Program-made: the position numbers and the translations under genes
Shown: one piece after another, positions 1 to 60,322 of the stretch
Layout: each line of letters starts with the position of its first letter
Numbering within the stretch: position 1 is the first letter of the stretch
Source of the DNA: Candidatus Thermosaccharophagus tengchongensis
Lineage (GTDB): Bacteria; Armatimonadota; Fervidibacteria; Fervidibacterales; Thermosaccharophagaceae
DNA length: 60,322 nucleotides
Direction: 5' to 3' (one strand)
Assembly: GCA_032161105.1 (NCBI GenBank)
Contig: JAVHTD010000018.1
The notes under the pieces: model-generated
Told to the model about the DNA's origin: nothing
Seen by the model: the letters and a program-made list of their open reading frames with translations, nothing else
Databases searched by the model: none

Positions 1-8874: not shown

Positions 8875-10659
8875 TCAAAGCCTCCTCAAAATGAAGCGTA
8901 TAGCGCCAATTAGTAGGACAAAAGCAGCCCTTAATGCGAGCATGAGAACACAAAAGCGCATTCCAAGTGTGTAACGCCCTCCCTTACCGATATCGCGCAA
9001 AATTGGTGCAAGCGTTATTTCGCCCAATGGCACCCTATCACGCAATGGCACAACTTTGCCATTCTTTCGTTCCACTTTTGCGCCCCAAACCCTAACAGTC
9101 ACTTTATGTTCTTCAAGCATCCTTTTGCGCAGCACTCCGTCAACTTCTTCCAGCTCAAGCAGCCACCGCCTCATGCATTCGGTGCCAACGCGAAAATCGT
9201 TCTCACGAAAGCGCCTGCTTAGAAAGCCAGCAAAATGCCCCATAGCTTCGCCACAAAGCAGCTCCTCAGGTAAGCCGAGTTCGCTGAGCAGTAATGGGCT
9301 TACAACCTCAATTCTAACCTCCCTTTTCCCTGTAGTCCCGCTGATTCTGTCAAGCACCGCGTTGAGCAAGTTGATGGCATCATCAACATGGCTGTGCATG
9401 CCACACTCGGATGGCGAATCCATGTGCAAATCCGATTGACTGCCATAGGTGTGAGCATCATTTGGTGCATGATGCTCATCCATTTCGCATTGTGAACGCT
9501 GTGAATTGCGCTCTTCCGAACTCGCCGCTGTGCCGATTGCTCTTTCCATTCCATCCCTTTGCATCCGTATGAGGCGCATGTCGCCGTTGATGTGCGTCAA
9601 TGTGTCGGAAAGGGTATTGGCGAGCCTTCTTGCTGCATCTGGGTCGTCGCTCAGCCAAGCATGCATTCGTTCAAGGAGCAATGTTTTCCAACGCAGCCTA
9701 CTGTTGAGTTTCTGTGCACCACGCAGGTCATCAAAAACATCGTTCACATTGAACCTCGCACTCAAAATGCCCGTAAGCACATCAAGCATTAAAGGTTGCG
9801 GGCGCTTCGTTACTCGCGTTGGGCGTGGCGGTTGCTCTCTCGGGCTCACGATGACGAAGAGCCTTACAGCCTCAGAGTCATCAATTGGCTTCTGGTCAAC
9901 AAGACCAATGTGATGTGGCTCATAGAGGGCATCAAAAGCCATTGCAATTGGTTTGTTGTGCATGACGCCGCCATCGGTGAAGTCAAATTCAACAATTTCA
10001 TCATCACTCGCATCAAGCCAGACATGGTTGGCTATATACTCCCATGCGCCCCTCCTCAGACGCTGTGCCGGGAAGATTGCGGGAAAAGCGCCGGAGGCAA
10101 GGGCTACATCTGCGACATATCTCCAAGGGTGCATCCCGTATGGCGTTTGGGCGCCAGAAAATGTCAGCAGCATAGCTTTCCAGTCACGATGCGTGGATGC
10201 GATAAGCGCCCTCCCTCCCAAGACGGGTATTCGGTAGTTCAGTGGCGTCAAGTTGGTCAATGTTGCCACATAGCGCACCGTCATATTGCGTCCATCCGAT
10301 GGTTCATTCGGTTGTGAGAGCAACTCCTCCGCAAGCTCACGCAAGCGCCTCATTGAGAGCACGCCGTTGAGCTCGCTCACGAGCATCAACTCAGATAGGT
10401 GAGGGTGCGTCACCCATGCGTGATAAAGCCAAGATGGATCGCCATCGGTTAGGAGGATGTGGGAGAGCAAAGCACCGGTTATCGCGCCCGCTGACGAGCC
10501 AACAACGACATCAACAATGAGCGGTGGCTCATCAGTTGAGATTTGGCGTGCCATTAGTGCCCACCTTGCAAGCTCAAATGCTGCGCCAGCTTCGTAGCTC
10601 CCAAGTGATGCAGCACCCGGAAAGACAACGGCAAGGCGCAACTGGCTCATGAGCATCAC
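8875..10659 (-). CDS. Patatin-like phospholipase with a C-terminal hydrophobic helix
   Basis: Gly-rich GAASLGSYEAG, nucleophile GSSAG, ASGAFP and catalytic DGG. Confidence 0.9.
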   Translation of the reverse strand: MMLMSQLRLAVVFPGAASLGSYEAGAAFELARWALMARQISTDEPPLIVDVVVGSSAGAITGALLSHILLTDGDPSWLYHAWVTHPHLSELMLVSELNGVLSMRRLRELAEELLSQPNEPSDGRNMTVRYVATLTNLTPLNYRIPVLGGRALIASTHRDWKAMLLTFSGAQTPYGMHPWRYVADVALASGAFPAIFPAQRLRRGAWEYIANHVWLDASDDEIVEFDFTDGGVMHNKPIAMAFDALYEPHHIGLVDQKPIDDSEAVRLFVIVSPREQPPRPTRVTKRPQPLMLDVLTGILSARFNVNDVFDDLRGAQKLNSRLRWKTLLLERMHAWLSDDPDAARRLANTLSDTLTHINGDMRLIRMQRDGMERAIGTAASSEERNSQRSQCEMDEHHAPNDAHTYGSQSDLHMDSPSECGMHSHVDDAINLLNAVLDRISGTTGKREVRIEVVSPLLLSELGLPEELLCGEAMGHFAGFLSRRFRENDFRVGTECMRRWLLELEEVDGVLRKRMLEEHKVTVRVWGAKVERKNGKVVPLRDRVPLGEITLAPILRDIGKGGRYTLGMRFCVLMLALRAAFVLLIGAIRFILRRL

Positions 10660-10796
10660 CTCTTGCCATCTCGCTCAGTTCATTTCATGCACAATTGTTG
10701 TCCAAGCTGCATTGGCGAGAATTCATTGGTGCGTCTTTAGCCAGATTCAGGCTCCGGTAGGGGCATTGCTTCCTGAGGGGCGTTCTCCCGTGCAAA

Positions 10797-11606
10797 TTAG
10801 CGTGTGGCTCCACCGCTTTGGATGCGTCTTTTAAGCGCATCAGCGTGCCTATTCAATGCCTCAATGAACCTCTCAGCAATGCGCTTATAGCCGATGTCAT
10901 TCGGATGAAGCCCATCGTTGCAGAAGAAATGCTCGTCATACATTTCGCTCATTTTGCATAGGTCAACGAGTATCGCACCGAAGTCCGAAGCGGCGCGCTC
11001 AATGATGCCGTTGTAGATTCGCGACTGCTTTCGGAGGAACTCGCGCTCATCGTCTGTGGCGCGCCTTGCAAATGGTTGTCTCTCCATCTCCGGCAAGTTG
11101 GCAATGAGCACTATCGCACCCATTTCCAAACACAGCGCTTTTAGCATGCCCCTGAGCAACCTCTCAAAACCCTTCGGATGAATCCTGTGCCTGACATCAT
11201 TTCCGCCGACCCAAATTGAGATAACCGTTGGTCTTGCGGCAATGGCAATCGGCAGTTGGCGCTCAACTACATCCGTTATTCGTGCGCCACTCCTGCCGGC
11301 GTTGATGAATTCCCACTTTTGACCTGTGGCTTGCTCAAGGTAGCGGTGAATGGCTACAACATAGCCACGCTCATAGGAGCTTGCTCCAGCTGCCTGAGTG
11401 TCGCTTGCGCCAATTGCAACATATGTGAGCTTGCAAGTTTTGGCTTCCCTCTCAATCCTGCCTGCCCTCCACTTTGCACAGCCAAACTGCATGAGCAAAG
11501 CAATCAGCCAAACCTTTGCCGAACGCCTATGTGTGAGGAGGTAATTGGCAAAGCCGGCAAATGCCCCTTTTGCTACTCCGATGATGTGCTGTGCTGCATG
11601 GCGCAT
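10797..11606 (-). CDS. SGNH/GDSL-family hydrolase (esterase/lipase)
   Basis: Block I-like GASDT, block II NAGRSG, block III GGND and block V DGLHP. Confidence 0.88.
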   Translation of the reverse strand: MRHAAQHIIGVAKGAFAGFANYLLTHRRSAKVWLIALLMQFGCAKWRAGRIEREAKTCKLTYVAIGASDTQAAGASSYERGYVVAIHRYLEQATGQKWEFINAGRSGARITDVVERQLPIAIAARPTVISIWVGGNDVRHRIHPKGFERLLRGMLKALCLEMGAIVLIANLPEMERQPFARRATDDEREFLRKQSRIYNGIIERAASDFGAILVDLCKMSEMYDEHFFCNDGLHPNDIGYKRIAERFIEALNRHADALKRRIQSGGATR

Positions 11607-11738
11607 TGACGCTTCCCACCTTACCGTTTGCGGATGCTCTTCAAGCCCGTGAGGAATCCCCTTATCAGGATACTCCTTCTGCTGGCGTGCATTGCGGTTT
11701 TTTCAAGCCCGTGAAAGGCAATGCGGTGCTGATGGCGC

Positions 11739-12713
11739 TTATGGTGCTATGCCGCTCACATTTAGCCTGATGGCATACAGCGAAGTTCGCGCCGTCAAAA
11801 ACAGCGTCCTCTTGTCGCTATCACCGAAGGCGCAATTTGCTGGTATCTCTGGGAGCTTGACTTTCCCGAGCAGCTTGCCATTGCCATCAAATATCCAAAG
11901 CCCACCCGGTCCCGTGACATACAAGTTGCCTTTGACATCAATCTTCATTCCGTCCGGTGCACCGGGTTCTTCACTTTTCAATTCGGCTAAGACTTCGCCT
12001 CCGGACAGCGAGCCGTCCTCGTTCACCGTGAAGACGCGCAAATGCCCTCGCGCTGAGTCGTCAACATAAAGGCGCTTCCCATCCGGTGAGAAAGCCAATC
12101 CGTTGGGGCGGTCAAAGTCCTTCGCAAGGAGAGTTAGCTTCCCATCCGGCGAGACGCGATAAAGCCCTTGAAAGTCAAGCTCTCGCTCCTGCGGCTTAAC
12201 GCCATATGGCGGGTCTGTGAAGTAAATGCTGCCGTCAAGCCAGATGACAACATCATTTGGGCTGTTGAGGCGCTTACCTTCGTATCGTTCGGCGAGAACT
12301 GTTATCGTGCCATCCTTCTCCGTCCTCGTCACGCGCCTTGTTCGGTGCTCACATGCTATTAGGCGCCACTCAGAGTCAAATGTCAAGCCGTTGCTCTGCC
12401 CGCTTGGCTTGCGAAACACTTCAACTTTGCCATCTGGAGTCCACTTGTAAATTGTGTCGGCGGGTATGTCGCTGAAGAGCAAGTAGCCGTCGCGGTGCCA
12501 AACTGGTCCTTCGGTAAAGACGAAGTTTGTTGCGAGCCTGACCGCCACAGAATCCCTCGGCAATAATTCAACCAGGCGCTCATCAAAAACTTCAATCTGG
12601 GTTTGCACTGGAGTTGCATTTGCATACCTTTGAGTCAATGCCTCGCTCTCGCCAAAAGCCATGAGCGCAAAGAGACGCGCCAAGTTGAGCATGAACATCT
12701 TCATCACCCCCAC
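11739..12713 (-). CDS. SMP-30/gluconolactonase/LRE-family protein, probably exported
   Basis: FTEGPVW, SNGL, LNSPND..DGSIYFTDP, RPNGLAFSPDG, PDGMKID and ANCAFG. Confidence 0.95.
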   Translation of the reverse strand: MGVMKMFMLNLARLFALMAFGESEALTQRYANATPVQTQIEVFDERLVELLPRDSVAVRLATNFVFTEGPVWHRDGYLLFSDIPADTIYKWTPDGKVEVFRKPSGQSNGLTFDSEWRLIACEHRTRRVTRTEKDGTITVLAERYEGKRLNSPNDVVIWLDGSIYFTDPPYGVKPQERELDFQGLYRVSPDGKLTLLAKDFDRPNGLAFSPDGKRLYVDDSARGHLRVFTVNEDGSLSGGEVLAELKSEEPGAPDGMKIDVKGNLYVTGPGGLWIFDGNGKLLGKVKLPEIPANCAFGDSDKRTLFLTARTSLYAIRLNVSGIAP

Positions 12714-12753
12714 CTTTGAGTTCGCCCTTGAAAGGATGTCGCAATCGGTGAGC

Positions 12754-13671
12754 CTATGATGCTGCCTTGCTCAACGCCCTCTCAAATGCCTTCGCCCTTG
12801 CTGCAATGACGGGTGCGCTGCACTCCCTTACGATGCGTTCGGCGACGCTCCCCCAAAGGAAGCGAGTTAAGCCCGTGCGACCGTGCGTCGTCATGATCAC
12901 AATGTCAATGTCATTCTCATCAACGAAGTCAAGGATGCCCTCAGTCGCGTGGTGTCTCTTGATGGCATGGCAATGCGTTTTTTCGCTCATGCCGTTTGCG
13001 GCTTCAGCCATCGCCTCAAGCTTCGTCTTGACCATCACCTCAAGCCTGTCTATCGTCTCACGCTCGCCAACGGCTTCAAGCAGCTCCATCACATGGAGGA
13101 CATGCACCGATGCGCCAATCAATTTTGCAAGCGCTATCGCATATGAGAGCGCATGCGAACTCGCCTCCGAGAGATCCGTCGGGACGAGCAGGTTGTCAAA
13201 CTTTGGCTTTCTCGGCTGGCTCATTGACAGCACCGGTTTATCCGAGCCCTGAATGATGCGCGCCGTCGTTGAGCCGAGCAGCCTCTCACCGATGCCACCG
13301 ATACCTTTTGTGCCTATGACGATCAAATCGGTATCGGACTTGTGCGCAAACTCAATCACGGCGTGATGCGCATCGCCCTGAAGGATGTGCACCTCTGCGC
13401 TTATGCCCATTGAGCGCAGCTCGCTTGCCCTTCCCTCAAGCCTCTCTATCGCTTCCTCTCTCATCTGCGCCAGCATATTGCCAAGCAGTATCGGTATCTC
13501 TGCAGGCAACGGCTCGAGCAACTGCCCGCTGGTGTATGCCATGGCGATGTCCGGTATGCAATGGACAAGCGCCACCTTTGAGTTCATGCGCTTTGCAAGC
13601 GGCAGGATAAAATCAAGCGCAGCATCGGAAAGCTCCGAGAAGTCAGTTGCCCATGTGATGTGCCTCCACAC
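12754..13671 (-). CDS. Universal stress protein (two tandem USP domains)
   Basis: ATDFSE...IVIGTKG...LLGSTTARI and PTDLSE...VIMTTHGRTGLTRFLWGSVAERIVR. Confidence 0.95.
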   Translation of the reverse strand: MWRHITWATDFSELSDAALDFILPLAKRMNSKVALVHCIPDIAMAYTSGQLLEPLPAEIPILLGNMLAQMREEAIERLEGRASELRSMGISAEVHILQGDAHHAVIEFAHKSDTDLIVIGTKGIGGIGERLLGSTTARIIQGSDKPVLSMSQPRKPKFDNLLVPTDLSEASSHALSYAIALAKLIGASVHVLHVMELLEAVGERETIDRLEVMVKTKLEAMAEAANGMSEKTHCHAIKRHHATEGILDFVDENDIDIVIMTTHGRTGLTRFLWGSVAERIVRECSAPVIAARAKAFERALSKAAS

Positions 13672-13721
13672 CCCTTTTCACCCCTGCGTCTCAGGGATAT
13701 TCGCAATGAGCTTGTTGCATT

Positions 13722-16700
13722 TTACCGCGCCACTGAAAAGCTCATTGACTCACCGAATGGCGAGTTGCGCCATCGCAACCTCAGCATGATGCGAACCGCT
13801 GACAGTTCCTTTGGCAACGGAATTTTGATGGCGTCAATCGTTACATCCTCAAATCGCCCGACGCTCTTCGGGATTGACACCCTTGCTGCTTCATGCCCAT
13901 CAACGCTGATGGAGAGCACGATCCCGTTTAGCGCGTCTTTGCATTGATCTGGTGGAAGCCATGTTGCTTCGCCCGTGTTGCCGAGCTCAACTTTGAGCCA
14001 TAACAACTCGGCGCCGCCAAAGCCGAGTTCTGCGAGTTTGATAACCTCACCATCGTTCACCTCACGCCATCGCCTGCCGTCAGGAGAAACGGAGATGGAG
14101 TTGATTTCTCCGTTTATGAATTTCGGCGGCTTCAATGGTTCCCATCTTGTGTTGCCGATTGCGATGTGTGGGACATCGTCGCAGGTTTTCCCTGTGCCTT
14201 CGGTGCGCAACTCAATTGCATAGCCCTCCCTTACGAGCCTTGATGCCTCATCACCGTGTTTCAGCCATAATGCCATTGCACCGCGCGCATTCTCATCTCG
14301 GTCAATCGTTATGTGGGCAACTTTCCTCCTTTCAACCGCTGGCATGTTGGCGAAGATAGTAGCCCATCTCTTCGCCACTTCACCGGCTGGGCGAATTGTC
14401 CCATCGGGATTGATGATCCCAAAGTCGCTTCTCTCACCCACTCGGTATCCGCCCGGAAACCACCACCCCATTGCACCATCGGCATTGCTGATTTGGATGA
14501 GGCGATAGATTGCATCATAGAGCTTAGCCTGCGCATTCAGCCCCTCCTCATCGCCATACCAGTCAAGCGAAAACGAGCCGTGCCTGAGCGTCAATCCAAA
14601 CTCAGCCCAAAAGACGGGCTTGCCATTCCCAGCCCAGCGAGCATAGGCAGTGATGAAGGCAGCCCTTGCGAACTGCTCCTCTTCAGCTTGCCCGAGCCAA
14701 CCGAGATTCCAACCCTCGGGAGAGACGAAATCCAAATGCTTTGCACCAGCCGTGTGGTCAAACGGGAATGCGCCCTCGGCACCGAATGGACCACCACCAT
14801 AGCCCGTGCGCGCGCCGATGAGGTGGTTTGGATCAAGCTTGCGAATGAACTGACAGACCCTGCGATATCGCCTGCTGATGAAGTCGTCAAGGAAGCGCCT
14901 GTATGCTGCCGCCATAACTCGCCACTCACCATCATTCAGAAGGTGCTCATCCCTCGGCACAGTGACATTTCCACCCTCGTCCCTTGGGAGCTTGAAGCCG
15001 AAGTCCCTTTCGGCTGCCTCAATGCTGCCGTAATTCTCAACGAGCCATTTTCTCCACTCGGCGTCGTGAGCGCGCCTATTGCCATAGCCTCCAAAATGCG
15101 GTTCCCATGCGATGTCATACGCAAACAGCGCCGGCTGATTGGGTAAGTCGGCGGATTCAATCAGCTGCTTGACGATGTCCGGGTTAAACCCAAGCGGGTG
15201 CGCTCCGGAGATGAACAGGTTCACTTTGATGCCGTGCTCATGGCATCGGCGAAGGAAGTCTCGGAGCGGCATCGCCTGATTGGCGTTGTAGAACGAGACG
15301 CTGACACAGTTCATCCCGATTGACTTCAGGATGCGCAGGTCTTCCTCAACCACCGTTGGATCGTAGTTGACTGGGTCAAGCCAATGGCGACCATAGTCAG
15401 TCGGCTCCTGACCGGCGATGAAGCGCGGCCAGTAGTTTAATCCGAAGGCAAACCAACGCCTGCCGCGATAAATGAAATGACCGCCACGAATTGTGATCCT
15501 GTCATTCTCGGTGACCTGTGGGCGCGCTGTGACGACGAGCTCGCTGTGCAACTCATCGCAAGCTACCTTACCGCCACCAGATGGACGGAGCAACCTCACA
15601 TTCACTTCGTATCGTCCGATTCCGAGTCTCGGCAGCTCCCATGTCACTGTTTCAATGTCGCCGGATGGGAGCTTGATGCTGTCGTTAAAGGACGCAATGG
15701 CTTTGGTTGCCACTTTTGCTCCGGCTGTTGGTTTGACCTCAATCACAATTTCAGCGTCGGCAGTCCTGCCACCGAAGTTAGCAACTCTTGCACCGAGCGT
15801 GATTGGTTCACCTTCGTAAGCCGTGAACTTATCCGCACCACCTTCAATGAGCACGATGCCCTCAATCAACCTTTCAATCGTCCTGCGGATGAAATTGACC
15901 GATGGCTTGCTAAGCCATAAATCCTCCACAGCACTCCCGAAACACAGCCACCAAGAGCGTGCATATGGCAATTCGGCATTGAGCATCAACCAAACTATCG
16001 GTGGGTTAGAAAGCGGCACATATCGGAATGGACGCCCATCAATGAAGCCGATGCCGGTGTGCCTCATCACTGGTGCAACTGCATCTTTTATCGGCGAGCG
16101 CACAGCCATCGTCTCAATCACTTGGGTCGGCATAGCGATAAAGCTGATGTTGTTCACTCGGCGCAGCGGGTAGAATTTGTAAGCCGGGCAAAGCGCCTCA
16201 AGTGATGGCGGTGCGAACTTGGTATCTATGCCCTCAATTGGGTCTTTGGCTGTGCCTATGCCAGCAATGAAAATGGCATGCTTGCCATGTGGCATTGGTC
16301 CTTCCATTCCGAAGACGAGTGTGCGCGCATTTTCAACTATGAGGCGGTCTCCAGAAAAGCCGCGCTTTCCAGCAGTTGGGCTATCGCCCCTGAAGATGAA
16401 ATCGCTTGGTGAGAGGACAAACAACTTCCACTCGGTGCTCAGTGGGACATGCGCATACCATCGTGAGCCATCGGCTTCACGCCATTCAATCATCATGGAT
16501 TTCGTTTGCGGAGAGCCCTTCGCCCAAAAGCACGTCAGTGTCTGACCGCTCGCAAACGGTGAGGTGGAGAATCCCCTTGAGAATATGCCCCAGCCCTTCA
16601 ACTCAAGCTCAATTTGAAACGCATCAAGTTCAAGCCCTTCGGATTTGAATGCAGAGCGCACAACACTGAGCTTATCGGAGACACCGCTATGGCTTGCCCC

Positions 16701-17753
16701 ATGCGTCCATCGCTTCAGCTCCGCTTCATCAATTCGCTCAAACAGCAACCGCTCCGGCTTCGTTGCCTTGCGCAGAGCGTCAACTTCGCCGGCTGTCATC
16801 CACTTCTCTCCAGCTCGTGTGCGCACACGGAACAATGCTTCCTCAAAAATCGGTGTGCCAAATGTGATGAGCTTCCCACCGCGCCTCAAAAATTCAAGCA
16901 GCCCATCCTTGCACGCAGCCGGCAAGCGCCTACCGTTTGGCAAGACAAGAATGCCGGCATCAATTGAGCGCCACCAGCTGTCATCGGAAAGCTCATTGAG
17001 TCCGACAAGCTTCACATCTATGCCGATGCCTTTGAGCTCCTTTGCGAGCGCATCACATAGGCGCAAATTGCCCATAGCTTCATCCCTAACCAAAACTGCG
17101 CTCTTCAAGTTGGGCACTGCACCTTCACCACCCTCAACCGATTGCCTTACACCCTCAAATGAGGCGCTCATCCCCTGCACATTCAAAGCCATCCATCCGG
17201 AGCGCACTATCGGTGCATTGTTAAGCGCATACCGTCTCCGCCACAGCAGTTTGCCATTTATGTCAAGCACTTGCCCCTCAATCTCAGCGCCGGTGAGCAG
17301 GATTCGCAACCGGTATCCTTCCCTCCACGACCATGAAAATGTTGCGCCATACTCCGCCGTCACCTTGAGCTTCAAATCGGCTTGTGCTTGCCATGTGCCA
17401 TTGCTCATAGCCACAAGCTCTGCGTATCTCGTTTTGGCATCTGGGGCTTCAACCAGCGCCAACCGCCAAAAGTTACCGCCATCTTGGTAAACGCAGATGC
17501 CAGCAGCCACCCAGCCATGCGCTATGCGCCTCTCGGGATGCATCAATGCCTCTGCCGTTTGTGCTCTACCATATCGGCTAAATGTCGGGATGGAAAATGC
17601 ATGTCCATCCGTGCTCTCTCCCACGACCTTACCATTCACAACCTCCCACTTGCCTCCGATGAAGCGCCACCTTGTGCTGCGCTGTAGAGACGAGGCTGGC
17701 TTGAAGAAAGCGCATAACAAGCACAAGCTTACTATGGCGCTGATAAGGCGCAT
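13722..17753 (-). CDS. Secreted multidomain glycoside hydrolase with a clan GH-A-like TIM barrel
   Basis: Signal peptide; GLNYWP strand; FAYDIAWEP (acid/base-like); KPVFWAEFG (nucleophile-like); GAMGWWF...DFGII. Flanked by lectin-like, flavodoxin-like and Ig-like regions. Confidence 0.7.
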   Translation of the reverse strand: MRLISAIVSLCLLCAFFKPASSLQRSTRWRFIGGKWEVVNGKVVGESTDGHAFSIPTFSRYGRAQTAEALMHPERRIAHGWVAAGICVYQDGGNFWRLALVEAPDAKTRYAELVAMSNGTWQAQADLKLKVTAEYGATFSWSWREGYRLRILLTGAEIEGQVLDINGKLLWRRRYALNNAPIVRSGWMALNVQGMSASFEGVRQSVEGGEGAVPNLKSAVLVRDEAMGNLRLCDALAKELKGIGIDVKLVGLNELSDDSWWRSIDAGILVLPNGRRLPAACKDGLLEFLRRGGKLITFGTPIFEEALFRVRTRAGEKWMTAGEVDALRKATKPERLLFERIDEAELKRWTHGASHSGVSDKLSVVRSAFKSEGLELDAFQIELELKGWGIFSRGFSTSPFASGQTLTCFWAKGSPQTKSMMIEWREADGSRWYAHVPLSTEWKLFVLSPSDFIFRGDSPTAGKRGFSGDRLIVENARTLVFGMEGPMPHGKHAIFIAGIGTAKDPIEGIDTKFAPPSLEALCPAYKFYPLRRVNNISFIAMPTQVIETMAVRSPIKDAVAPVMRHTGIGFIDGRPFRYVPLSNPPIVWLMLNAELPYARSWWLCFGSAVEDLWLSKPSVNFIRRTIERLIEGIVLIEGGADKFTAYEGEPITLGARVANFGGRTADAEIVIEVKPTAGAKVATKAIASFNDSIKLPSGDIETVTWELPRLGIGRYEVNVRLLRPSGGGKVACDELHSELVVTARPQVTENDRITIRGGHFIYRGRRWFAFGLNYWPRFIAGQEPTDYGRHWLDPVNYDPTVVEEDLRILKSIGMNCVSVSFYNANQAMPLRDFLRRCHEHGIKVNLFISGAHPLGFNPDIVKQLIESADLPNQPALFAYDIAWEPHFGGYGNRRAHDAEWRKWLVENYGSIEAAERDFGFKLPRDEGGNVTVPRDEHLLNDGEWRVMAAAYRRFLDDFISRRYRRVCQFIRKLDPNHLIGARTGYGGGPFGAEGAFPFDHTAGAKHLDFVSPEGWNLGWLGQAEEEQFARAAFITAYARWAGNGKPVFWAEFGLTLRHGSFSLDWYGDEEGLNAQAKLYDAIYRLIQISNADGAMGWWFPGGYRVGERSDFGIINPDGTIRPAGEVAKRWATIFANMPAVERRKVAHITIDRDENARGAMALWLKHGDEASRLVREGYAIELRTEGTGKTCDDVPHIAIGNTRWEPLKPPKFINGEINSISVSPDGRRWREVNDGEVIKLAELGFGGAELLWLKVELGNTGEATWLPPDQCKDALNGIVLSISVDGHEAARVSIPKSVGRFEDVTIDAIKIPLPKELSAVRIMLRLRWRNSPFGESMSFSVAR

Positions 17754-17951
17754 TCGTTCTCACCCCCAATCCTTCAACTGCCCTCACAAATTTTTGAACC
17801 AAATCGGTGTGCAGTCAATGGCGGTTAAGGCTCGTTTTATTCGGCGCATCGTTTGCGGCTTGGAATGCATGGCATGTTATGGCATGCGCTTTCTGCCCGC
17901 AAGAAGCCTCATGCGCAGGGTTGTTTGCGCCACTGCCGCCAATTGTGCACC

Positions 17952-19238
17952 TCATAGGATGATGAAGCACGAAATGTGCGGATGCAGTGTGTGTTCCTTA
18001 TCCAAGCGCAAGCACGCTCCGATGGCTAAGTTGCGGGAGACTTCCCACTGGATGCCGGCGTATATGCCGCCAGTGGTAAAGTGAATGTCAACCGATGTTC
18101 TCCTTGCCCTGTCAATGTCGCACAGCTCAAATGCAACTCCAACTCCGCCAATTCCACCTGCTGGCAGCATAAGTTCCTGCTTCAATGCGATGCTTGGCAC
18201 CTGTTTAAGTTTTGATGCAGCCTCGTTAGCGGGCATGTTCTCAAAGAGCGTCATCTTGAGAAAACTGACGATGGCATCCTTGAGCTGCGGAGCGCTCAGT
18301 TGGGTGCACAGGTGACCGGTGTGAAGGCGAATCATCGGCGGATGTTCAAGTGCCCTCCAAAGCTCAATGCATGCCCTCCTCGGGACGAACAAATCATACT
18401 CGCTCATGACCATCAAGAAGCGCTTCCCCTTTGCCCTCGGAGCATAAGTTGTTGGGTTGATCCAATAAACCATTGAGCGCAAAGCGTCAAGCGTTATGCC
18501 CTGCCTCTCAATGGAACGCCTGAATTGCCTCGTGAGCCAGCTGTCCCAAATTGTCAGTGCAAGGTCACCGCCGAGCACATTTACGCACACGGATAGTCGC
18601 TCATCCAAGCCGATGAGCAATGCTGCTATGATGCCGCCGAGGCTTATCCCGATGACGCCGAGCTTTGACCTGTCAATGAACGGCTGCATGCATAGCCAGT
18701 CGGTCAATCTCATTGCATCCATTGCAGCTTGTCTGAATGCTTGCATCGCATTTTGTGGCGCCACCTTGAAAAGGAACTGACCGCTGCCCATTCCCTTTGG
18801 TGCTCGGTGCATGTGATATGGGAGCTCCATAATTGCGCTTGCAATCCCGGATGAGGCAAGCGACTTGGCAAGGTATCGCTCGTTCACAGCGTCATAAACG
18901 CCAAGCGCGTGAAGTATGATGACAGCCGGGATGGACTTAGTAGCTGCGTGTTTGGGGATGTAAACGGTTGAATAAACGGTGTCGTTTTCGCTCACACCGG
19001 ACTTGAGCGCCGTCGGGAAACGGAGATTTAACACCTGCATGTTGCGGCTGCTGATTACTTCAGCCTCAAACTGTCCCGGCTCAATTGGCTGCGGCTTGAA
19101 CAATGAGACAAGCTGCTCAAGCTGGGCACACTGCGCGGGCAAGATGACGCTGTTGATGGCTTCATCGGATGTTGACGGCTCAATGACGCAACACAACCCA
19201 ATCAGCGTTGCCGCTATAAGCTGGCACATCCTCACCAT
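17952..19238 (-). CDS. Secreted alpha/beta hydrolase with a C-terminal beta-strand-rich extension
   Basis: Signal peptide, GISLG nucleophile, SEYDLFVP (Asp) and TGH (His). ATG at 19238 overlaps the upstream stop (ATGGTGA). Confidence 0.85.
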   Translation of the reverse strand: MVRMCQLIAATLIGLCCVIEPSTSDEAINSVILPAQCAQLEQLVSLFKPQPIEPGQFEAEVISSRNMQVLNLRFPTALKSGVSENDTVYSTVYIPKHAATKSIPAVIILHALGVYDAVNERYLAKSLASSGIASAIMELPYHMHRAPKGMGSGQFLFKVAPQNAMQAFRQAAMDAMRLTDWLCMQPFIDRSKLGVIGISLGGIIAALLIGLDERLSVCVNVLGGDLALTIWDSWLTRQFRRSIERQGITLDALRSMVYWINPTTYAPRAKGKRFLMVMSEYDLFVPRRACIELWRALEHPPMIRLHTGHLCTQLSAPQLKDAIVSFLKMTLFENMPANEAASKLKQVPSIALKQELMLPAGGIGGVGVAFELCDIDRARRTSVDIHFTTGGIYAGIQWEVSRNLAIGACLRLDKEHTLHPHISCFIIL

Positions 19239-20632
19239 CCGTATCTCTCCGGACCCCATTCTTTCCTCACCAACTCCTGCTTGACCAAGACGAGCGTTCG
19301 TGGTGGTAAGTCCTCGTATAGCACGACTCCCGGCCCAACAATGCTATAGCACCCGATCTTACATCCGGGCATGATGATGGCGTTCACTCCAGTTCGGCAA
19401 TAGTCCCCAATGTATGTAGCGTTTGCGCCGATGCGCGGTATCTCTCTCCTTGAGCGGATTGTGTGCACCTTCTCTAAGTCATCAAACCTCAGCGTCCCGC
19501 AAACCGTTGCAGCGCCTATGTCAACCGAACTTCCGACAACGCCGGCAACCTCACAGTAGTGGTAGAAGTAAGCGCCATCAAACGCGATGCCATCAAACTC
19601 GGCGGCGTGCCCGAGTATGCAACCATCGCCGAGAACGGAATTGCTCCCGAGGAGACAATAATCGCGCACCTTGCAATTTCGCCCAATGATGTTGTGACCG
19701 CGAAGTATCGCACCAGTCGTTATGCTTGTCCCGGAGCCAATCCAGGCATGCCCTTGTATCACAACGCCCTTCCCGATCACGCAATTTTCTCCCACGACGA
19801 TATTTCCGGTCACCTCAGCGCCATCCGAAATTTTTGCGCTCGGATGGATGATGCTCCCATCAAGCCTCTCCGACATCTCACGGACGACATGCACCGTCGC
19901 TTCAATCAGATGCCATGGCTTGTCCAAGTCAACGGCAAACCCGGGAACCTCAATTGCTTGCACTTCCTCATCGCCCTCAATCATCATTTGCACCGATTGG
20001 GCAAGCTCCGCTTCCACAGGTGGCATCATGCCTACTTGGACGCTCCTCATGATTCCCGGATTTGATCGGATGTATTTGATGGCGCCTCTGTGGAAGATGA
20101 AAGCCCCAACGAGCCTGTGAGTCACACCGCCCCTTGGATGCCCAAGGATGCATTTTAGCTTGCCGTTGTGCACCGACGCGCAAATCCATTCCCTCATGTC
20201 AAGCTGTCCAATTGGCTGAACGAGCACAGATGCAATTGGTTGCGCATTCTCATGGTGGTGAATCATCACTTGCGTCCATCCATCCGAGATGACCAAATCG
20301 CCGTATGCGACGAGGAATTGTTCTCCGGCTTGTTCGTAGCCGAGTTCGTCAAGTGCGCAAAGCAATGCGTGAGCGGTGCCAAGCTGCTCATCCTGTCTGA
20401 TGAAGACAATGCGTGCCTCATCAAAGTCAAAGAGGGCGTGCCGAACTTGGCTTTCCATGTATCCGACGACAACGGCTATTTGCCTTATGCCGGCGAGTGC
20501 GAGTTGCTCAATAAGCCTCCTTATGGCTGGCTTGTTGGCTATCGGGATGGCGCATTTTTGCCTCGTGTCACAGTATGGGAACATCTTCTTCCCGAAGCCG
20601 GCAGCGAGCACAATCGCAGTTTGAATTGGCAC
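19232..20632 (-). CDS. Bifunctional sugar-1-phosphate nucleotidylyltransferase/acetyltransferase (archaeal-type GlmU-like)
   Basis: LAAGFGKKMFP, EQLGTAHA, YGD, hexapeptide left-handed beta-helix repeats and GTLRFDD...IGDYCRTGVN. GGAGG RBS before a GTG start. Confidence 0.85.
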   Translation of the reverse strand: MPIQTAIVLAAGFGKKMFPYCDTRQKCAIPIANKPAIRRLIEQLALAGIRQIAVVVGYMESQVRHALFDFDEARIVFIRQDEQLGTAHALLCALDELGYEQAGEQFLVAYGDLVISDGWTQVMIHHHENAQPIASVLVQPIGQLDMREWICASVHNGKLKCILGHPRGGVTHRLVGAFIFHRGAIKYIRSNPGIMRSVQVGMMPPVEAELAQSVQMMIEGDEEVQAIEVPGFAVDLDKPWHLIEATVHVVREMSERLDGSIIHPSAKISDGAEVTGNIVVGENCVIGKGVVIQGHAWIGSGTSITTGAILRGHNIIGRNCKVRDYCLLGSNSVLGDGCILGHAAEFDGIAFDGAYFYHYCEVAGVVGSSVDIGAATVCGTLRFDDLEKVHTIRSRREIPRIGANATYIGDYCRTGVNAIIMPGCKIGCYSIVGPGVVLYEDLPPRTLVLVKQELVRKEWGPERYGW

Positions 20633-20673
20633 AATGGGTCACCTCCATTGCGGCAGCTTTGGCTCAACATTGC

Positions 20674-20703
20674 ATTGTAACAGTGGGGATTTGTTCGCAG
20701 CAA
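20674..20703 (-). promoter_or_regulatory. Putative sigma70 promoter for the GlmU-like/hydrolase operon
   Basis: Minus strand reads TTGCTG-18 bp-TACAAT with an extended -10 TG, about 40 nt upstream of the start. Confidence 0.5.
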
Positions 20704-20866
20704 ATGCGCTCCTGTAGATGAGCCATTTCCAATCGGTCACGCATAAATGGCTTTAGCCGCGGGAAGAAGCGCGCCCATTTGCAGTGGCTGTTTAATCGGA
20801 GTTGAGACAGTGCTTTTGAGGCTGCATCGCCCTTTGAGGAAGAAACCGTAAGTAAGGCTGTGCCCA

Positions 20867-22261
20867 TCAACGCTTCTGGTTGCTGAGCCATTCGTCCCAA
20901 TTTGTGTCCTTTGCAAAAGCTAAGTTCGTGTAGCCGATGCCGGTGAGGTCTGCTTTATCAGGTGATGGCAAGTAGATACTCAGTCCGTTCAAGTTGCTTG
21001 AGCTGTTTGTGAACCTGTTTAGGAGAACGGCTCCCTTCAAACGCTCCATGACTTTGTCGGCGGTTGAACGGACAGCTTGGTCGTCAACATACTCTTTGAC
21101 TCTTCGGGCGTAGTCGTAGATGTCCTTGAAATTGAGCCCCTCCATCTCCTGCGAAGCCTCCGCAGCATTTCGTGCATTAGCGAGTTCGTATTCATACCTG
21201 TCTGCTACTCTTTGCAGCTCGTTGGCGAATTCACTTATTGCGTTTGCAAGTGATGCAACCTCTGAGAGCTTAACCACTGAGTTAGCCACATCAGCGATTT
21301 GTCCAACGCTCTGGACATACTTCTCAACGATGACCTTGGCGAGCTCCTGAGGTGTCATTTGCGGATTTTGTTTCAACTCGCCGAGCCAAAGGTCATACCG
21401 ATAGCCTTCAGATGGCGGGCTGAGTTGCGATGCGCACATCAACGAACCGGCGTTGCGGATCTCATATGCCACTTCAACCATGCCCATCAGACATGCATCA
21501 AATGCCACAACATCAATCGGCTTAACCTCGTTCAAGGCATAACCGAGCTCGGGTGTCGTCAAAAAATCCCTATCGGTGTCATCGTAGATGACACCCCTTG
21601 GGTGCATGACGCCAAATTGCGCTATATGCCGAACGCCTTTAGCCCTATATGGTGATGAGTCATCAGCTCCTCTGCCGTGATTCCAGAGGACGAGGGCATA
21701 CCGCTTTGCTGGGTAGTTGGCTTTTGCCCATCTGACAAAATCAATCAATGTCTTTGGAGAGCCCATGTTGACCTCTCCCAAGTCGGCGATCAATTTGGAG
21801 CGTATCGTCCTATCAGGGTGTGCTGAGTTGGGATTATACGATGGGTCGTAGGTGATGAAGTATCGGCGTGTTGTCACCCAGTCTCCGTTTGATCGGTCTC
21901 TCCCGGGAACCCTGTCAAGCTGAATGACGATCGCAAGTCTATCATTTGATCCTACGAGCTCCATCTCGTTCACATCGTCAATCGCATCCGGCTCAAGCGA
22001 TTCCGGGCTCATGTCATCGGCGCTCATGTAAACCATGACAGTCCATTCACGGCTTGTGCTGTTGCTTGGCGGCTTTGCAATGTGGTTTGAATCACACCCA
22101 AGTTGAGGGAGCAAAAGCAGCGCCAACAGGAATGGCGCTATGCCGAAAATATGTTGACGCACGATGCGAATGGTGCTGATGCGATTGCTCGCCAAATTGG
22201 GATTGCCATCCGAGTTGCAAACGCTCACTTTGGCACTCCCCTTTATCAACGCCCGCACCAT
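20867..22261 (-). CDS. Clostripain-family (C11) cysteine peptidase, probable lipoprotein (true start may be downstream, e.g. GTG 22162)
   Basis: WTVMVYMSAD, EVNMG, LWNHGRG (His) and AFDACLMG (Cys); lipobox-like LLLLPQLGC. Confidence 0.92.
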   Translation of the reverse strand: MVRALIKGSAKVSVCNSDGNPNLASNRISTIRIVRQHIFGIAPFLLALLLLPQLGCDSNHIAKPPSNSTSREWTVMVYMSADDMSPESLEPDAIDDVNEMELVGSNDRLAIVIQLDRVPGRDRSNGDWVTTRRYFITYDPSYNPNSAHPDRTIRSKLIADLGEVNMGSPKTLIDFVRWAKANYPAKRYALVLWNHGRGADDSSPYRAKGVRHIAQFGVMHPRGVIYDDTDRDFLTTPELGYALNEVKPIDVVAFDACLMGMVEVAYEIRNAGSLMCASQLSPPSEGYRYDLWLGELKQNPQMTPQELAKVIVEKYVQSVGQIADVANSVVKLSEVASLANAISEFANELQRVADRYEYELANARNAAEASQEMEGLNFKDIYDYARRVKEYVDDQAVRSTADKVMERLKGAVLLNRFTNSSSNLNGLSIYLPSPDKADLTGIGYTNLAFAKDTNWDEWLSNQKR

Positions 22262-22507
22262 GTTTCAAAGTGTGCTTTGCCGCTCAGTGTTTACCCGCGC
22301 CATGTGACAGTGAAAACGAGCCGAAGGAAGTCGTGCCCTCAACTCAATACGCCCCAAGCTGCAAGGGCAGATACCTCTTTTAAAGCCGGCGCTGCGGTTG
22401 TGTGACGGATTCGCATTTGTGCGGGCTATAATGTTAACGGCATGCGCATCACCAGTAAACTGCGATGCAAGCCACACAGCTCTTATTATGCCAGTGGGGT
22501 GATATAG

Positions 22508-25500
22508 ATGTTCAAGCCTCGCTTGCATCAAATTGGAGTTGTCTCATTCATCCTCACACTCTCGGCTATCTTAAGCGCTGCTGCGCAGTCAACTACAGCT
22601 TACACGGAGCTTTATGAAGGTGTTGATGAAGCACGCATAAGGGAAGCGGTTGAGCATTTGAGTTCGCTTGACTCAAGGGTGTGCGGCTATTCTGGTGAAA
22701 GGCAGGCGGCTGAATGGGTCAAGCAGAAGTTTTATGAACTGGGTTTGGATGAGCTTGAGTTGCCAGCACTGAAGGGTGGCAAAGTAACCACGGAGAAATT
22801 GAGGGAGTTAAAGTTCAAGGTCACGACGCCAATTGACAAAGGCGCATCAATTGAGCTGCCGCTGCTGGGCAAGTCGTTCAAGCTTTACCCAATGTGGCCA
22901 AATTTGGTGCGCACACCACAACTCCCACCTGAGGGGATTGAGGGACGAATCATTTATGCCCGCACCGGCAAGCTATCCGAGTTCAGGGGCAAAGATGTGA
23001 AGGGCTCAATAGTGCTGCTTGATTTTGTGACCGGTTCGGAATGGTTCAATGCGCCATTCCTCGGTGCGAGAGCTGTGATATTCATTGAGCCAGATCCAAA
23101 GGATATGGCTCGTTGGGAGGCTGAGCTTAAGTTCCTGACGACGCCAATTGACATACCGCGCTTTTGGATGAGAAGAGATGATGCCATGCAATTGCTCTCC
23201 ATGATTCACCGCAACGGTGAGAAGCCTCTTACTGCGCGCCTGCGTTGCCGCATGGAATGGGAGGAGGTGGAGGTCAAGGATATCCTTGGCGTCATTTGGG
23301 GGACAGACCCATCGCGCAAGAACCAGTTTATCGTTATCAGTGCCTATTATGATTCAATGTCTGTAGTGCCGTCGCTTGCCCCGGGTGCTGAGCAGGCAAA
23401 CTCAATTGCGATACTGCTTGAGCTTGCAAGGCTGTTCAAGAAGATGCCGCTTGATAGGACGGTTGTGTTCCTCGCCACATCCGGGCACTGCTTCGGCTTG
23501 AAAGGTGCTGCTCATTTCATCCGATATTGGTTGGACAAGGAGAATGAGTGGGGGAAAATTACAGCCTCGTATCCAAATGCCGTCGTTCCCCAATTGCTCG
23601 CATTTATTGCCGTTGACATCTCCTCACGCTCACCCACATTCGGCGTCTTCTACAAGGCGCATTTCTTTGATTACACCGAAAACATCCAATGGCAGTTCTC
23701 CGACATAGGCAAGTTCTGCCGTGAGTCAGCCGAGAGGATTGGCTTCACATTTTGGTTTGATGCAGAGCGCTACTTCGTTGACGGCATTAACCCAATCAAG
23801 GGCAAGAACTGGAGGACATACCTTCCGGGGATGCTTGCGCTTGATAGCGAAGTTGCAACCGTTGCCGGTAAGACGGGCATAGGCTTTGCCACTGTTGATG
23901 ATGCCCGTCCGCTCGTTGATACGCCTCATGACATGACAAGCTATGTGAACTTTGAAAATGTGGTCAGGCAAGCGAGGATGCTATCTTGCATGCTCTACGA
24001 CCTCATAAACGCTCCGACCAGCCTATTGAAGTTGCAGCTTGAGAACAATTTCTCAATCGTCAAAGGACAGCTCATTTGGTTTGACCCGGAAAAGAGCACA
24101 ACGAGCGTCCCAGATCAACCCGTTAAGGGTGCAATAGCATGCATGCGCCATACGGCTGTGCCAAAGAAAACAATGATGGGAGTCAGAACTGTTCTGTTTG
24201 ACAAGGTTGAGCGGTTGCCACTCGGGAAAAGAACGCAAATCCCGTATGGTCCGCTTGTGCTCATCATCCTCGTTGCGACATGCGCATCTGTGCTCTCTGG
24301 TATGGCAAAGCGCACCAAAAAGTCAATAGCCATTGGGATACTTGTTGCCATAGTGATTGATGCAGCCATAATTTGGTTCCGTCACCCGATAGCTTACTTG
24401 CTTGCTGGTAAGCCGAAGGTCGAGGAGGAGTTGAAGGATGCCGTTTTTGAGTTTGTTGGCTTCCCGCAGTCTAAGTTCAGAGGGGGCAACATACGGGTCG
24501 AGGGTTACAGGCTTAATCCTGTGACCGGAGAGATTGATTACGCGCCGGACATGGGCTTCAATGGTGCGCAGGCATGCCCAATTGAGTTTGCAATTGATGT
24601 GGCTGACAAGCAGACTTCGGTTGTGCTTTTCCCGTGCAAGCCTATGGCGATATTTGACATGATTGACCAAAGGCGCTTTTGGTTGCTGCGCGAAATCTAC
24701 ATCTACGATGCCGTCACCGGTGCCGAGCCATTCAACTACGGCTATTCGCTACCTGTGCCGCAACCACTGACATCACACTATGAGCCATGTGCTGTTGTAT
24801 ATGCGACTCCGGGAACAAGGGTAAAGGTGACGATGGGCGCTACGGTGCTTGGGTTGCTTTTCACCTTACTCAACACCGATAAGCAGCTCATTGACCGCCC
24901 CGAACTCGTCCAACACGCAACTGACGATCAATACCTCGGAGTTGGCTTCAAAGTTGATGACCACCCGTCTATACCGATAACGCCATACGAAGTGGCACAG
25001 GATATGTGGGTGATTGACCATCAAAGGATTATCAAGCTGCGCCGCTACGGAATAGAGAATGAGCGCATGCGCATGATGCACGAGCAGGCGAGGGAGTTCC
25101 TGCTTGAGGCGAGGAAGGAACTTGAGAAGCGCAACTATGACACATTCGTCACATTCGCGAGGGCTGCATGGAGCTACGAATCAAAGGCATACCCAGATGT
25201 CCGAAAGACAGCAATGGATGTCATCAAGGGCATCATCTTCTACCTCATGCTCCTTCTCCCGTTCGCTTACTTCTGTGAGCGCCTCTTCTTCTACATGACC
25301 GACTTGAAGTGGCAGATAGCTGTGACGGTCCTCATATTTGCTGTCATCTCGTTCATCATGAGATACTTCCACCCAGCATTTGCCATCATCAACACTACCC
25401 CGATGGTCATCATACTCGGCTTCATCATACTCGCGCTCTCAATCGTCGTCTCCGTCATAGTCATGCGCAAGTTTGAGGACCAGATGCGCCAGATAAAGTT

Positions 25501-27355
25501 TGAGACAACCGGAATACACACAGCCGATGTTGGCAGGTTCACAGCAGTTGCATCGGCTTTCTCTCTTGGCGTGGGTAACATGCGCCGAAGGAAAGCTCGC
25601 ACTGTCTTGACCGCCACCACGCTCATCTTGCTCACATTCACCGTTATCTCGTTCACATCTGTTGTCCCGACAACGCGCATCAACATGATTCCGGTTAAAC
25701 GGGCGGAGCCAACTTATAGGGGCATTTTGATAAGGAGCCGAAACTGGGATCCGCTTGGTGAGCCGACAACGCGCATCATAAGGGATCAATACGGACGAAA
25801 GTATACGGTTGCCCCGAGGGCATGGTATTTCTCGGCGATGGTTGGGGAACAATCATTCATTAGGGTTTGGCATGGCACACGATATTACGATGTGACCGCG
25901 ATAGTTGGCATGTCGCCACAGGAGGAGAAGGTGACGAACATCAAGGAAGCCGTAATAGGCAGCTGGCTCACATCGGAGACGGAGCCGCAGTGCCTAATAC
26001 CGTTACGCATGGCGAGATGGTTTGGAATAAGGGAGAGGGACATACTTGAGGGCGAGAAGACATTCATACAGGTGCTCGGGATGAGAGTCCCCGTCATCGG
26101 CATCATAGACTCCGAGAAAATGAAGAAGGTCGTTGACCTTGATGGCGAGATGCTAACCCCAGTTGACTACCTGATGATGCAAGAGAGAAGACGAGTCCAA
26201 GAGCAACCAACAGGTCAAGAGGCTATGGAGCTTGAGGAATACATTCACCTATCGCCGGATCAGGTCATCATTATGCCGTATGGTATGCTAATGTCAGCTG
26301 GTGGCAACCTTCGCTCTGTGGCGATAAGGTTTGACTGGAAGGATAGGAAGGAAGCAATGAGAGAGCTCAGGCAAATGATGGACAGAGTTGAGCTCAACTT
26401 GTTTGCATCAATTCCGGAGAGGGGCAAGCTCACAACATACCTTTGTAGCGCTATTGGCGCAACTGGGTTGAGAGGGGTTGAGAGCATTTGGATTCCGATG
26501 CTTATAGCTGCACTTGTTGTGCTGACAACGATGCTCGGTTCGGTATATGAGCGAGTCCGTGAGATCGGAATTTACACTGCACTTGGGCTTGCCCCAAGCC
26601 ACATCGGAGCGCTCTTCCTCGCCGAGTCATCAGTGTATGCAGTTCTCGGAGCAATCGTTGGATACTTGATTGGTCAGGTGATCGCAAAGCTACATGTGGC
26701 ATACAACCTGTTTGCTGGCTTGAGCTTGAACTATTCCTCACTTGCTGCCGTGTTTACAACCGCATTCGTCATGCTCGTCGTAATCGCATCAACTGCATAT
26801 CCAGCATGGCAGGCTTCAAGGGTATCCGTGCCCGGAATTGAAAGGCGCTGGAAGTTGCCCGAACCTGAGGGTGACTACTTGAGGATGACACTGCCATTTA
26901 CAGTTGCAAATGTGCAGGCACTCGGCGTCATCGCTTTCCTCAAGGAATACCTTGAGGCGCATGCCGACTACTCACTCGGTCAGTTCTCAACCGACAAAGT
27001 GCTCCTCTCCTCCTACAGCACCGAGTATGGCGAAGGCTACAGGCTTGAGGCTATGGTCTGGCTTGCTCCGTATGACCTCGGTGTAAGTGAATACTTCATC
27101 CTTGAGACGCAGCCAACGAAGGACATATTTGCAAACGAGATCCACATCACGATCAGGCGTGAGAGCGGTGACGAAGCCTCATGGATGCGCGTGACGAGAA
27201 ACTTCCTCAACCTCATCCGCAAGCAATTCCTCATATGGCGCACATTCCGAGTTGAGATAAAAGAGCGCTACAGGGAGATGGGCTTTGAAGCACTTATGGA
27301 AGCCAAGGGTGCAATTGAAAGGACATTGACTGAGGGTTCCAGCAGTGGTGAATAA
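22508..27355 (+). CDS. M28-like (PA-containing, degenerate) ectodomain fused to a MacB/FtsX-type ABC permease
   Basis: Signal peptide; PA-like GRIIYARTG..DVKGSIVLLDF; M28-like SAYYDS..APGAEQ..LLELAR; multiple TM helices; MacB-type NMRRRKARTVLT and VYERVREIGIYTALG. Confidence 0.85.
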   Translation: MFKPRLHQIGVVSFILTLSAILSAAAQSTTAYTELYEGVDEARIREAVEHLSSLDSRVCGYSGERQAAEWVKQKFYELGLDELELPALKGGKVTTEKLRELKFKVTTPIDKGASIELPLLGKSFKLYPMWPNLVRTPQLPPEGIEGRIIYARTGKLSEFRGKDVKGSIVLLDFVTGSEWFNAPFLGARAVIFIEPDPKDMARWEAELKFLTTPIDIPRFWMRRDDAMQLLSMIHRNGEKPLTARLRCRMEWEEVEVKDILGVIWGTDPSRKNQFIVISAYYDSMSVVPSLAPGAEQANSIAILLELARLFKKMPLDRTVVFLATSGHCFGLKGAAHFIRYWLDKENEWGKITASYPNAVVPQLLAFIAVDISSRSPTFGVFYKAHFFDYTENIQWQFSDIGKFCRESAERIGFTFWFDAERYFVDGINPIKGKNWRTYLPGMLALDSEVATVAGKTGIGFATVDDARPLVDTPHDMTSYVNFENVVRQARMLSCMLYDLINAPTSLLKLQLENNFSIVKGQLIWFDPEKSTTSVPDQPVKGAIACMRHTAVPKKTMMGVRTVLFDKVERLPLGKRTQIPYGPLVLIILVATCASVLSGMAKRTKKSIAIGILVAIVIDAAIIWFRHPIAYLLAGKPKVEEELKDAVFEFVGFPQSKFRGGNIRVEGYRLNPVTGEIDYAPDMGFNGAQACPIEFAIDVADKQTSVVLFPCKPMAIFDMIDQRRFWLLREIYIYDAVTGAEPFNYGYSLPVPQPLTSHYEPCAVVYATPGTRVKVTMGATVLGLLFTLLNTDKQLIDRPELVQHATDDQYLGVGFKVDDHPSIPITPYEVAQDMWVIDHQRIIKLRRYGIENERMRMMHEQAREFLLEARKELEKRNYDTFVTFARAAWSYESKAYPDVRKTAMDVIKGIIFYLMLLLPFAYFCERLFFYMTDLKWQIAVTVLIFAVISFIMRYFHPAFAIINTTPMVIILGFIILALSIVVSVIVMRKFEDQMRQIKFETTGIHTADVGRFTAVASAFSLGVGNMRRRKARTVLTATTLILLTFTVISFTSVVPTTRINMIPVKRAEPTYRGILIRSRNWDPLGEPTTRIIRDQYGRKYTVAPRAWYFSAMVGEQSFIRVWHGTRYYDVTAIVGMSPQEEKVTNIKEAVIGSWLTSETEPQCLIPLRMARWFGIRERDILEGEKTFIQVLGMRVPVIGIIDSEKMKKVVDLDGEMLTPVDYLMMQERRRVQEQPTGQEAMELEEYIHLSPDQVIIMPYGMLMSAGGNLRSVAIRFDWKDRKEAMRELRQMMDRVELNLFASIPERGKLTTYLCSAIGATGLRGVESIWIPMLIAALVVLTTMLGSVYERVREIGIYTALGLAPSHIGALFLAESSVYAVLGAIVGYLIGQVIAKLHVAYNLFAGLSLNYSSLAAVFTTAFVMLVVIASTAYPAWQASRVSVPGIERRWKLPEPEGDYLRMTLPFTVANVQALGVIAFLKEYLEAHADYSLGQFSTDKVLLSSYSTEYGEGYRLEAMVWLAPYDLGVSEYFILETQPTKDIFANEIHITIRRESGDEASWMRVTRNFLNLIRKQFLIWRTFRVEIKERYREMGFEALMEAKGAIERTLTEGSSSGE

Positions 27356-27682
27356 ATGCGACTAAAGGATTTGGGGCTCCTGTGTTGAATTTGACGGCTT
27401 ACGGGATTGCTGCCCCAAGTTGCGTTGCTCTCTTTCCCTATCGGTAGTCATGCGCCTTTGACCGACTGTCATACAACGGTCATTCCATGCTGCAACTTGT
27501 ATGCCAATGGCACATCATGCCATTTGCGCTATAGTGAAATAGTGATGTGAAGCAACTTAAACAAGAGATAAGTTTGGTGAAATAAGTTTGCAAGGGTGAA
27601 CGATAAATGTAGCATAGCTCGCTTTGAAGCAAGGGTGCAAAACTAAGACCACGATACTTGAACACGCGGAGGTGTTTGAGAG

Positions 27683-27970
27683 ATGCTTAAAACGGAAGAC
27701 GGACGCACATGGGTAAGCCTTGAAGAAGCGCGAGAGGAATTCGGAATTACATATGCCACACTTCACCGTCTCCACAGGAGAGGCTCAATTGATAGCCTGA
27801 GGCTGCATCAAAGGGCTATTTTACTTGACTATGATCAACTCAAATTCTGGTATGAGCGCTTCTACCGAAAGACGGCAGCTGAGAAGGTTCGCCAGATGTG
27901 GCAGCAGCGCAAAGAGGAGATCGCCGCAAAGATCAAAGCCGCAAGAAAGGCAAGAAAGAAACGCTCTTAA
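27683..27970 (+). CDS. Small excisionase/MerR-like helix-turn-helix DNA-binding protein
   Basis: WVSLEEAREEFGITYATLHRLHRRGSI followed by a wing and a basic C-terminal helix; GGAGG RBS. Confidence 0.75.
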   Translation: MLKTEDGRTWVSLEEAREEFGITYATLHRLHRRGSIDSLRLHQRAILLDYDQLKFWYERFYRKTAAEKVRQMWQQRKEEIAAKIKAARKARKKRS

Positions 27971-27980
27971 GCCATCCCAC

Positions 27981-28934
27981 TTAGCTTCCCCCAATGCGTG
28001 AGTGAGCAACCTTTGTCCACTTGCGGACCGACCATACGATTGCAACTGTTGGGACTCCAAAGAAAAGACCGAACATGAGTATCCATATGACCGCAGTGAG
28101 CAGCAGGCGTGCAGTCGTTACAACACTGCGAAATGCATCGGAAATTACTTTGACAACGCTGAATGCAGCAACTGGCAGAGGGCGCGGGCGAAATTCAAGT
28201 AGCGTTACTTTGATGGTTGAGAAAGCAGTCCTGTGCTTAAGGTAGCGTAACCTGCCCTCAAGACTCTCAATCTCGCTTCGCCTGTTGGATAATTCTCTCT
28301 CAACGCTGAGCAGCTCGCTTACCTTGCCAGTGCGCTTCAGCAATTCAAGGAGGTGTTCTTCAGAGCGCTTCAGGTTGCGAAGGCGTGCTTCAATGTCTAC
28401 GAACTCCTCGGTTACATCTTCAATCTCCTCAGTGAAGTCTGTGACCTGTCCAAGTTTTTGTAGGTGCTGCAGTGTCTCTTTGTATTGTTCTGATGGGACT
28501 CGCAGGACAATTTGAGCACTCCAATGACCGTCTCTTTGGCGTTGCGAAACATGCGACACATAGCCTTTCATACTGGTAGCCAGTTGTCTAATTTGGTTTA
28601 TCGCCTTTGGCACATCCTCAACTCGCAGCGATATGCTTGTAGTCCGTATGAGCATAGGTTGGACGGCAACCAATTTCAGCTGTGATGTAACCTGTGGTTG
28701 TGCCAATTGCGTTGGTTGCAATGGTGGTGGCGGTGCTGATGGCAAGGGCACTTCCTCTGGCAATGGTGGTGGCGATGCTGACTCCAAGGGCTCTCCCTCT
28801 AAGCCCGCTGTTACTGTAATCAACCGTAAGAAGATAATGAAATTGAAGAATTCAAGGAAAAGGATTGCAAGCACGACGATCACGCCAATAGCTATGAGTG
28901 TGATTTTGAACCATCGCTTTAGCATCGCCATCAT
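27981..28934 (-). CDS. DUF4349-domain membrane protein
   Basis: N-terminal TM, Pro-rich linker, LRVPSE, EDVTEEFVDIEARL coiled coil, FSTIKVTL and a C-terminal TM. Confidence 0.9.
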   Translation of the reverse strand: MMAMLKRWFKITLIAIGVIVVLAILFLEFFNFIIFLRLITVTAGLEGEPLESASPPPLPEEVPLPSAPPPPLQPTQLAQPQVTSQLKLVAVQPMLIRTTSISLRVEDVPKAINQIRQLATSMKGYVSHVSQRQRDGHWSAQIVLRVPSEQYKETLQHLQKLGQVTDFTEEIEDVTEEFVDIEARLRNLKRSEEHLLELLKRTGKVSELLSVERELSNRRSEIESLEGRLRYLKHRTAFSTIKVTLLEFRPRPLPVAAFSVVKVISDAFRSVVTTARLLLTAVIWILMFGLFFGVPTVAIVWSVRKWTKVAHSRIGGS

Positions 28935-29177
28935 CCCTCCATGAGCTATAACTGGCTCAGGTGTTGAAGCGCAACACCTTCATTGCACAACTATAACACA
29001 AGTTGGGTAGCATCGTTGCAGTAATGCATGAGTGGAGTTTTGCCTGATGGTTGTGTGTCCATCAATGCTGCTTCACTCTTGGTTGATGACATGGGTCAAA
29101 TTACGCAGTTGAGGATGGCAACTAAGCTTACCACACTGCGTCTAAGGTGATAGGATACTAACCTGAGGAGGTGCTGG

Positions 29178-29606
29178 ATGGTGCGAAAATGGGTAGCTAT
29201 TATTGCTGTGCTCATGGTTGCGATGATGGCTTTTACATTCGTCCATGCTCAACTTGGAAGGGTTCTTAAGGGTGCTGCCATAGCGTTTGTGGTCAAGCAA
29301 TTTGGCAGGCAGATTAACGAAGGGATAAATGCGGCTTTGCTCAATCGCAAGTGGGAGCATAGGAAAGCTACAAAGGTTGTCCCGATTGTGAGCATCGGCA
29401 GCGGTGCATATGTGGGCGCAGCGCAGGTTATCGGTGACGAGGACAAGGTGAAGGAAGTTGAGGCTGTGGCTCAGATTGAGCTTGACTTGCCTGGGAAAGC
29501 GAGGGCAAAGGTGCTCATACCTGTGGATAAAGTTGGGTTGAATGTTACCGAGATGAAAAGGGTTTACGATGTTGGCGTCTCAGCAGTCATTGACATAAAG
29601 TTGTAA
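29178..29606 (+). CDS. Small secreted hypothetical protein
   Basis: GGAGG RBS, signal peptide ending VHA, TKVVPIVSIGSGAYVGAAQV core. Confidence 0.75.
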   Translation: MVRKWVAIIAVLMVAMMAFTFVHAQLGRVLKGAAIAFVVKQFGRQINEGINAALLNRKWEHRKATKVVPIVSIGSGAYVGAAQVIGDEDKVKEVEAVAQIELDLPGKARAKVLIPVDKVGLNVTEMKRVYDVGVSAVIDIKL

Positions 29607-29728
29607 TGAATTTGGAACTGCTTGGTTGAACGCAGGGCAACTGTTTCCTCAAAAGCTTGCTAAACTTCGCTTGTGGGCATGGCAGTGCTACTATGCGAAA
29701 AGGATTGCTGAGATGTGGGGGAAAGGTC

Positions 29729-30559
29729 ATGGCAGGCGATAGTTCAAGGCAGTGGAGTTTGGTAAGATGGGTGCCTTTAGCCTCAGTTGTGGTTGTCCTC
29801 TACTTCCTGATGGCGTATGCTAACCCATTTGAGGACATCCTCTCAGCAGTTGTGCGCTTAACTGTTGGCGGTCGCTCCATGACTGGTTTCATTGTGGCGA
29901 TTAGCGATCCCGAGGGAAAGCCGATACATTTGTTAGTTACAGCTGCACACGGGTTTCTTGAGACAAAGGAGCCAAATTGTTCCGTAATCTTTCGGGTGAT
30001 TGGTGAGAACAAAGAGATTAAGCGCTTTGAGAAGAGCATCCCGATCAAAGCCGAGGATAAACCGCTGTGGGTGAAACATCCGAATTTAGATGTGGCAATC
30101 TTGCCAATAGAGTTGCCAGAAAATGCGGTTTTGAAGCCGTTTTCTTCCGAACAAATTGCAAGCAGTGAACTCATTGAGCAAGGCAAAGTTCATGTTGGTC
30201 AAGATGTCTACATACCGTGCTATCCCGTAAAAATTGAGTCAAATCCGATGGGTTGGGCTGTGTTGAGAAAAGGCATCATATCATCGCACCCGCTAACACC
30301 AGTGGAGAGAATTAGGGCATTTCTTGTGGATTACTCAACATTCGGTGGTGATAGCGGTGCCCCAGTCGTGGCACTTGTTGACGGAAAACCGATTGTTGTT
30401 GGCATCGTTGTAGGGATGATGAGACAAACAGATGTGACGAAGATACCATTTGAGGAGAGGGTAGTTCACACGCCAATTGGGCTTGCCATAGCCGTTCAGG
30501 CTCATTTTATCCACGAAATGATTGAAAAATGGGAGCAAACCAAGATGGGAGGTGGATAA
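29729..30559 (+). CDS. Trypsin-like (S1) serine protease, exported
   Basis: VTAAHG (His), LDVAIL (Asp) and GDSGAP (Ser); N-terminal hydrophobic segment. Confidence 0.88.
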   Translation: MAGDSSRQWSLVRWVPLASVVVVLYFLMAYANPFEDILSAVVRLTVGGRSMTGFIVAISDPEGKPIHLLVTAAHGFLETKEPNCSVIFRVIGENKEIKRFEKSIPIKAEDKPLWVKHPNLDVAILPIELPENAVLKPFSSEQIASSELIEQGKVHVGQDVYIPCYPVKIESNPMGWAVLRKGIISSHPLTPVERIRAFLVDYSTFGGDSGAPVVALVDGKPIVVGIVVGMMRQTDVTKIPFEERVVHTPIGLAIAVQAHFIHEMIEKWEQTKMGGG

Positions 30560-30561
30560 AG

Positions 30562-33500
30562 ATGCACAGCATGATGCGCTATGTAGCGAACAGCTTTATG
30601 GGAAGGTTAGCCGTATGGTCGTTGGTAATTGGACTTTTCTTGATGACAGCAGTTGGCATAACCATACAAAAGTTCAGGGGACAGGCGGCGAAACAAGTTG
30701 CATTTGCTCAATCGGAAGTCAGCATCAAACCCGTCCCAATGCCGCTCAATTCCATCGGCGTGCTTATAACTTTTGGCTTGACCGATAAGGAGCCAACGAA
30801 CTGGTCGGGAGAAATATCGCTAAGTAGTGGGCAAATCATCTCCATAACTGGCTTTAGGCTCGGACCAAAAATGGAAATTGAAGGCAATCGGTTTACCATA
30901 AGGTCAAGGTTTGCAGGTCCCCAACAGAAGGTGATAATCCAGCCGCAGATTTTTGCGGTTATTTCTGCCACAGAAGACGCCACTATGACGGTATCAACTA
31001 AGCAGGGAGAATTTTCCATAAAAGTTGGAGATTTATCATTTTGGCAGCCAAAGCAGTTCCTTGATGGCAGAGTGCAAGTTGAGCGTGCCTTGCCGACTTT
31101 CAAATTAACCCAAAATAAAAAAGAGGAGGATTTCCCAGCTGCAACAGCGGATTTTGAGGGCAACTTATGGCTTGCCTATGTCGCCTATACTCACGGTGGG
31201 GCACCAGATCTAAGCCAGCCTTTGTCCGAAGAGCCCAAGGATTTTTCCTTCCTTGTTCCGAAGGGGAATGGAGACCAAGTTTGGCTGGCAAAATTTGATG
31301 GAAAAGAATGGAGTGAACCCATACCTGTCACTGAAAACGGTCTTGATGTCTGGAAGCCAACTGTGGCAGTTGGCATTGATGGAGGCATTTGGGTAATTTG
31401 GTCGCAAAACTTGAATGGAAATTGGGAGTTGCTTGCAAGGAAATTTGATACAAAGGCAAACAAACTTGGCGGAATTGAACGGCTGACAAATTCTCAAGGT
31501 GCTGACATAAATGCTGTAGCCGCTGTTGATAAAAGTGGAAACATTTGGGTTGCGTGGCAAAGTTGGCAGAATGACAATTTTGACATCGTTTTGATGAGAT
31601 TGCAGGATAAAAAGCCAATTCGTGTATCCACAAGCAAGGCGAACGATTGGTCGCCAGCAATTGCTGTCGGTAAGGACGGAAATGTGTTTGTAGCATGGGA
31701 TACATATGACAGGGGTAACTATGATGTTTGGATGGCAGAGGTTCGTGGTGGCAAAATCATGCGCTATCCGATCGCAATTACGCCAAGATTTGAAGCAAGA
31801 CCAAGCATTGCCATTGATGAGCAAAATCGCCTATGGATTGCCTATGAAGAGGACGAAGTTAGTTGGGGGAAAGATTTTGCCGGGCTTGGTGGAACGCATG
31901 CGCTAACTGTAGCAAAGTTTAATAAAGGCATTCCACTTTACTTCAATCGGACTGTTAGAGTGAGATGCTGGGCTAATGGGAAGCTTTGGACTACTGTCAG
32001 TCAATTAAGGGATAACTTCCCGAAAGAGGTGCAAAGGAGCATCAGCCATCCAAGAATAGGTGTGGATAGTGATGGGCGAATATGGCTACTTTTCAGACAC
32101 GCAACGAATCCTGACGGAAGCCAAGAGAATTGGATGAGCTACGCTACATTCTACGATGGTGAGAAATGGAGTGTTCCATTGCCCATCATGAACTCAACCA
32201 ATATTATGGATGTTCGTCCAGCCATGGCATCAGTTGGTGGGAAAACGCTGATTGCTATTTTCCCAAGCGATAAGCGTCCGGGCGGGACTGGTTCAAGAGC
32301 TGATAGCGATGTATTTGCAACCATACTTTCCGTGCCCTCAGCCGCAAATCCGCCAAAATTATCGGAAATATCCCCAGATGTTGAGGAGGAATTGCAAGCC
32401 ATACCGCCCGCAAAACGCCGCCAAGTAAGGCAGGAAAGGCGAAAGAAAGCCATTGCCACTGGCGAGTATGTCCCTCAGGAAGTTGTCCATCCGAATGAGG
32501 CAAAAGAAATCGCCCGCATGAGGAATTTCAGGGTTAAAATTGGAAAAACTGAATATATGCTGCTTCGTGGCGAGTTCCATCGGCATACCGAGCTTACATC
32601 CCATCGTGATCAGGATGGAACGCTTGAAGATGCATGGCGTTATGCACTTGATGCTGCCGACATGGATTGGATGGGCTTGGGAGACCACGATAACGGCTAC
32701 CATCAAGAATATCATTGGTGGATTTCGCAAAAAATGACGGATATTTTCAACCACCCGCCAAGGTTTGTAACCGTCTTCACATATGAACGCAGTGTCCCAT
32801 ACCCAAGTGGGCATCGCAATGTGCTTTTTGCACAAAGAGGCATAAGACCTCTTCCAAGGCTTGGTGGGGCAAAGGAAGAAAAGCTGCTTATGGGAACTCC
32901 TGAAGCAGGTTCTCCGGATGTCAAAATGCTCTACAGATATTTGCGAGAATTTGGCGGAATTTGTGCCTCTCACACATCGGCAACTGGCATGGGAACAGAC
33001 TGGCGTGACAATGACCCAGTAGCGGAACCAATCGTTGAAATTTACCAAGGGCATAGGCAAAATTATGAGTTTCTTGGGGCTCCAAGGAGCGCCACGAACC
33101 AAAAGGAATCAATTGGCGGTTGGCAGCCAGCTGGGTTTGTTTGGAATGCTTTCAAGAGGGGATACAAACTTGGTTTCCAATGCAGCAGCGACCACATTAG
33201 CACTCATATGAGTTATGCCGTTGTTTTTGCTGAAAAACCGGCAAGGCAAGCGATAGTTGACGCATTCAAAAAACGCCACAGCTATGGCGCAACTGACAAC
33301 ATTTTGCTCGTTGTCACATGTGGTGAGCATCTGATGGGAGATGCCTTCGTTACAAGGACACCACCTGTGTTGGATATTTATGTCATAGGGACTGCTCCCA
33401 TAGCGAAATTGCACATAATTAAGGACTTCCAGCATGTTTACACAGTTGAGCCGAAGAAAAGCGAAGTGAAATTGAAGTGGCAAGATAAAGCGGCAGAAAA

Positions 33501-33588
33501 GGGGAAAGTAAGCTGGTATTATGTGCGTGTTGAGCAAGAGAATGAGCAGCTTGCTTGGTCAAGTCCAATGTGGATTAGATATGAATGA
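30562..33588 (+). CDS. Exported beta-propeller plus PHP-fold metallohydrolase (DUF3604/CehA-McbA-like)
   Basis: Repeats of the type PxxAxDxxGxxWVAW; metal ligands GEFHRHT, DHD, GHRN, SHT, EIYQ and SSDH. GGGAGG RBS. Confidence 0.75.
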   Translation: MHSMMRYVANSFMGRLAVWSLVIGLFLMTAVGITIQKFRGQAAKQVAFAQSEVSIKPVPMPLNSIGVLITFGLTDKEPTNWSGEISLSSGQIISITGFRLGPKMEIEGNRFTIRSRFAGPQQKVIIQPQIFAVISATEDATMTVSTKQGEFSIKVGDLSFWQPKQFLDGRVQVERALPTFKLTQNKKEEDFPAATADFEGNLWLAYVAYTHGGAPDLSQPLSEEPKDFSFLVPKGNGDQVWLAKFDGKEWSEPIPVTENGLDVWKPTVAVGIDGGIWVIWSQNLNGNWELLARKFDTKANKLGGIERLTNSQGADINAVAAVDKSGNIWVAWQSWQNDNFDIVLMRLQDKKPIRVSTSKANDWSPAIAVGKDGNVFVAWDTYDRGNYDVWMAEVRGGKIMRYPIAITPRFEARPSIAIDEQNRLWIAYEEDEVSWGKDFAGLGGTHALTVAKFNKGIPLYFNRTVRVRCWANGKLWTTVSQLRDNFPKEVQRSISHPRIGVDSDGRIWLLFRHATNPDGSQENWMSYATFYDGEKWSVPLPIMNSTNIMDVRPAMASVGGKTLIAIFPSDKRPGGTGSRADSDVFATILSVPSAANPPKLSEISPDVEEELQAIPPAKRRQVRQERRKKAIATGEYVPQEVVHPNEAKEIARMRNFRVKIGKTEYMLLRGEFHRHTELTSHRDQDGTLEDAWRYALDAADMDWMGLGDHDNGYHQEYHWWISQKMTDIFNHPPRFVTVFTYERSVPYPSGHRNVLFAQRGIRPLPRLGGAKEEKLLMGTPEAGSPDVKMLYRYLREFGGICASHTSATGMGTDWRDNDPVAEPIVEIYQGHRQNYEFLGAPRSATNQKESIGGWQPAGFVWNAFKRGYKLGFQCSSDHISTHMSYAVVFAEKPARQAIVDAFKKRHSYGATDNILLVVTCGEHLMGDAFVTRTPPVLDIYVIGTAPIAKLHIIKDFQHVYTVEPKKSEVKLKWQDKAAEKGKVSWYYVRVEQENEQLAWSSPMWIRYE

Positions 33589-33615
33589 GTGGGATTTGAG
33601 GTGCAGGTGGTAGAA

Positions 33616-34995
33616 ATGCCCAAAATTAGCCGAAGAAATATCCTGAAAGCGGCATTGGGCGGGGCAATCGGGTTAAGGATAAGCGACTTTAAAAGTATGG
33701 CGGGAGAGCAACGAAAACCGAATATAATCGTCATTATCGTTGACGATATGGGATATGCTGATGTTGGCTTTCAGGGTTGCGAGGATATACCGACACCAAA
33801 TATTGATTCGTTGGCGAAAAATGGGATAAAATTCACAAATGGCTATGTCTCACATCCATGGTGTGCGCCAACAAGAGCCGGTTTGATAACAGGGCGATAT
33901 CAACAGCGCTTTGGGTTTGAACATAACCCTCGTTTTGATTTTAACGACGAGATCGCAGGCATATCCGAGGGCGAAACTACCCTCCCACAGTTGCTGAAGG
34001 AGGCTGGCTATTCGTGTGGTATAGTCGGCAAATGGCACTTGGGTGCCCATGAGAAGTTTCACCCAATAAAGAGAGGCTTTGATGAGTTTTTTGGATTTAG
34101 GGGTGGCGGGCACGATTATTTCAAGTCACGCGATACAATTGATGCACCAATGTATCAATTGCCACTTGAACGGAATTTTGGCAAATGGGAACCGCTTAAG
34201 GGCTACCTAACTTTTGTCATCGCTGATGAGGCAGTTCAATTCATCAAACGCCACTCTAATAAGCCATTTTTCCTATACCTTGCTTTCAACGCTCCGCATG
34301 CCCCTTTGCAGGCTCCTGAGGAATATGTCCGCAAATTTGAGCACATTTCTGACAAACGGCGGCGGCTTTATGCCGCAATGGTAAGTGCCCTTGATGATGC
34401 TGTCGGTCAGGTCATACGGACTATTCGTGATTTAGGCATGGAGGAAGATACCGTCATCTTCTTCCTGAGTGATAATGGTGGTCCAATTGGCGATGCAAGT
34501 AATGGTTCACGTAATGACCCGCTTCGTGGCGGTAAAGGCGGATTGTATGAGGGTGGAATTCGTGTGCCGTTTGTCATCCAGTGGAAGAGGGGCTTGCCAG
34601 CTGGAAAAGTTTATGAGCATCCAATCATCTGTCTTGACATTTTTACAACTGCATTGGCAATTGCGGGTGCCCCTCTTCCAAAGGATAGGAAAATTGACGG
34701 TGTGAATTTGCTGCCATATTTGCGCGGTGAACGGATAGAAATGCCGCATGAATTTCTGTTCTGGCGAATTGGCGGCGGCACATGGATGGCTGTGAGAAAT
34801 GCTCGCTACAAACTGCACCGAAGGAAAAACGGGGATGTTGAGCTTTATGACTTGCATGCCGATGTTGGGGAGCAGAAAAATATAGCAAAAGACCTGCCCA
34901 AAGTTGTAGAGCAGTTGAACGAGGTTTTGGATAAGTGGAATTCCGAACTTATCTCGCCAATTGTCCCACCGCCCAAGAAGGGAGAGGCAACATAG
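33616..34995 (+). CDS. Cys-type sulfatase (S1) with a twin-arginine leader
   Basis: SRRNILK, IVDDMG, CAPTR, GKWHLG, SDNG and YEGGIRVPF. Confidence 0.95.
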   Translation: MPKISRRNILKAALGGAIGLRISDFKSMAGEQRKPNIIVIIVDDMGYADVGFQGCEDIPTPNIDSLAKNGIKFTNGYVSHPWCAPTRAGLITGRYQQRFGFEHNPRFDFNDEIAGISEGETTLPQLLKEAGYSCGIVGKWHLGAHEKFHPIKRGFDEFFGFRGGGHDYFKSRDTIDAPMYQLPLERNFGKWEPLKGYLTFVIADEAVQFIKRHSNKPFFLYLAFNAPHAPLQAPEEYVRKFEHISDKRRRLYAAMVSALDDAVGQVIRTIRDLGMEEDTVIFFLSDNGGPIGDASNGSRNDPLRGGKGGLYEGGIRVPFVIQWKRGLPAGKVYEHPIICLDIFTTALAIAGAPLPKDRKIDGVNLLPYLRGERIEMPHEFLFWRIGGGTWMAVRNARYKLHRRKNGDVELYDLHADVGEQKNIAKDLPKVVEQLNEVLDKWNSELISPIVPPPKKGEAT

Positions 34996-35095
34996 TTTGA
35001 AATTGACACAGAATGACGACAAAAACGGGTCATGATTAGGAGAAGTCCCTGCAAAAGCCCAAATACGAATGGCAATTGGCGTGGAAGTGAGGAAG

Positions 35096-36505
35096 ATGCA
35101 AATTGACAGGAGAAGTTTTCTGAAAAATGTCGCATTAACAGGGATGGCTCTGAGCGAATCGCTCAAATCATTGAGCTATGAAAGAGCCTCACAGTTGCCA
35201 AATTTCGTGTTCATTTGTGCCGATGATTTGGGATGGGGTGACTTGCGCTGTTACGGTCATCCATTTGCAATTACACCCAACCTTGATAGGTTGGCAAAGG
35301 AAGGCATAAGATTTACCCAATTTTATGTCAATTCACCGGTTTGCTCCCCTTCCCGTGTCGCCTTCTTGACAGGTTGCTTTCCATCGCGTTTTCGCATTTG
35401 GGATTATCTCTCAACTTCGGAACTGAATGCAAAGCGAGGCATGCCTGATTCACTTGACCCTCAAGTTGTCACATTGCCAAAACTGCTCAAGAAAGCCGGC
35501 TATATATGCGGTCACTTTGGGAAATGGCATATGGGCATAATTGAGGCAAAGGAGTATGGTTTTGATGAATATCGCACATTTGCAGGCGGCGGAAGTAATC
35601 AATTCAAAGGCGAAAATTTTATTCGCTATTCAAGTCGGCTCATTGTTGACGAGGCAATACGCTTCATTGAAGCCCACAAAAATGAGCCATTTTTCGTCAA
35701 TATCTGGTTCTTCCATCCTCATGCCCCATTGGACCCCGATGACGAGCAAATTAAACCATACGCCAACCGCGTTGACAAGCGATTAACACCCAACCGCTAC
35801 ATTACACCAGCCCAGGTTTATTACGCAGTTGTGACGGAAATGGACAGGCAAATTGGGAGATTTCTCAAGAAACTTGAGGAACTTGACTTGGCAAAAAATA
35901 CGGTTGTAATGTTCACAAGTGATAACGGTCCAGAAGATATAGCGCTACTTGAAGCCGCTCACAGCGGAGTTGGTAGTCCAGGTCCGTTTCGTGGTCGCAA
36001 GCGCAGCCTTTATGAGGGTGGCATTCGTGTCCCATTTATAGTTCGTTATCCCTTGAAAACTCCGCCTAATCTGGTGGACAGAGAAACGGTGTTGAGCGGC
36101 GTTGATTTGCTCCCAACAATTTGTAAACTTGCCGGAATTTCACTTCCGGATAATTTGCATATTGATGGTGAGGACATGAGTGAGGCATTCTTGGGTAAGC
36201 CTAAGCACCGCACAAAGCCGTTGATGTGGGAATGGCGTTTTCGCCATTTCCACGGTCATTTAATCAATAAAAGCCCGTGCCTCGCTATCCGTGATGGACG
36301 ATGGAAGTTACTCATGAACCCCGACAAAAGCCGCATTGAACTTTATGACATCCATAGCGATCCAATGGAAGTTAATAACCTTGCACAAATTCATCCAGAA
36401 ATTGTTAAACACTTGGCACAGCAATTGCTCTCTTGGCTGGAAACGCTGCCAAAAGAACCGAGACACGAAGATGCAGGGGCCATTTCATACACATTTTCTC
36501 CATAA
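35096..36505 (+). CDS. Cys-type sulfatase (S1) with a twin-arginine leader
   Basis: DRRSFLK, ADDLG, CSPSR, GKWHMG, SDNG and YEGGIRVPF. Confidence 0.95.
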   Translation: MQIDRRSFLKNVALTGMALSESLKSLSYERASQLPNFVFICADDLGWGDLRCYGHPFAITPNLDRLAKEGIRFTQFYVNSPVCSPSRVAFLTGCFPSRFRIWDYLSTSELNAKRGMPDSLDPQVVTLPKLLKKAGYICGHFGKWHMGIIEAKEYGFDEYRTFAGGGSNQFKGENFIRYSSRLIVDEAIRFIEAHKNEPFFVNIWFFHPHAPLDPDDEQIKPYANRVDKRLTPNRYITPAQVYYAVVTEMDRQIGRFLKKLEELDLAKNTVVMFTSDNGPEDIALLEAAHSGVGSPGPFRGRKRSLYEGGIRVPFIVRYPLKTPPNLVDRETVLSGVDLLPTICKLAGISLPDNLHIDGEDMSEAFLGKPKHRTKPLMWEWRFRHFHGHLINKSPCLAIRDGRWKLLMNPDKSRIELYDIHSDPMEVNNLAQIHPEIVKHLAQQLLSWLETLPKEPRHEDAGAISYTFSP

Positions 36506-36506
36506 A

Positions 36507-36532
36507 TTGACAATTGTATTGGCAATTGTCAA
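36507..36532. promoter_or_regulatory. Perfect 10-bp inverted repeat (possible operator or hairpin)
   Basis: TTGACAATTG-tattgg-CAATTGTCAA between sulfatases 2 and 3. Confidence 0.5.
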
Positions 36533-36609
36533 GCTGCCGCACTGTTAGTTTTTGTCAATGTTTTGGGCAATTGTTATCCTAAAACACGATTCCGGGTGTG
36601 AAATCCCTG

Positions 36610-38334
36610 ATGAAGATGAAAAGGCGGCAGGTTTTAAAGGCATTAAGTGGCATAGCCTTTTGGGAGGCTGTTAGCCCAGCCACTAAGGTGAGAAAAATGC
36701 CAAAATATCGCCCAAATGTTGTCTTAATTTTGACTGACGATCAAGGCTGGTGGGATTTGGGATGCTACGGTAATCCCTACATTGAGACACCAAATATTGA
36801 CAAAATTGCGAAAGAAGGCGTCCAATTTATGAGATTTTACGCTACGCCGGTTTGCACTCCCACAAGGGCATGTCTTATGACGGGACGCTACTTCCAGCGC
36901 ACGGGGGCTATTGACACGTTTATGGGTCGTGACACGATGTCCAAGGACGAAATTACATTGGCAGAAATTTTCAAAGAATGTGGCTATAAAACGGCATTGG
37001 TCGGAAAATGGCATCTTGGGCGCTATATGAGGTATCATCCGAACAATCGTGGATTTGACGAATTTTTTGGGTTTTGGCAATACGGCTTCATAAATCGCTA
37101 TTTTGATTCTGACGAACTTTTTTATCAAAATGAGCAAGTTTTTGCAACTGGATATATAACGGATGTTTTGACCGATTTTGCCGCTAATTTTATCCGGGAG
37201 AATTCGGATCGCCCATTCTTCCTATTTTTGTCCTATAATGCGCCACACTTCCCATATTTTGTGCCGGACAAGTATGTGGAACATTATTTGCGAAAGGGGT
37301 TGCCATTAAGGGATGCACAAATTTACGGGATGATCACCTGCATTGACGAAAATGTGGGGCAGATTTTGAAAACCATTGAAGAATGCGGGATTGATGAGAA
37401 TACGATCATAATTTTCATGAGCGATAATGGCGGAGTGAGCAATTGGTGGAAAGGCGGGTTAAGAGGTAGTAAAGGGACAGTTTATGAGGGTGGAATTCGT
37501 GTGCCGTTTATTGCCCGATGGAAGGGACATTTCCCAAGAGGAATTAAAGTTAATGCTATGGCTCATGTTATTGATATTTTCCCGACATTTTGTGAGCTTT
37601 TGGGAGTTCCACCAAAAAGTGACCGAAAGATTGATGGGAAAAGCATCTTGCAGATTTTGCTCAAAGGTAGCAATGAAACTCCGCATGAAGCGCTCTTTTT
37701 CCAGTGGACAAGGGTCAAGCCAAATCCTGACAAAAATTGGGCAATTATTTCGGGAAAATATAAACTTGCAAACGGTGAGTTGTATGATTTGGAAAGTGAT
37801 CCCAGTGAAAAACACGATATTTCGGCACAAAATCCGGAAGTTGTTCGGGAGTTGAGGGGAAAATTTGAAGCATGGTTTGAGGAAGTTACTTCGGGGCAAA
37901 GTTATGAACGAGTGCCGATTGAGATTGGTCGTGAGGATGAAAATCCAGTTGAAATTGATATTACATGGGGAGAAGCCTTTGGCGGGGTGACGATACGACA
38001 CGAACGCTATATTAGGGATAGGGCAGAAAATTGGGGAGAAATTGGGGATTTTGTGCGCTGGAAAATTGAGGCAGTGAAAGAGGGGATCTACGAGATCACA
38101 TTGGCATACTCTTGTCCGCCGAAAGAAGCGGGCTCAATTTTTAGGATTAGCATTGGTAATTCGCATATTGATTGTAAAGTTGAACCCACGCCCGATTGGG
38201 AGGTCTTTCAAAAGCGTGTTGTGGGTAAGATACTTGTCCCTCGTGGGCAGAATTTCTTGGAAATACGCCCAGTTTCAATTAAGGGGAAAGAATTGATGAA
38301 ATTGCACAAGATTTGGCTGAAACTATTGAAGTGA
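36610..38334 (+). CDS. Cys-type arylsulfatase with a C-terminal CBM6/CBM35-like beta-sandwich
   Basis: KRRQVLK, TDDQG, CTPTR, GKWHLG and YEGGIRVPF; C-terminal VRWKIE..EGIYEITLAY...GQNFLEI. Confidence 0.93.
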   Translation: MKMKRRQVLKALSGIAFWEAVSPATKVRKMPKYRPNVVLILTDDQGWWDLGCYGNPYIETPNIDKIAKEGVQFMRFYATPVCTPTRACLMTGRYFQRTGAIDTFMGRDTMSKDEITLAEIFKECGYKTALVGKWHLGRYMRYHPNNRGFDEFFGFWQYGFINRYFDSDELFYQNEQVFATGYITDVLTDFAANFIRENSDRPFFLFLSYNAPHFPYFVPDKYVEHYLRKGLPLRDAQIYGMITCIDENVGQILKTIEECGIDENTIIIFMSDNGGVSNWWKGGLRGSKGTVYEGGIRVPFIARWKGHFPRGIKVNAMAHVIDIFPTFCELLGVPPKSDRKIDGKSILQILLKGSNETPHEALFFQWTRVKPNPDKNWAIISGKYKLANGELYDLESDPSEKHDISAQNPEVVRELRGKFEAWFEEVTSGQSYERVPIEIGREDENPVEIDITWGEAFGGVTIRHERYIRDRAENWGEIGDFVRWKIEAVKEGIYEITLAYSCPPKEAGSIFRISIGNSHIDCKVEPTPDWEVFQKRVVGKILVPRGQNFLEIRPVSIKGKELMKLHKIWLKLLK

Positions 38335-38514
38335 TGTTGACTGAATGAGCTGCATTTAAGTTTTTGAGAGTTAAGGTAAAAACTCCAAGTGCGGTCAAAA
38401 GTTGGGCTTTTGCCCTGTGATGACCAAAACTTGACTAACTCATGAAGGGTTATTACCCTGTAAAATGTTACGGATGAACCATTGCGAAATCTGACATACA
38501 TGGAGGTGAGTAAA

Positions 38515-39174
38515 GTGAAAAGGCGTGAACTCCTAATGACAACTTTTGGAACTTTGGGGTGGTTTGCTATGAAGCAAATTGGCGCAGCGGGAACTGTTTC
38601 GCTCTACGAGCGTCAGAAGGAAGTGGAGCCAATTTTGCAGGAATTAGAAGCAATGCGTGGTAAATTCTCAAATGTTCCGAGGACAGATGGACAACTGCTT
38701 AACATGCTCGTGAAAATTGCCAGGGCAAGAAATGTCCTTGAAGTTGGGACATCAAACGGCTATTCTGCCATCTGGTTTTGTTTGGCATTGGAGGAAACTG
38801 ACGGTCATTTGACAACGATAGAGATAAATCCGGAGAGGGTCAAGATGGCAAAAGAAAACCTGAAAAGAGCCGGATTAAGTCACAGAGTTACAATCATTGA
38901 GGGGGACGGACATAAAGTTGTCCCATTGCTTGATGACAAGTTTGATTTTGTCTTTTTGGATGCCGATAAAGGGCGTGAGCAGGACTATTTTGGCTATCTT
39001 TTCCCCCAGAAACTCGTTGCTGGTGCGGTCATTGCTGTGCATAATGCAATACGGATGAAAGGGGCAATGAAGCGGTATCTTGAAATGATCACCTCTCACC
39101 CGGAATTTGACACAGTGTTCGTAAGCACAACGCTTGATGACGGATTTGTCATAAGCTACTGGCGAAGGAAATGA
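38515..39174 (+). CDS. COMT/CCoAOMT-type SAM-dependent O-methyltransferase with a twin-arginine-like leader
   Basis: VLEVGTSNGYSAIW, TTIEIN, FDFVFLDADK and AVHN. GGAGG RBS before GTG 38515 gives MKRRELL. Confidence 0.9.
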   Translation: MKRRELLMTTFGTLGWFAMKQIGAAGTVSLYERQKEVEPILQELEAMRGKFSNVPRTDGQLLNMLVKIARARNVLEVGTSNGYSAIWFCLALEETDGHLTTIEINPERVKMAKENLKRAGLSHRVTIIEGDGHKVVPLLDDKFDFVFLDADKGREQDYFGYLFPQKLVAGAVIAVHNAIRMKGAMKRYLEMITSHPEFDTVFVSTTLDDGFVISYWRRK

Positions 39175-39215
39175 ACAAGATGGCAGTTGGCGAATTTTGA
39201 GTCAAATCTTGGGAG

Positions 39216-40898
39216 GTGGGAAAAATGTGGCGTATACTGACAATTTGTGGGTTGCTCTTCATCGGTGTGTTGGTCAGCATCGGTATCCCCACTGATTTTC
39301 AGGACAGGTTTGTTTGGATCTTTGGGTGGGGTCTCGGAAGAGATGAAGATGTGGCTCAAATTAGTGGAATTCTTGAGGTCGCATCAAAGTGTGGCTATAA
39401 TGGCGCGGTTTTGGCGGCGGGACTTGATTCGCTGTGCAAGCGAGACGAAAATTACTTCCGAAGGCTCAATGAAGTGCGGGAAATGTGTAGTAGGCTCAAT
39501 TTAGAGCTAATTCCGTCCATATTTTCCGTTGGTTACGGTGGCGGCGTTTTAGCTCATGACAGAAATCTTGCCGAGGGAATTCCAGTTAAAGATGCGCTGT
39601 TTATTGTCAAGGGAAATAAAGCATTTCACATCCCGGATCATCAAGTCCAAGTGATTAACGGTGGGTTTGAGGAATTTGAGGGTAATAGGGCAAAATGGTT
39701 CTCATTTCATGATGAGCCGGGTAAGGTCAGTTTTATTGACACGCAAGTCAAGCATAGTGGTAACGCTTCATTGCGATTTGAAAACTTTCAGGCGCATCCA
39801 TATAGAAATGCGAGAGTAATGCAAGAGATAAAAGTTCGCCCATATAGATGCTATCGTGTCAGCCTTTGGGTGAAGACAGAGAGTTTGCAGCCATCAAGAA
39901 ACTTTCGCATCTTAGTTTTGGCTGGCAATCGTGACATTGCTCCTCGTTCCTTCAACTTGCCACCCACGACGGATTGGAGAAAAGTCACGATGATTTTCAA
40001 CAGTTTGGAATTTGACTCCGTGAGACTTTATGCCGGAGTTTGGGGCGGTAGAGAGGGCAAGTTTTGGCTTGATGACTGGACGATTGAGGAAATTGGACCC
40101 TACAATGTGCTTCGTCGTCCGGGAACACCGGTAACGGTCAAGAGCGAGGATGGGAGCATCGTGTATGAGGAGGGGAAGGACTATGCGCCGTTGATTGACC
40201 CAAATTTGCAGCCTTATAGGGGCGAGTTTGCTTACCCGGAACCGGTGTTAACAATCCTTCCGAATAGCCGGATAAAGGATGGGCAGAAATTGCGAGTAAG
40301 TTGGTATCATCCGATGGTAATTTATGAGAGCCAGGTGACAGTTTGCATGGGGGAGCCCGCCCTGTATGAAATTTTTGAGCACGAGGCTAAATTGCTGTGG
40401 GAAAGGCTTCGCTATCGGAAAGTTTTGCTCAGCATGGATGAGATAAGGATGGGTGGAACTTGCAAGGCGTGTGAAGGGAAGAATATGGCACAACTTCTCG
40501 GGGAATGCGTCACAAAGCAAGTTCAGGCGTTGCGCCGTTACAATCCGGAGACCGAAATTTACATCTGGTCAGACATGTTTGACCCTAATCATAACGCTCA
40601 CCCAAATTATTACCTCGTGAAGGGAGATTTTACCGGCTCTTGGAACTATATCCCGAAGGATATTATCATCGCTGTTTGGGGAGGCGCTCCGAGGGAAAAA
40701 AGCCTCAAATTCTTCTCAGAACAGGGCTTCAAGATGCTCATTGCTTGCTACTACGATGCTGACACGCTTAAGGATGTTGAAGGTTGGCTGAATCTCGCTA
40801 AAGACATGAAAAATGTCCGTGGATTCATGTATACGACATGGGTAAAGAGGTATGACCTCTTGGAGGGATTTGGCAAGTTGGTCTTTGGTGGTAAGTAG
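39216..40898 (+). CDS. GH20-like (hexosaminidase-type) glycosidase with an inserted CBM4/9-like domain
   Basis: Signal peptide; ELIPS; INGGFEE...HSGNASLR...YRVSLWVKT...WLDD (CBM4/9-like); SMDEIR (DE pair), IWSDMF and GFMYTTW. Confidence 0.65.
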   Translation: MGKMWRILTICGLLFIGVLVSIGIPTDFQDRFVWIFGWGLGRDEDVAQISGILEVASKCGYNGAVLAAGLDSLCKRDENYFRRLNEVREMCSRLNLELIPSIFSVGYGGGVLAHDRNLAEGIPVKDALFIVKGNKAFHIPDHQVQVINGGFEEFEGNRAKWFSFHDEPGKVSFIDTQVKHSGNASLRFENFQAHPYRNARVMQEIKVRPYRCYRVSLWVKTESLQPSRNFRILVLAGNRDIAPRSFNLPPTTDWRKVTMIFNSLEFDSVRLYAGVWGGREGKFWLDDWTIEEIGPYNVLRRPGTPVTVKSEDGSIVYEEGKDYAPLIDPNLQPYRGEFAYPEPVLTILPNSRIKDGQKLRVSWYHPMVIYESQVTVCMGEPALYEIFEHEAKLLWERLRYRKVLLSMDEIRMGGTCKACEGKNMAQLLGECVTKQVQALRRYNPETEIYIWSDMFDPNHNAHPNYYLVKGDFTGSWNYIPKDIIIAVWGGAPREKSLKFFSEQGFKMLIACYYDADTLKDVEGWLNLAKDMKNVRGFMYTTWVKRYDLLEGFGKLVFGGK

Positions 40899-40958
40899 GC
40901 TAAAATGGGCGTCAGTTTTTGACTAAAGCAGGGTATTGTTGATGGGGGGGTGAGACAT

Positions 40959-42416
40959 ATGGAATTAAATCGCAGGGAATTTTTGAAGCAGGTGGGAGGG
41001 GCGGCATTACTGCCGCTATTCCTTCGCGGAGCTGGGAAAGCCGGTCAAAAACGCTTAAATGTCCTCTTCATAGCCGTTGACGATTTGAACAGAAGATTGA
41101 GTTGTTATGGCGATAAGGTTGCGAAAACGCCAAACATTGATCGGTTGGCTGAGAGGGGTGTGGTCTTTCGGCGAGCGTATTGTCAATATCCACTTTGCAA
41201 CCCGAGTCGGACTTCGTTCTTAAGCGGTTTATATCCGACGGAAACGCAAATTATGGACAACACCACACCGCCGAGAACTCACATTGGCGATATCATGTTT
41301 TTGCCGCAGTATTTCCGAAAAAATGGTTATTTCACTGCGCGTGTCGGCAAAATCTATCACGGTGGCATGGATGATGCGCCATCTTGGGATATCTCCGAAG
41401 AACCACGGCGAGCACTCCGCAAACAGCAACGCCAACAGCGAAGACAAAGGAATGCAGCAAGTGATTGGAAAATCGGCGCAATCCCGGTCGGGTTAGCGGC
41501 GGAACAAAAGCAGCAAGTTTTGCCGTTGGAGTGGCATGCCACTGACGGCGAAGACATTGATGAACCTGACGGCTTAATCGCATTGAGAGCTTTGCAAATC
41601 TTGGAGGAACACCTCCAAAGGCGTAAAGAACAGCCGTTATTCTTGGCTGTTGGCTTCCACAAACCACATTTGCCTTGGATTGCGCCAAAGCGCTATTTTG
41701 ACATGCACGACCCATCAAAGATGCCATTACCTGATACGCCCCCTGATGATCTTGAAGACATCCCAAAAGTTGCTTTAACTCTTCGCCCAGCGGAGCGTGA
41801 GATGACCGACGAGCAAAAACGGCTCGCAATCAGAGCCTATTATGCCTGCGTCTCATTTATGGATGCGCAAGTTGGCATCTTATTGGATGCACTTGATAAA
41901 CATAAGCTTTGGGACGAAACGATTGTTGTGCTTTTGGGTGATCACGGTTTCCATCTTGGTGAACATGGAGGCTTGTGGCGCAAGATGACGCTATTTGAGG
42001 AATCGGCGGGAGCACCGCTCATTATTGCTGCGCCAAATGTCAAAGGTAAAGGCAAAAGCTGTGACCGCATTGTTGAATTTGTTGACATCTACCCGACACT
42101 TTGCGAATTATGCGACTTGCCAATGCCTGAGCATCGTTTATCGGGTAGAAGTTTATTGACGCTGCTTAATGACCCGGTTGAAAGGTGGGAAAAGCCGGCA
42201 TTTACTTTCGTTAGACGGGGCAAGATTTTGGGGGTTTCAATTCGCACGGAGAAATGGCGCTACACTGAGTGGGATGAAGGGCGTTTGGGCGTAGAGCTTT
42301 ACAATCACGAGGACGATCCGAATGAGTGGCGAAACCTCGCCACTAACCAAAAGTTTGCCGGTGTTGTTGAGGATATGAAGAAATTAGCGCAAAAGTGGCT
42401 TCCTAAGGCAAAATAG
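40959..42416 (+). CDS. Iduronate-2-sulfatase-like Cys-type sulfatase with a twin-arginine leader
   Basis: NRREFLK, IAVDDL, CNPSR, GKIYH, GFHKPHLP, GDHGFHLGEH and WRKMTLFE. Confidence 0.93.
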   Translation: MELNRREFLKQVGGAALLPLFLRGAGKAGQKRLNVLFIAVDDLNRRLSCYGDKVAKTPNIDRLAERGVVFRRAYCQYPLCNPSRTSFLSGLYPTETQIMDNTTPPRTHIGDIMFLPQYFRKNGYFTARVGKIYHGGMDDAPSWDISEEPRRALRKQQRQQRRQRNAASDWKIGAIPVGLAAEQKQQVLPLEWHATDGEDIDEPDGLIALRALQILEEHLQRRKEQPLFLAVGFHKPHLPWIAPKRYFDMHDPSKMPLPDTPPDDLEDIPKVALTLRPAEREMTDEQKRLAIRAYYACVSFMDAQVGILLDALDKHKLWDETIVVLLGDHGFHLGEHGGLWRKMTLFEESAGAPLIIAAPNVKGKGKSCDRIVEFVDIYPTLCELCDLPMPEHRLSGRSLLTLLNDPVERWEKPAFTFVRRGKILGVSIRTEKWRYTEWDEGRLGVELYNHEDDPNEWRNLATNQKFAGVVEDMKKLAQKWLPKAK

Positions 42417-42470
42417 TGGTTATCTCGCCATGTCGCAACGCCATCGTCAGTGTAAGTGCCGATGATACCG

Positions 42471-45344
42471 TTAAAATGTGATTTGGATGTTTTTCTCCTC
42501 ACCCTCACGCAATGTTATTTCCTTTGCAGCTACAAGTTCGCCACCGTAGTAGACCATGATTATGTGCCTTCCGGGCGGGAGGTGCTCAATTCTGAATTCG
42601 CCCTCCGAGGTAACGGAGCTTGCGAGTGAAACATCGGCATTTGGTATAACTTGGTAGAACCTGAAATCACCGCCAATCCTTCCCTTTGCCACAATTTTCC
42701 CGTAGACGCTTGCGCCGGGGGAAAGGTTGAAGTCAACTATTGCATTATCGCCACTTTCAACGCGAACATGGTGTCTGACTGCAGCGGCTAACCCTTCGCC
42801 TCTGCATCTTACCGAGTAAATTCCCGGCGGCACATTTGGGATTCTGTAAAATCCCCCAGTATCTGCCACAGTTTGCGCCAATTTTCTCCCATTCCTTGAG
42901 TGAAGCGTCACAATTGCCATGCCCACTGCTTCACCGGTGTCTATGCGCTTAATCTGACCTTCAATTGAAGCCGGCTTCGGGATGAAGAGCCTTAAAGCCG
43001 CATTTTCCCCCGAATTTACCCGAATTTTTTCCGAGATAATTCCGAGTATTGGTCTGCCGTAAATCACGATCTCATACTCTCCAGATGGAAGCTTCAGCGA
43101 AAATTTTCCATCATAACCCAAGCTTATGGCTCTTTTCACTACGCTTTCCGGTGGAGGGATGGAATGTTGCAAATACACCTCTAACTGCTCAACAGCCCCA
43201 ACAGGGCACACAAAAAGTTGCAAATCCTCAACTATCCTTTGGTCATAGGCAATGACTTCACCTTGCAGTGTTGCAAGTGGTGGCAGTTTTATCGTGCCCA
43301 AATCTTCAACTTTATCCCCAGTAACTTGGATATCTCGCAATTTGATCTCTCCCTCCTCAGCCAACAGCTCAATTGAGTATCGTCCGGGACGAAGATTAGC
43401 CAAAGCGAAAGAGCCATCATCCTTCGTCTGGGTTGTTGCGACTTCATATTCATTCCTTAAGGTTTTGTGCCACATTCTTAGGATTGCTTTCGCGTTTTTG
43501 ACCGGTTTTCCGGCAAAATCTACAAGCTTCCCCAAAATCGTCCCCAATCCGATGTAATTGAGTTTGACAAAAACCTCGCTTATGCCTCGCTTTGCTGTCT
43601 CCTCGTCAAGCTTCAAGGTTGTCTCAAAGTCATCGCAAGTTATGTGGTTCGCTTTAAGCCTATAGTTCCCGACCGGAACCGATGAGAATTCAAATGTGCC
43701 ATCTTGCCGTGACATAGTTACGAGTGATAGCCTGTTGCTGAATGACAAAAGTTGCAAAGTCACATTTTGAAGCGGTTCTTCATGCGCTCCCCTCTTCATC
43801 ACTACTTTCCCCGCAACTTTGACGCAATTTGGCATTGTGAGCACGACTTCAATTTGTTCGCCTCGCTTTAAATCATCGTCCTTTATCCGAATCCGAACCG
43901 GCGGGAAAACAGATGCATGCAGGCTATCCGAGTAGGCGTAGATGTTCCTCGGTGTGGCAGCCAACTCATAACTGCCCGGAGGCAGTCCAGCAATCTTAAG
44001 GAGACCATTTTCGGTCATTCCCACATTCTCCCAGAATGGCTCGCCTTCCACCCTCAGGTGCACATATGCATCGTGCATTTCGCTTGATGGAGCCTTTATC
44101 CGACATACCACCTGTGGGCGCTTTGGCAACACAATTTTGACCTTTGGTGTCCTTGTCTCACGGGCATCCACTATGGTTATGAGGCTCCATCCGGGGAGAC
44201 TCAAAAATGCGCGATATACCGCCGGTTCCTTCTCAATCGGCATCGTGCATTTTCCTTCCACATCCGTGATCAGCATGGCGGATGAACCATATGCTCGTTC
44301 TGGGGAGAGCATGCGCATCACGACTTGAAGCTTGGCATTTCTGATTGGCGCAGTCCCGTCATCGCTCATGAGCAGGAATGTCACTGACGGGAATTGTTCC
44401 TGCGAGATGGCAATTAGGTGCAATGTTAGCGTTTCGCCCTCCCTCACCTCAATCAATCTCGGTTGGAATGTAGCTTGTTCAATTCCCGCAACGCTTAACA
44501 CATACCTCCCAGCTAAAACGCCATCAAACTGGAATGAGCCCAATTGGTCGGTCTGTGATGTCAGGCTCTCGCCGGTTGATAGTGAGCGCAGTTCAATTGT
44601 GGCTTTGGGGATTGGCTCACTCCTTTGGTTGACAAGTGTGCCAATTATTCGGCTCGCATGCGGCGCCAACCTTATGTCAACTTGGGTCTTCATCTGCCCC
44701 TTCGGGATTTGCACATCCACCACAACTGCCCTGTAACCTTGAGCACGCGCTTCAAGTTGGATTGTGCAACCGGTCAAAGCTTCACCGTGTGCTCGCAGCG
44801 AGAATGATTTGACATGCTGTGAAGGCATGTTCGTGAGCGTCTGTTTGCCGACAGTTATCCTGATCGGTGCTCCGAGCCAAATGCAGTAGTTGCCATTGTC
44901 GTCCGTCCGAGCAGTGCATTGCATTTCAACTGCATCGCCTCTTAGGCACAGCTCAATTGATGCATTCGCTATTGGCTCTTCGCTTTCGCTCATCACCCTC
45001 CCATAAAGCATCGGCATTCGCTCAATTGGCATGGAAAGGCTTATTTCATCGTCCTCGCCTTCCACGGTTACAAAAGCAGTTGCGGGTGTATATCCGGCGT
45101 GCACTGCCACAAGCTGCCATTGCCCAACCGGAACATGTTTGAGTGTGCAATCACCGTTAGCGCCTGTAACTGCCGGTCCAAGTGTGATCGGTGTCTCACC
45201 TTGATTGATGGCTATGACGCTTGCGCCCTCAATTCCCCTGTTGGTTTGCCGCTCATAAACTGAGCATCGTATTGAAGCGCACATTGAGCCTTTGCATGTC
45301 AGGGACAACAATATAGCTACAATGATGGCGCACTTTTTTAGCAT
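42471..45344 (-). CDS. Secreted protein of tandem carboxypeptidase-regulatory-like (prealbumin-fold) repeats
   Basis: Signal peptide MLKKCAII; repeated GxV...PIxxAxIxL...TDxxGxFxxxxLxxGxYxL units. Confidence 0.88.
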   Translation of the reverse strand: MLKKCAIIVAILLSLTCKGSMCASIRCSVYERQTNRGIEGASVIAINQGETPITLGPAVTGANGDCTLKHVPVGQWQLVAVHAGYTPATAFVTVEGEDDEISLSMPIERMPMLYGRVMSESEEPIANASIELCLRGDAVEMQCTARTDDNGNYCIWLGAPIRITVGKQTLTNMPSQHVKSFSLRAHGEALTGCTIQLEARAQGYRAVVVDVQIPKGQMKTQVDIRLAPHASRIIGTLVNQRSEPIPKATIELRSLSTGESLTSQTDQLGSFQFDGVLAGRYVLSVAGIEQATFQPRLIEVREGETLTLHLIAISQEQFPSVTFLLMSDDGTAPIRNAKLQVVMRMLSPERAYGSSAMLITDVEGKCTMPIEKEPAVYRAFLSLPGWSLITIVDARETRTPKVKIVLPKRPQVVCRIKAPSSEMHDAYVHLRVEGEPFWENVGMTENGLLKIAGLPPGSYELAATPRNIYAYSDSLHASVFPPVRIRIKDDDLKRGEQIEVVLTMPNCVKVAGKVVMKRGAHEEPLQNVTLQLLSFSNRLSLVTMSRQDGTFEFSSVPVGNYRLKANHITCDDFETTLKLDEETAKRGISEVFVKLNYIGLGTILGKLVDFAGKPVKNAKAILRMWHKTLRNEYEVATTQTKDDGSFALANLRPGRYSIELLAEEGEIKLRDIQVTGDKVEDLGTIKLPPLATLQGEVIAYDQRIVEDLQLFVCPVGAVEQLEVYLQHSIPPPESVVKRAISLGYDGKFSLKLPSGEYEIVIYGRPILGIISEKIRVNSGENAALRLFIPKPASIEGQIKRIDTGEAVGMAIVTLHSRNGRKLAQTVADTGGFYRIPNVPPGIYSVRCRGEGLAAAVRHHVRVESGDNAIVDFNLSPGASVYGKIVAKGRIGGDFRFYQVIPNADVSLASSVTSEGEFRIEHLPPGRHIIMVYYGGELVAAKEITLREGEEKNIQITF

Positions 45345-45569
45345 GGTTGCAGTTGAACGATGCGTGTGAAATGCACCCCACTGCCCGCCTTGCAAGCTTT
45401 GCATCTGTGATCCCCCTCAAGGAGGCGAATTCATCGCCGCGCGATTGCATTGAAACTCAATTAGGCTACTGTTCATCGCTGTGTTCGTTGTGCCGCTTCA
45501 CCAGAACCGATTATAGCCAATTGCTCTGAAGCTCAAACACCGAACGCTGGCAGAGTTGATGCGTTAAGC

Positions 45570-45599
45570 TTTACATTTAAAAGCCACCGTCATCACAAT
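45570..45599 (+). promoter_or_regulatory. Possible efp promoter
   Basis: TTTACA-18 bp-CACAAT, about 50 nt upstream of the efp ATG. Confidence 0.3.
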
Positions 45600-45647
45600 G
45601 CGTTGAGGGAAGCAAAACAAACTCAATCAAGTGGAGGGATTGAAGGC

Positions 45648-46208
45648 ATGATAACCCCGAATGACTTTAAGCCCGGACTGACGATTGAATATGATGGCGA
45701 TGTCTGGATGATACTTGAGTTCCTGCATGTGAAGCCCGGGAAGGGACAGGCATTTGTCCGAACGAAGTTGCGCAACCTGAGGTCGGGCGGTGTCATTGAG
45801 CGCAACTTCCGAATCAACGAGGAGTTTGAGCCAGCGCACATTGAGCGTCGCAAAGTGCAATACCTATACAACCAGGGCGATGAATTCATCTTCATGGACA
45901 TGGACACATTTGAAGAGATCTCGGTTAGCAGGGAGCAGCTTGGGGACGCCGTTGAGCTCATGCCTGAGAATGTTGAGGTCATGCTCCTATTGTATCGTGG
46001 CGATGTGATTGGTGTGGAGCTGCCGACAGCAGTTGAGTTGCGAGTTGTTGAGACTGAACCGGGTGTGCGCGGTGATACCGCATCTGGTGGCTCAAAGCCG
46101 GCAAGGGTTGAGACTGGTGCTGTCATACAGGTGCCGCTGTTCGTGAATGAGGGCGATGTCATAAAAGTGGACACGCGCACAAGGACATACATTGAGCGAG
46201 TAAGCTGA
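45648..46208 (+). CDS. efp: Translation elongation factor P
   Basis: HVKPGKGQAFVRTKL, PGVRGDTA, ETGAVIQVPLFVNEGD and VDTR. Confidence 0.98.
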   Translation: MITPNDFKPGLTIEYDGDVWMILEFLHVKPGKGQAFVRTKLRNLRSGGVIERNFRINEEFEPAHIERRKVQYLYNQGDEFIFMDMDTFEEISVSREQLGDAVELMPENVEVMLLLYRGDVIGVELPTAVELRVVETEPGVRGDTASGGSKPARVETGAVIQVPLFVNEGDVIKVDTRTRTYIERVS

Positions 46209-46471
46209 TTGCAGCTGCAAAGCCGCTTGATTGAGCAAATGACACGGGCTCTTATCTGAAGCGCTTTTACTACCGTCCGCGTCGTTCATGTGCAATCCGT
46301 TGCTTTGCCTCACCCATTCATGATGGTGTGCGAATTGGGCACGAGTTGCAATGTCATCGCCTCGTGATGTGGTCAAACTTAATTTATGTGGCTCGCGTTC
46401 GTGAGCGCGTCTCAGTTACGAGTGCGGCATCTAAAAGATGCCCCAGCCTGTAAGCCGATGCGACTAACGAG

Positions 46472-47320
46472 GTGAAGAATCAATCAGCCATGGCGGCGAT
46501 GAGAGGCAGAGCATTAAGCAGGCGTCAACTTGCGACATTGTGCAGGCAATTCAGCGCGCTGTATAGCGCCGGCGTTGATATGCTTCGCATACTGAAGGTG
46601 CTGAGGCAGCAGGCTGAAGATGAGAGGCTTGTTGAGATATTGCTCAGCGTTGAGAAGGACCTTCGCATGGGAAAGAGTTTAGCCGCCGGCTTCGCCCGCT
46701 TCCCGACTGTGTTTTCGCCGATGTTCATAAGCATGGTCAGGCAGGGAGAGAGGGAGGGCATACTTGATGACATAATGCTCAGGCTCGCTGAACACTTGGA
46801 GAGAGAAGCCGAGCTTGATTCATCTTTCTCTGGGATAAGCCTCACCCGACAAGATGGCGAGTTAGCTTTTGAGAGGTTGCGTCCGCTCATCGTTTGGATA
46901 ACGATCATCGGTGGTGTCATATCGGTCGCCATAGCTGGGCTTTGGTATGTCAGCCTAATTGGACTTTTGCCGCCGCGCTATCTCGGACCAAACATGTCAC
47001 TTCTCGTGGGCGTGCTCTCGTTATCCTTTGCCCTCGTCTTCCTACGATACAAGCCGCCACGGGTCGCAAGGTGCTCATTCTGTGGCGGCACTGAAGCTCA
47101 GGTTGGTCCTCTCATCCCCGGAGAGGGTGTGTGGATATGTGAGGATTGCATAGCCAAGAGTGCACAGATGCTGAAGGAACACAGGCTCGCTGAAGTTGAG
47201 GCTCGCGGTGAGCCGATAGAAGGAGAAGAGGAGGAAGCTGAAGAAGAAGTGCTCTCCCTTGAAGAGGGCGAAGGTGAGCGCCCGCAGAGGCGCGCCATTG
47301 ATGTTGATGAGGAGCCATGA
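46472..47320 (+). CDS. Single T2SSF (PilC/GspF-like) domain, two TM helices, ClpX-type C4 zinc finger and acidic tail
   Basis: LCRQFSALYSAGV...GKSLAAGF..FPTVFSPMFISMVRQGEREGILD; RCSFCG..EAQVGPLIPGEGVWICEDCI. Confidence 0.85.
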   Translation: MKNQSAMAAMRGRALSRRQLATLCRQFSALYSAGVDMLRILKVLRQQAEDERLVEILLSVEKDLRMGKSLAAGFARFPTVFSPMFISMVRQGEREGILDDIMLRLAEHLEREAELDSSFSGISLTRQDGELAFERLRPLIVWITIIGGVISVAIAGLWYVSLIGLLPPRYLGPNMSLLVGVLSLSFALVFLRYKPPRVARCSFCGGTEAQVGPLIPGEGVWICEDCIAKSAQMLKEHRLAEVEARGEPIEGEEEEAEEEVLSLEEGEGERPQRRAIDVDEEP

Positions 47321-47383
47321 GGCGACCTCATCAGCTAACGCCCTTGTTGATGGCGAGTTGCAACATTGCGGGGGCGAGGAGGT

Positions 47384-50300
47384 ATGGTGAGAAACTTTGT
47401 TCATCTTCATGTGCACACCGAGTATAGCCTCCTTGATGGTGCGGCGAGGATTCGCGACTTGGTCTCAGCTGCATCAAAGATGGACATGCCAGCGTTGGCG
47501 ATAACCGATCACGGTGTCATGTATGGCGTCATTGAGTTCTACGAAGCATGCATTGAAGCCGGGATAAAACCCATTGTTGGCTGCGAAGTATACTTAACCG
47601 AAGACAGAAGGGCGCGCAGGGGGAGAAGGGACTCATCAATACCGCATTTGGTGCTGCTTTGTGAGGATGAGGAAGGCTACCATAACCTTATACGCATAGT
47701 GAGTAAGGCTCACCTTGAAGGCTTCTACTACCGCCCGAGGGTTGACCTTGAGTTGCTCAGCGAGCATTCAAAAGGATTGATCGCGCTCAGCTCGTGCCTC
47801 TCAAGCCCGATAGCGAGGGAGATACTCAACGGTAATAGTGATGGCGCAATGAGATGGGCTGCTTTGCTCTCCGAGGTGATGGGTAAGGGCAACTTTTACC
47901 TTGAGCTGCAGGATCACGGATTGAGAGAACAGAAGGTGGTCAATGAGGCTCTCAAGGCAATAGCAAGCGAGCTCAAGTTGCCACTGGTAGTCACTAACGA
48001 TGTCCACTATGTCCAAAGGGAGGACGCGAAAGCCCAGGAGGTGCTGCTGCGAATAAACACGGATAGTGAGACATCCTCAAGGGTGCATTTTGAGACGGAC
48101 GAGTTCTACCTCAAATCGCCGAAGGAAATGTTTGAGACCTTCAGGGATGAAGTGGCTGCGTTAAATGCAACGCTTGAAATATGCGAGCGGTGCGACTTGA
48201 GGATAAAGTTGGGCGAACCGAAGCTGCCGAAATATGAATGCCCGGATGGCATGGATTCGGAGGCATACTTGCGCAAGCTATGCGAGGAGGGAATTAAGCA
48301 GCGGTATGGTAAGCCGACCGATGAGGTAAAGCGCAGGCTTGAATACGAACTCAATGTCATCTCCCAAAAGGGCTACTCCGGCTATTTCCTCATGGTGTGG
48401 GATGTTGTCAGGTATGCAAAGAGCAGGGGGATAATGGTCGGTCCGGGAAGGGGTTCTGCGGCTGGATGCCTCGTGGCATACCTCCTTGGGATAACCAACA
48501 TTGACCCGATAAGGTATGGGCTCATGTTTGAGCGCTTCCTCAACCCGGAGAGGGAAAGCAGCCCCGACATTGACCTTGACTTCCCGGATGTGCGCCGTGA
48601 CGAGATTTTCAGCTATGTCACCGACAAGTATGGGCGTGACAGGGTGGCTCAAATTGTCACCTTCGGGACATTGCAAGCCAAAGCCGCAATTAGGGATGTG
48701 GGGAGGGTGCTCAAGATAGAGCCGCAACTCGTTGACAGCATTGCAAAGCTCATCCCGGGGAGGATGAGCATTGAGGAAGCACTTGAGCAGTTGCTTGAGC
48801 TGCAAAACTATTACAACTCCAATGAAAGGGTGCGCGAGTTGATTGACACGGCTAAAAGAATTGAGGGGTTGGCAAGGCATGCTTCAACTCATCCCTGCGG
48901 AGTCGTGATAGGCGATAGGCCACTCATTGACATTGTTCCGCTGAGGCGAAGCACCGATGGCGAGGGAGTGATAACGCAGTATGACGGCGCCTCCGTTGAG
49001 AAGGTCGGATTGGTGAAGATGGACTTTCTCGGGCTGCGCAACTCAACCATAATAAGCCACACGATTGAGCTCATCAGGAAGCGCAGGGGGATTGAGATTG
49101 ACATCAACTCAATTGACCTCAACGACAAAAGGACTTACGAGATGCTATCCAGCGGACACAGCATCGGCGTTTTCCAGCTTGAGAGCAGGGGCATGAGGCA
49201 GTTGCTCAAAGACCTGCGCCCGGAGTGCTTTGATCACCTCGTGCCGCTCGTAGCGCTTTACCGTCCCGGCCCAATGGATGACATACCGAAGTTTGTAGCC
49301 GGGAGGCATGGCAAGCCAGTTGAATACATGCATCCGAAGCTTGAGGGCATCTTAAAGGAGACATTCGGGGTGATGCTCTATCAGGAGCAGGTGATGAGGA
49401 TAGCGCACGAGCTCGCCGGCTTCTCAATGCCGCAAGCTGAGATACTCATGCGCGCAATGGGGAAGAAGAAGACGGACCTGATGGAGCAGATGCGCCCAAA
49501 GTTCATTGAGGGAGCCGTCGCAAGAGGGATTGAACGGCAGGTGGCTGAGAGGATATACGAGCGCATGAGTGCCTTCGCAAAGTATGCATTCAACAAATCG
49601 CACTCAGCAGCGTATGCGCTCGTCGCGTATCAGACGGCATATCTTAAAGCCAACTTCCCGGTTGAATACATGGCTTGCCTGCTCACTGCATACAAAGGCT
49701 TCAGGAACAAGGTTGTGACTGCTCTATACGAATGCAGGCGCATGGGCATACCGATACTTCCTCCCGACATAAACAGAAGCGGATGTGACTTTGAAGTTGA
49801 GGGCGATGGGATAAGGTTTGCCCTCTCCGCCATAAAGAATGTCGGTGAGAACACAGTCAGGGCGATTGTTGAGGAGAGGGAGCGTGGCGGTGAATACAAG
49901 AGCATGCTTGACTTTGCGAGGAGGGTTCCGCCGAATGCTGTGAGCAGGGGGGCGCTTGAGAGCCTCATAAAGGCGGGCGCTTTTGATTCACTACACCCGA
50001 ACCGAAATCAACTGCTTGCTGCAATAAGCGATGAGCGCTCGCCGCTATTATCCGCGCTGCGCTCACAACCGAAAGCGGTGCTCGCTATGGGAACGCTATT
50101 TGATGCCGGTGAGGGACTCAACTTCCAATTGCAGCTGCCCAATGTCCCCGATGCCACAATTGAGCAAAAGCTCAGTTGGGAGTTGGAGCTAATGGGCTTT
50201 GCGATGCTGCATGATTTGCGCAATTGGCTTCCGGAGGCTGCCAGCAAGATGGTGACACATACGATTGCATCGCTGAGTGAAGAGAGGGAGGGAACAAATG

Positions 50301-50899
50301 TCACCGTCGTCGGATTCGTGATTTCGTTTGAACGGCGCATGAGTAAGAGAAATGTGCCAGTTGGCTTCCTAAAGCTTGCCGACCACACAGGCGAGATTGA
50401 GGCTGTGTTGTTTAGGGATGAATGCGAAAAGTATTCGGAGGTGTTAAGCGAGCACAAAGTGGTGCTCGTTAAGGGAAGGGTGCAGCATCGCGGTGTTGAA
50501 TTTGGCTCTGATAACGAGGAGAGCCAAGAGCATGCTGAGGTGACAGTGTCCCTGCTTTGCAGCGAGATCATACCGGCAAAGTCGCTTGAGGGCGGGAGCA
50601 AATCGGTTGTCCGAGAATCAAAGCGCGCTGCAGGTGTTGGCGGCACAGCCGAAAGGGCGGCGAAGATGGGAGCGCTTCGGATAACCGTTCACCTTGAGGA
50701 GGCGTCCGGGGAAAAGCTGAAGGAGCTGCGCGAATTGCTCTCCAGCCACAGGGGCGATGTGCCAGTTGAGCTCGTTTTGGAGGATGGGCAATCAAGGCGC
50801 GTCGTCAGGCTTTCGGAGGAGTTTAAAGTTAAGGTCAGCGATGAGCTGTTGCGGAGTTTGAGGGCTATGTTCGGTGATGGGATGGTGAGCGTAAAGTGA
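47384..50899 (+). CDS. dnaE: DNA polymerase III subunit alpha
   Basis: FVHLHVHTEYSLLDG, GPGRGSAAG, PDIDLDF, KMDFLGL, YAFNKSHS and an OB fold. Confidence 0.98.
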   Translation: MVRNFVHLHVHTEYSLLDGAARIRDLVSAASKMDMPALAITDHGVMYGVIEFYEACIEAGIKPIVGCEVYLTEDRRARRGRRDSSIPHLVLLCEDEEGYHNLIRIVSKAHLEGFYYRPRVDLELLSEHSKGLIALSSCLSSPIAREILNGNSDGAMRWAALLSEVMGKGNFYLELQDHGLREQKVVNEALKAIASELKLPLVVTNDVHYVQREDAKAQEVLLRINTDSETSSRVHFETDEFYLKSPKEMFETFRDEVAALNATLEICERCDLRIKLGEPKLPKYECPDGMDSEAYLRKLCEEGIKQRYGKPTDEVKRRLEYELNVISQKGYSGYFLMVWDVVRYAKSRGIMVGPGRGSAAGCLVAYLLGITNIDPIRYGLMFERFLNPERESSPDIDLDFPDVRRDEIFSYVTDKYGRDRVAQIVTFGTLQAKAAIRDVGRVLKIEPQLVDSIAKLIPGRMSIEEALEQLLELQNYYNSNERVRELIDTAKRIEGLARHASTHPCGVVIGDRPLIDIVPLRRSTDGEGVITQYDGASVEKVGLVKMDFLGLRNSTIISHTIELIRKRRGIEIDINSIDLNDKRTYEMLSSGHSIGVFQLESRGMRQLLKDLRPECFDHLVPLVALYRPGPMDDIPKFVAGRHGKPVEYMHPKLEGILKETFGVMLYQEQVMRIAHELAGFSMPQAEILMRAMGKKKTDLMEQMRPKFIEGAVARGIERQVAERIYERMSAFAKYAFNKSHSAAYALVAYQTAYLKANFPVEYMACLLTAYKGFRNKVVTALYECRRMGIPILPPDINRSGCDFEVEGDGIRFALSAIKNVGENTVRAIVEERERGGEYKSMLDFARRVPPNAVSRGALESLIKAGAFDSLHPNRNQLLAAISDERSPLLSALRSQPKAVLAMGTLFDAGEGLNFQLQLPNVPDATIEQKLSWELELMGFAMLHDLRNWLPEAASKMVTHTIASLSEEREGTNVTVVGFVISFERRMSKRNVPVGFLKLADHTGEIEAVLFRDECEKYSEVLSEHKVVLVKGRVQHRGVEFGSDNEESQEHAEVTVSLLCSEIIPAKSLEGGSKSVVRESKRAAGVGGTAERAAKMGALRITVHLEEASGEKLKELRELLSSHRGDVPVELVLEDGQSRRVVRLSEEFKVKVSDELLRSLRAMFGDGMVSVK

Positions 50900-52257
50900 C
50901 CGAATGCAACTTCCAGATCAAAATCATAATGGCTCATGGGCGTCAGCCGAAGGATGTTGCTCAAGAGCTGAGGCGCAAGATGAGGGAGCATGCGTCGTCA
51001 GTTGAGGAGGCGGTGAGGCGGATAGTTGCCGATGTGGCGGAGCGAGGTGACGATGCTGTCGTTGAGTGCGAGCGAAAGTATGGTTGGTCTGGTTGCACAG
51101 CTGACAGGTTGCAGGTGAGCGATGAAGAGATCAACGCTGCAATTTCATCACTTGATGAGGATGTCATATCATCGCTCAAGTTCGCAAAATGCCAGCTTGA
51201 GCAATATCACATGCGCCGCTCACCGAATTCAACGATTGAGTTTTCCGATGACGGTTCGCTTTATGCGGAGCTTATCCGACCAATTGAATCGCTGCTAATT
51301 TATGTTCCGGGTGGAAGGGCTGTTTACCCATCAACGGTGTTGCATGTTGGCGTTCCGGCAGCGGTTGCCGGTGTGCCAAACATTTACATCACGACGCCGC
51401 CAGATGAACATGGCAATGTTCACCCGGCTGTGCTTGCGGCTTCAAGGTTGATCGGGGCGAAAGCTGTGTATAGGGTTGGAGGCGCACACGCTCTCGCCGC
51501 ATTCGCGTTGGGCACAAAAAGCATCCCGAAGGTGGACATGATAGCCGGTCCGGGAGGGAGTTATGTTGTTGCAGCTAAGCGGCTTCTGTTTGGCATCGTC
51601 GGTGTTGATCTCCTGCCCGGTCCGAGTGAGGTCTTTGTGATCGCTGATGATGCTGCCGATGGCGAGCTTATAGCAGTTGACATGCTATCTCAATCCGAGC
51701 ATGGAGAGGATTCGGCAGCCGTTTTGGTGACACCGTCTGAGCGGTTGCTCATGGGTGTGCGCGATGCCCTTTTGAGGATGCTCAGCGATGCCGAGAGAAA
51801 GGAGATCATCTTAAGCTCGCTAAATGCCTTCGGTGCGCTCATACTCGCCGAGAGCATTGATTGGGCTTTGGAGCTGTGCAACGAATACGCGCCCGAGCAT
51901 GTTGAGATTCACTGTGCGGATGCGCTCACCGTTGCCCTGAGGGTTCGCAATGCTGGTGCGGTCTTCGTTGGCACTCCGACAGCATGTGGCGATTATGTTG
52001 CCGGACCAAGCCATGTCTTACCGACACTCGGTGCTGCGAGGTTCTCATCCGGGTTATCGGTTGAGAGTTTTGTGAGGCGTGTGCGATGCGTGTTGCTGAG
52101 CGATGAGCGGCTATGCCGCATCGGAGGGCATGTGATTAAACTTGCATGCGTTGAGGGGTTGCACAACCACGCAAGGTCTGTGGAGATCAGGTTGAGAAGG
52201 CTCGGTGTGAGGGTGGAGAAAGGGGTGTGCTTTGATGAAGTCGGCTGGCAAACCTGA
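50896..52257 (+). CDS. hisD: Histidinol dehydrogenase
   Basis: YVPGGRAVYPS, GPSEV, SQSEH, APEH, GDYVAGPSHVLPT and EGLHNH. GTGA overlap with dnaE. Confidence 0.95.
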   Translation: MTECNFQIKIIMAHGRQPKDVAQELRRKMREHASSVEEAVRRIVADVAERGDDAVVECERKYGWSGCTADRLQVSDEEINAAISSLDEDVISSLKFAKCQLEQYHMRRSPNSTIEFSDDGSLYAELIRPIESLLIYVPGGRAVYPSTVLHVGVPAAVAGVPNIYITTPPDEHGNVHPAVLAASRLIGAKAVYRVGGAHALAAFALGTKSIPKVDMIAGPGGSYVVAAKRLLFGIVGVDLLPGPSEVFVIADDAADGELIAVDMLSQSEHGEDSAAVLVTPSERLLMGVRDALLRMLSDAERKEIILSSLNAFGALILAESIDWALELCNEYAPEHVEIHCADALTVALRVRNAGAVFVGTPTACGDYVAGPSHVLPTLGAARFSSGLSVESFVRRVRCVLLSDERLCRIGGHVIKLACVEGLHNHARSVEIRLRRLGVRVEKGVCFDEVGWQT

Positions 52258-53368
52258 TCAACTTGAGAGGGCAATGCTGATCAACGCAGAGGTTATCGAG
52301 GGGTTATCGCTCGTAGATGCGATTGTGTTTGACATTGATGGCGTGTTAGTTGATGTTTCCGAAAGCTTTAGGGTTGTCACATGTGAGGCAGTCAGGCTGT
52401 ATGCTGAGAAGATCCTCGGTTGGGAAGTGGATGTGCCGCTGTTAACGCCGAAGGAAATTGAGCTCATAAAATCGGCGGGCAATTTTAACAGCGACTGGGA
52501 TGTGGCAAAGTTTGCCGCTCTCTTTTACCTCTTCAAGAGCCTCAGGCATGGGGTAAAGCGTGCGAGTCAGCTGCGCTCGCTAAAGCCATCATTGGAGGAG
52601 TTCCTCCAAATTGTGATACGCATGGGCGGTGGCTTTGAGAAAGCCGAAAGTTACATCCTATCGCAACACGACATAGTGACTCGCCGGACGCTTGCCAGGG
52701 AATGGAAGCCGAGGCTTGTTGTCCAACTGTTCCAAGAGCTTTACGGTGGCGATGAGTGGTGTCAATACCTTTACGGCTTTCAACCGCAATATGTTCGCGG
52801 TCCCGGATACATTGAAAAGGAGCGCGTGCTGATTGATGTTAGGCTCATACCGAAGAATTTGAAACTGGGCATACTCACCGGTAGAACGAGGCGTGAAGCG
52901 GAACTCGCGTTGAAGAGATGTGGTTTGAGCGAACTCATACCGCAGCGCTTTTGGATAACGGATGACGATGGTTTAAGGAAGCCGGATGGGAGGGCGCTTT
53001 GGCTGGTGCTTGATCGGGTTGGGGCGAGCAATGCCGTGTATATTGGGGATGGGATTGATGACCTTATGACTGCGCAAAACTATTGCGAGTGGATGGAGGA
53101 GGGCTATCCGAAGGTCATATTCTGCGCCGTGCTAAGCGGCATGGATAAGGAGAGTCACCGAAGGATGTTCATTGAGCGCGGCGCCGATGTGGTCTCTCCG
53201 GATGTCAACTTCTTCCTCTCGTATTTGCGCTCCGTGATGGAGCTCAAAGCTGGTCGTGCCTCTCGGCATCTGAAAGGCAAAGTGATTGGGAGGATGCTCA
53301 AGGGAGATGGAGACAAAAAGGGTGGCATCCGTAAGCAGGCAAACGAAAGAGACGAAGGTTCATGTTGA
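52235..53368 (+). CDS. HAD-superfamily hydrolase (TIGR01548-like), candidate histidinol-phosphate phosphatase
   Basis: FDIDGVLVDVSESF, GNFNSDW, LTGR, KPDG and YIGDGIDD; located between hisD and hisB. Confidence 0.8.
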   Translation: MKSAGKPDQLERAMLINAEVIEGLSLVDAIVFDIDGVLVDVSESFRVVTCEAVRLYAEKILGWEVDVPLLTPKEIELIKSAGNFNSDWDVAKFAALFYLFKSLRHGVKRASQLRSLKPSLEEFLQIVIRMGGGFEKAESYILSQHDIVTRRTLAREWKPRLVVQLFQELYGGDEWCQYLYGFQPQYVRGPGYIEKERVLIDVRLIPKNLKLGILTGRTRREAELALKRCGLSELIPQRFWITDDDGLRKPDGRALWLVLDRVGASNAVYIGDGIDDLMTAQNYCEWMEEGYPKVIFCAVLSGMDKESHRRMFIERGADVVSPDVNFFLSYLRSVMELKAGRASRHLKGKVIGRMLKGDGDKKGGIRKQANERDEGSC

Positions 53369-53894
53369 GCTGTGCTTGGATGGAAGTGGGAATGCATCAG
53401 TTGAGACTGGCATTGGCTTCTTTGATCACATGCTTGAGACGCTTTGCAAGCACGCCATGTTTGACATGACTGTGAGAGCCGAAGGCGATTTGCATGTTGA
53501 TGCGCACCACCTCGTTGAAGATGTTGGAATCGTCTTGGGCAAATGCATTGATGAGGCACTCGGAGAGAGGGTTGGCATAGCGAGGTTTGGGCATGCGATA
53601 GTCCCGATGGATGATGCCCTCGTGCTTGTGTCGGTTGACTTGGGCGGCAGGAGCTTCCTTAGTTGGGATGTGGATGTGGTTGTGCAGAGTATTGGCTCAT
53701 TTGATGCGGTGCTTGCCGAGGAGTTCTTCCGTGCGCTGTGCTGCAATGCGAGGATGAACTTGCATGTGAGAAAGCTCTCGGGAAAGAACGCCCATCACAT
53801 CATTGAGGCAGCCTTCAAGGCTTTTGCCGTAGCTATGAGGTGTGCAGTTAGCATTAGCTCAAGTTCCATCCCGAGCACAAAGGGCACGCTATAG
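53307..53894 (+). CDS. hisB: Imidazoleglycerol-phosphate dehydratase
   Basis: RQTKET, TGIGFFDHML, DAHHLVED, PMDDA, NAHHIIEA and PSTKG. Confidence 0.97.
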   Translation: METKRVASVSRQTKETKVHVELCLDGSGNASVETGIGFFDHMLETLCKHAMFDMTVRAEGDLHVDAHHLVEDVGIVLGKCIDEALGERVGIARFGHAIVPMDDALVLVSVDLGGRSFLSWDVDVVVQSIGSFDAVLAEEFFRALCCNARMNLHVRKLSGKNAHHIIEAAFKAFAVAMRCAVSISSSSIPSTKGTL

Positions 53895-53896
53895 CG

Positions 53897-55039
53897 GTGG
53901 TGAGTGGTGTGCCGATACAGCGTGAAAGGTTGCTTGATGACCTCCTTGAACTTGTGCGCATACCAAGCCCGTCACTGCGCGAGGGCATGGTGGCTCAAGC
54001 TGTCATAAGCAGGCTCAAAGAGGTCGGTGCCGATGTTGAGGTTGACACCGCAAATGAAGCCATAGGCGGTGAGCATGGAAACATCATCGCGAGGATTGAT
54101 GGTAATTTAAATGTGCCGGCTTTGCTTTTGAATGCACACATTGACACAGTGACGCCCTGTGAAAATGTCGTGCCGGTCGTTGAGTGCGATTGCATACGGA
54201 GCAATGGGGAGACCATCCTCGGAGCCGATGATAAGGCAGGTGTGTGCATAATACTTGAGGCGCTGCGAGTGCTGCGTGAGGATAAAGTCGCCCATGGACC
54301 AATTGAGGTTGTATTCACCATCGCCGAGGAAATCGGGCTGCTCGGTGCAAAGCATCTTGACTATAGCCGGCTGACTGCGAAATGCGGGTTTGTATTTGAT
54401 GGCGGTGCGCCTGTAAGTAAGGTCGTGGTTGCCGCGCCGACGCAGAAGAACATAAGGGCGAAGATACGGGGCATAGCATCGCATGCCGGTGTGTCGCCTG
54501 AGAAAGGCGTTAATGCCATAGTGCTTGCAAGCAGGGCAATTGCGAAAATGAGGCTCGGAAGGATTGATGATGAGACGACCGCAAACATCGGTGTGATTCG
54601 TGGCGGGCGCGCAACGAACATCGTTCCCGATTTGGTTGAACTTCATGGGGAAGCCAGAAGCCACGATGAGAGAAAGCTTGATGAGCAAATTGAGCACATG
54701 CGCTCCCTGCTCATAGCTGAGGCGGAGCAGGGCGGTGGCAGCGCGGAAGTTGAGGTGGAGCTCAAGTATCGCTCGTTCATGGTGGGCGAAGATGAGCTTC
54801 CGGCAATTGTTGTGAGAGTTGCCCTTGAAAGGCTCGGTGAAACGCCGGTCTGGAAACGGGGTGGTGGCGGGAGCGATGCAAACATCTTCAACGAGCGTGG
54901 CATAAGATCGGTCATCGTGTCCTCGGCTGAACAGAATGCTCACATGCTGAGCGAGTTTGTTTGCCTAAGCGATATGGAGAGAGCCACTCAGTTGGCAATT
55001 GAACTTGTGCGCTCATTTGCCAGTGTTGCGGGCAGTTGA
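53897..55039 (+). CDS. M20 peptidase T-like protein
   Basis: [31 protein letters not shown] and GGGSDAN. Confidence 0.92.
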
Positions 55040-55061
55040 GCAACGGCGCTGCGAGGTTGTC

Positions 55062-55655
55062 ATGGGCATGATTTTGATGATTGACAATTATGACTCATTC
55101 ACATACAATCTCGTGCAATATCTCGGCGAGCTGGGTGCGGAGCTTGTCGTCTACCGAAACGACAAAATAACGATTGAGCAAATTGAGGACTTGAAGCCGT
55201 CACACATTGTCATATCACCCGGACCTTGCACACCAAAGGAAGCAGGGATATCGGTGGAAGTGGTGAGGCGGTTTGCGGGCAGGATACCCATACTCGGTGT
55301 TTGCTTGGGGCATCAGTGTATTGGTGAGGCATTCGGAGGGAAGATTATACGGGCTAAGCGATTGATGCACGGGAAGACCTCACCGATAAGGCATGATGGA
55401 AGGACCATCTACCATGGTTTGCCGAACCCATTCATTGCTACACGGTATCACTCACTCGTTATAGATCGCCTATCACTGCCATCATGCCTTGAAGTGAGCG
55501 CCATCTCTGAGGATGACGATGAAGTGATGGGCGTGAGGCATATTGAGTTCCCGCCGGAAAGGTGTGTTGAGGGTGTGCAGTTTCATCCAGAGTCAATTCT
55601 CACGGATGTGGGGAAGGATCTTTTGCGCAACTTTCTGGAGATGACCTCAAGGTGA
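55062..55655 (+). CDS. Anthranilate/aminodeoxychorismate synthase glutamine amidotransferase component (TrpG/PabA)
   Basis: [27 protein letters not shown] and QFHPES. Confidence 0.96.
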
Positions 55656-55813
55656 GATTCGGCGTTAGCGCATGGGCATAGCTGAGCGAACTGATTGCCG
55701 TGCCGTGTGATACATTCAAAGGGAATTGCTTTACAATAGAGCAATGGTGGAGAAGGACGATCGGTTTCGGCTTTTAAGAGGCAGCTATAAAGCTCCCCTT
55801 CGGGGTGAAAGCC

Positions 55814-57553
55814 ATGTCGGGCGAGCTGAGGGACAAAAACTCGGCTGAAGAGCTTAAGGCACGCCTGCGTGAACTTGAGGAGCAACTTATTCAGCTCCAA
55901 GCTGAGCGCAGGCGATTGCAACAGCAGCTTGCCGAAATGAGGGCTATGGAAGAGGCGCTCCCTCCGACATCCGAGAGCGAGTTGAATCGCACCTTAAAGA
56001 GGATGCTCACTCGCTTCGCTCGTTTCTTGCAAGCAAACAAGTGCTTCCTTATGCTCCACGATCCAACTAACGACAAGCTCATGATTCGTGAGCCAATTAT
56101 AGGGTTTGATGAGAGCCACAGTCAGCAGCTTAAGAGCATGTGTGATGTTGAGGGTGAGTTTAACGCGGCGTTCAGGGAGCGGCGAATGATAGTTTTGAAC
56201 TCACTTGAGGGCTGCGAAGCGCCGGATTTGCGCGTGCTGCGAGAGATGGGGATCAAAAATGTGCTTGCAGTGCCAATGATTTGGGAGAGGCGCGATGAGG
56301 ACCAGCATGTGATTGAGCGCAGACCAATTGGCGTGCTTGCCTTCTTTGACAAACGCGGTGACAGCGGCTTTGTTACAGAGGATAGGCGAATTGTTGAAGT
56401 GCTCGCAAGGCAAGCTGCCGCAGTCATTGCCGGCGCTCAGCTCATCATTCAGGTTGTTGAGCGCAAGCAGGAGCTTGAGAGGGCTTTTCAAAGCATGGTT
56501 GCTGGTGTGGTTGTTGTGAACCTTAAAGGCAGGATCCAACTTATCAACCAGATAGCACTGAACGCATTCTGCAACAAAGTTATGGACGGGATTGGAAAGC
56601 CATACGAAGAAGTTGTAAAGCATGATGGTGCGAGGGCGGTCATTGAGCGGGCTTTAAACGAGATGGCTGAATTAACCGAGGATGTTGAGATAACGGAGCC
56701 CGAAGAGCGCATTTTCAGGGCTCAGACTGCCGTTGTGAAGGACGAAAGTGGCAATCCTACCGGAATAATTGCCGTATTCACGGACATCACGGAGATAAGG
56801 CGGCTTGAACAGATGAAGACGCACTTCGTTGCAGCAGTCTCACACGAACTTAGAACGCCCCTCACTTCAATCAAGGGATTCATTTCAACGCTGCTTGACG
56901 ATACTGAGGGTTACTTTGACCACCAAACACGATACGAGTTTTACCAGATCATTGACCAGGAGTGTGACAGGCTCCGCAGGTTGATTGATGACTTGCTCAA
57001 CCTCTCAAGAATTGAAAGGGGACTGGCGCTGCAACCCAACTGGCAGGTTGTGGATGTCGTTTCGGTCGTAAAGAGAGTCCTCGCAGCTCAGCAGGCGTAT
57101 ACTGATAAGCATGAACTCATCATGGACATACCCGAGGAGTTGCCGCCGATAGTCGCTGATGAAGACAAGCTTGACGAGATGCTAACAAACCTCGTAAACA
57201 ACGCCATAAAGTATTCGCCTGATGGCGGTAAGGTTATTGTGCGTGTTGTCAGGGAAGATAATACCCTGCTCTTCAGTGTCAAAGACGAAGGCATTGGCAT
57301 ACCGAGGGAGAAGCTCACCGCAATATTTGAAAAGTTTGCTCGCATTGACACGAGGGAAACAAGGGCAGCCGGCGGCACGGGTCTTGGCTTATACTTGGTC
57401 AAGCATCTCGTTGAAGCACATGATGGTGTAATATGGGCGGAGAGCGAGGGCGTCGGGAAGGGTTCCACATTCTATTTCCGCCTGCCAATCTTCCCGAACA
57501 GGGCGAGGGCGGAGAATTATCTCTTTCCCGAGGTTGAAAAGCACTTGCATTAA
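55814..57553 (+). CDS. Soluble sensor histidine kinase (coiled coil-GAF-PAS-HisKA-HATPase)
   Basis: SHELRTPL, NLVNNAIKY, DEGIGI and GGTGLGL; no TM segment evident. Confidence 0.95.
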   Translation: MSGELRDKNSAEELKARLRELEEQLIQLQAERRRLQQQLAEMRAMEEALPPTSESELNRTLKRMLTRFARFLQANKCFLMLHDPTNDKLMIREPIIGFDESHSQQLKSMCDVEGEFNAAFRERRMIVLNSLEGCEAPDLRVLREMGIKNVLAVPMIWERRDEDQHVIERRPIGVLAFFDKRGDSGFVTEDRRIVEVLARQAAAVIAGAQLIIQVVERKQELERAFQSMVAGVVVVNLKGRIQLINQIALNAFCNKVMDGIGKPYEEVVKHDGARAVIERALNEMAELTEDVEITEPEERIFRAQTAVVKDESGNPTGIIAVFTDITEIRRLEQMKTHFVAAVSHELRTPLTSIKGFISTLLDDTEGYFDHQTRYEFYQIIDQECDRLRRLIDDLLNLSRIERGLALQPNWQVVDVVSVVKRVLAAQQAYTDKHELIMDIPEELPPIVADEDKLDEMLTNLVNNAIKYSPDGGKVIVRVVREDNTLLFSVKDEGIGIPREKLTAIFEKFARIDTRETRAAGGTGLGLYLVKHLVEAHDGVIWAESEGVGKGSTFYFRLPIFPNRARAENYLFPEVEKHLH

Positions 57554-57668
57554 AGACTCACATCGGAAACTTACAGGCATTGCTTTCCCAACTGTTATGT
57601 AACCGCGACTGAAGGGCATGAATATGTTCACTGTGAGCGACTCACGCGCTCCCGATGGGGAGAAAGAG

Positions 57669-58142
57669 ATGCCGAAGAAGGGGATCCGAATAGCCATTGG
57701 CGCGGACCATGCTGGGTATGAGTTGAAGCGTTACATCATTGAGATGCTGTGTGAAGAGGGCTACGAATGCATTGACTATGGTGTGAACTCACCCGAAAGC
57801 GCCGACTACCCTGATGTTAGTTACGAGGTTGCGTCTGCGGTGGCGAAAGGTGATTGTGCCTTCGGGATACTCATTTGTGGCACCGGCATAGGAAGCTCAA
57901 TCGTAGCAAACAAGATTCCCGGCGTGAGATGTTCACTATGCTGGAATGAATACACAGCTGTGATGGCGAGGGCGCACAACGATGCCAATGTGCTTGCGCT
58001 CGGGGCAAGGGTGCTCGGAAACGAGTTAGCATGGAGTATCGTGAAGGCATGGCTGGCAACACCTTTCAGCAACGAGGAAAAGCACGTTAGGCGTGTGCAC
58101 AAAATCAACTTGATTGAGCAGAGAGCAATGGCAAGGGAGTAA
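57669..58142 (+). CDS. rpiB: Ribose-5-phosphate isomerase B
   Basis: GADHAG, DYPD, CGTGIG, ANK, HNDAN and HVRR. Confidence 0.96.
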   Translation: MPKKGIRIAIGADHAGYELKRYIIEMLCEEGYECIDYGVNSPESADYPDVSYEVASAVAKGDCAFGILICGTGIGSSIVANKIPGVRCSLCWNEYTAVMARAHNDANVLALGARVLGNELAWSIVKAWLATPFSNEEKHVRRVHKINLIEQRAMARE

Positions 58143-58245
58143 CGCCTAAAACCGAACCCAGACTTTGGGCACCTAAAGTGGTTGCCCTTGAAGCTTTGGA
58201 TTTGAGATGGCTGCTTGTAACCATGCCATCAAGGCGGAATGAGAC

Positions 58246-59265
58246 ATGAACGATGCGACGGCTAAGGTGGTGCAATTTATTGCAATCGGGTTATCCTTCA
58301 CGGTCTCCTGCATTGTGTCGCTTCTTGTGACTCCGCCAGTCAGGCGCCTCGCAATCGCCATAGGCGCAGTTGACGACCCAACAAGGGATGAGAGGAGAAT
58401 ACACACGCAACCGATACCGAGGCTTGGCGGGCTCGCATTGTTTCTTGGCGTGCTAATTGGGGCTCCAGTTGGGTGGGCTGCGCTCACAGCAAGCGCACCG
58501 TTGGCTCAGAAATTGAACACGGAGATTGGCATGCCATGGCTTGGTATACTGGTTGGTGCAGTCTGCATCGTTGTCGTTGGAGCAGTGGATGACATAATCG
58601 GTCTTGGGGCTTGGATGAAACTGCTCGGGCAAATACTTTCCGCCCTGATTGCGATGTTGTTTGGGGCGCGCATCCTCTTTTTCAAACTGCCCACCGTTGA
58701 AGGCTACATTTATCTCTCAACCTTGCAAAGCGTGCTCCTGACAGCGCTCTGGATCGTCATGATGATCAACGCCGTCAACTTGATTGATGGTCTGGATGGG
58801 TTGGCAGCTGGGGTATCATGCATTGCTGCTATAACGCTTTGCATCCTCACGCTTCAGCGCAACATGCTCTCGGTTGCGTGTGGTCTTGTGAGCGTTGCCG
58901 GGGCTTGCATTGGCTTCCTGCCATACAACTTCAACCCAGCACGCATATTCATGGGGGACACGGGAGCGATGTTGCTGGGCTATCTCTTCGCCACGATGTC
59001 AATCGTTGGGACTGTCAAAAGCGCACTGGCAATTTGGCTTCTTCCAACTACAGCAGTTGTGCTTGGCTATCCACTCGTGGATACGCTCTTTGCCATCTTG
59101 AGGCGTGCCCTCAAGCTACAACCCATCTTCAAAGCCGACAAAGCGCACTTGCATCATCGGCTGCTCAAGCGTGGGCTAACGCATCGCCAAGCGGTGCTCA
59201 TCCTATACGCGCTGAGTTTAGCGTTATGCGCTGTGGCATATGTTCTCTCGCAGCTTGCCTTCTAA
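58246..59265 (+). CDS. Undecaprenyl-phosphate GlcNAc-1-phosphate transferase (WecA/TagO, glycosyltransferase family 4)
   Basis: PRLGG, GAVDD, NAVNLIDGLDGL, FMGDTG and AHLHHRL; multiple TM helices. Confidence 0.95.
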   Translation: MNDATAKVVQFIAIGLSFTVSCIVSLLVTPPVRRLAIAIGAVDDPTRDERRIHTQPIPRLGGLALFLGVLIGAPVGWAALTASAPLAQKLNTEIGMPWLGILVGAVCIVVVGAVDDIIGLGAWMKLLGQILSALIAMLFGARILFFKLPTVEGYIYLSTLQSVLLTALWIVMMINAVNLIDGLDGLAAGVSCIAAITLCILTLQRNMLSVACGLVSVAGACIGFLPYNFNPARIFMGDTGAMLLGYLFATMSIVGTVKSALAIWLLPTTAVVLGYPLVDTLFAILRRALKLQPIFKADKAHLHHRLLKRGLTHRQAVLILYALSLALCAVAYVLSQLAF

Positions 59266-59311
59266 TTCATCACGGCTGATGCACAGGTGTTGCAACTGCA
59301 CCGCAGTGGGA

Positions 59312-60322
59312 TTAAAAGTAGCGCCATTCCAAAATGCCGGTTGAGAACCCCTCGCGCAGGTGAATTTCCAGCCTCAACTTTGTCGTGACCACCGGATCAA
59401 ATTTGACTCGGTTGAACTTGTCCTTCTCAACACCATAGCCCGATGGGTTTTGAACTTCACGCCACTTTTCACCATCCCACCAGAGAACTTTCCAGCTCTG
59501 CGGCACACGACAGCCACCGATTGGCTCGTCATCAAACCAATAAACTTCGCATCCTGAGATCCTGATCGGCTTTGCGAATGTATATTGAACCCACTCAACT
59601 GTGCCGCGGTGATCCCAAGCTGTCCATCTCGGAATGCTATGGTCGTTGGAGCTCTTGGGGAGCAAGCCATCATGCAGCGCTTCAACTGTATCGGCATGCC
59701 AAGTGTGTGATGCCTCCGCGACCTCGTTGGCAGCCTCTTTCCAGATGTGTCCGCGCTCACCTTCATTGGCGATGCGCGGGAAGACGCTTATCCTCAATCT
59801 CGCACAGCCCATTGGGATGAGCACGATGTCTTCAACAGGTTCATCCGAATGAACGGGGCTATCTTGCAACGGACCAACTATGCCGCCAACAATTGTCCAC
59901 TGACTGATGCGCTTGCCTTTGGCACGCATCTCAATTGGAGCGTTGTCAACCGTGAATGGCTGCCTCGGTATCGCCCCTTGCTTCTTTGAGATTTCAAACG
60001 AGCGCTCCGGTCTCTGCAAGTCAACTATGAGCCCGTAATTCCAGGGTGTTGTTGGGAATACCTCGTAAGCGACCCAATCACCACGCTCATGATACTTTTC
60101 CCAGCGCTCGTTAATCTTCAACGAGAACCAAAGCGGACCGTAACGAACCGAGATGGCGTTGCGTTGTTTCTCCCAAACCTTCACCTGTAGCTTCATCGGC
60201 AGGCGCAGCAGCACTTTATCCCCGTCACGCCATTGGCGCTCAATGATGGCAAACGAGCTTGGCTTTGGTATTCCTTTGAGTTGGTGTCCGTTGACTTGCA
60301 CAGCTGCGCCATCACACCATGA
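59312..60322 (-). CDS. GH127/GH146-like glycosidase, C-terminal part with a discoidin (F5/8 type C)-like domain; 5'-truncated
   Basis: Frame open to the window edge (SWCDGAAVQVNG); RQWRDGD..LPM, YGPL, LIPMGCARLRIS and a C-terminal WVQYTF...YWFDD...TTKLRL. Confidence 0.8.
   Translation of the reverse strand, partial: SWCDGAAVQVNGHQLKGIPKPSSFAIIERQWRDGDKVLLRLPMKLQVKVWEKQRNAISVRYGPLWFSLKINERWEKYHERGDWVAYEVFPTTPWNYGLIVDLQRPERSFEISKKQGAIPRQPFTVDNAPIEMRAKGKRISQWTIVGGIVGPLQDSPVHSDEPVEDIVLIPMGCARLRISVFPRIANEGERGHIWKEAANEVAEASHTWHADTVEALHDGLLPKSSNDHSIPRWTAWDHRGTVEWVQYTFAKPIRISGCEVYWFDDEPIGGCRVPQSWKVLWWDGEKWREVQNPSGYGVEKDKFNRVKFDPVVTTKLRLEIHLREGFSTGILEWRYF

What the first reader, a model, noticed from the sequence alone, without database searches (positions are those of the whole stretch)
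22508..27355. Nicastrin/nicalin-like pseudo-peptidase fused to a MacB/FtsX permease, a candidate uncharacterised membrane machine
Seen: the M28 Zn-ligand motifs are degenerate. HxD is YYD, GADD is GAEQ and the catalytic EE is replaced (ATSGHCFG). From memory, AYYDSMSVVPSLAPGAEQANSIAILLELARLF resembles the non-catalytic M28 domains of eukaryotic nicalin and nicastrin, which act as receptors or scaffolds in membrane complexes. The chain continues through extra TM helices, a MacB-type TM1-periplasmic domain-FtsX unit and a soluble C-terminal domain. No ABC ATPase is adjacent, and the gene is divergent from a clostripain lipoprotein. Inference: a receptor-coupled mechanotransmission or transport system for peptides or glycans, with partners encoded elsewhere.
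Basis: partly seen in the sequence, partly recalled or inferred. Interest (0 to 1): 0.75.

Follow-up and report, generated by a model that had tools for sequence, protein, structure and literature searches.

The report
Giant subunit of ABC-OPT envelope machine
This gene encodes the giant membrane subunit of a conserved but unstudied six-protein, ATP-driven envelope machine whose outer peptidase-like head has a rebuilt metal site; its partner genes lie on three other contigs of this genome.

Summary

The nicastrin/nicalin label is weak, because active bacterial PA-M28 aminopeptidases are closer. "Partners encoded elsewhere" is right, and I found them:
- a mini-FtsX, a LolD/MacB-class ATPase and a PqqD-like peptide chaperone on contig C41;
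- an OPT-like permease on C3;
- a Cys/His-rich cytoplasmic protein on C15.

In other Armatimonadota these six genes form one cluster. The OPT-like gene follows the giant in 59 of 66 loci that have room for it. Giant, OPT-like and mini-FtsX were found in 126, 127 and 125 of 151 sampled genomes, with nearly the same presence pattern.

The most likely function is a type VII ABC motor that works a ligand-binding head and feeds an OPT-fold permease, probably with peptides. I found no paper on it. This scan has met the same module before on other DNA.

The parts
22508..27355 (+). Whole gene: 1615-aa giant M28/PA-FtsX membrane protein, single copy in the genome
22508..22585 (+). Signal peptide (aa 1-26; hydrophobic core 8-26, AAA/QS)
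   Evidence: hydropathy; sequence; cleavage site inferred
22586..24022 (+). Extracytoplasmic head (aa 27-505): complete M28 aminopeptidase fold with an inserted PA domain
22910..23287 (+). PA (protease-associated) insert, about aa 135-260; borders approximate
   Evidence: Pfam PA E 0.031, below cut-off. Alignments to the PA-bearing BSAP, TfR and GCPII cover 386-409 residues, against 268 for PA-less AAP
23345..23353 (+). YYD (aa 280-282) in place of HxD; over 191 relatives Y280 in 180, Y281 in 174, D282 in 186
23384..23395 (+). GAEQ (aa 293-296) in place of GA(N/D)D(N/D); E295 in 184 of 191
23483..23491 (+). GHC (aa 326-328): H327 opposite the catalytic Glu (184 of 191); position 328 opposite the ligand Glu is F 137, C 38, H 9
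23615..23617 (+). D370 (184 of 191), probable equivalent of the fourth M28 ligand Asp
   Evidence: the equivalence is inferred from motif and strand position, not from a residue-level alignment
23900..23932 (+). DARPLVDTPHD (aa 465-475): D471 opposite the last ligand His; D465 in 189, R467 in 186, D471 in 183, D475 in 189 of 191
   Evidence: (alignments to BSAP and LapB)
24023..24250 (+). Beta-rich linker between head and membrane (aa 506-581), lower model confidence
24251..24379 (+). TM hairpin (aa 582-624)
24380..25219 (+). Second extracytoplasmic region (aa 625-904): beta-rich part of low confidence, then a three-helix stalk (about 824-904)
   Evidence: no Pfam family
25220..25462 (+). Three further TM helices (aa 905-985)
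25463..25609 (+). Cytoplasmic linker with an amphipathic helix and the RRRKAR motif ahead of MacB TM1 (aa 986-1034)
   Evidence: invariant columns
25610..26482 (+). MacB-type TM1 (aa 1035-1053) and periplasmic domain (aa 1054-1325)
26483..26797 (+). FtsX domain, TM2-TM4 (aa 1326-1430)
   Evidence: Pfam FtsX 5.2e-13; PDB profile hits LolF 7e-10 and MacB 1.2e-9
26798..27352 (+). Cytoplasmic C-terminal alpha/beta domain (aa 1431-1615), the signature of the family (APYDLGVSE, RKQ[YF]L[LI]WRT)

Best explanation
The gene encodes the large permease subunit of a conserved six-component envelope machine built around a type VII (MacB/FtsX-class) ABC motor.

Shown: the domain anatomy; the rebuilt but conserved M28 site; the existence and genomic linkage of five partner genes; and their presence in this genome on other contigs. 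The partners are a mini-FtsX C41:1764-2507, a LolD/MacB-class ATPase C41:2629-3471, a PqqD-like protein C41:130-672 (-), an OPT-like permease C3:2624-4594 (-), and a Cys/His-rich cytoplasmic protein C15:5285-6226 (-).

Inferred (about 0.85): the giant and the mini-FtsX form an asymmetric permease pair served by a dimer of the C41 ATPase, as LolC/LolE are served by LolD.

Inferred (about 0.55): the M28/PA head does not work as a di-zinc aminopeptidase. It acts as a ligand-binding head whose conserved Tyr/Tyr/Asp/Glu/His/Asp pocket holds a peptide end, possibly with one metal ion.

Inferred (about 0.4): ATP binding and hydrolysis move the stalk, the periplasmic domain and the head. A peptide-like ligand caught outside is thereby handed to the OPT-fold permease, which carries it across the membrane. 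The PqqD-like chaperone and its Cys/His-rich partner receive it in the cytoplasm. The basis is that MacB-class permeases are not known to carry substrates across the cytoplasmic membrane themselves (recalled knowledge), so the OPT-like protein is the only plausible conduit. The giant-OPT pair looks like the specificity module and the mini-FtsX/ATPase like a shared motor.
For: Anatomy.

Site: over 191 relatives no sequence has the canonical set, while Y280 (180), Y281 (174), D282 (186), E295 (184), H327 (184), D370 (184), D465 (189), R467 (186), D471 (183) and D475 (189) are kept (mapping).

Family: 1213 hits at E<=0.001 among 7995 scored. All 120 listed carry FtsX and 116 of them also M28. 593 of 599 candidate stretches in species-representative genomes encode a relative.

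Linkage:
- The OPT-like gene starts within 1.5 kb downstream (median about 100 nt) in 59 of 66 loci with at least 2.2 kb of room, across Armatimonadota, Latescibacterota, Planctomycetota, Gemmatimonadota and Poribacteria.
- The ATPase ortholog lies directly upstream in 35 of 62 loci with room.
- In all 10 further loci taken from 10 other Armatimonadota families, the order is giant, OPT-like, Cys/His-rich protein (9 of 10), PqqD-like, mini-FtsX, ATPase.

Phyletic pattern in 151 Armatimonadota genomes: giant 126, OPT-like 127, mini-FtsX 125. The printed per-family tallies are identical except in f16 and f18, and 19 of the 20 listed no-match genomes are shared by all three searches. All 10 genomes with two or more giant places have 2-3 OPT-like matches; 9 of them have one mini-FtsX match and 1 has none (same calls).

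Own genome: each partner has one clear ortholog. The ATPase is 73% identical (2.1e-121) against 49% for the next paralog; the mini-FtsX scores 1.2e-42; the OPT-like 6.8e-225 is the only match; the Cys/His protein scores 6.5e-72; the PqqD-like 4.5e-31. The genome has four FtsX-domain genes. Two sit beside their own ATPase, a MacAB-like set on C29 and a probable FtsEX on C6. That leaves the C41 ATPase for the mini-FtsX and the giant. The C41 ATPase has intact Walker A, Q-loop, LSGGQ, Walker B and H-loop.

Peptide link: all 3 PqqD-like proteins tested pass Pfam PqqD (1.2e-10 to 3.9e-14). 3 of 37 OPT-like members hit Pfam OPT (best 1.5e-9). The copy beside the giant in G026 passes the OPT cut-off. 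Sources name homologs 'peptide transporter' or 'OPT/YSL family transporter'.
Against: No binding, transport or direction of transport was tested.

The window's own OPT-like protein has no Pfam or NCBIfam hit, and its family profile finds no solved structure by sequence. OPT membership therefore rests on a minority of members and on language-model similarity.

In this genome and its genus the genes are scattered over four contigs, so co-expression is not implied by position. Seven of 66 loci lack the OPT-like neighbour: 2 of this genus and 5 Latescibacterota.

Strict conservation of H327, D370, E295 and D471 would also fit an active, non-canonical catalytic or metal site. One of the best structural matches is 2anp, whose entry title calls the E151H aminopeptidase mutant functional.

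Presence in about 83% of a whole phylum suggests a housekeeping envelope role rather than nutrient uptake.

Genomes in the sample are related, so the co-occurrence counts overstate independence.
Confidence: 0.5

Rival explanations
1. The head is a working hydrolase with a remodelled active site: a single metal held by E295/D370/D471, or metal-independent catalysis with H327 as base. The ABC motor switches it on and off, as FtsEX switches cell-wall hydrolases, and the OPT-like permease takes up the released peptides (for example cell-wall or surface-layer peptides).
Against: Both ligand histidines are replaced (Y280, D471), and the ligand Glu is replaced by F, C or H, so the known di-zinc chemistry cannot form. 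The genome has a separate probable FtsEX pair on C6. No peptidoglycan-binding or hydrolase-activator domain was seen in this protein. A PqqD-like chaperone has no known place in hydrolase control.
Confidence: 0.2
2. The module exports and matures a ribosomal peptide. The PqqD-like protein and the Cys/His-rich protein bind a precursor in the cytoplasm, the membrane parts move it out, and the M28-like head trims or holds it outside.
For: PqqD-family proteins are peptide chaperones of RiPP pathways (NCBIfam names; Pfam hits). The ATPase resembles those of bacteriocin and darobactin exporters as well as LolD and MacB (DarD 7.7e-63, lactococcin-972 type 1.7e-56).
Against: No conserved small ORF was found in 23 loci; every conserved cluster of 25-110-aa ORFs was a shadow of a known gene. 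No radical SAM, cyclase, YcaO or other modifying enzyme belongs to the conserved set. No membrane-fusion or outer-membrane partner is conserved. A single-copy module present in 126 of 151 genomes of a phylum and in several other phyla is unlike a natural-product cluster. All PqqD-type NCBIfam scores are below their cut-offs.
Confidence: 0.1
3. The machine extracts a hydrophobic envelope component (lipoprotein, lipid or lipid-linked intermediate) from the membrane, as LolCDE, HrtBA or YbbAP-TesA do. The OPT-fold protein would act as a flippase-like partner, and the cytoplasmic C-terminal domain as a lipid-binding module.
Confidence: 0.08
4. One reading: a nicastrin/nicalin-type pseudo-peptidase scaffold that works without an ABC ATPase of its own.
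For: Nicalin is a significant sequence match over about 75-93 residues (2e-5 with the profile, 1.8e-4 with the single sequence). The di-zinc ligands are not canonical. No ATPase is in the window.
Against: Pfam Nicastrin is below its cut-off (12.6 against 25 bits). Active bacterial aminopeptidases are closer in both sequence and structure. A dedicated ATPase with intact motifs co-occurs with, and in many genomes adjoins, the gene.
Confidence: 0.03

Closest known systems
MacB of the MacAB-TolC pump (type VII ABC)
   Different: The ATPase is a separate gene on another contig. There are five extra TM helices, an N-terminal M28/PA head, a second ectodomain and a unique cytoplasmic C-terminal domain. 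No membrane-fusion or TolC-like partner is conserved in the module. The conserved partners are instead an OPT-like permease, a PqqD-like protein and a Cys/His-rich protein.
LolCDE
   Same: The inferred arrangement: two unlike FtsX-type permeases sharing a dimer of one ATPase. The ATPase scores 7.3e-69 against LolD, though below its cut-off.
   Different: The second permease is a 238-247-aa mini-FtsX with almost no periplasmic loop. NCBIfam LolC/LolE scores are far below cut-off. No LolA-like partner is known.
FtsEX with EnvC, PcsB, RipC or CwlO
   Different: The hydrolase-fold domain is fused in cis and is M28, not a LytM/M23, CHAP or NlpC type. The genome has a separate probable FtsEX pair on C6. 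FtsX_Gneg scores 12.5 bits against a cut-off of 255.
PA-domain M28 aminopeptidases (Bacillus subtilis BSAP/YwaD 6hc6, Aneurinibacillus 2ek8, Pseudomonas PaAP) and Aeromonas/Vibrio aminopeptidase 1amp
   Different: Ligand positions read Y280, E295 or a gap, C328 (F in most relatives), D370 and D471, and the catalytic Glu is H327. The domain is membrane-tethered within a 1615-aa permease.
Nicalin, nicastrin and transferrin receptor (M28-fold proteins without peptidase activity in membrane complexes)
   Different: These are no closer than active enzymes. Pfam Nicastrin is below its cut-off. Here the substituted residues are almost invariant. The partner proteins are unrelated.
YbbAP-TesA (type VII ABC with a hydrolase partner)
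   Different: TesA is a separate, active lipid hydrolase. That system has no OPT-like or PqqD-like partner.
OPT/YSL oligopeptide and metal-chelate transporters (for the partner on C3)
   Same: Size and many-TM build. A minority of family members hit Pfam OPT (3 of 37; 5 of 120 precomputed). The nearest language-model clusters are OPT or DUF6784/DUF6785.
   Different: The window genome's own copy has no Pfam or NCBIfam hit. No OPT transporter is known to me to work with an ABC motor (recalled knowledge, not a search result).

Membership tests
Peptidase family M28 (co-catalytic zinc aminopeptidases) | M28 alpha/beta fold | tested here: met
Peptidase family M28 (co-catalytic zinc aminopeptidases) | Pfam PF04389 above the gathering score | tested here: met
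   37.3 bits against 21.3, but only profile positions 5-79 of 193
Peptidase family M28 (co-catalytic zinc aminopeptidases) | Five zinc ligands His, Asp, Glu, Asp, His (numbering in the Aeromonas enzyme recalled: H97, D117, E152, D179, H256) | tested here: not met
   Y280, E295 or a gap, C328 (F 137, C 38, H 9 of 191), D370 and D471. No canonical set in any of 191 relatives. The D370 equivalence is inferred.
Peptidase family M28 (co-catalytic zinc aminopeptidases) | Catalytic general-base Glu (first E of the EE pair) | tested here: not met
   H327, kept in 184 of 191
Peptidase family M28 (co-catalytic zinc aminopeptidases) | Peptidase activity and metal content | not testable with these tools
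   Needs purified protein
Nicastrin / nicalin | Pfam Nicastrin (PF05450) above the gathering score | tested here: not met
   12.6 bits against 25, E 0.1
Nicastrin / nicalin | Closer to nicalin or nicastrin than to active M28 enzymes | tested here: not met
   By sequence: nicalin 2e-5 against 2ek8 4.3e-17 and BSAP 1.1e-14 (profile); 1.8e-4 against 7.4e-8 (single sequence)
Nicastrin / nicalin | Structural match to nicastrin or nicalin lobes | tested here: inconclusive
   Not among the rows shown by Foldseek or VIA; a family that is not listed is not excluded
Type VII ABC (MacB/FtsX-class) permease | FtsX four-helix unit, with TM1 separated from TM2-4 by an extracytoplasmic domain | tested here: met
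   Pfam FtsX 5.2e-13; hydropathy; Foldseek MacB, LolCDE, HrtBA and YtrEF
Type VII ABC (MacB/FtsX-class) permease | MacB-like periplasmic domain fold | tested here: met
Type VII ABC (MacB/FtsX-class) permease | Cognate LolD/MacB/FtsE-class ATPase | tested here: met
   By genomics only. The ATPase adjoins the giant in 35 of 62 loci with room and lies in the cluster in 10 of 10 further loci. The own-genome ortholog on C41 is 73% identical (2.1e-121) with intact motifs. Physical pairing was not tested.
Type VII ABC (MacB/FtsX-class) permease | ATP-driven mechanotransmission | not testable with these tools
   Needs biochemistry or structures in several nucleotide states
FtsX proper (cell-division FtsEX) | NCBIfam FtsX equivalog score | tested here: not met
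   FtsX_Gneg 12.5 bits against 255; a separate FtsX-domain gene beside an ATPase lies on C6
LolC/LolE | NCBIfam LolC/LolCE score | tested here: not met
   LolC 22 bits against 473; lolCE 17 against 362
RiPP biosynthetic gene cluster (for the module) | RiPP recognition element (PqqD-like) | tested here: met
   Pfam PqqD 42-53 bits against 23.4 in 3 of 3 tested; own copy on C41
RiPP biosynthetic gene cluster (for the module) | Precursor peptide gene | tested here: inconclusive
   No conserved 25-110-aa ORF in 23 loci apart from shadows of known genes; very short or distant precursors would be missed
RiPP biosynthetic gene cluster (for the module) | Recognisable modifying enzyme in the conserved set | tested here: not met
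   The conserved set is giant, OPT-like, Cys/His-rich protein (no family), PqqD-like, mini-FtsX and ATPase
OPT family (for the partner on C3) | Pfam OPT PF03169 above the gathering score | tested here: inconclusive
   The own protein has no hit. 3 of 37 family members hit (best 1.5e-9). The copy beside the giant in G026 scores 27.9 bits against 25.8.

The most novel reading that the evidence does not exclude
This is a new class of envelope machine in which a type VII ABC motor does not itself transport. It mechanically operates a rebuilt M28/PA receptor head that loads an OPT-fold secondary permease, making a hybrid of an ATP-driven capture device and a proton-type carrier. The interchangeable giant-OPT pairs would set specificity, and one shared mini-FtsX/ATPase motor would drive them. 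The conserved Tyr-Tyr-Asp/Glu/His/Asp pocket could bind a metal-peptide or another peptide cofactor, which a cytoplasmic PqqD-like chaperone then receives.
Probability: 0.25. Interest if true: 0.85.

Novelty: new variant of a known kind. Interest (0 to 1): 0.7.

Why it matters
Type VII ABC systems (MacAB-TolC, LolCDE, FtsEX, YbbAP-TesA, HrtBA, BceAB) each turned out to do a distinct job in the cell envelope. This family would add one more, with parts never seen together in a described system: a fused peptidase-fold head with a rebuilt, strictly conserved pocket, an OPT-fold permease, and a PqqD-type peptide chaperone.

The family is large. Its C-terminal signature domain finds at least 1392 clusters at 50% identity, and the protein is encoded in 593 species-representative genomes. 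It was found in about five of six sampled Armatimonadota and occurs in several other phyla, yet databases annotate it only as 'M28 family peptidase' or 'FtsX-like permease'. Such annotations would wrongly count it as a secreted aminopeptidase.

For this genome the practical result is that a seemingly orphan permease gets its ATPase and four other partners, although they are scattered over four contigs. A cultivated relative, Fervidibacter sacchari, carries a homolog family, so the system can be tested.

Tried and rejected
1. Predicted complex of the giant's extra TM segments (aa 572-632 and 860-1055) with the OPT-like protein. The result was no verdict (score 0.01, mark 0.32, controls not run). 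It counts neither for nor against binding.
2. Conserved small ORFs as candidate precursor peptides in 23 loci. Only frame shadows of known genes were found.
3. Pfam and NCBIfam on the own OPT-like protein, the Cys/His-rich protein, the C-terminal domain and the second ectodomain gave no family.
4. Sequence searches of solved structures with the OPT-like sequence and profile and with the Cys/His-rich profile gave 0 hits at E<=1 or 10.
5. The ESM Atlas gave no usable hit for the C-terminal domain.
6. Nicastrin and nicalin were not among the 50 rows shown by Foldseek or VIA for the head. This is an absence from a list, not an exclusion.
7. The clostripain neighbour as a functional partner was rejected. 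It is adjacent only in 3 of 80 loci, all of this genus. DUF4349 and the nucleotidyl-transferase neighbour were found in none of the 80.
8. A broad neighbour clustering over 80 loci found no other cross-phylum neighbour besides the OPT-like gene.
9. Canonical OPT genes in the phylum for a profile comparison: only 3 of 41 genomes had any hit at E<=1e-5, and these were weak, so no clean reference set could be built.
10. Expression: one metatranscriptome library holds four short contigs (223-280 nt, 95-97% alike) on the gene. The tool warns that DNA can be present in such a library, so I do not count this as shown transcription.
11. Literature:
- 'M28' + 'FtsX' + 'Armatimonadota' gave 4 papers, none on this protein.
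- Passages of PMC11535203 mention only that M28 family peptidases were detected in Fervidibacter sacchari cultures. I did not open its supplements, which might show whether the homolog is among them.
- 'PqqD' + 'FtsX' gave 0 papers.
- 'DUF6785' or 'DUF6784' gave 0 papers.
- 'type VII ABC', 'mechanotransmission' and 'peptidase M28' gave 28 papers with two of the terms; the 10 listed contain 'peptidase M28' 0 times.
- One search was badly posed and useless.
12. The first script for the site columns used trimmed alignments and gave wrong columns. It was redone correctly.
Full report
**What is there**

Pfam recognises only two pieces. One is the first 75 positions of Peptidase_M28 (residues 265-343, 3e-9, above the cut-off). 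The other is an FtsX domain (1330-1440, 5.2e-13). The Nicastrin model scores below its cut-off (12.6 against 25 bits). All NCBIfam hits (ADOP, MacB, LolC, FtsX) are far below their cut-offs.

Hydropathy gives a signal peptide, a TM hairpin at 582-624, three TMs at 905-985, a TM at 1035-1053 and three more at 1326-1430. On this topology the two large N-terminal regions and the region 1054-1325 lie outside the cytoplasmic membrane, and the last 185 residues lie inside.

**The head**

An AlphaFold model of residues 27-581, built on 40 aligned relatives, is confident (pLDDT 91.3, pTM 0.91).
- Foldseek ranks the PA-domain aminopeptidases 2ek8 (1.2e-24) and BSAP/YwaD (2.8e-22) first, followed by transferrin receptor, Pseudomonas PaAP and glutamate carboxypeptidase II.

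So the head is a complete M28 fold with a PA insert, not a fragment. Pfam misses the second half only because it has diverged.

HMMER alignments to solved enzymes fix the motif equivalences:
- AHYDS corresponds to AYYDS, so the ligand His becomes Y280.
- GANDxxSG corresponds to GAE-QANS, which is one residue shorter. The bridging Asp is therefore lost or replaced by E295.
- GAEELGL corresponds to SGHCFGL, so the catalytic Glu becomes H327 and the ligand Glu becomes C328.
- YHTPED corresponds to VDTPHD, so the last ligand His becomes D471.
- D370 sits where the fourth ligand Asp is expected. That equivalence is my inference from motif and strand position.

The residue numbers of the Aeromonas enzyme used in the report are recalled, not taken from a call.

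**Rebuilt, not decayed**

I aligned 191 family members to a family profile: the window protein, 119 database relatives and 71 ORFs from species-representative genomes, reaching down to 35-40% identity and into other phyla. None has the canonical ligand set. The replacements, however, are almost invariant:

| Position | Kept in (of 191) |
|---|---|
| Y280 | 180 |
| Y281 | 174 |
| D282 | 186 |
| E295 | 184 |
| H327 | 184 |
| D370 | 184 |
| D465 | 189 |
| R467 | 186 |
| D471 | 183 |
| D475 | 189 |

Position 328 is F in 137, C in 38 and H in 9. This is the signature of a pocket under selection for a different job. That job could be ligand binding, a different metal, or non-canonical catalysis.

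By sequence, nicalin is a real but short match (2e-5 with the profile, 1.8e-4 with the single sequence, over 75-93 residues). It is weaker than the active enzymes (4.3e-17, 1.1e-14 and 7.4e-8).

**The membrane half**

A model of residues 560-1614 is of middling confidence overall (pLDDT 71), but good for the periplasmic domain and the C-terminal domain.
- Foldseek finds MacB (4.4e-10), LolCDE, HrtBA, YtrEF and YbbAP.

This is therefore a type VII ABC permease module, preceded by five family-specific TM helices and a periplasmic three-helix stalk.

**Family and partners**

The family is large:
- 1213 hits among 7995 scored candidates. All 120 listed carry FtsX and 116 of them also M28. They are annotated 'M28 family peptidase', 'FtsX-like permease family protein' or 'Aminopeptidase YwaD'.
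- 593 of 599 candidate stretches in species-representative genomes encode a relative. These are mostly Armatimonadota, but also Latescibacterota, Poribacteria, Planctomycetota and Gemmatimonadota.

The window's organism is an Armatimonadota bacterium of the Fervidibacter relationship. It is 93% identical to a MAG labelled Armatimonadota and 88% identical to 'Candidatus Thermosaccharophagus'.

A motif scan showed an ABC ATPase gene just upstream of the giant in 36 of 80 loci. Reading those loci gave the operon mini-FtsX (about 240 aa), ATPase (about 295 aa, with an N-terminal zinc ribbon), giant, and a 660-aa polytopic membrane protein.

Counted properly:
- The 660-aa gene starts within 1.5 kb after the giant (median about 100 nt) in 59 of the 66 loci with at least 2.2 kb of room. 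The seven exceptions are two loci of this genus and five Latescibacterota loci.
- The ATPase ortholog is directly upstream in 35 of 62 loci with room.

Ten more loci, taken from ten other Armatimonadota families, all show a second arrangement. The order there is giant, 660-aa protein, a 300-350-aa cytoplasmic protein with invariant Cys/His positions (seen in 9 of the 10), a 130-175-aa protein, mini-FtsX and ATPase.
- The small protein passes Pfam PqqD in 3 of 3 tested (1.2e-10 to 3.9e-14). NCBIfam names the family members peptide chaperones, but all their scores here are below the cut-offs.
- The Cys/His-rich protein has no family, no solved relative and only 'hypothetical' names.

The 660-aa protein has no Pfam hit in most members. 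Several lines nevertheless tie it to the OPT superfamily:
- 3 of 37 members hit OPT, with a best E-value of 1.5e-9.
- 5 of 120 listed homologs carry a precomputed OPT hit, and sources call some 'peptide transporter' or 'OPT/YSL family transporter'.
- The copy beside the giant in genome G026 passes the OPT cut-off.
- The protein-language-model search puts it next to OPT and DUF6784/DUF6785 clusters.

I therefore call it OPT-like and leave membership open.

**The partners in this genome**

All five are present, each with one clear ortholog, but on other contigs:

| Partner | Place | Evidence |
|---|---|---|
| Mini-FtsX | C41:1764-2507 | 1.2e-42 |
| ATPase | C41:2629-3471 | 73% identical, 2.1e-121, against 49% for the next paralog |
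| PqqD-like | C41:130-672 (-) | 4.5e-31 |
| OPT-like | C3:2624-4594 (-) | 6.8e-225, the only match |
| Cys/His-rich protein | C15:5285-6226 (-) | 6.5e-72 |

The genome has four FtsX-domain genes. The one on C29 sits with its own ATPase and an upstream gene that I take, from its sequence alone, to be an HlyD-like adaptor. The one on C6 sits next to another ATPase and is probably FtsEX. That leaves the C41 ATPase for the mini-FtsX and the giant. Its Walker A, Q-loop, LSGGQ, Walker B and H-loop are intact, and it lacks the zinc ribbon seen in other classes.

**Phyletic pattern**

In a sample of 151 Armatimonadota genomes the giant was found in 126, the OPT-like protein in 127 and the mini-FtsX ortholog in 125. 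The printed per-family tallies agree in all three searches except in f16 and f18. Of the 20 no-match genomes listed, 19 are the same in all three.

All 10 genomes with two or more giant places have two or three OPT-like matches. Nine of them have a single mini-FtsX match and one has none. This suggests that giant and OPT-like multiply together while the motor is shared. The genomes are related, so these counts are not independent trials.

**How it most likely works**

Shown: the anatomy, the linkage and the co-occurrence.

Inferred, with my odds:
- About 0.85: the giant pairs with the mini-FtsX under a dimer of the C41-type ATPase. This gives an asymmetric type VII ABC complex with one large periplasmic assembly.
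- About 0.55: the head binds rather than cleaves by di-zinc chemistry.
- About 0.4: the ATP cycle moves the stalk, the periplasmic domain and the head so that a peptide-like ligand is passed to the OPT-fold permease and taken up. The PqqD-like chaperone and the Cys/His-rich protein then receive it.

The last step rests on recalled knowledge that MacB-class permeases act on the outer face and are not known to conduct substrates across the cytoplasmic membrane.

The rivals are given with their evidence in the rival section. They are a motor-regulated, non-canonical hydrolase (FtsEX-like logic), a ribosomal-peptide export system, and a lipid or lipoprotein extractor.

**Comparison and novelty**

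It works like a type VII ABC system. It meets the fold-level features of that class, and by genomics it has the right kind of ATPase. It is not FtsX, LolC/E or MacB by their curated models.

It has the M28 fold but fails the defining ligand and catalytic-residue tests, so it should not be filed as an M28 peptidase.

I found no paper that describes an M28-FtsX fusion or an FtsX/OPT/PqqD module. About 1.7 million PubMed Central articles are not searchable with this tool.

This scan has met the same six-gene module before on other DNA, including notes on Poribacteria and archaeal versions. I saw those notes only after deriving the module here. They agree with my reading but are not independent evidence.

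New in this window are three things: the fully dispersed arrangement, the residue-level conservation table for the rebuilt pocket, and the hint of a shared motor.

**Limits**

No interaction, activity, ligand or direction of transport has been tested. The one complex prediction gave no verdict.

Noticed in passing
window 53897-55039 (+): A 380-aa ORF with a second partial M28 hit in the same window (Pfam positions 1-90 of 193, 47.9 bits, at 54080-54397). The genome has five M28 hits in all, and only the one on C4 covers the whole profile.
   Followed up: no
window 33589-42416 (+): A run of four sulfatase genes with a CBM_4_9 protein and an O-methyltransferase, typical of sulfated-polysaccharide use. 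It coincides with a lower-GC stretch (0.43-0.49 against about 0.53).
   Followed up: no
window 1-8742 (+): Two very large ORFs (1353 aa open at the 5' end, and 1499 aa) in a lower-GC, strongly GC-skewed stretch (GC 0.46, skew 0.17-0.25). Neither was annotated here.
   Followed up: no
window 13722-17753 (-): A 1343-aa ORF with only a weak GH42 beta-galactosidase hit (9.3e-6) over residues 872-1050. Most of the protein is unassigned.
   Followed up: no
L041:8810-9694, L051:8787-9701, L035:9936-10841: In Armatimonadia, Zipacnadia and WS1 loci the module's ATPase has an N-terminal zinc-ribbon-like CPxC...CPxC extension of about 40 aa. The ATPase of the window's genome (C41:2629-3471) lacks it.
   Followed up: partly
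L070 and L072 (Latescibacterota chromosomes): Hits to the giant span about 11 kb (8474-19357 and 8474-19388), which suggests tandem paralogs. These loci lack the OPT-like neighbour.
   Followed up: no
G038:C121, G024:C2, G008:C2 (same genus as the window): Matches to the mini-FtsX run through one in-frame stop near the N-terminal end in all three genus relatives. The annotated start of the window genome's copy (C41:1764) may therefore be too far upstream.
   Followed up: no
L041:17076-17888 and neighbours; L035:18316-20658: In Armatimonadia and Zipacnadia loci the module is followed by prepilin-type (N_methyl + DUF1559) genes and an FtsW/RodA gene before the Cys/His-rich protein gene. This may be mere synteny among relatives.
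   Followed up: partly
G000:C1:142180-142545: A separate 669-aa open frame in the own genome gives a weak Pfam OPT hit (E 0.0046, below cut-off). It is not found with the C3 OPT-like protein as query.
   Followed up: no
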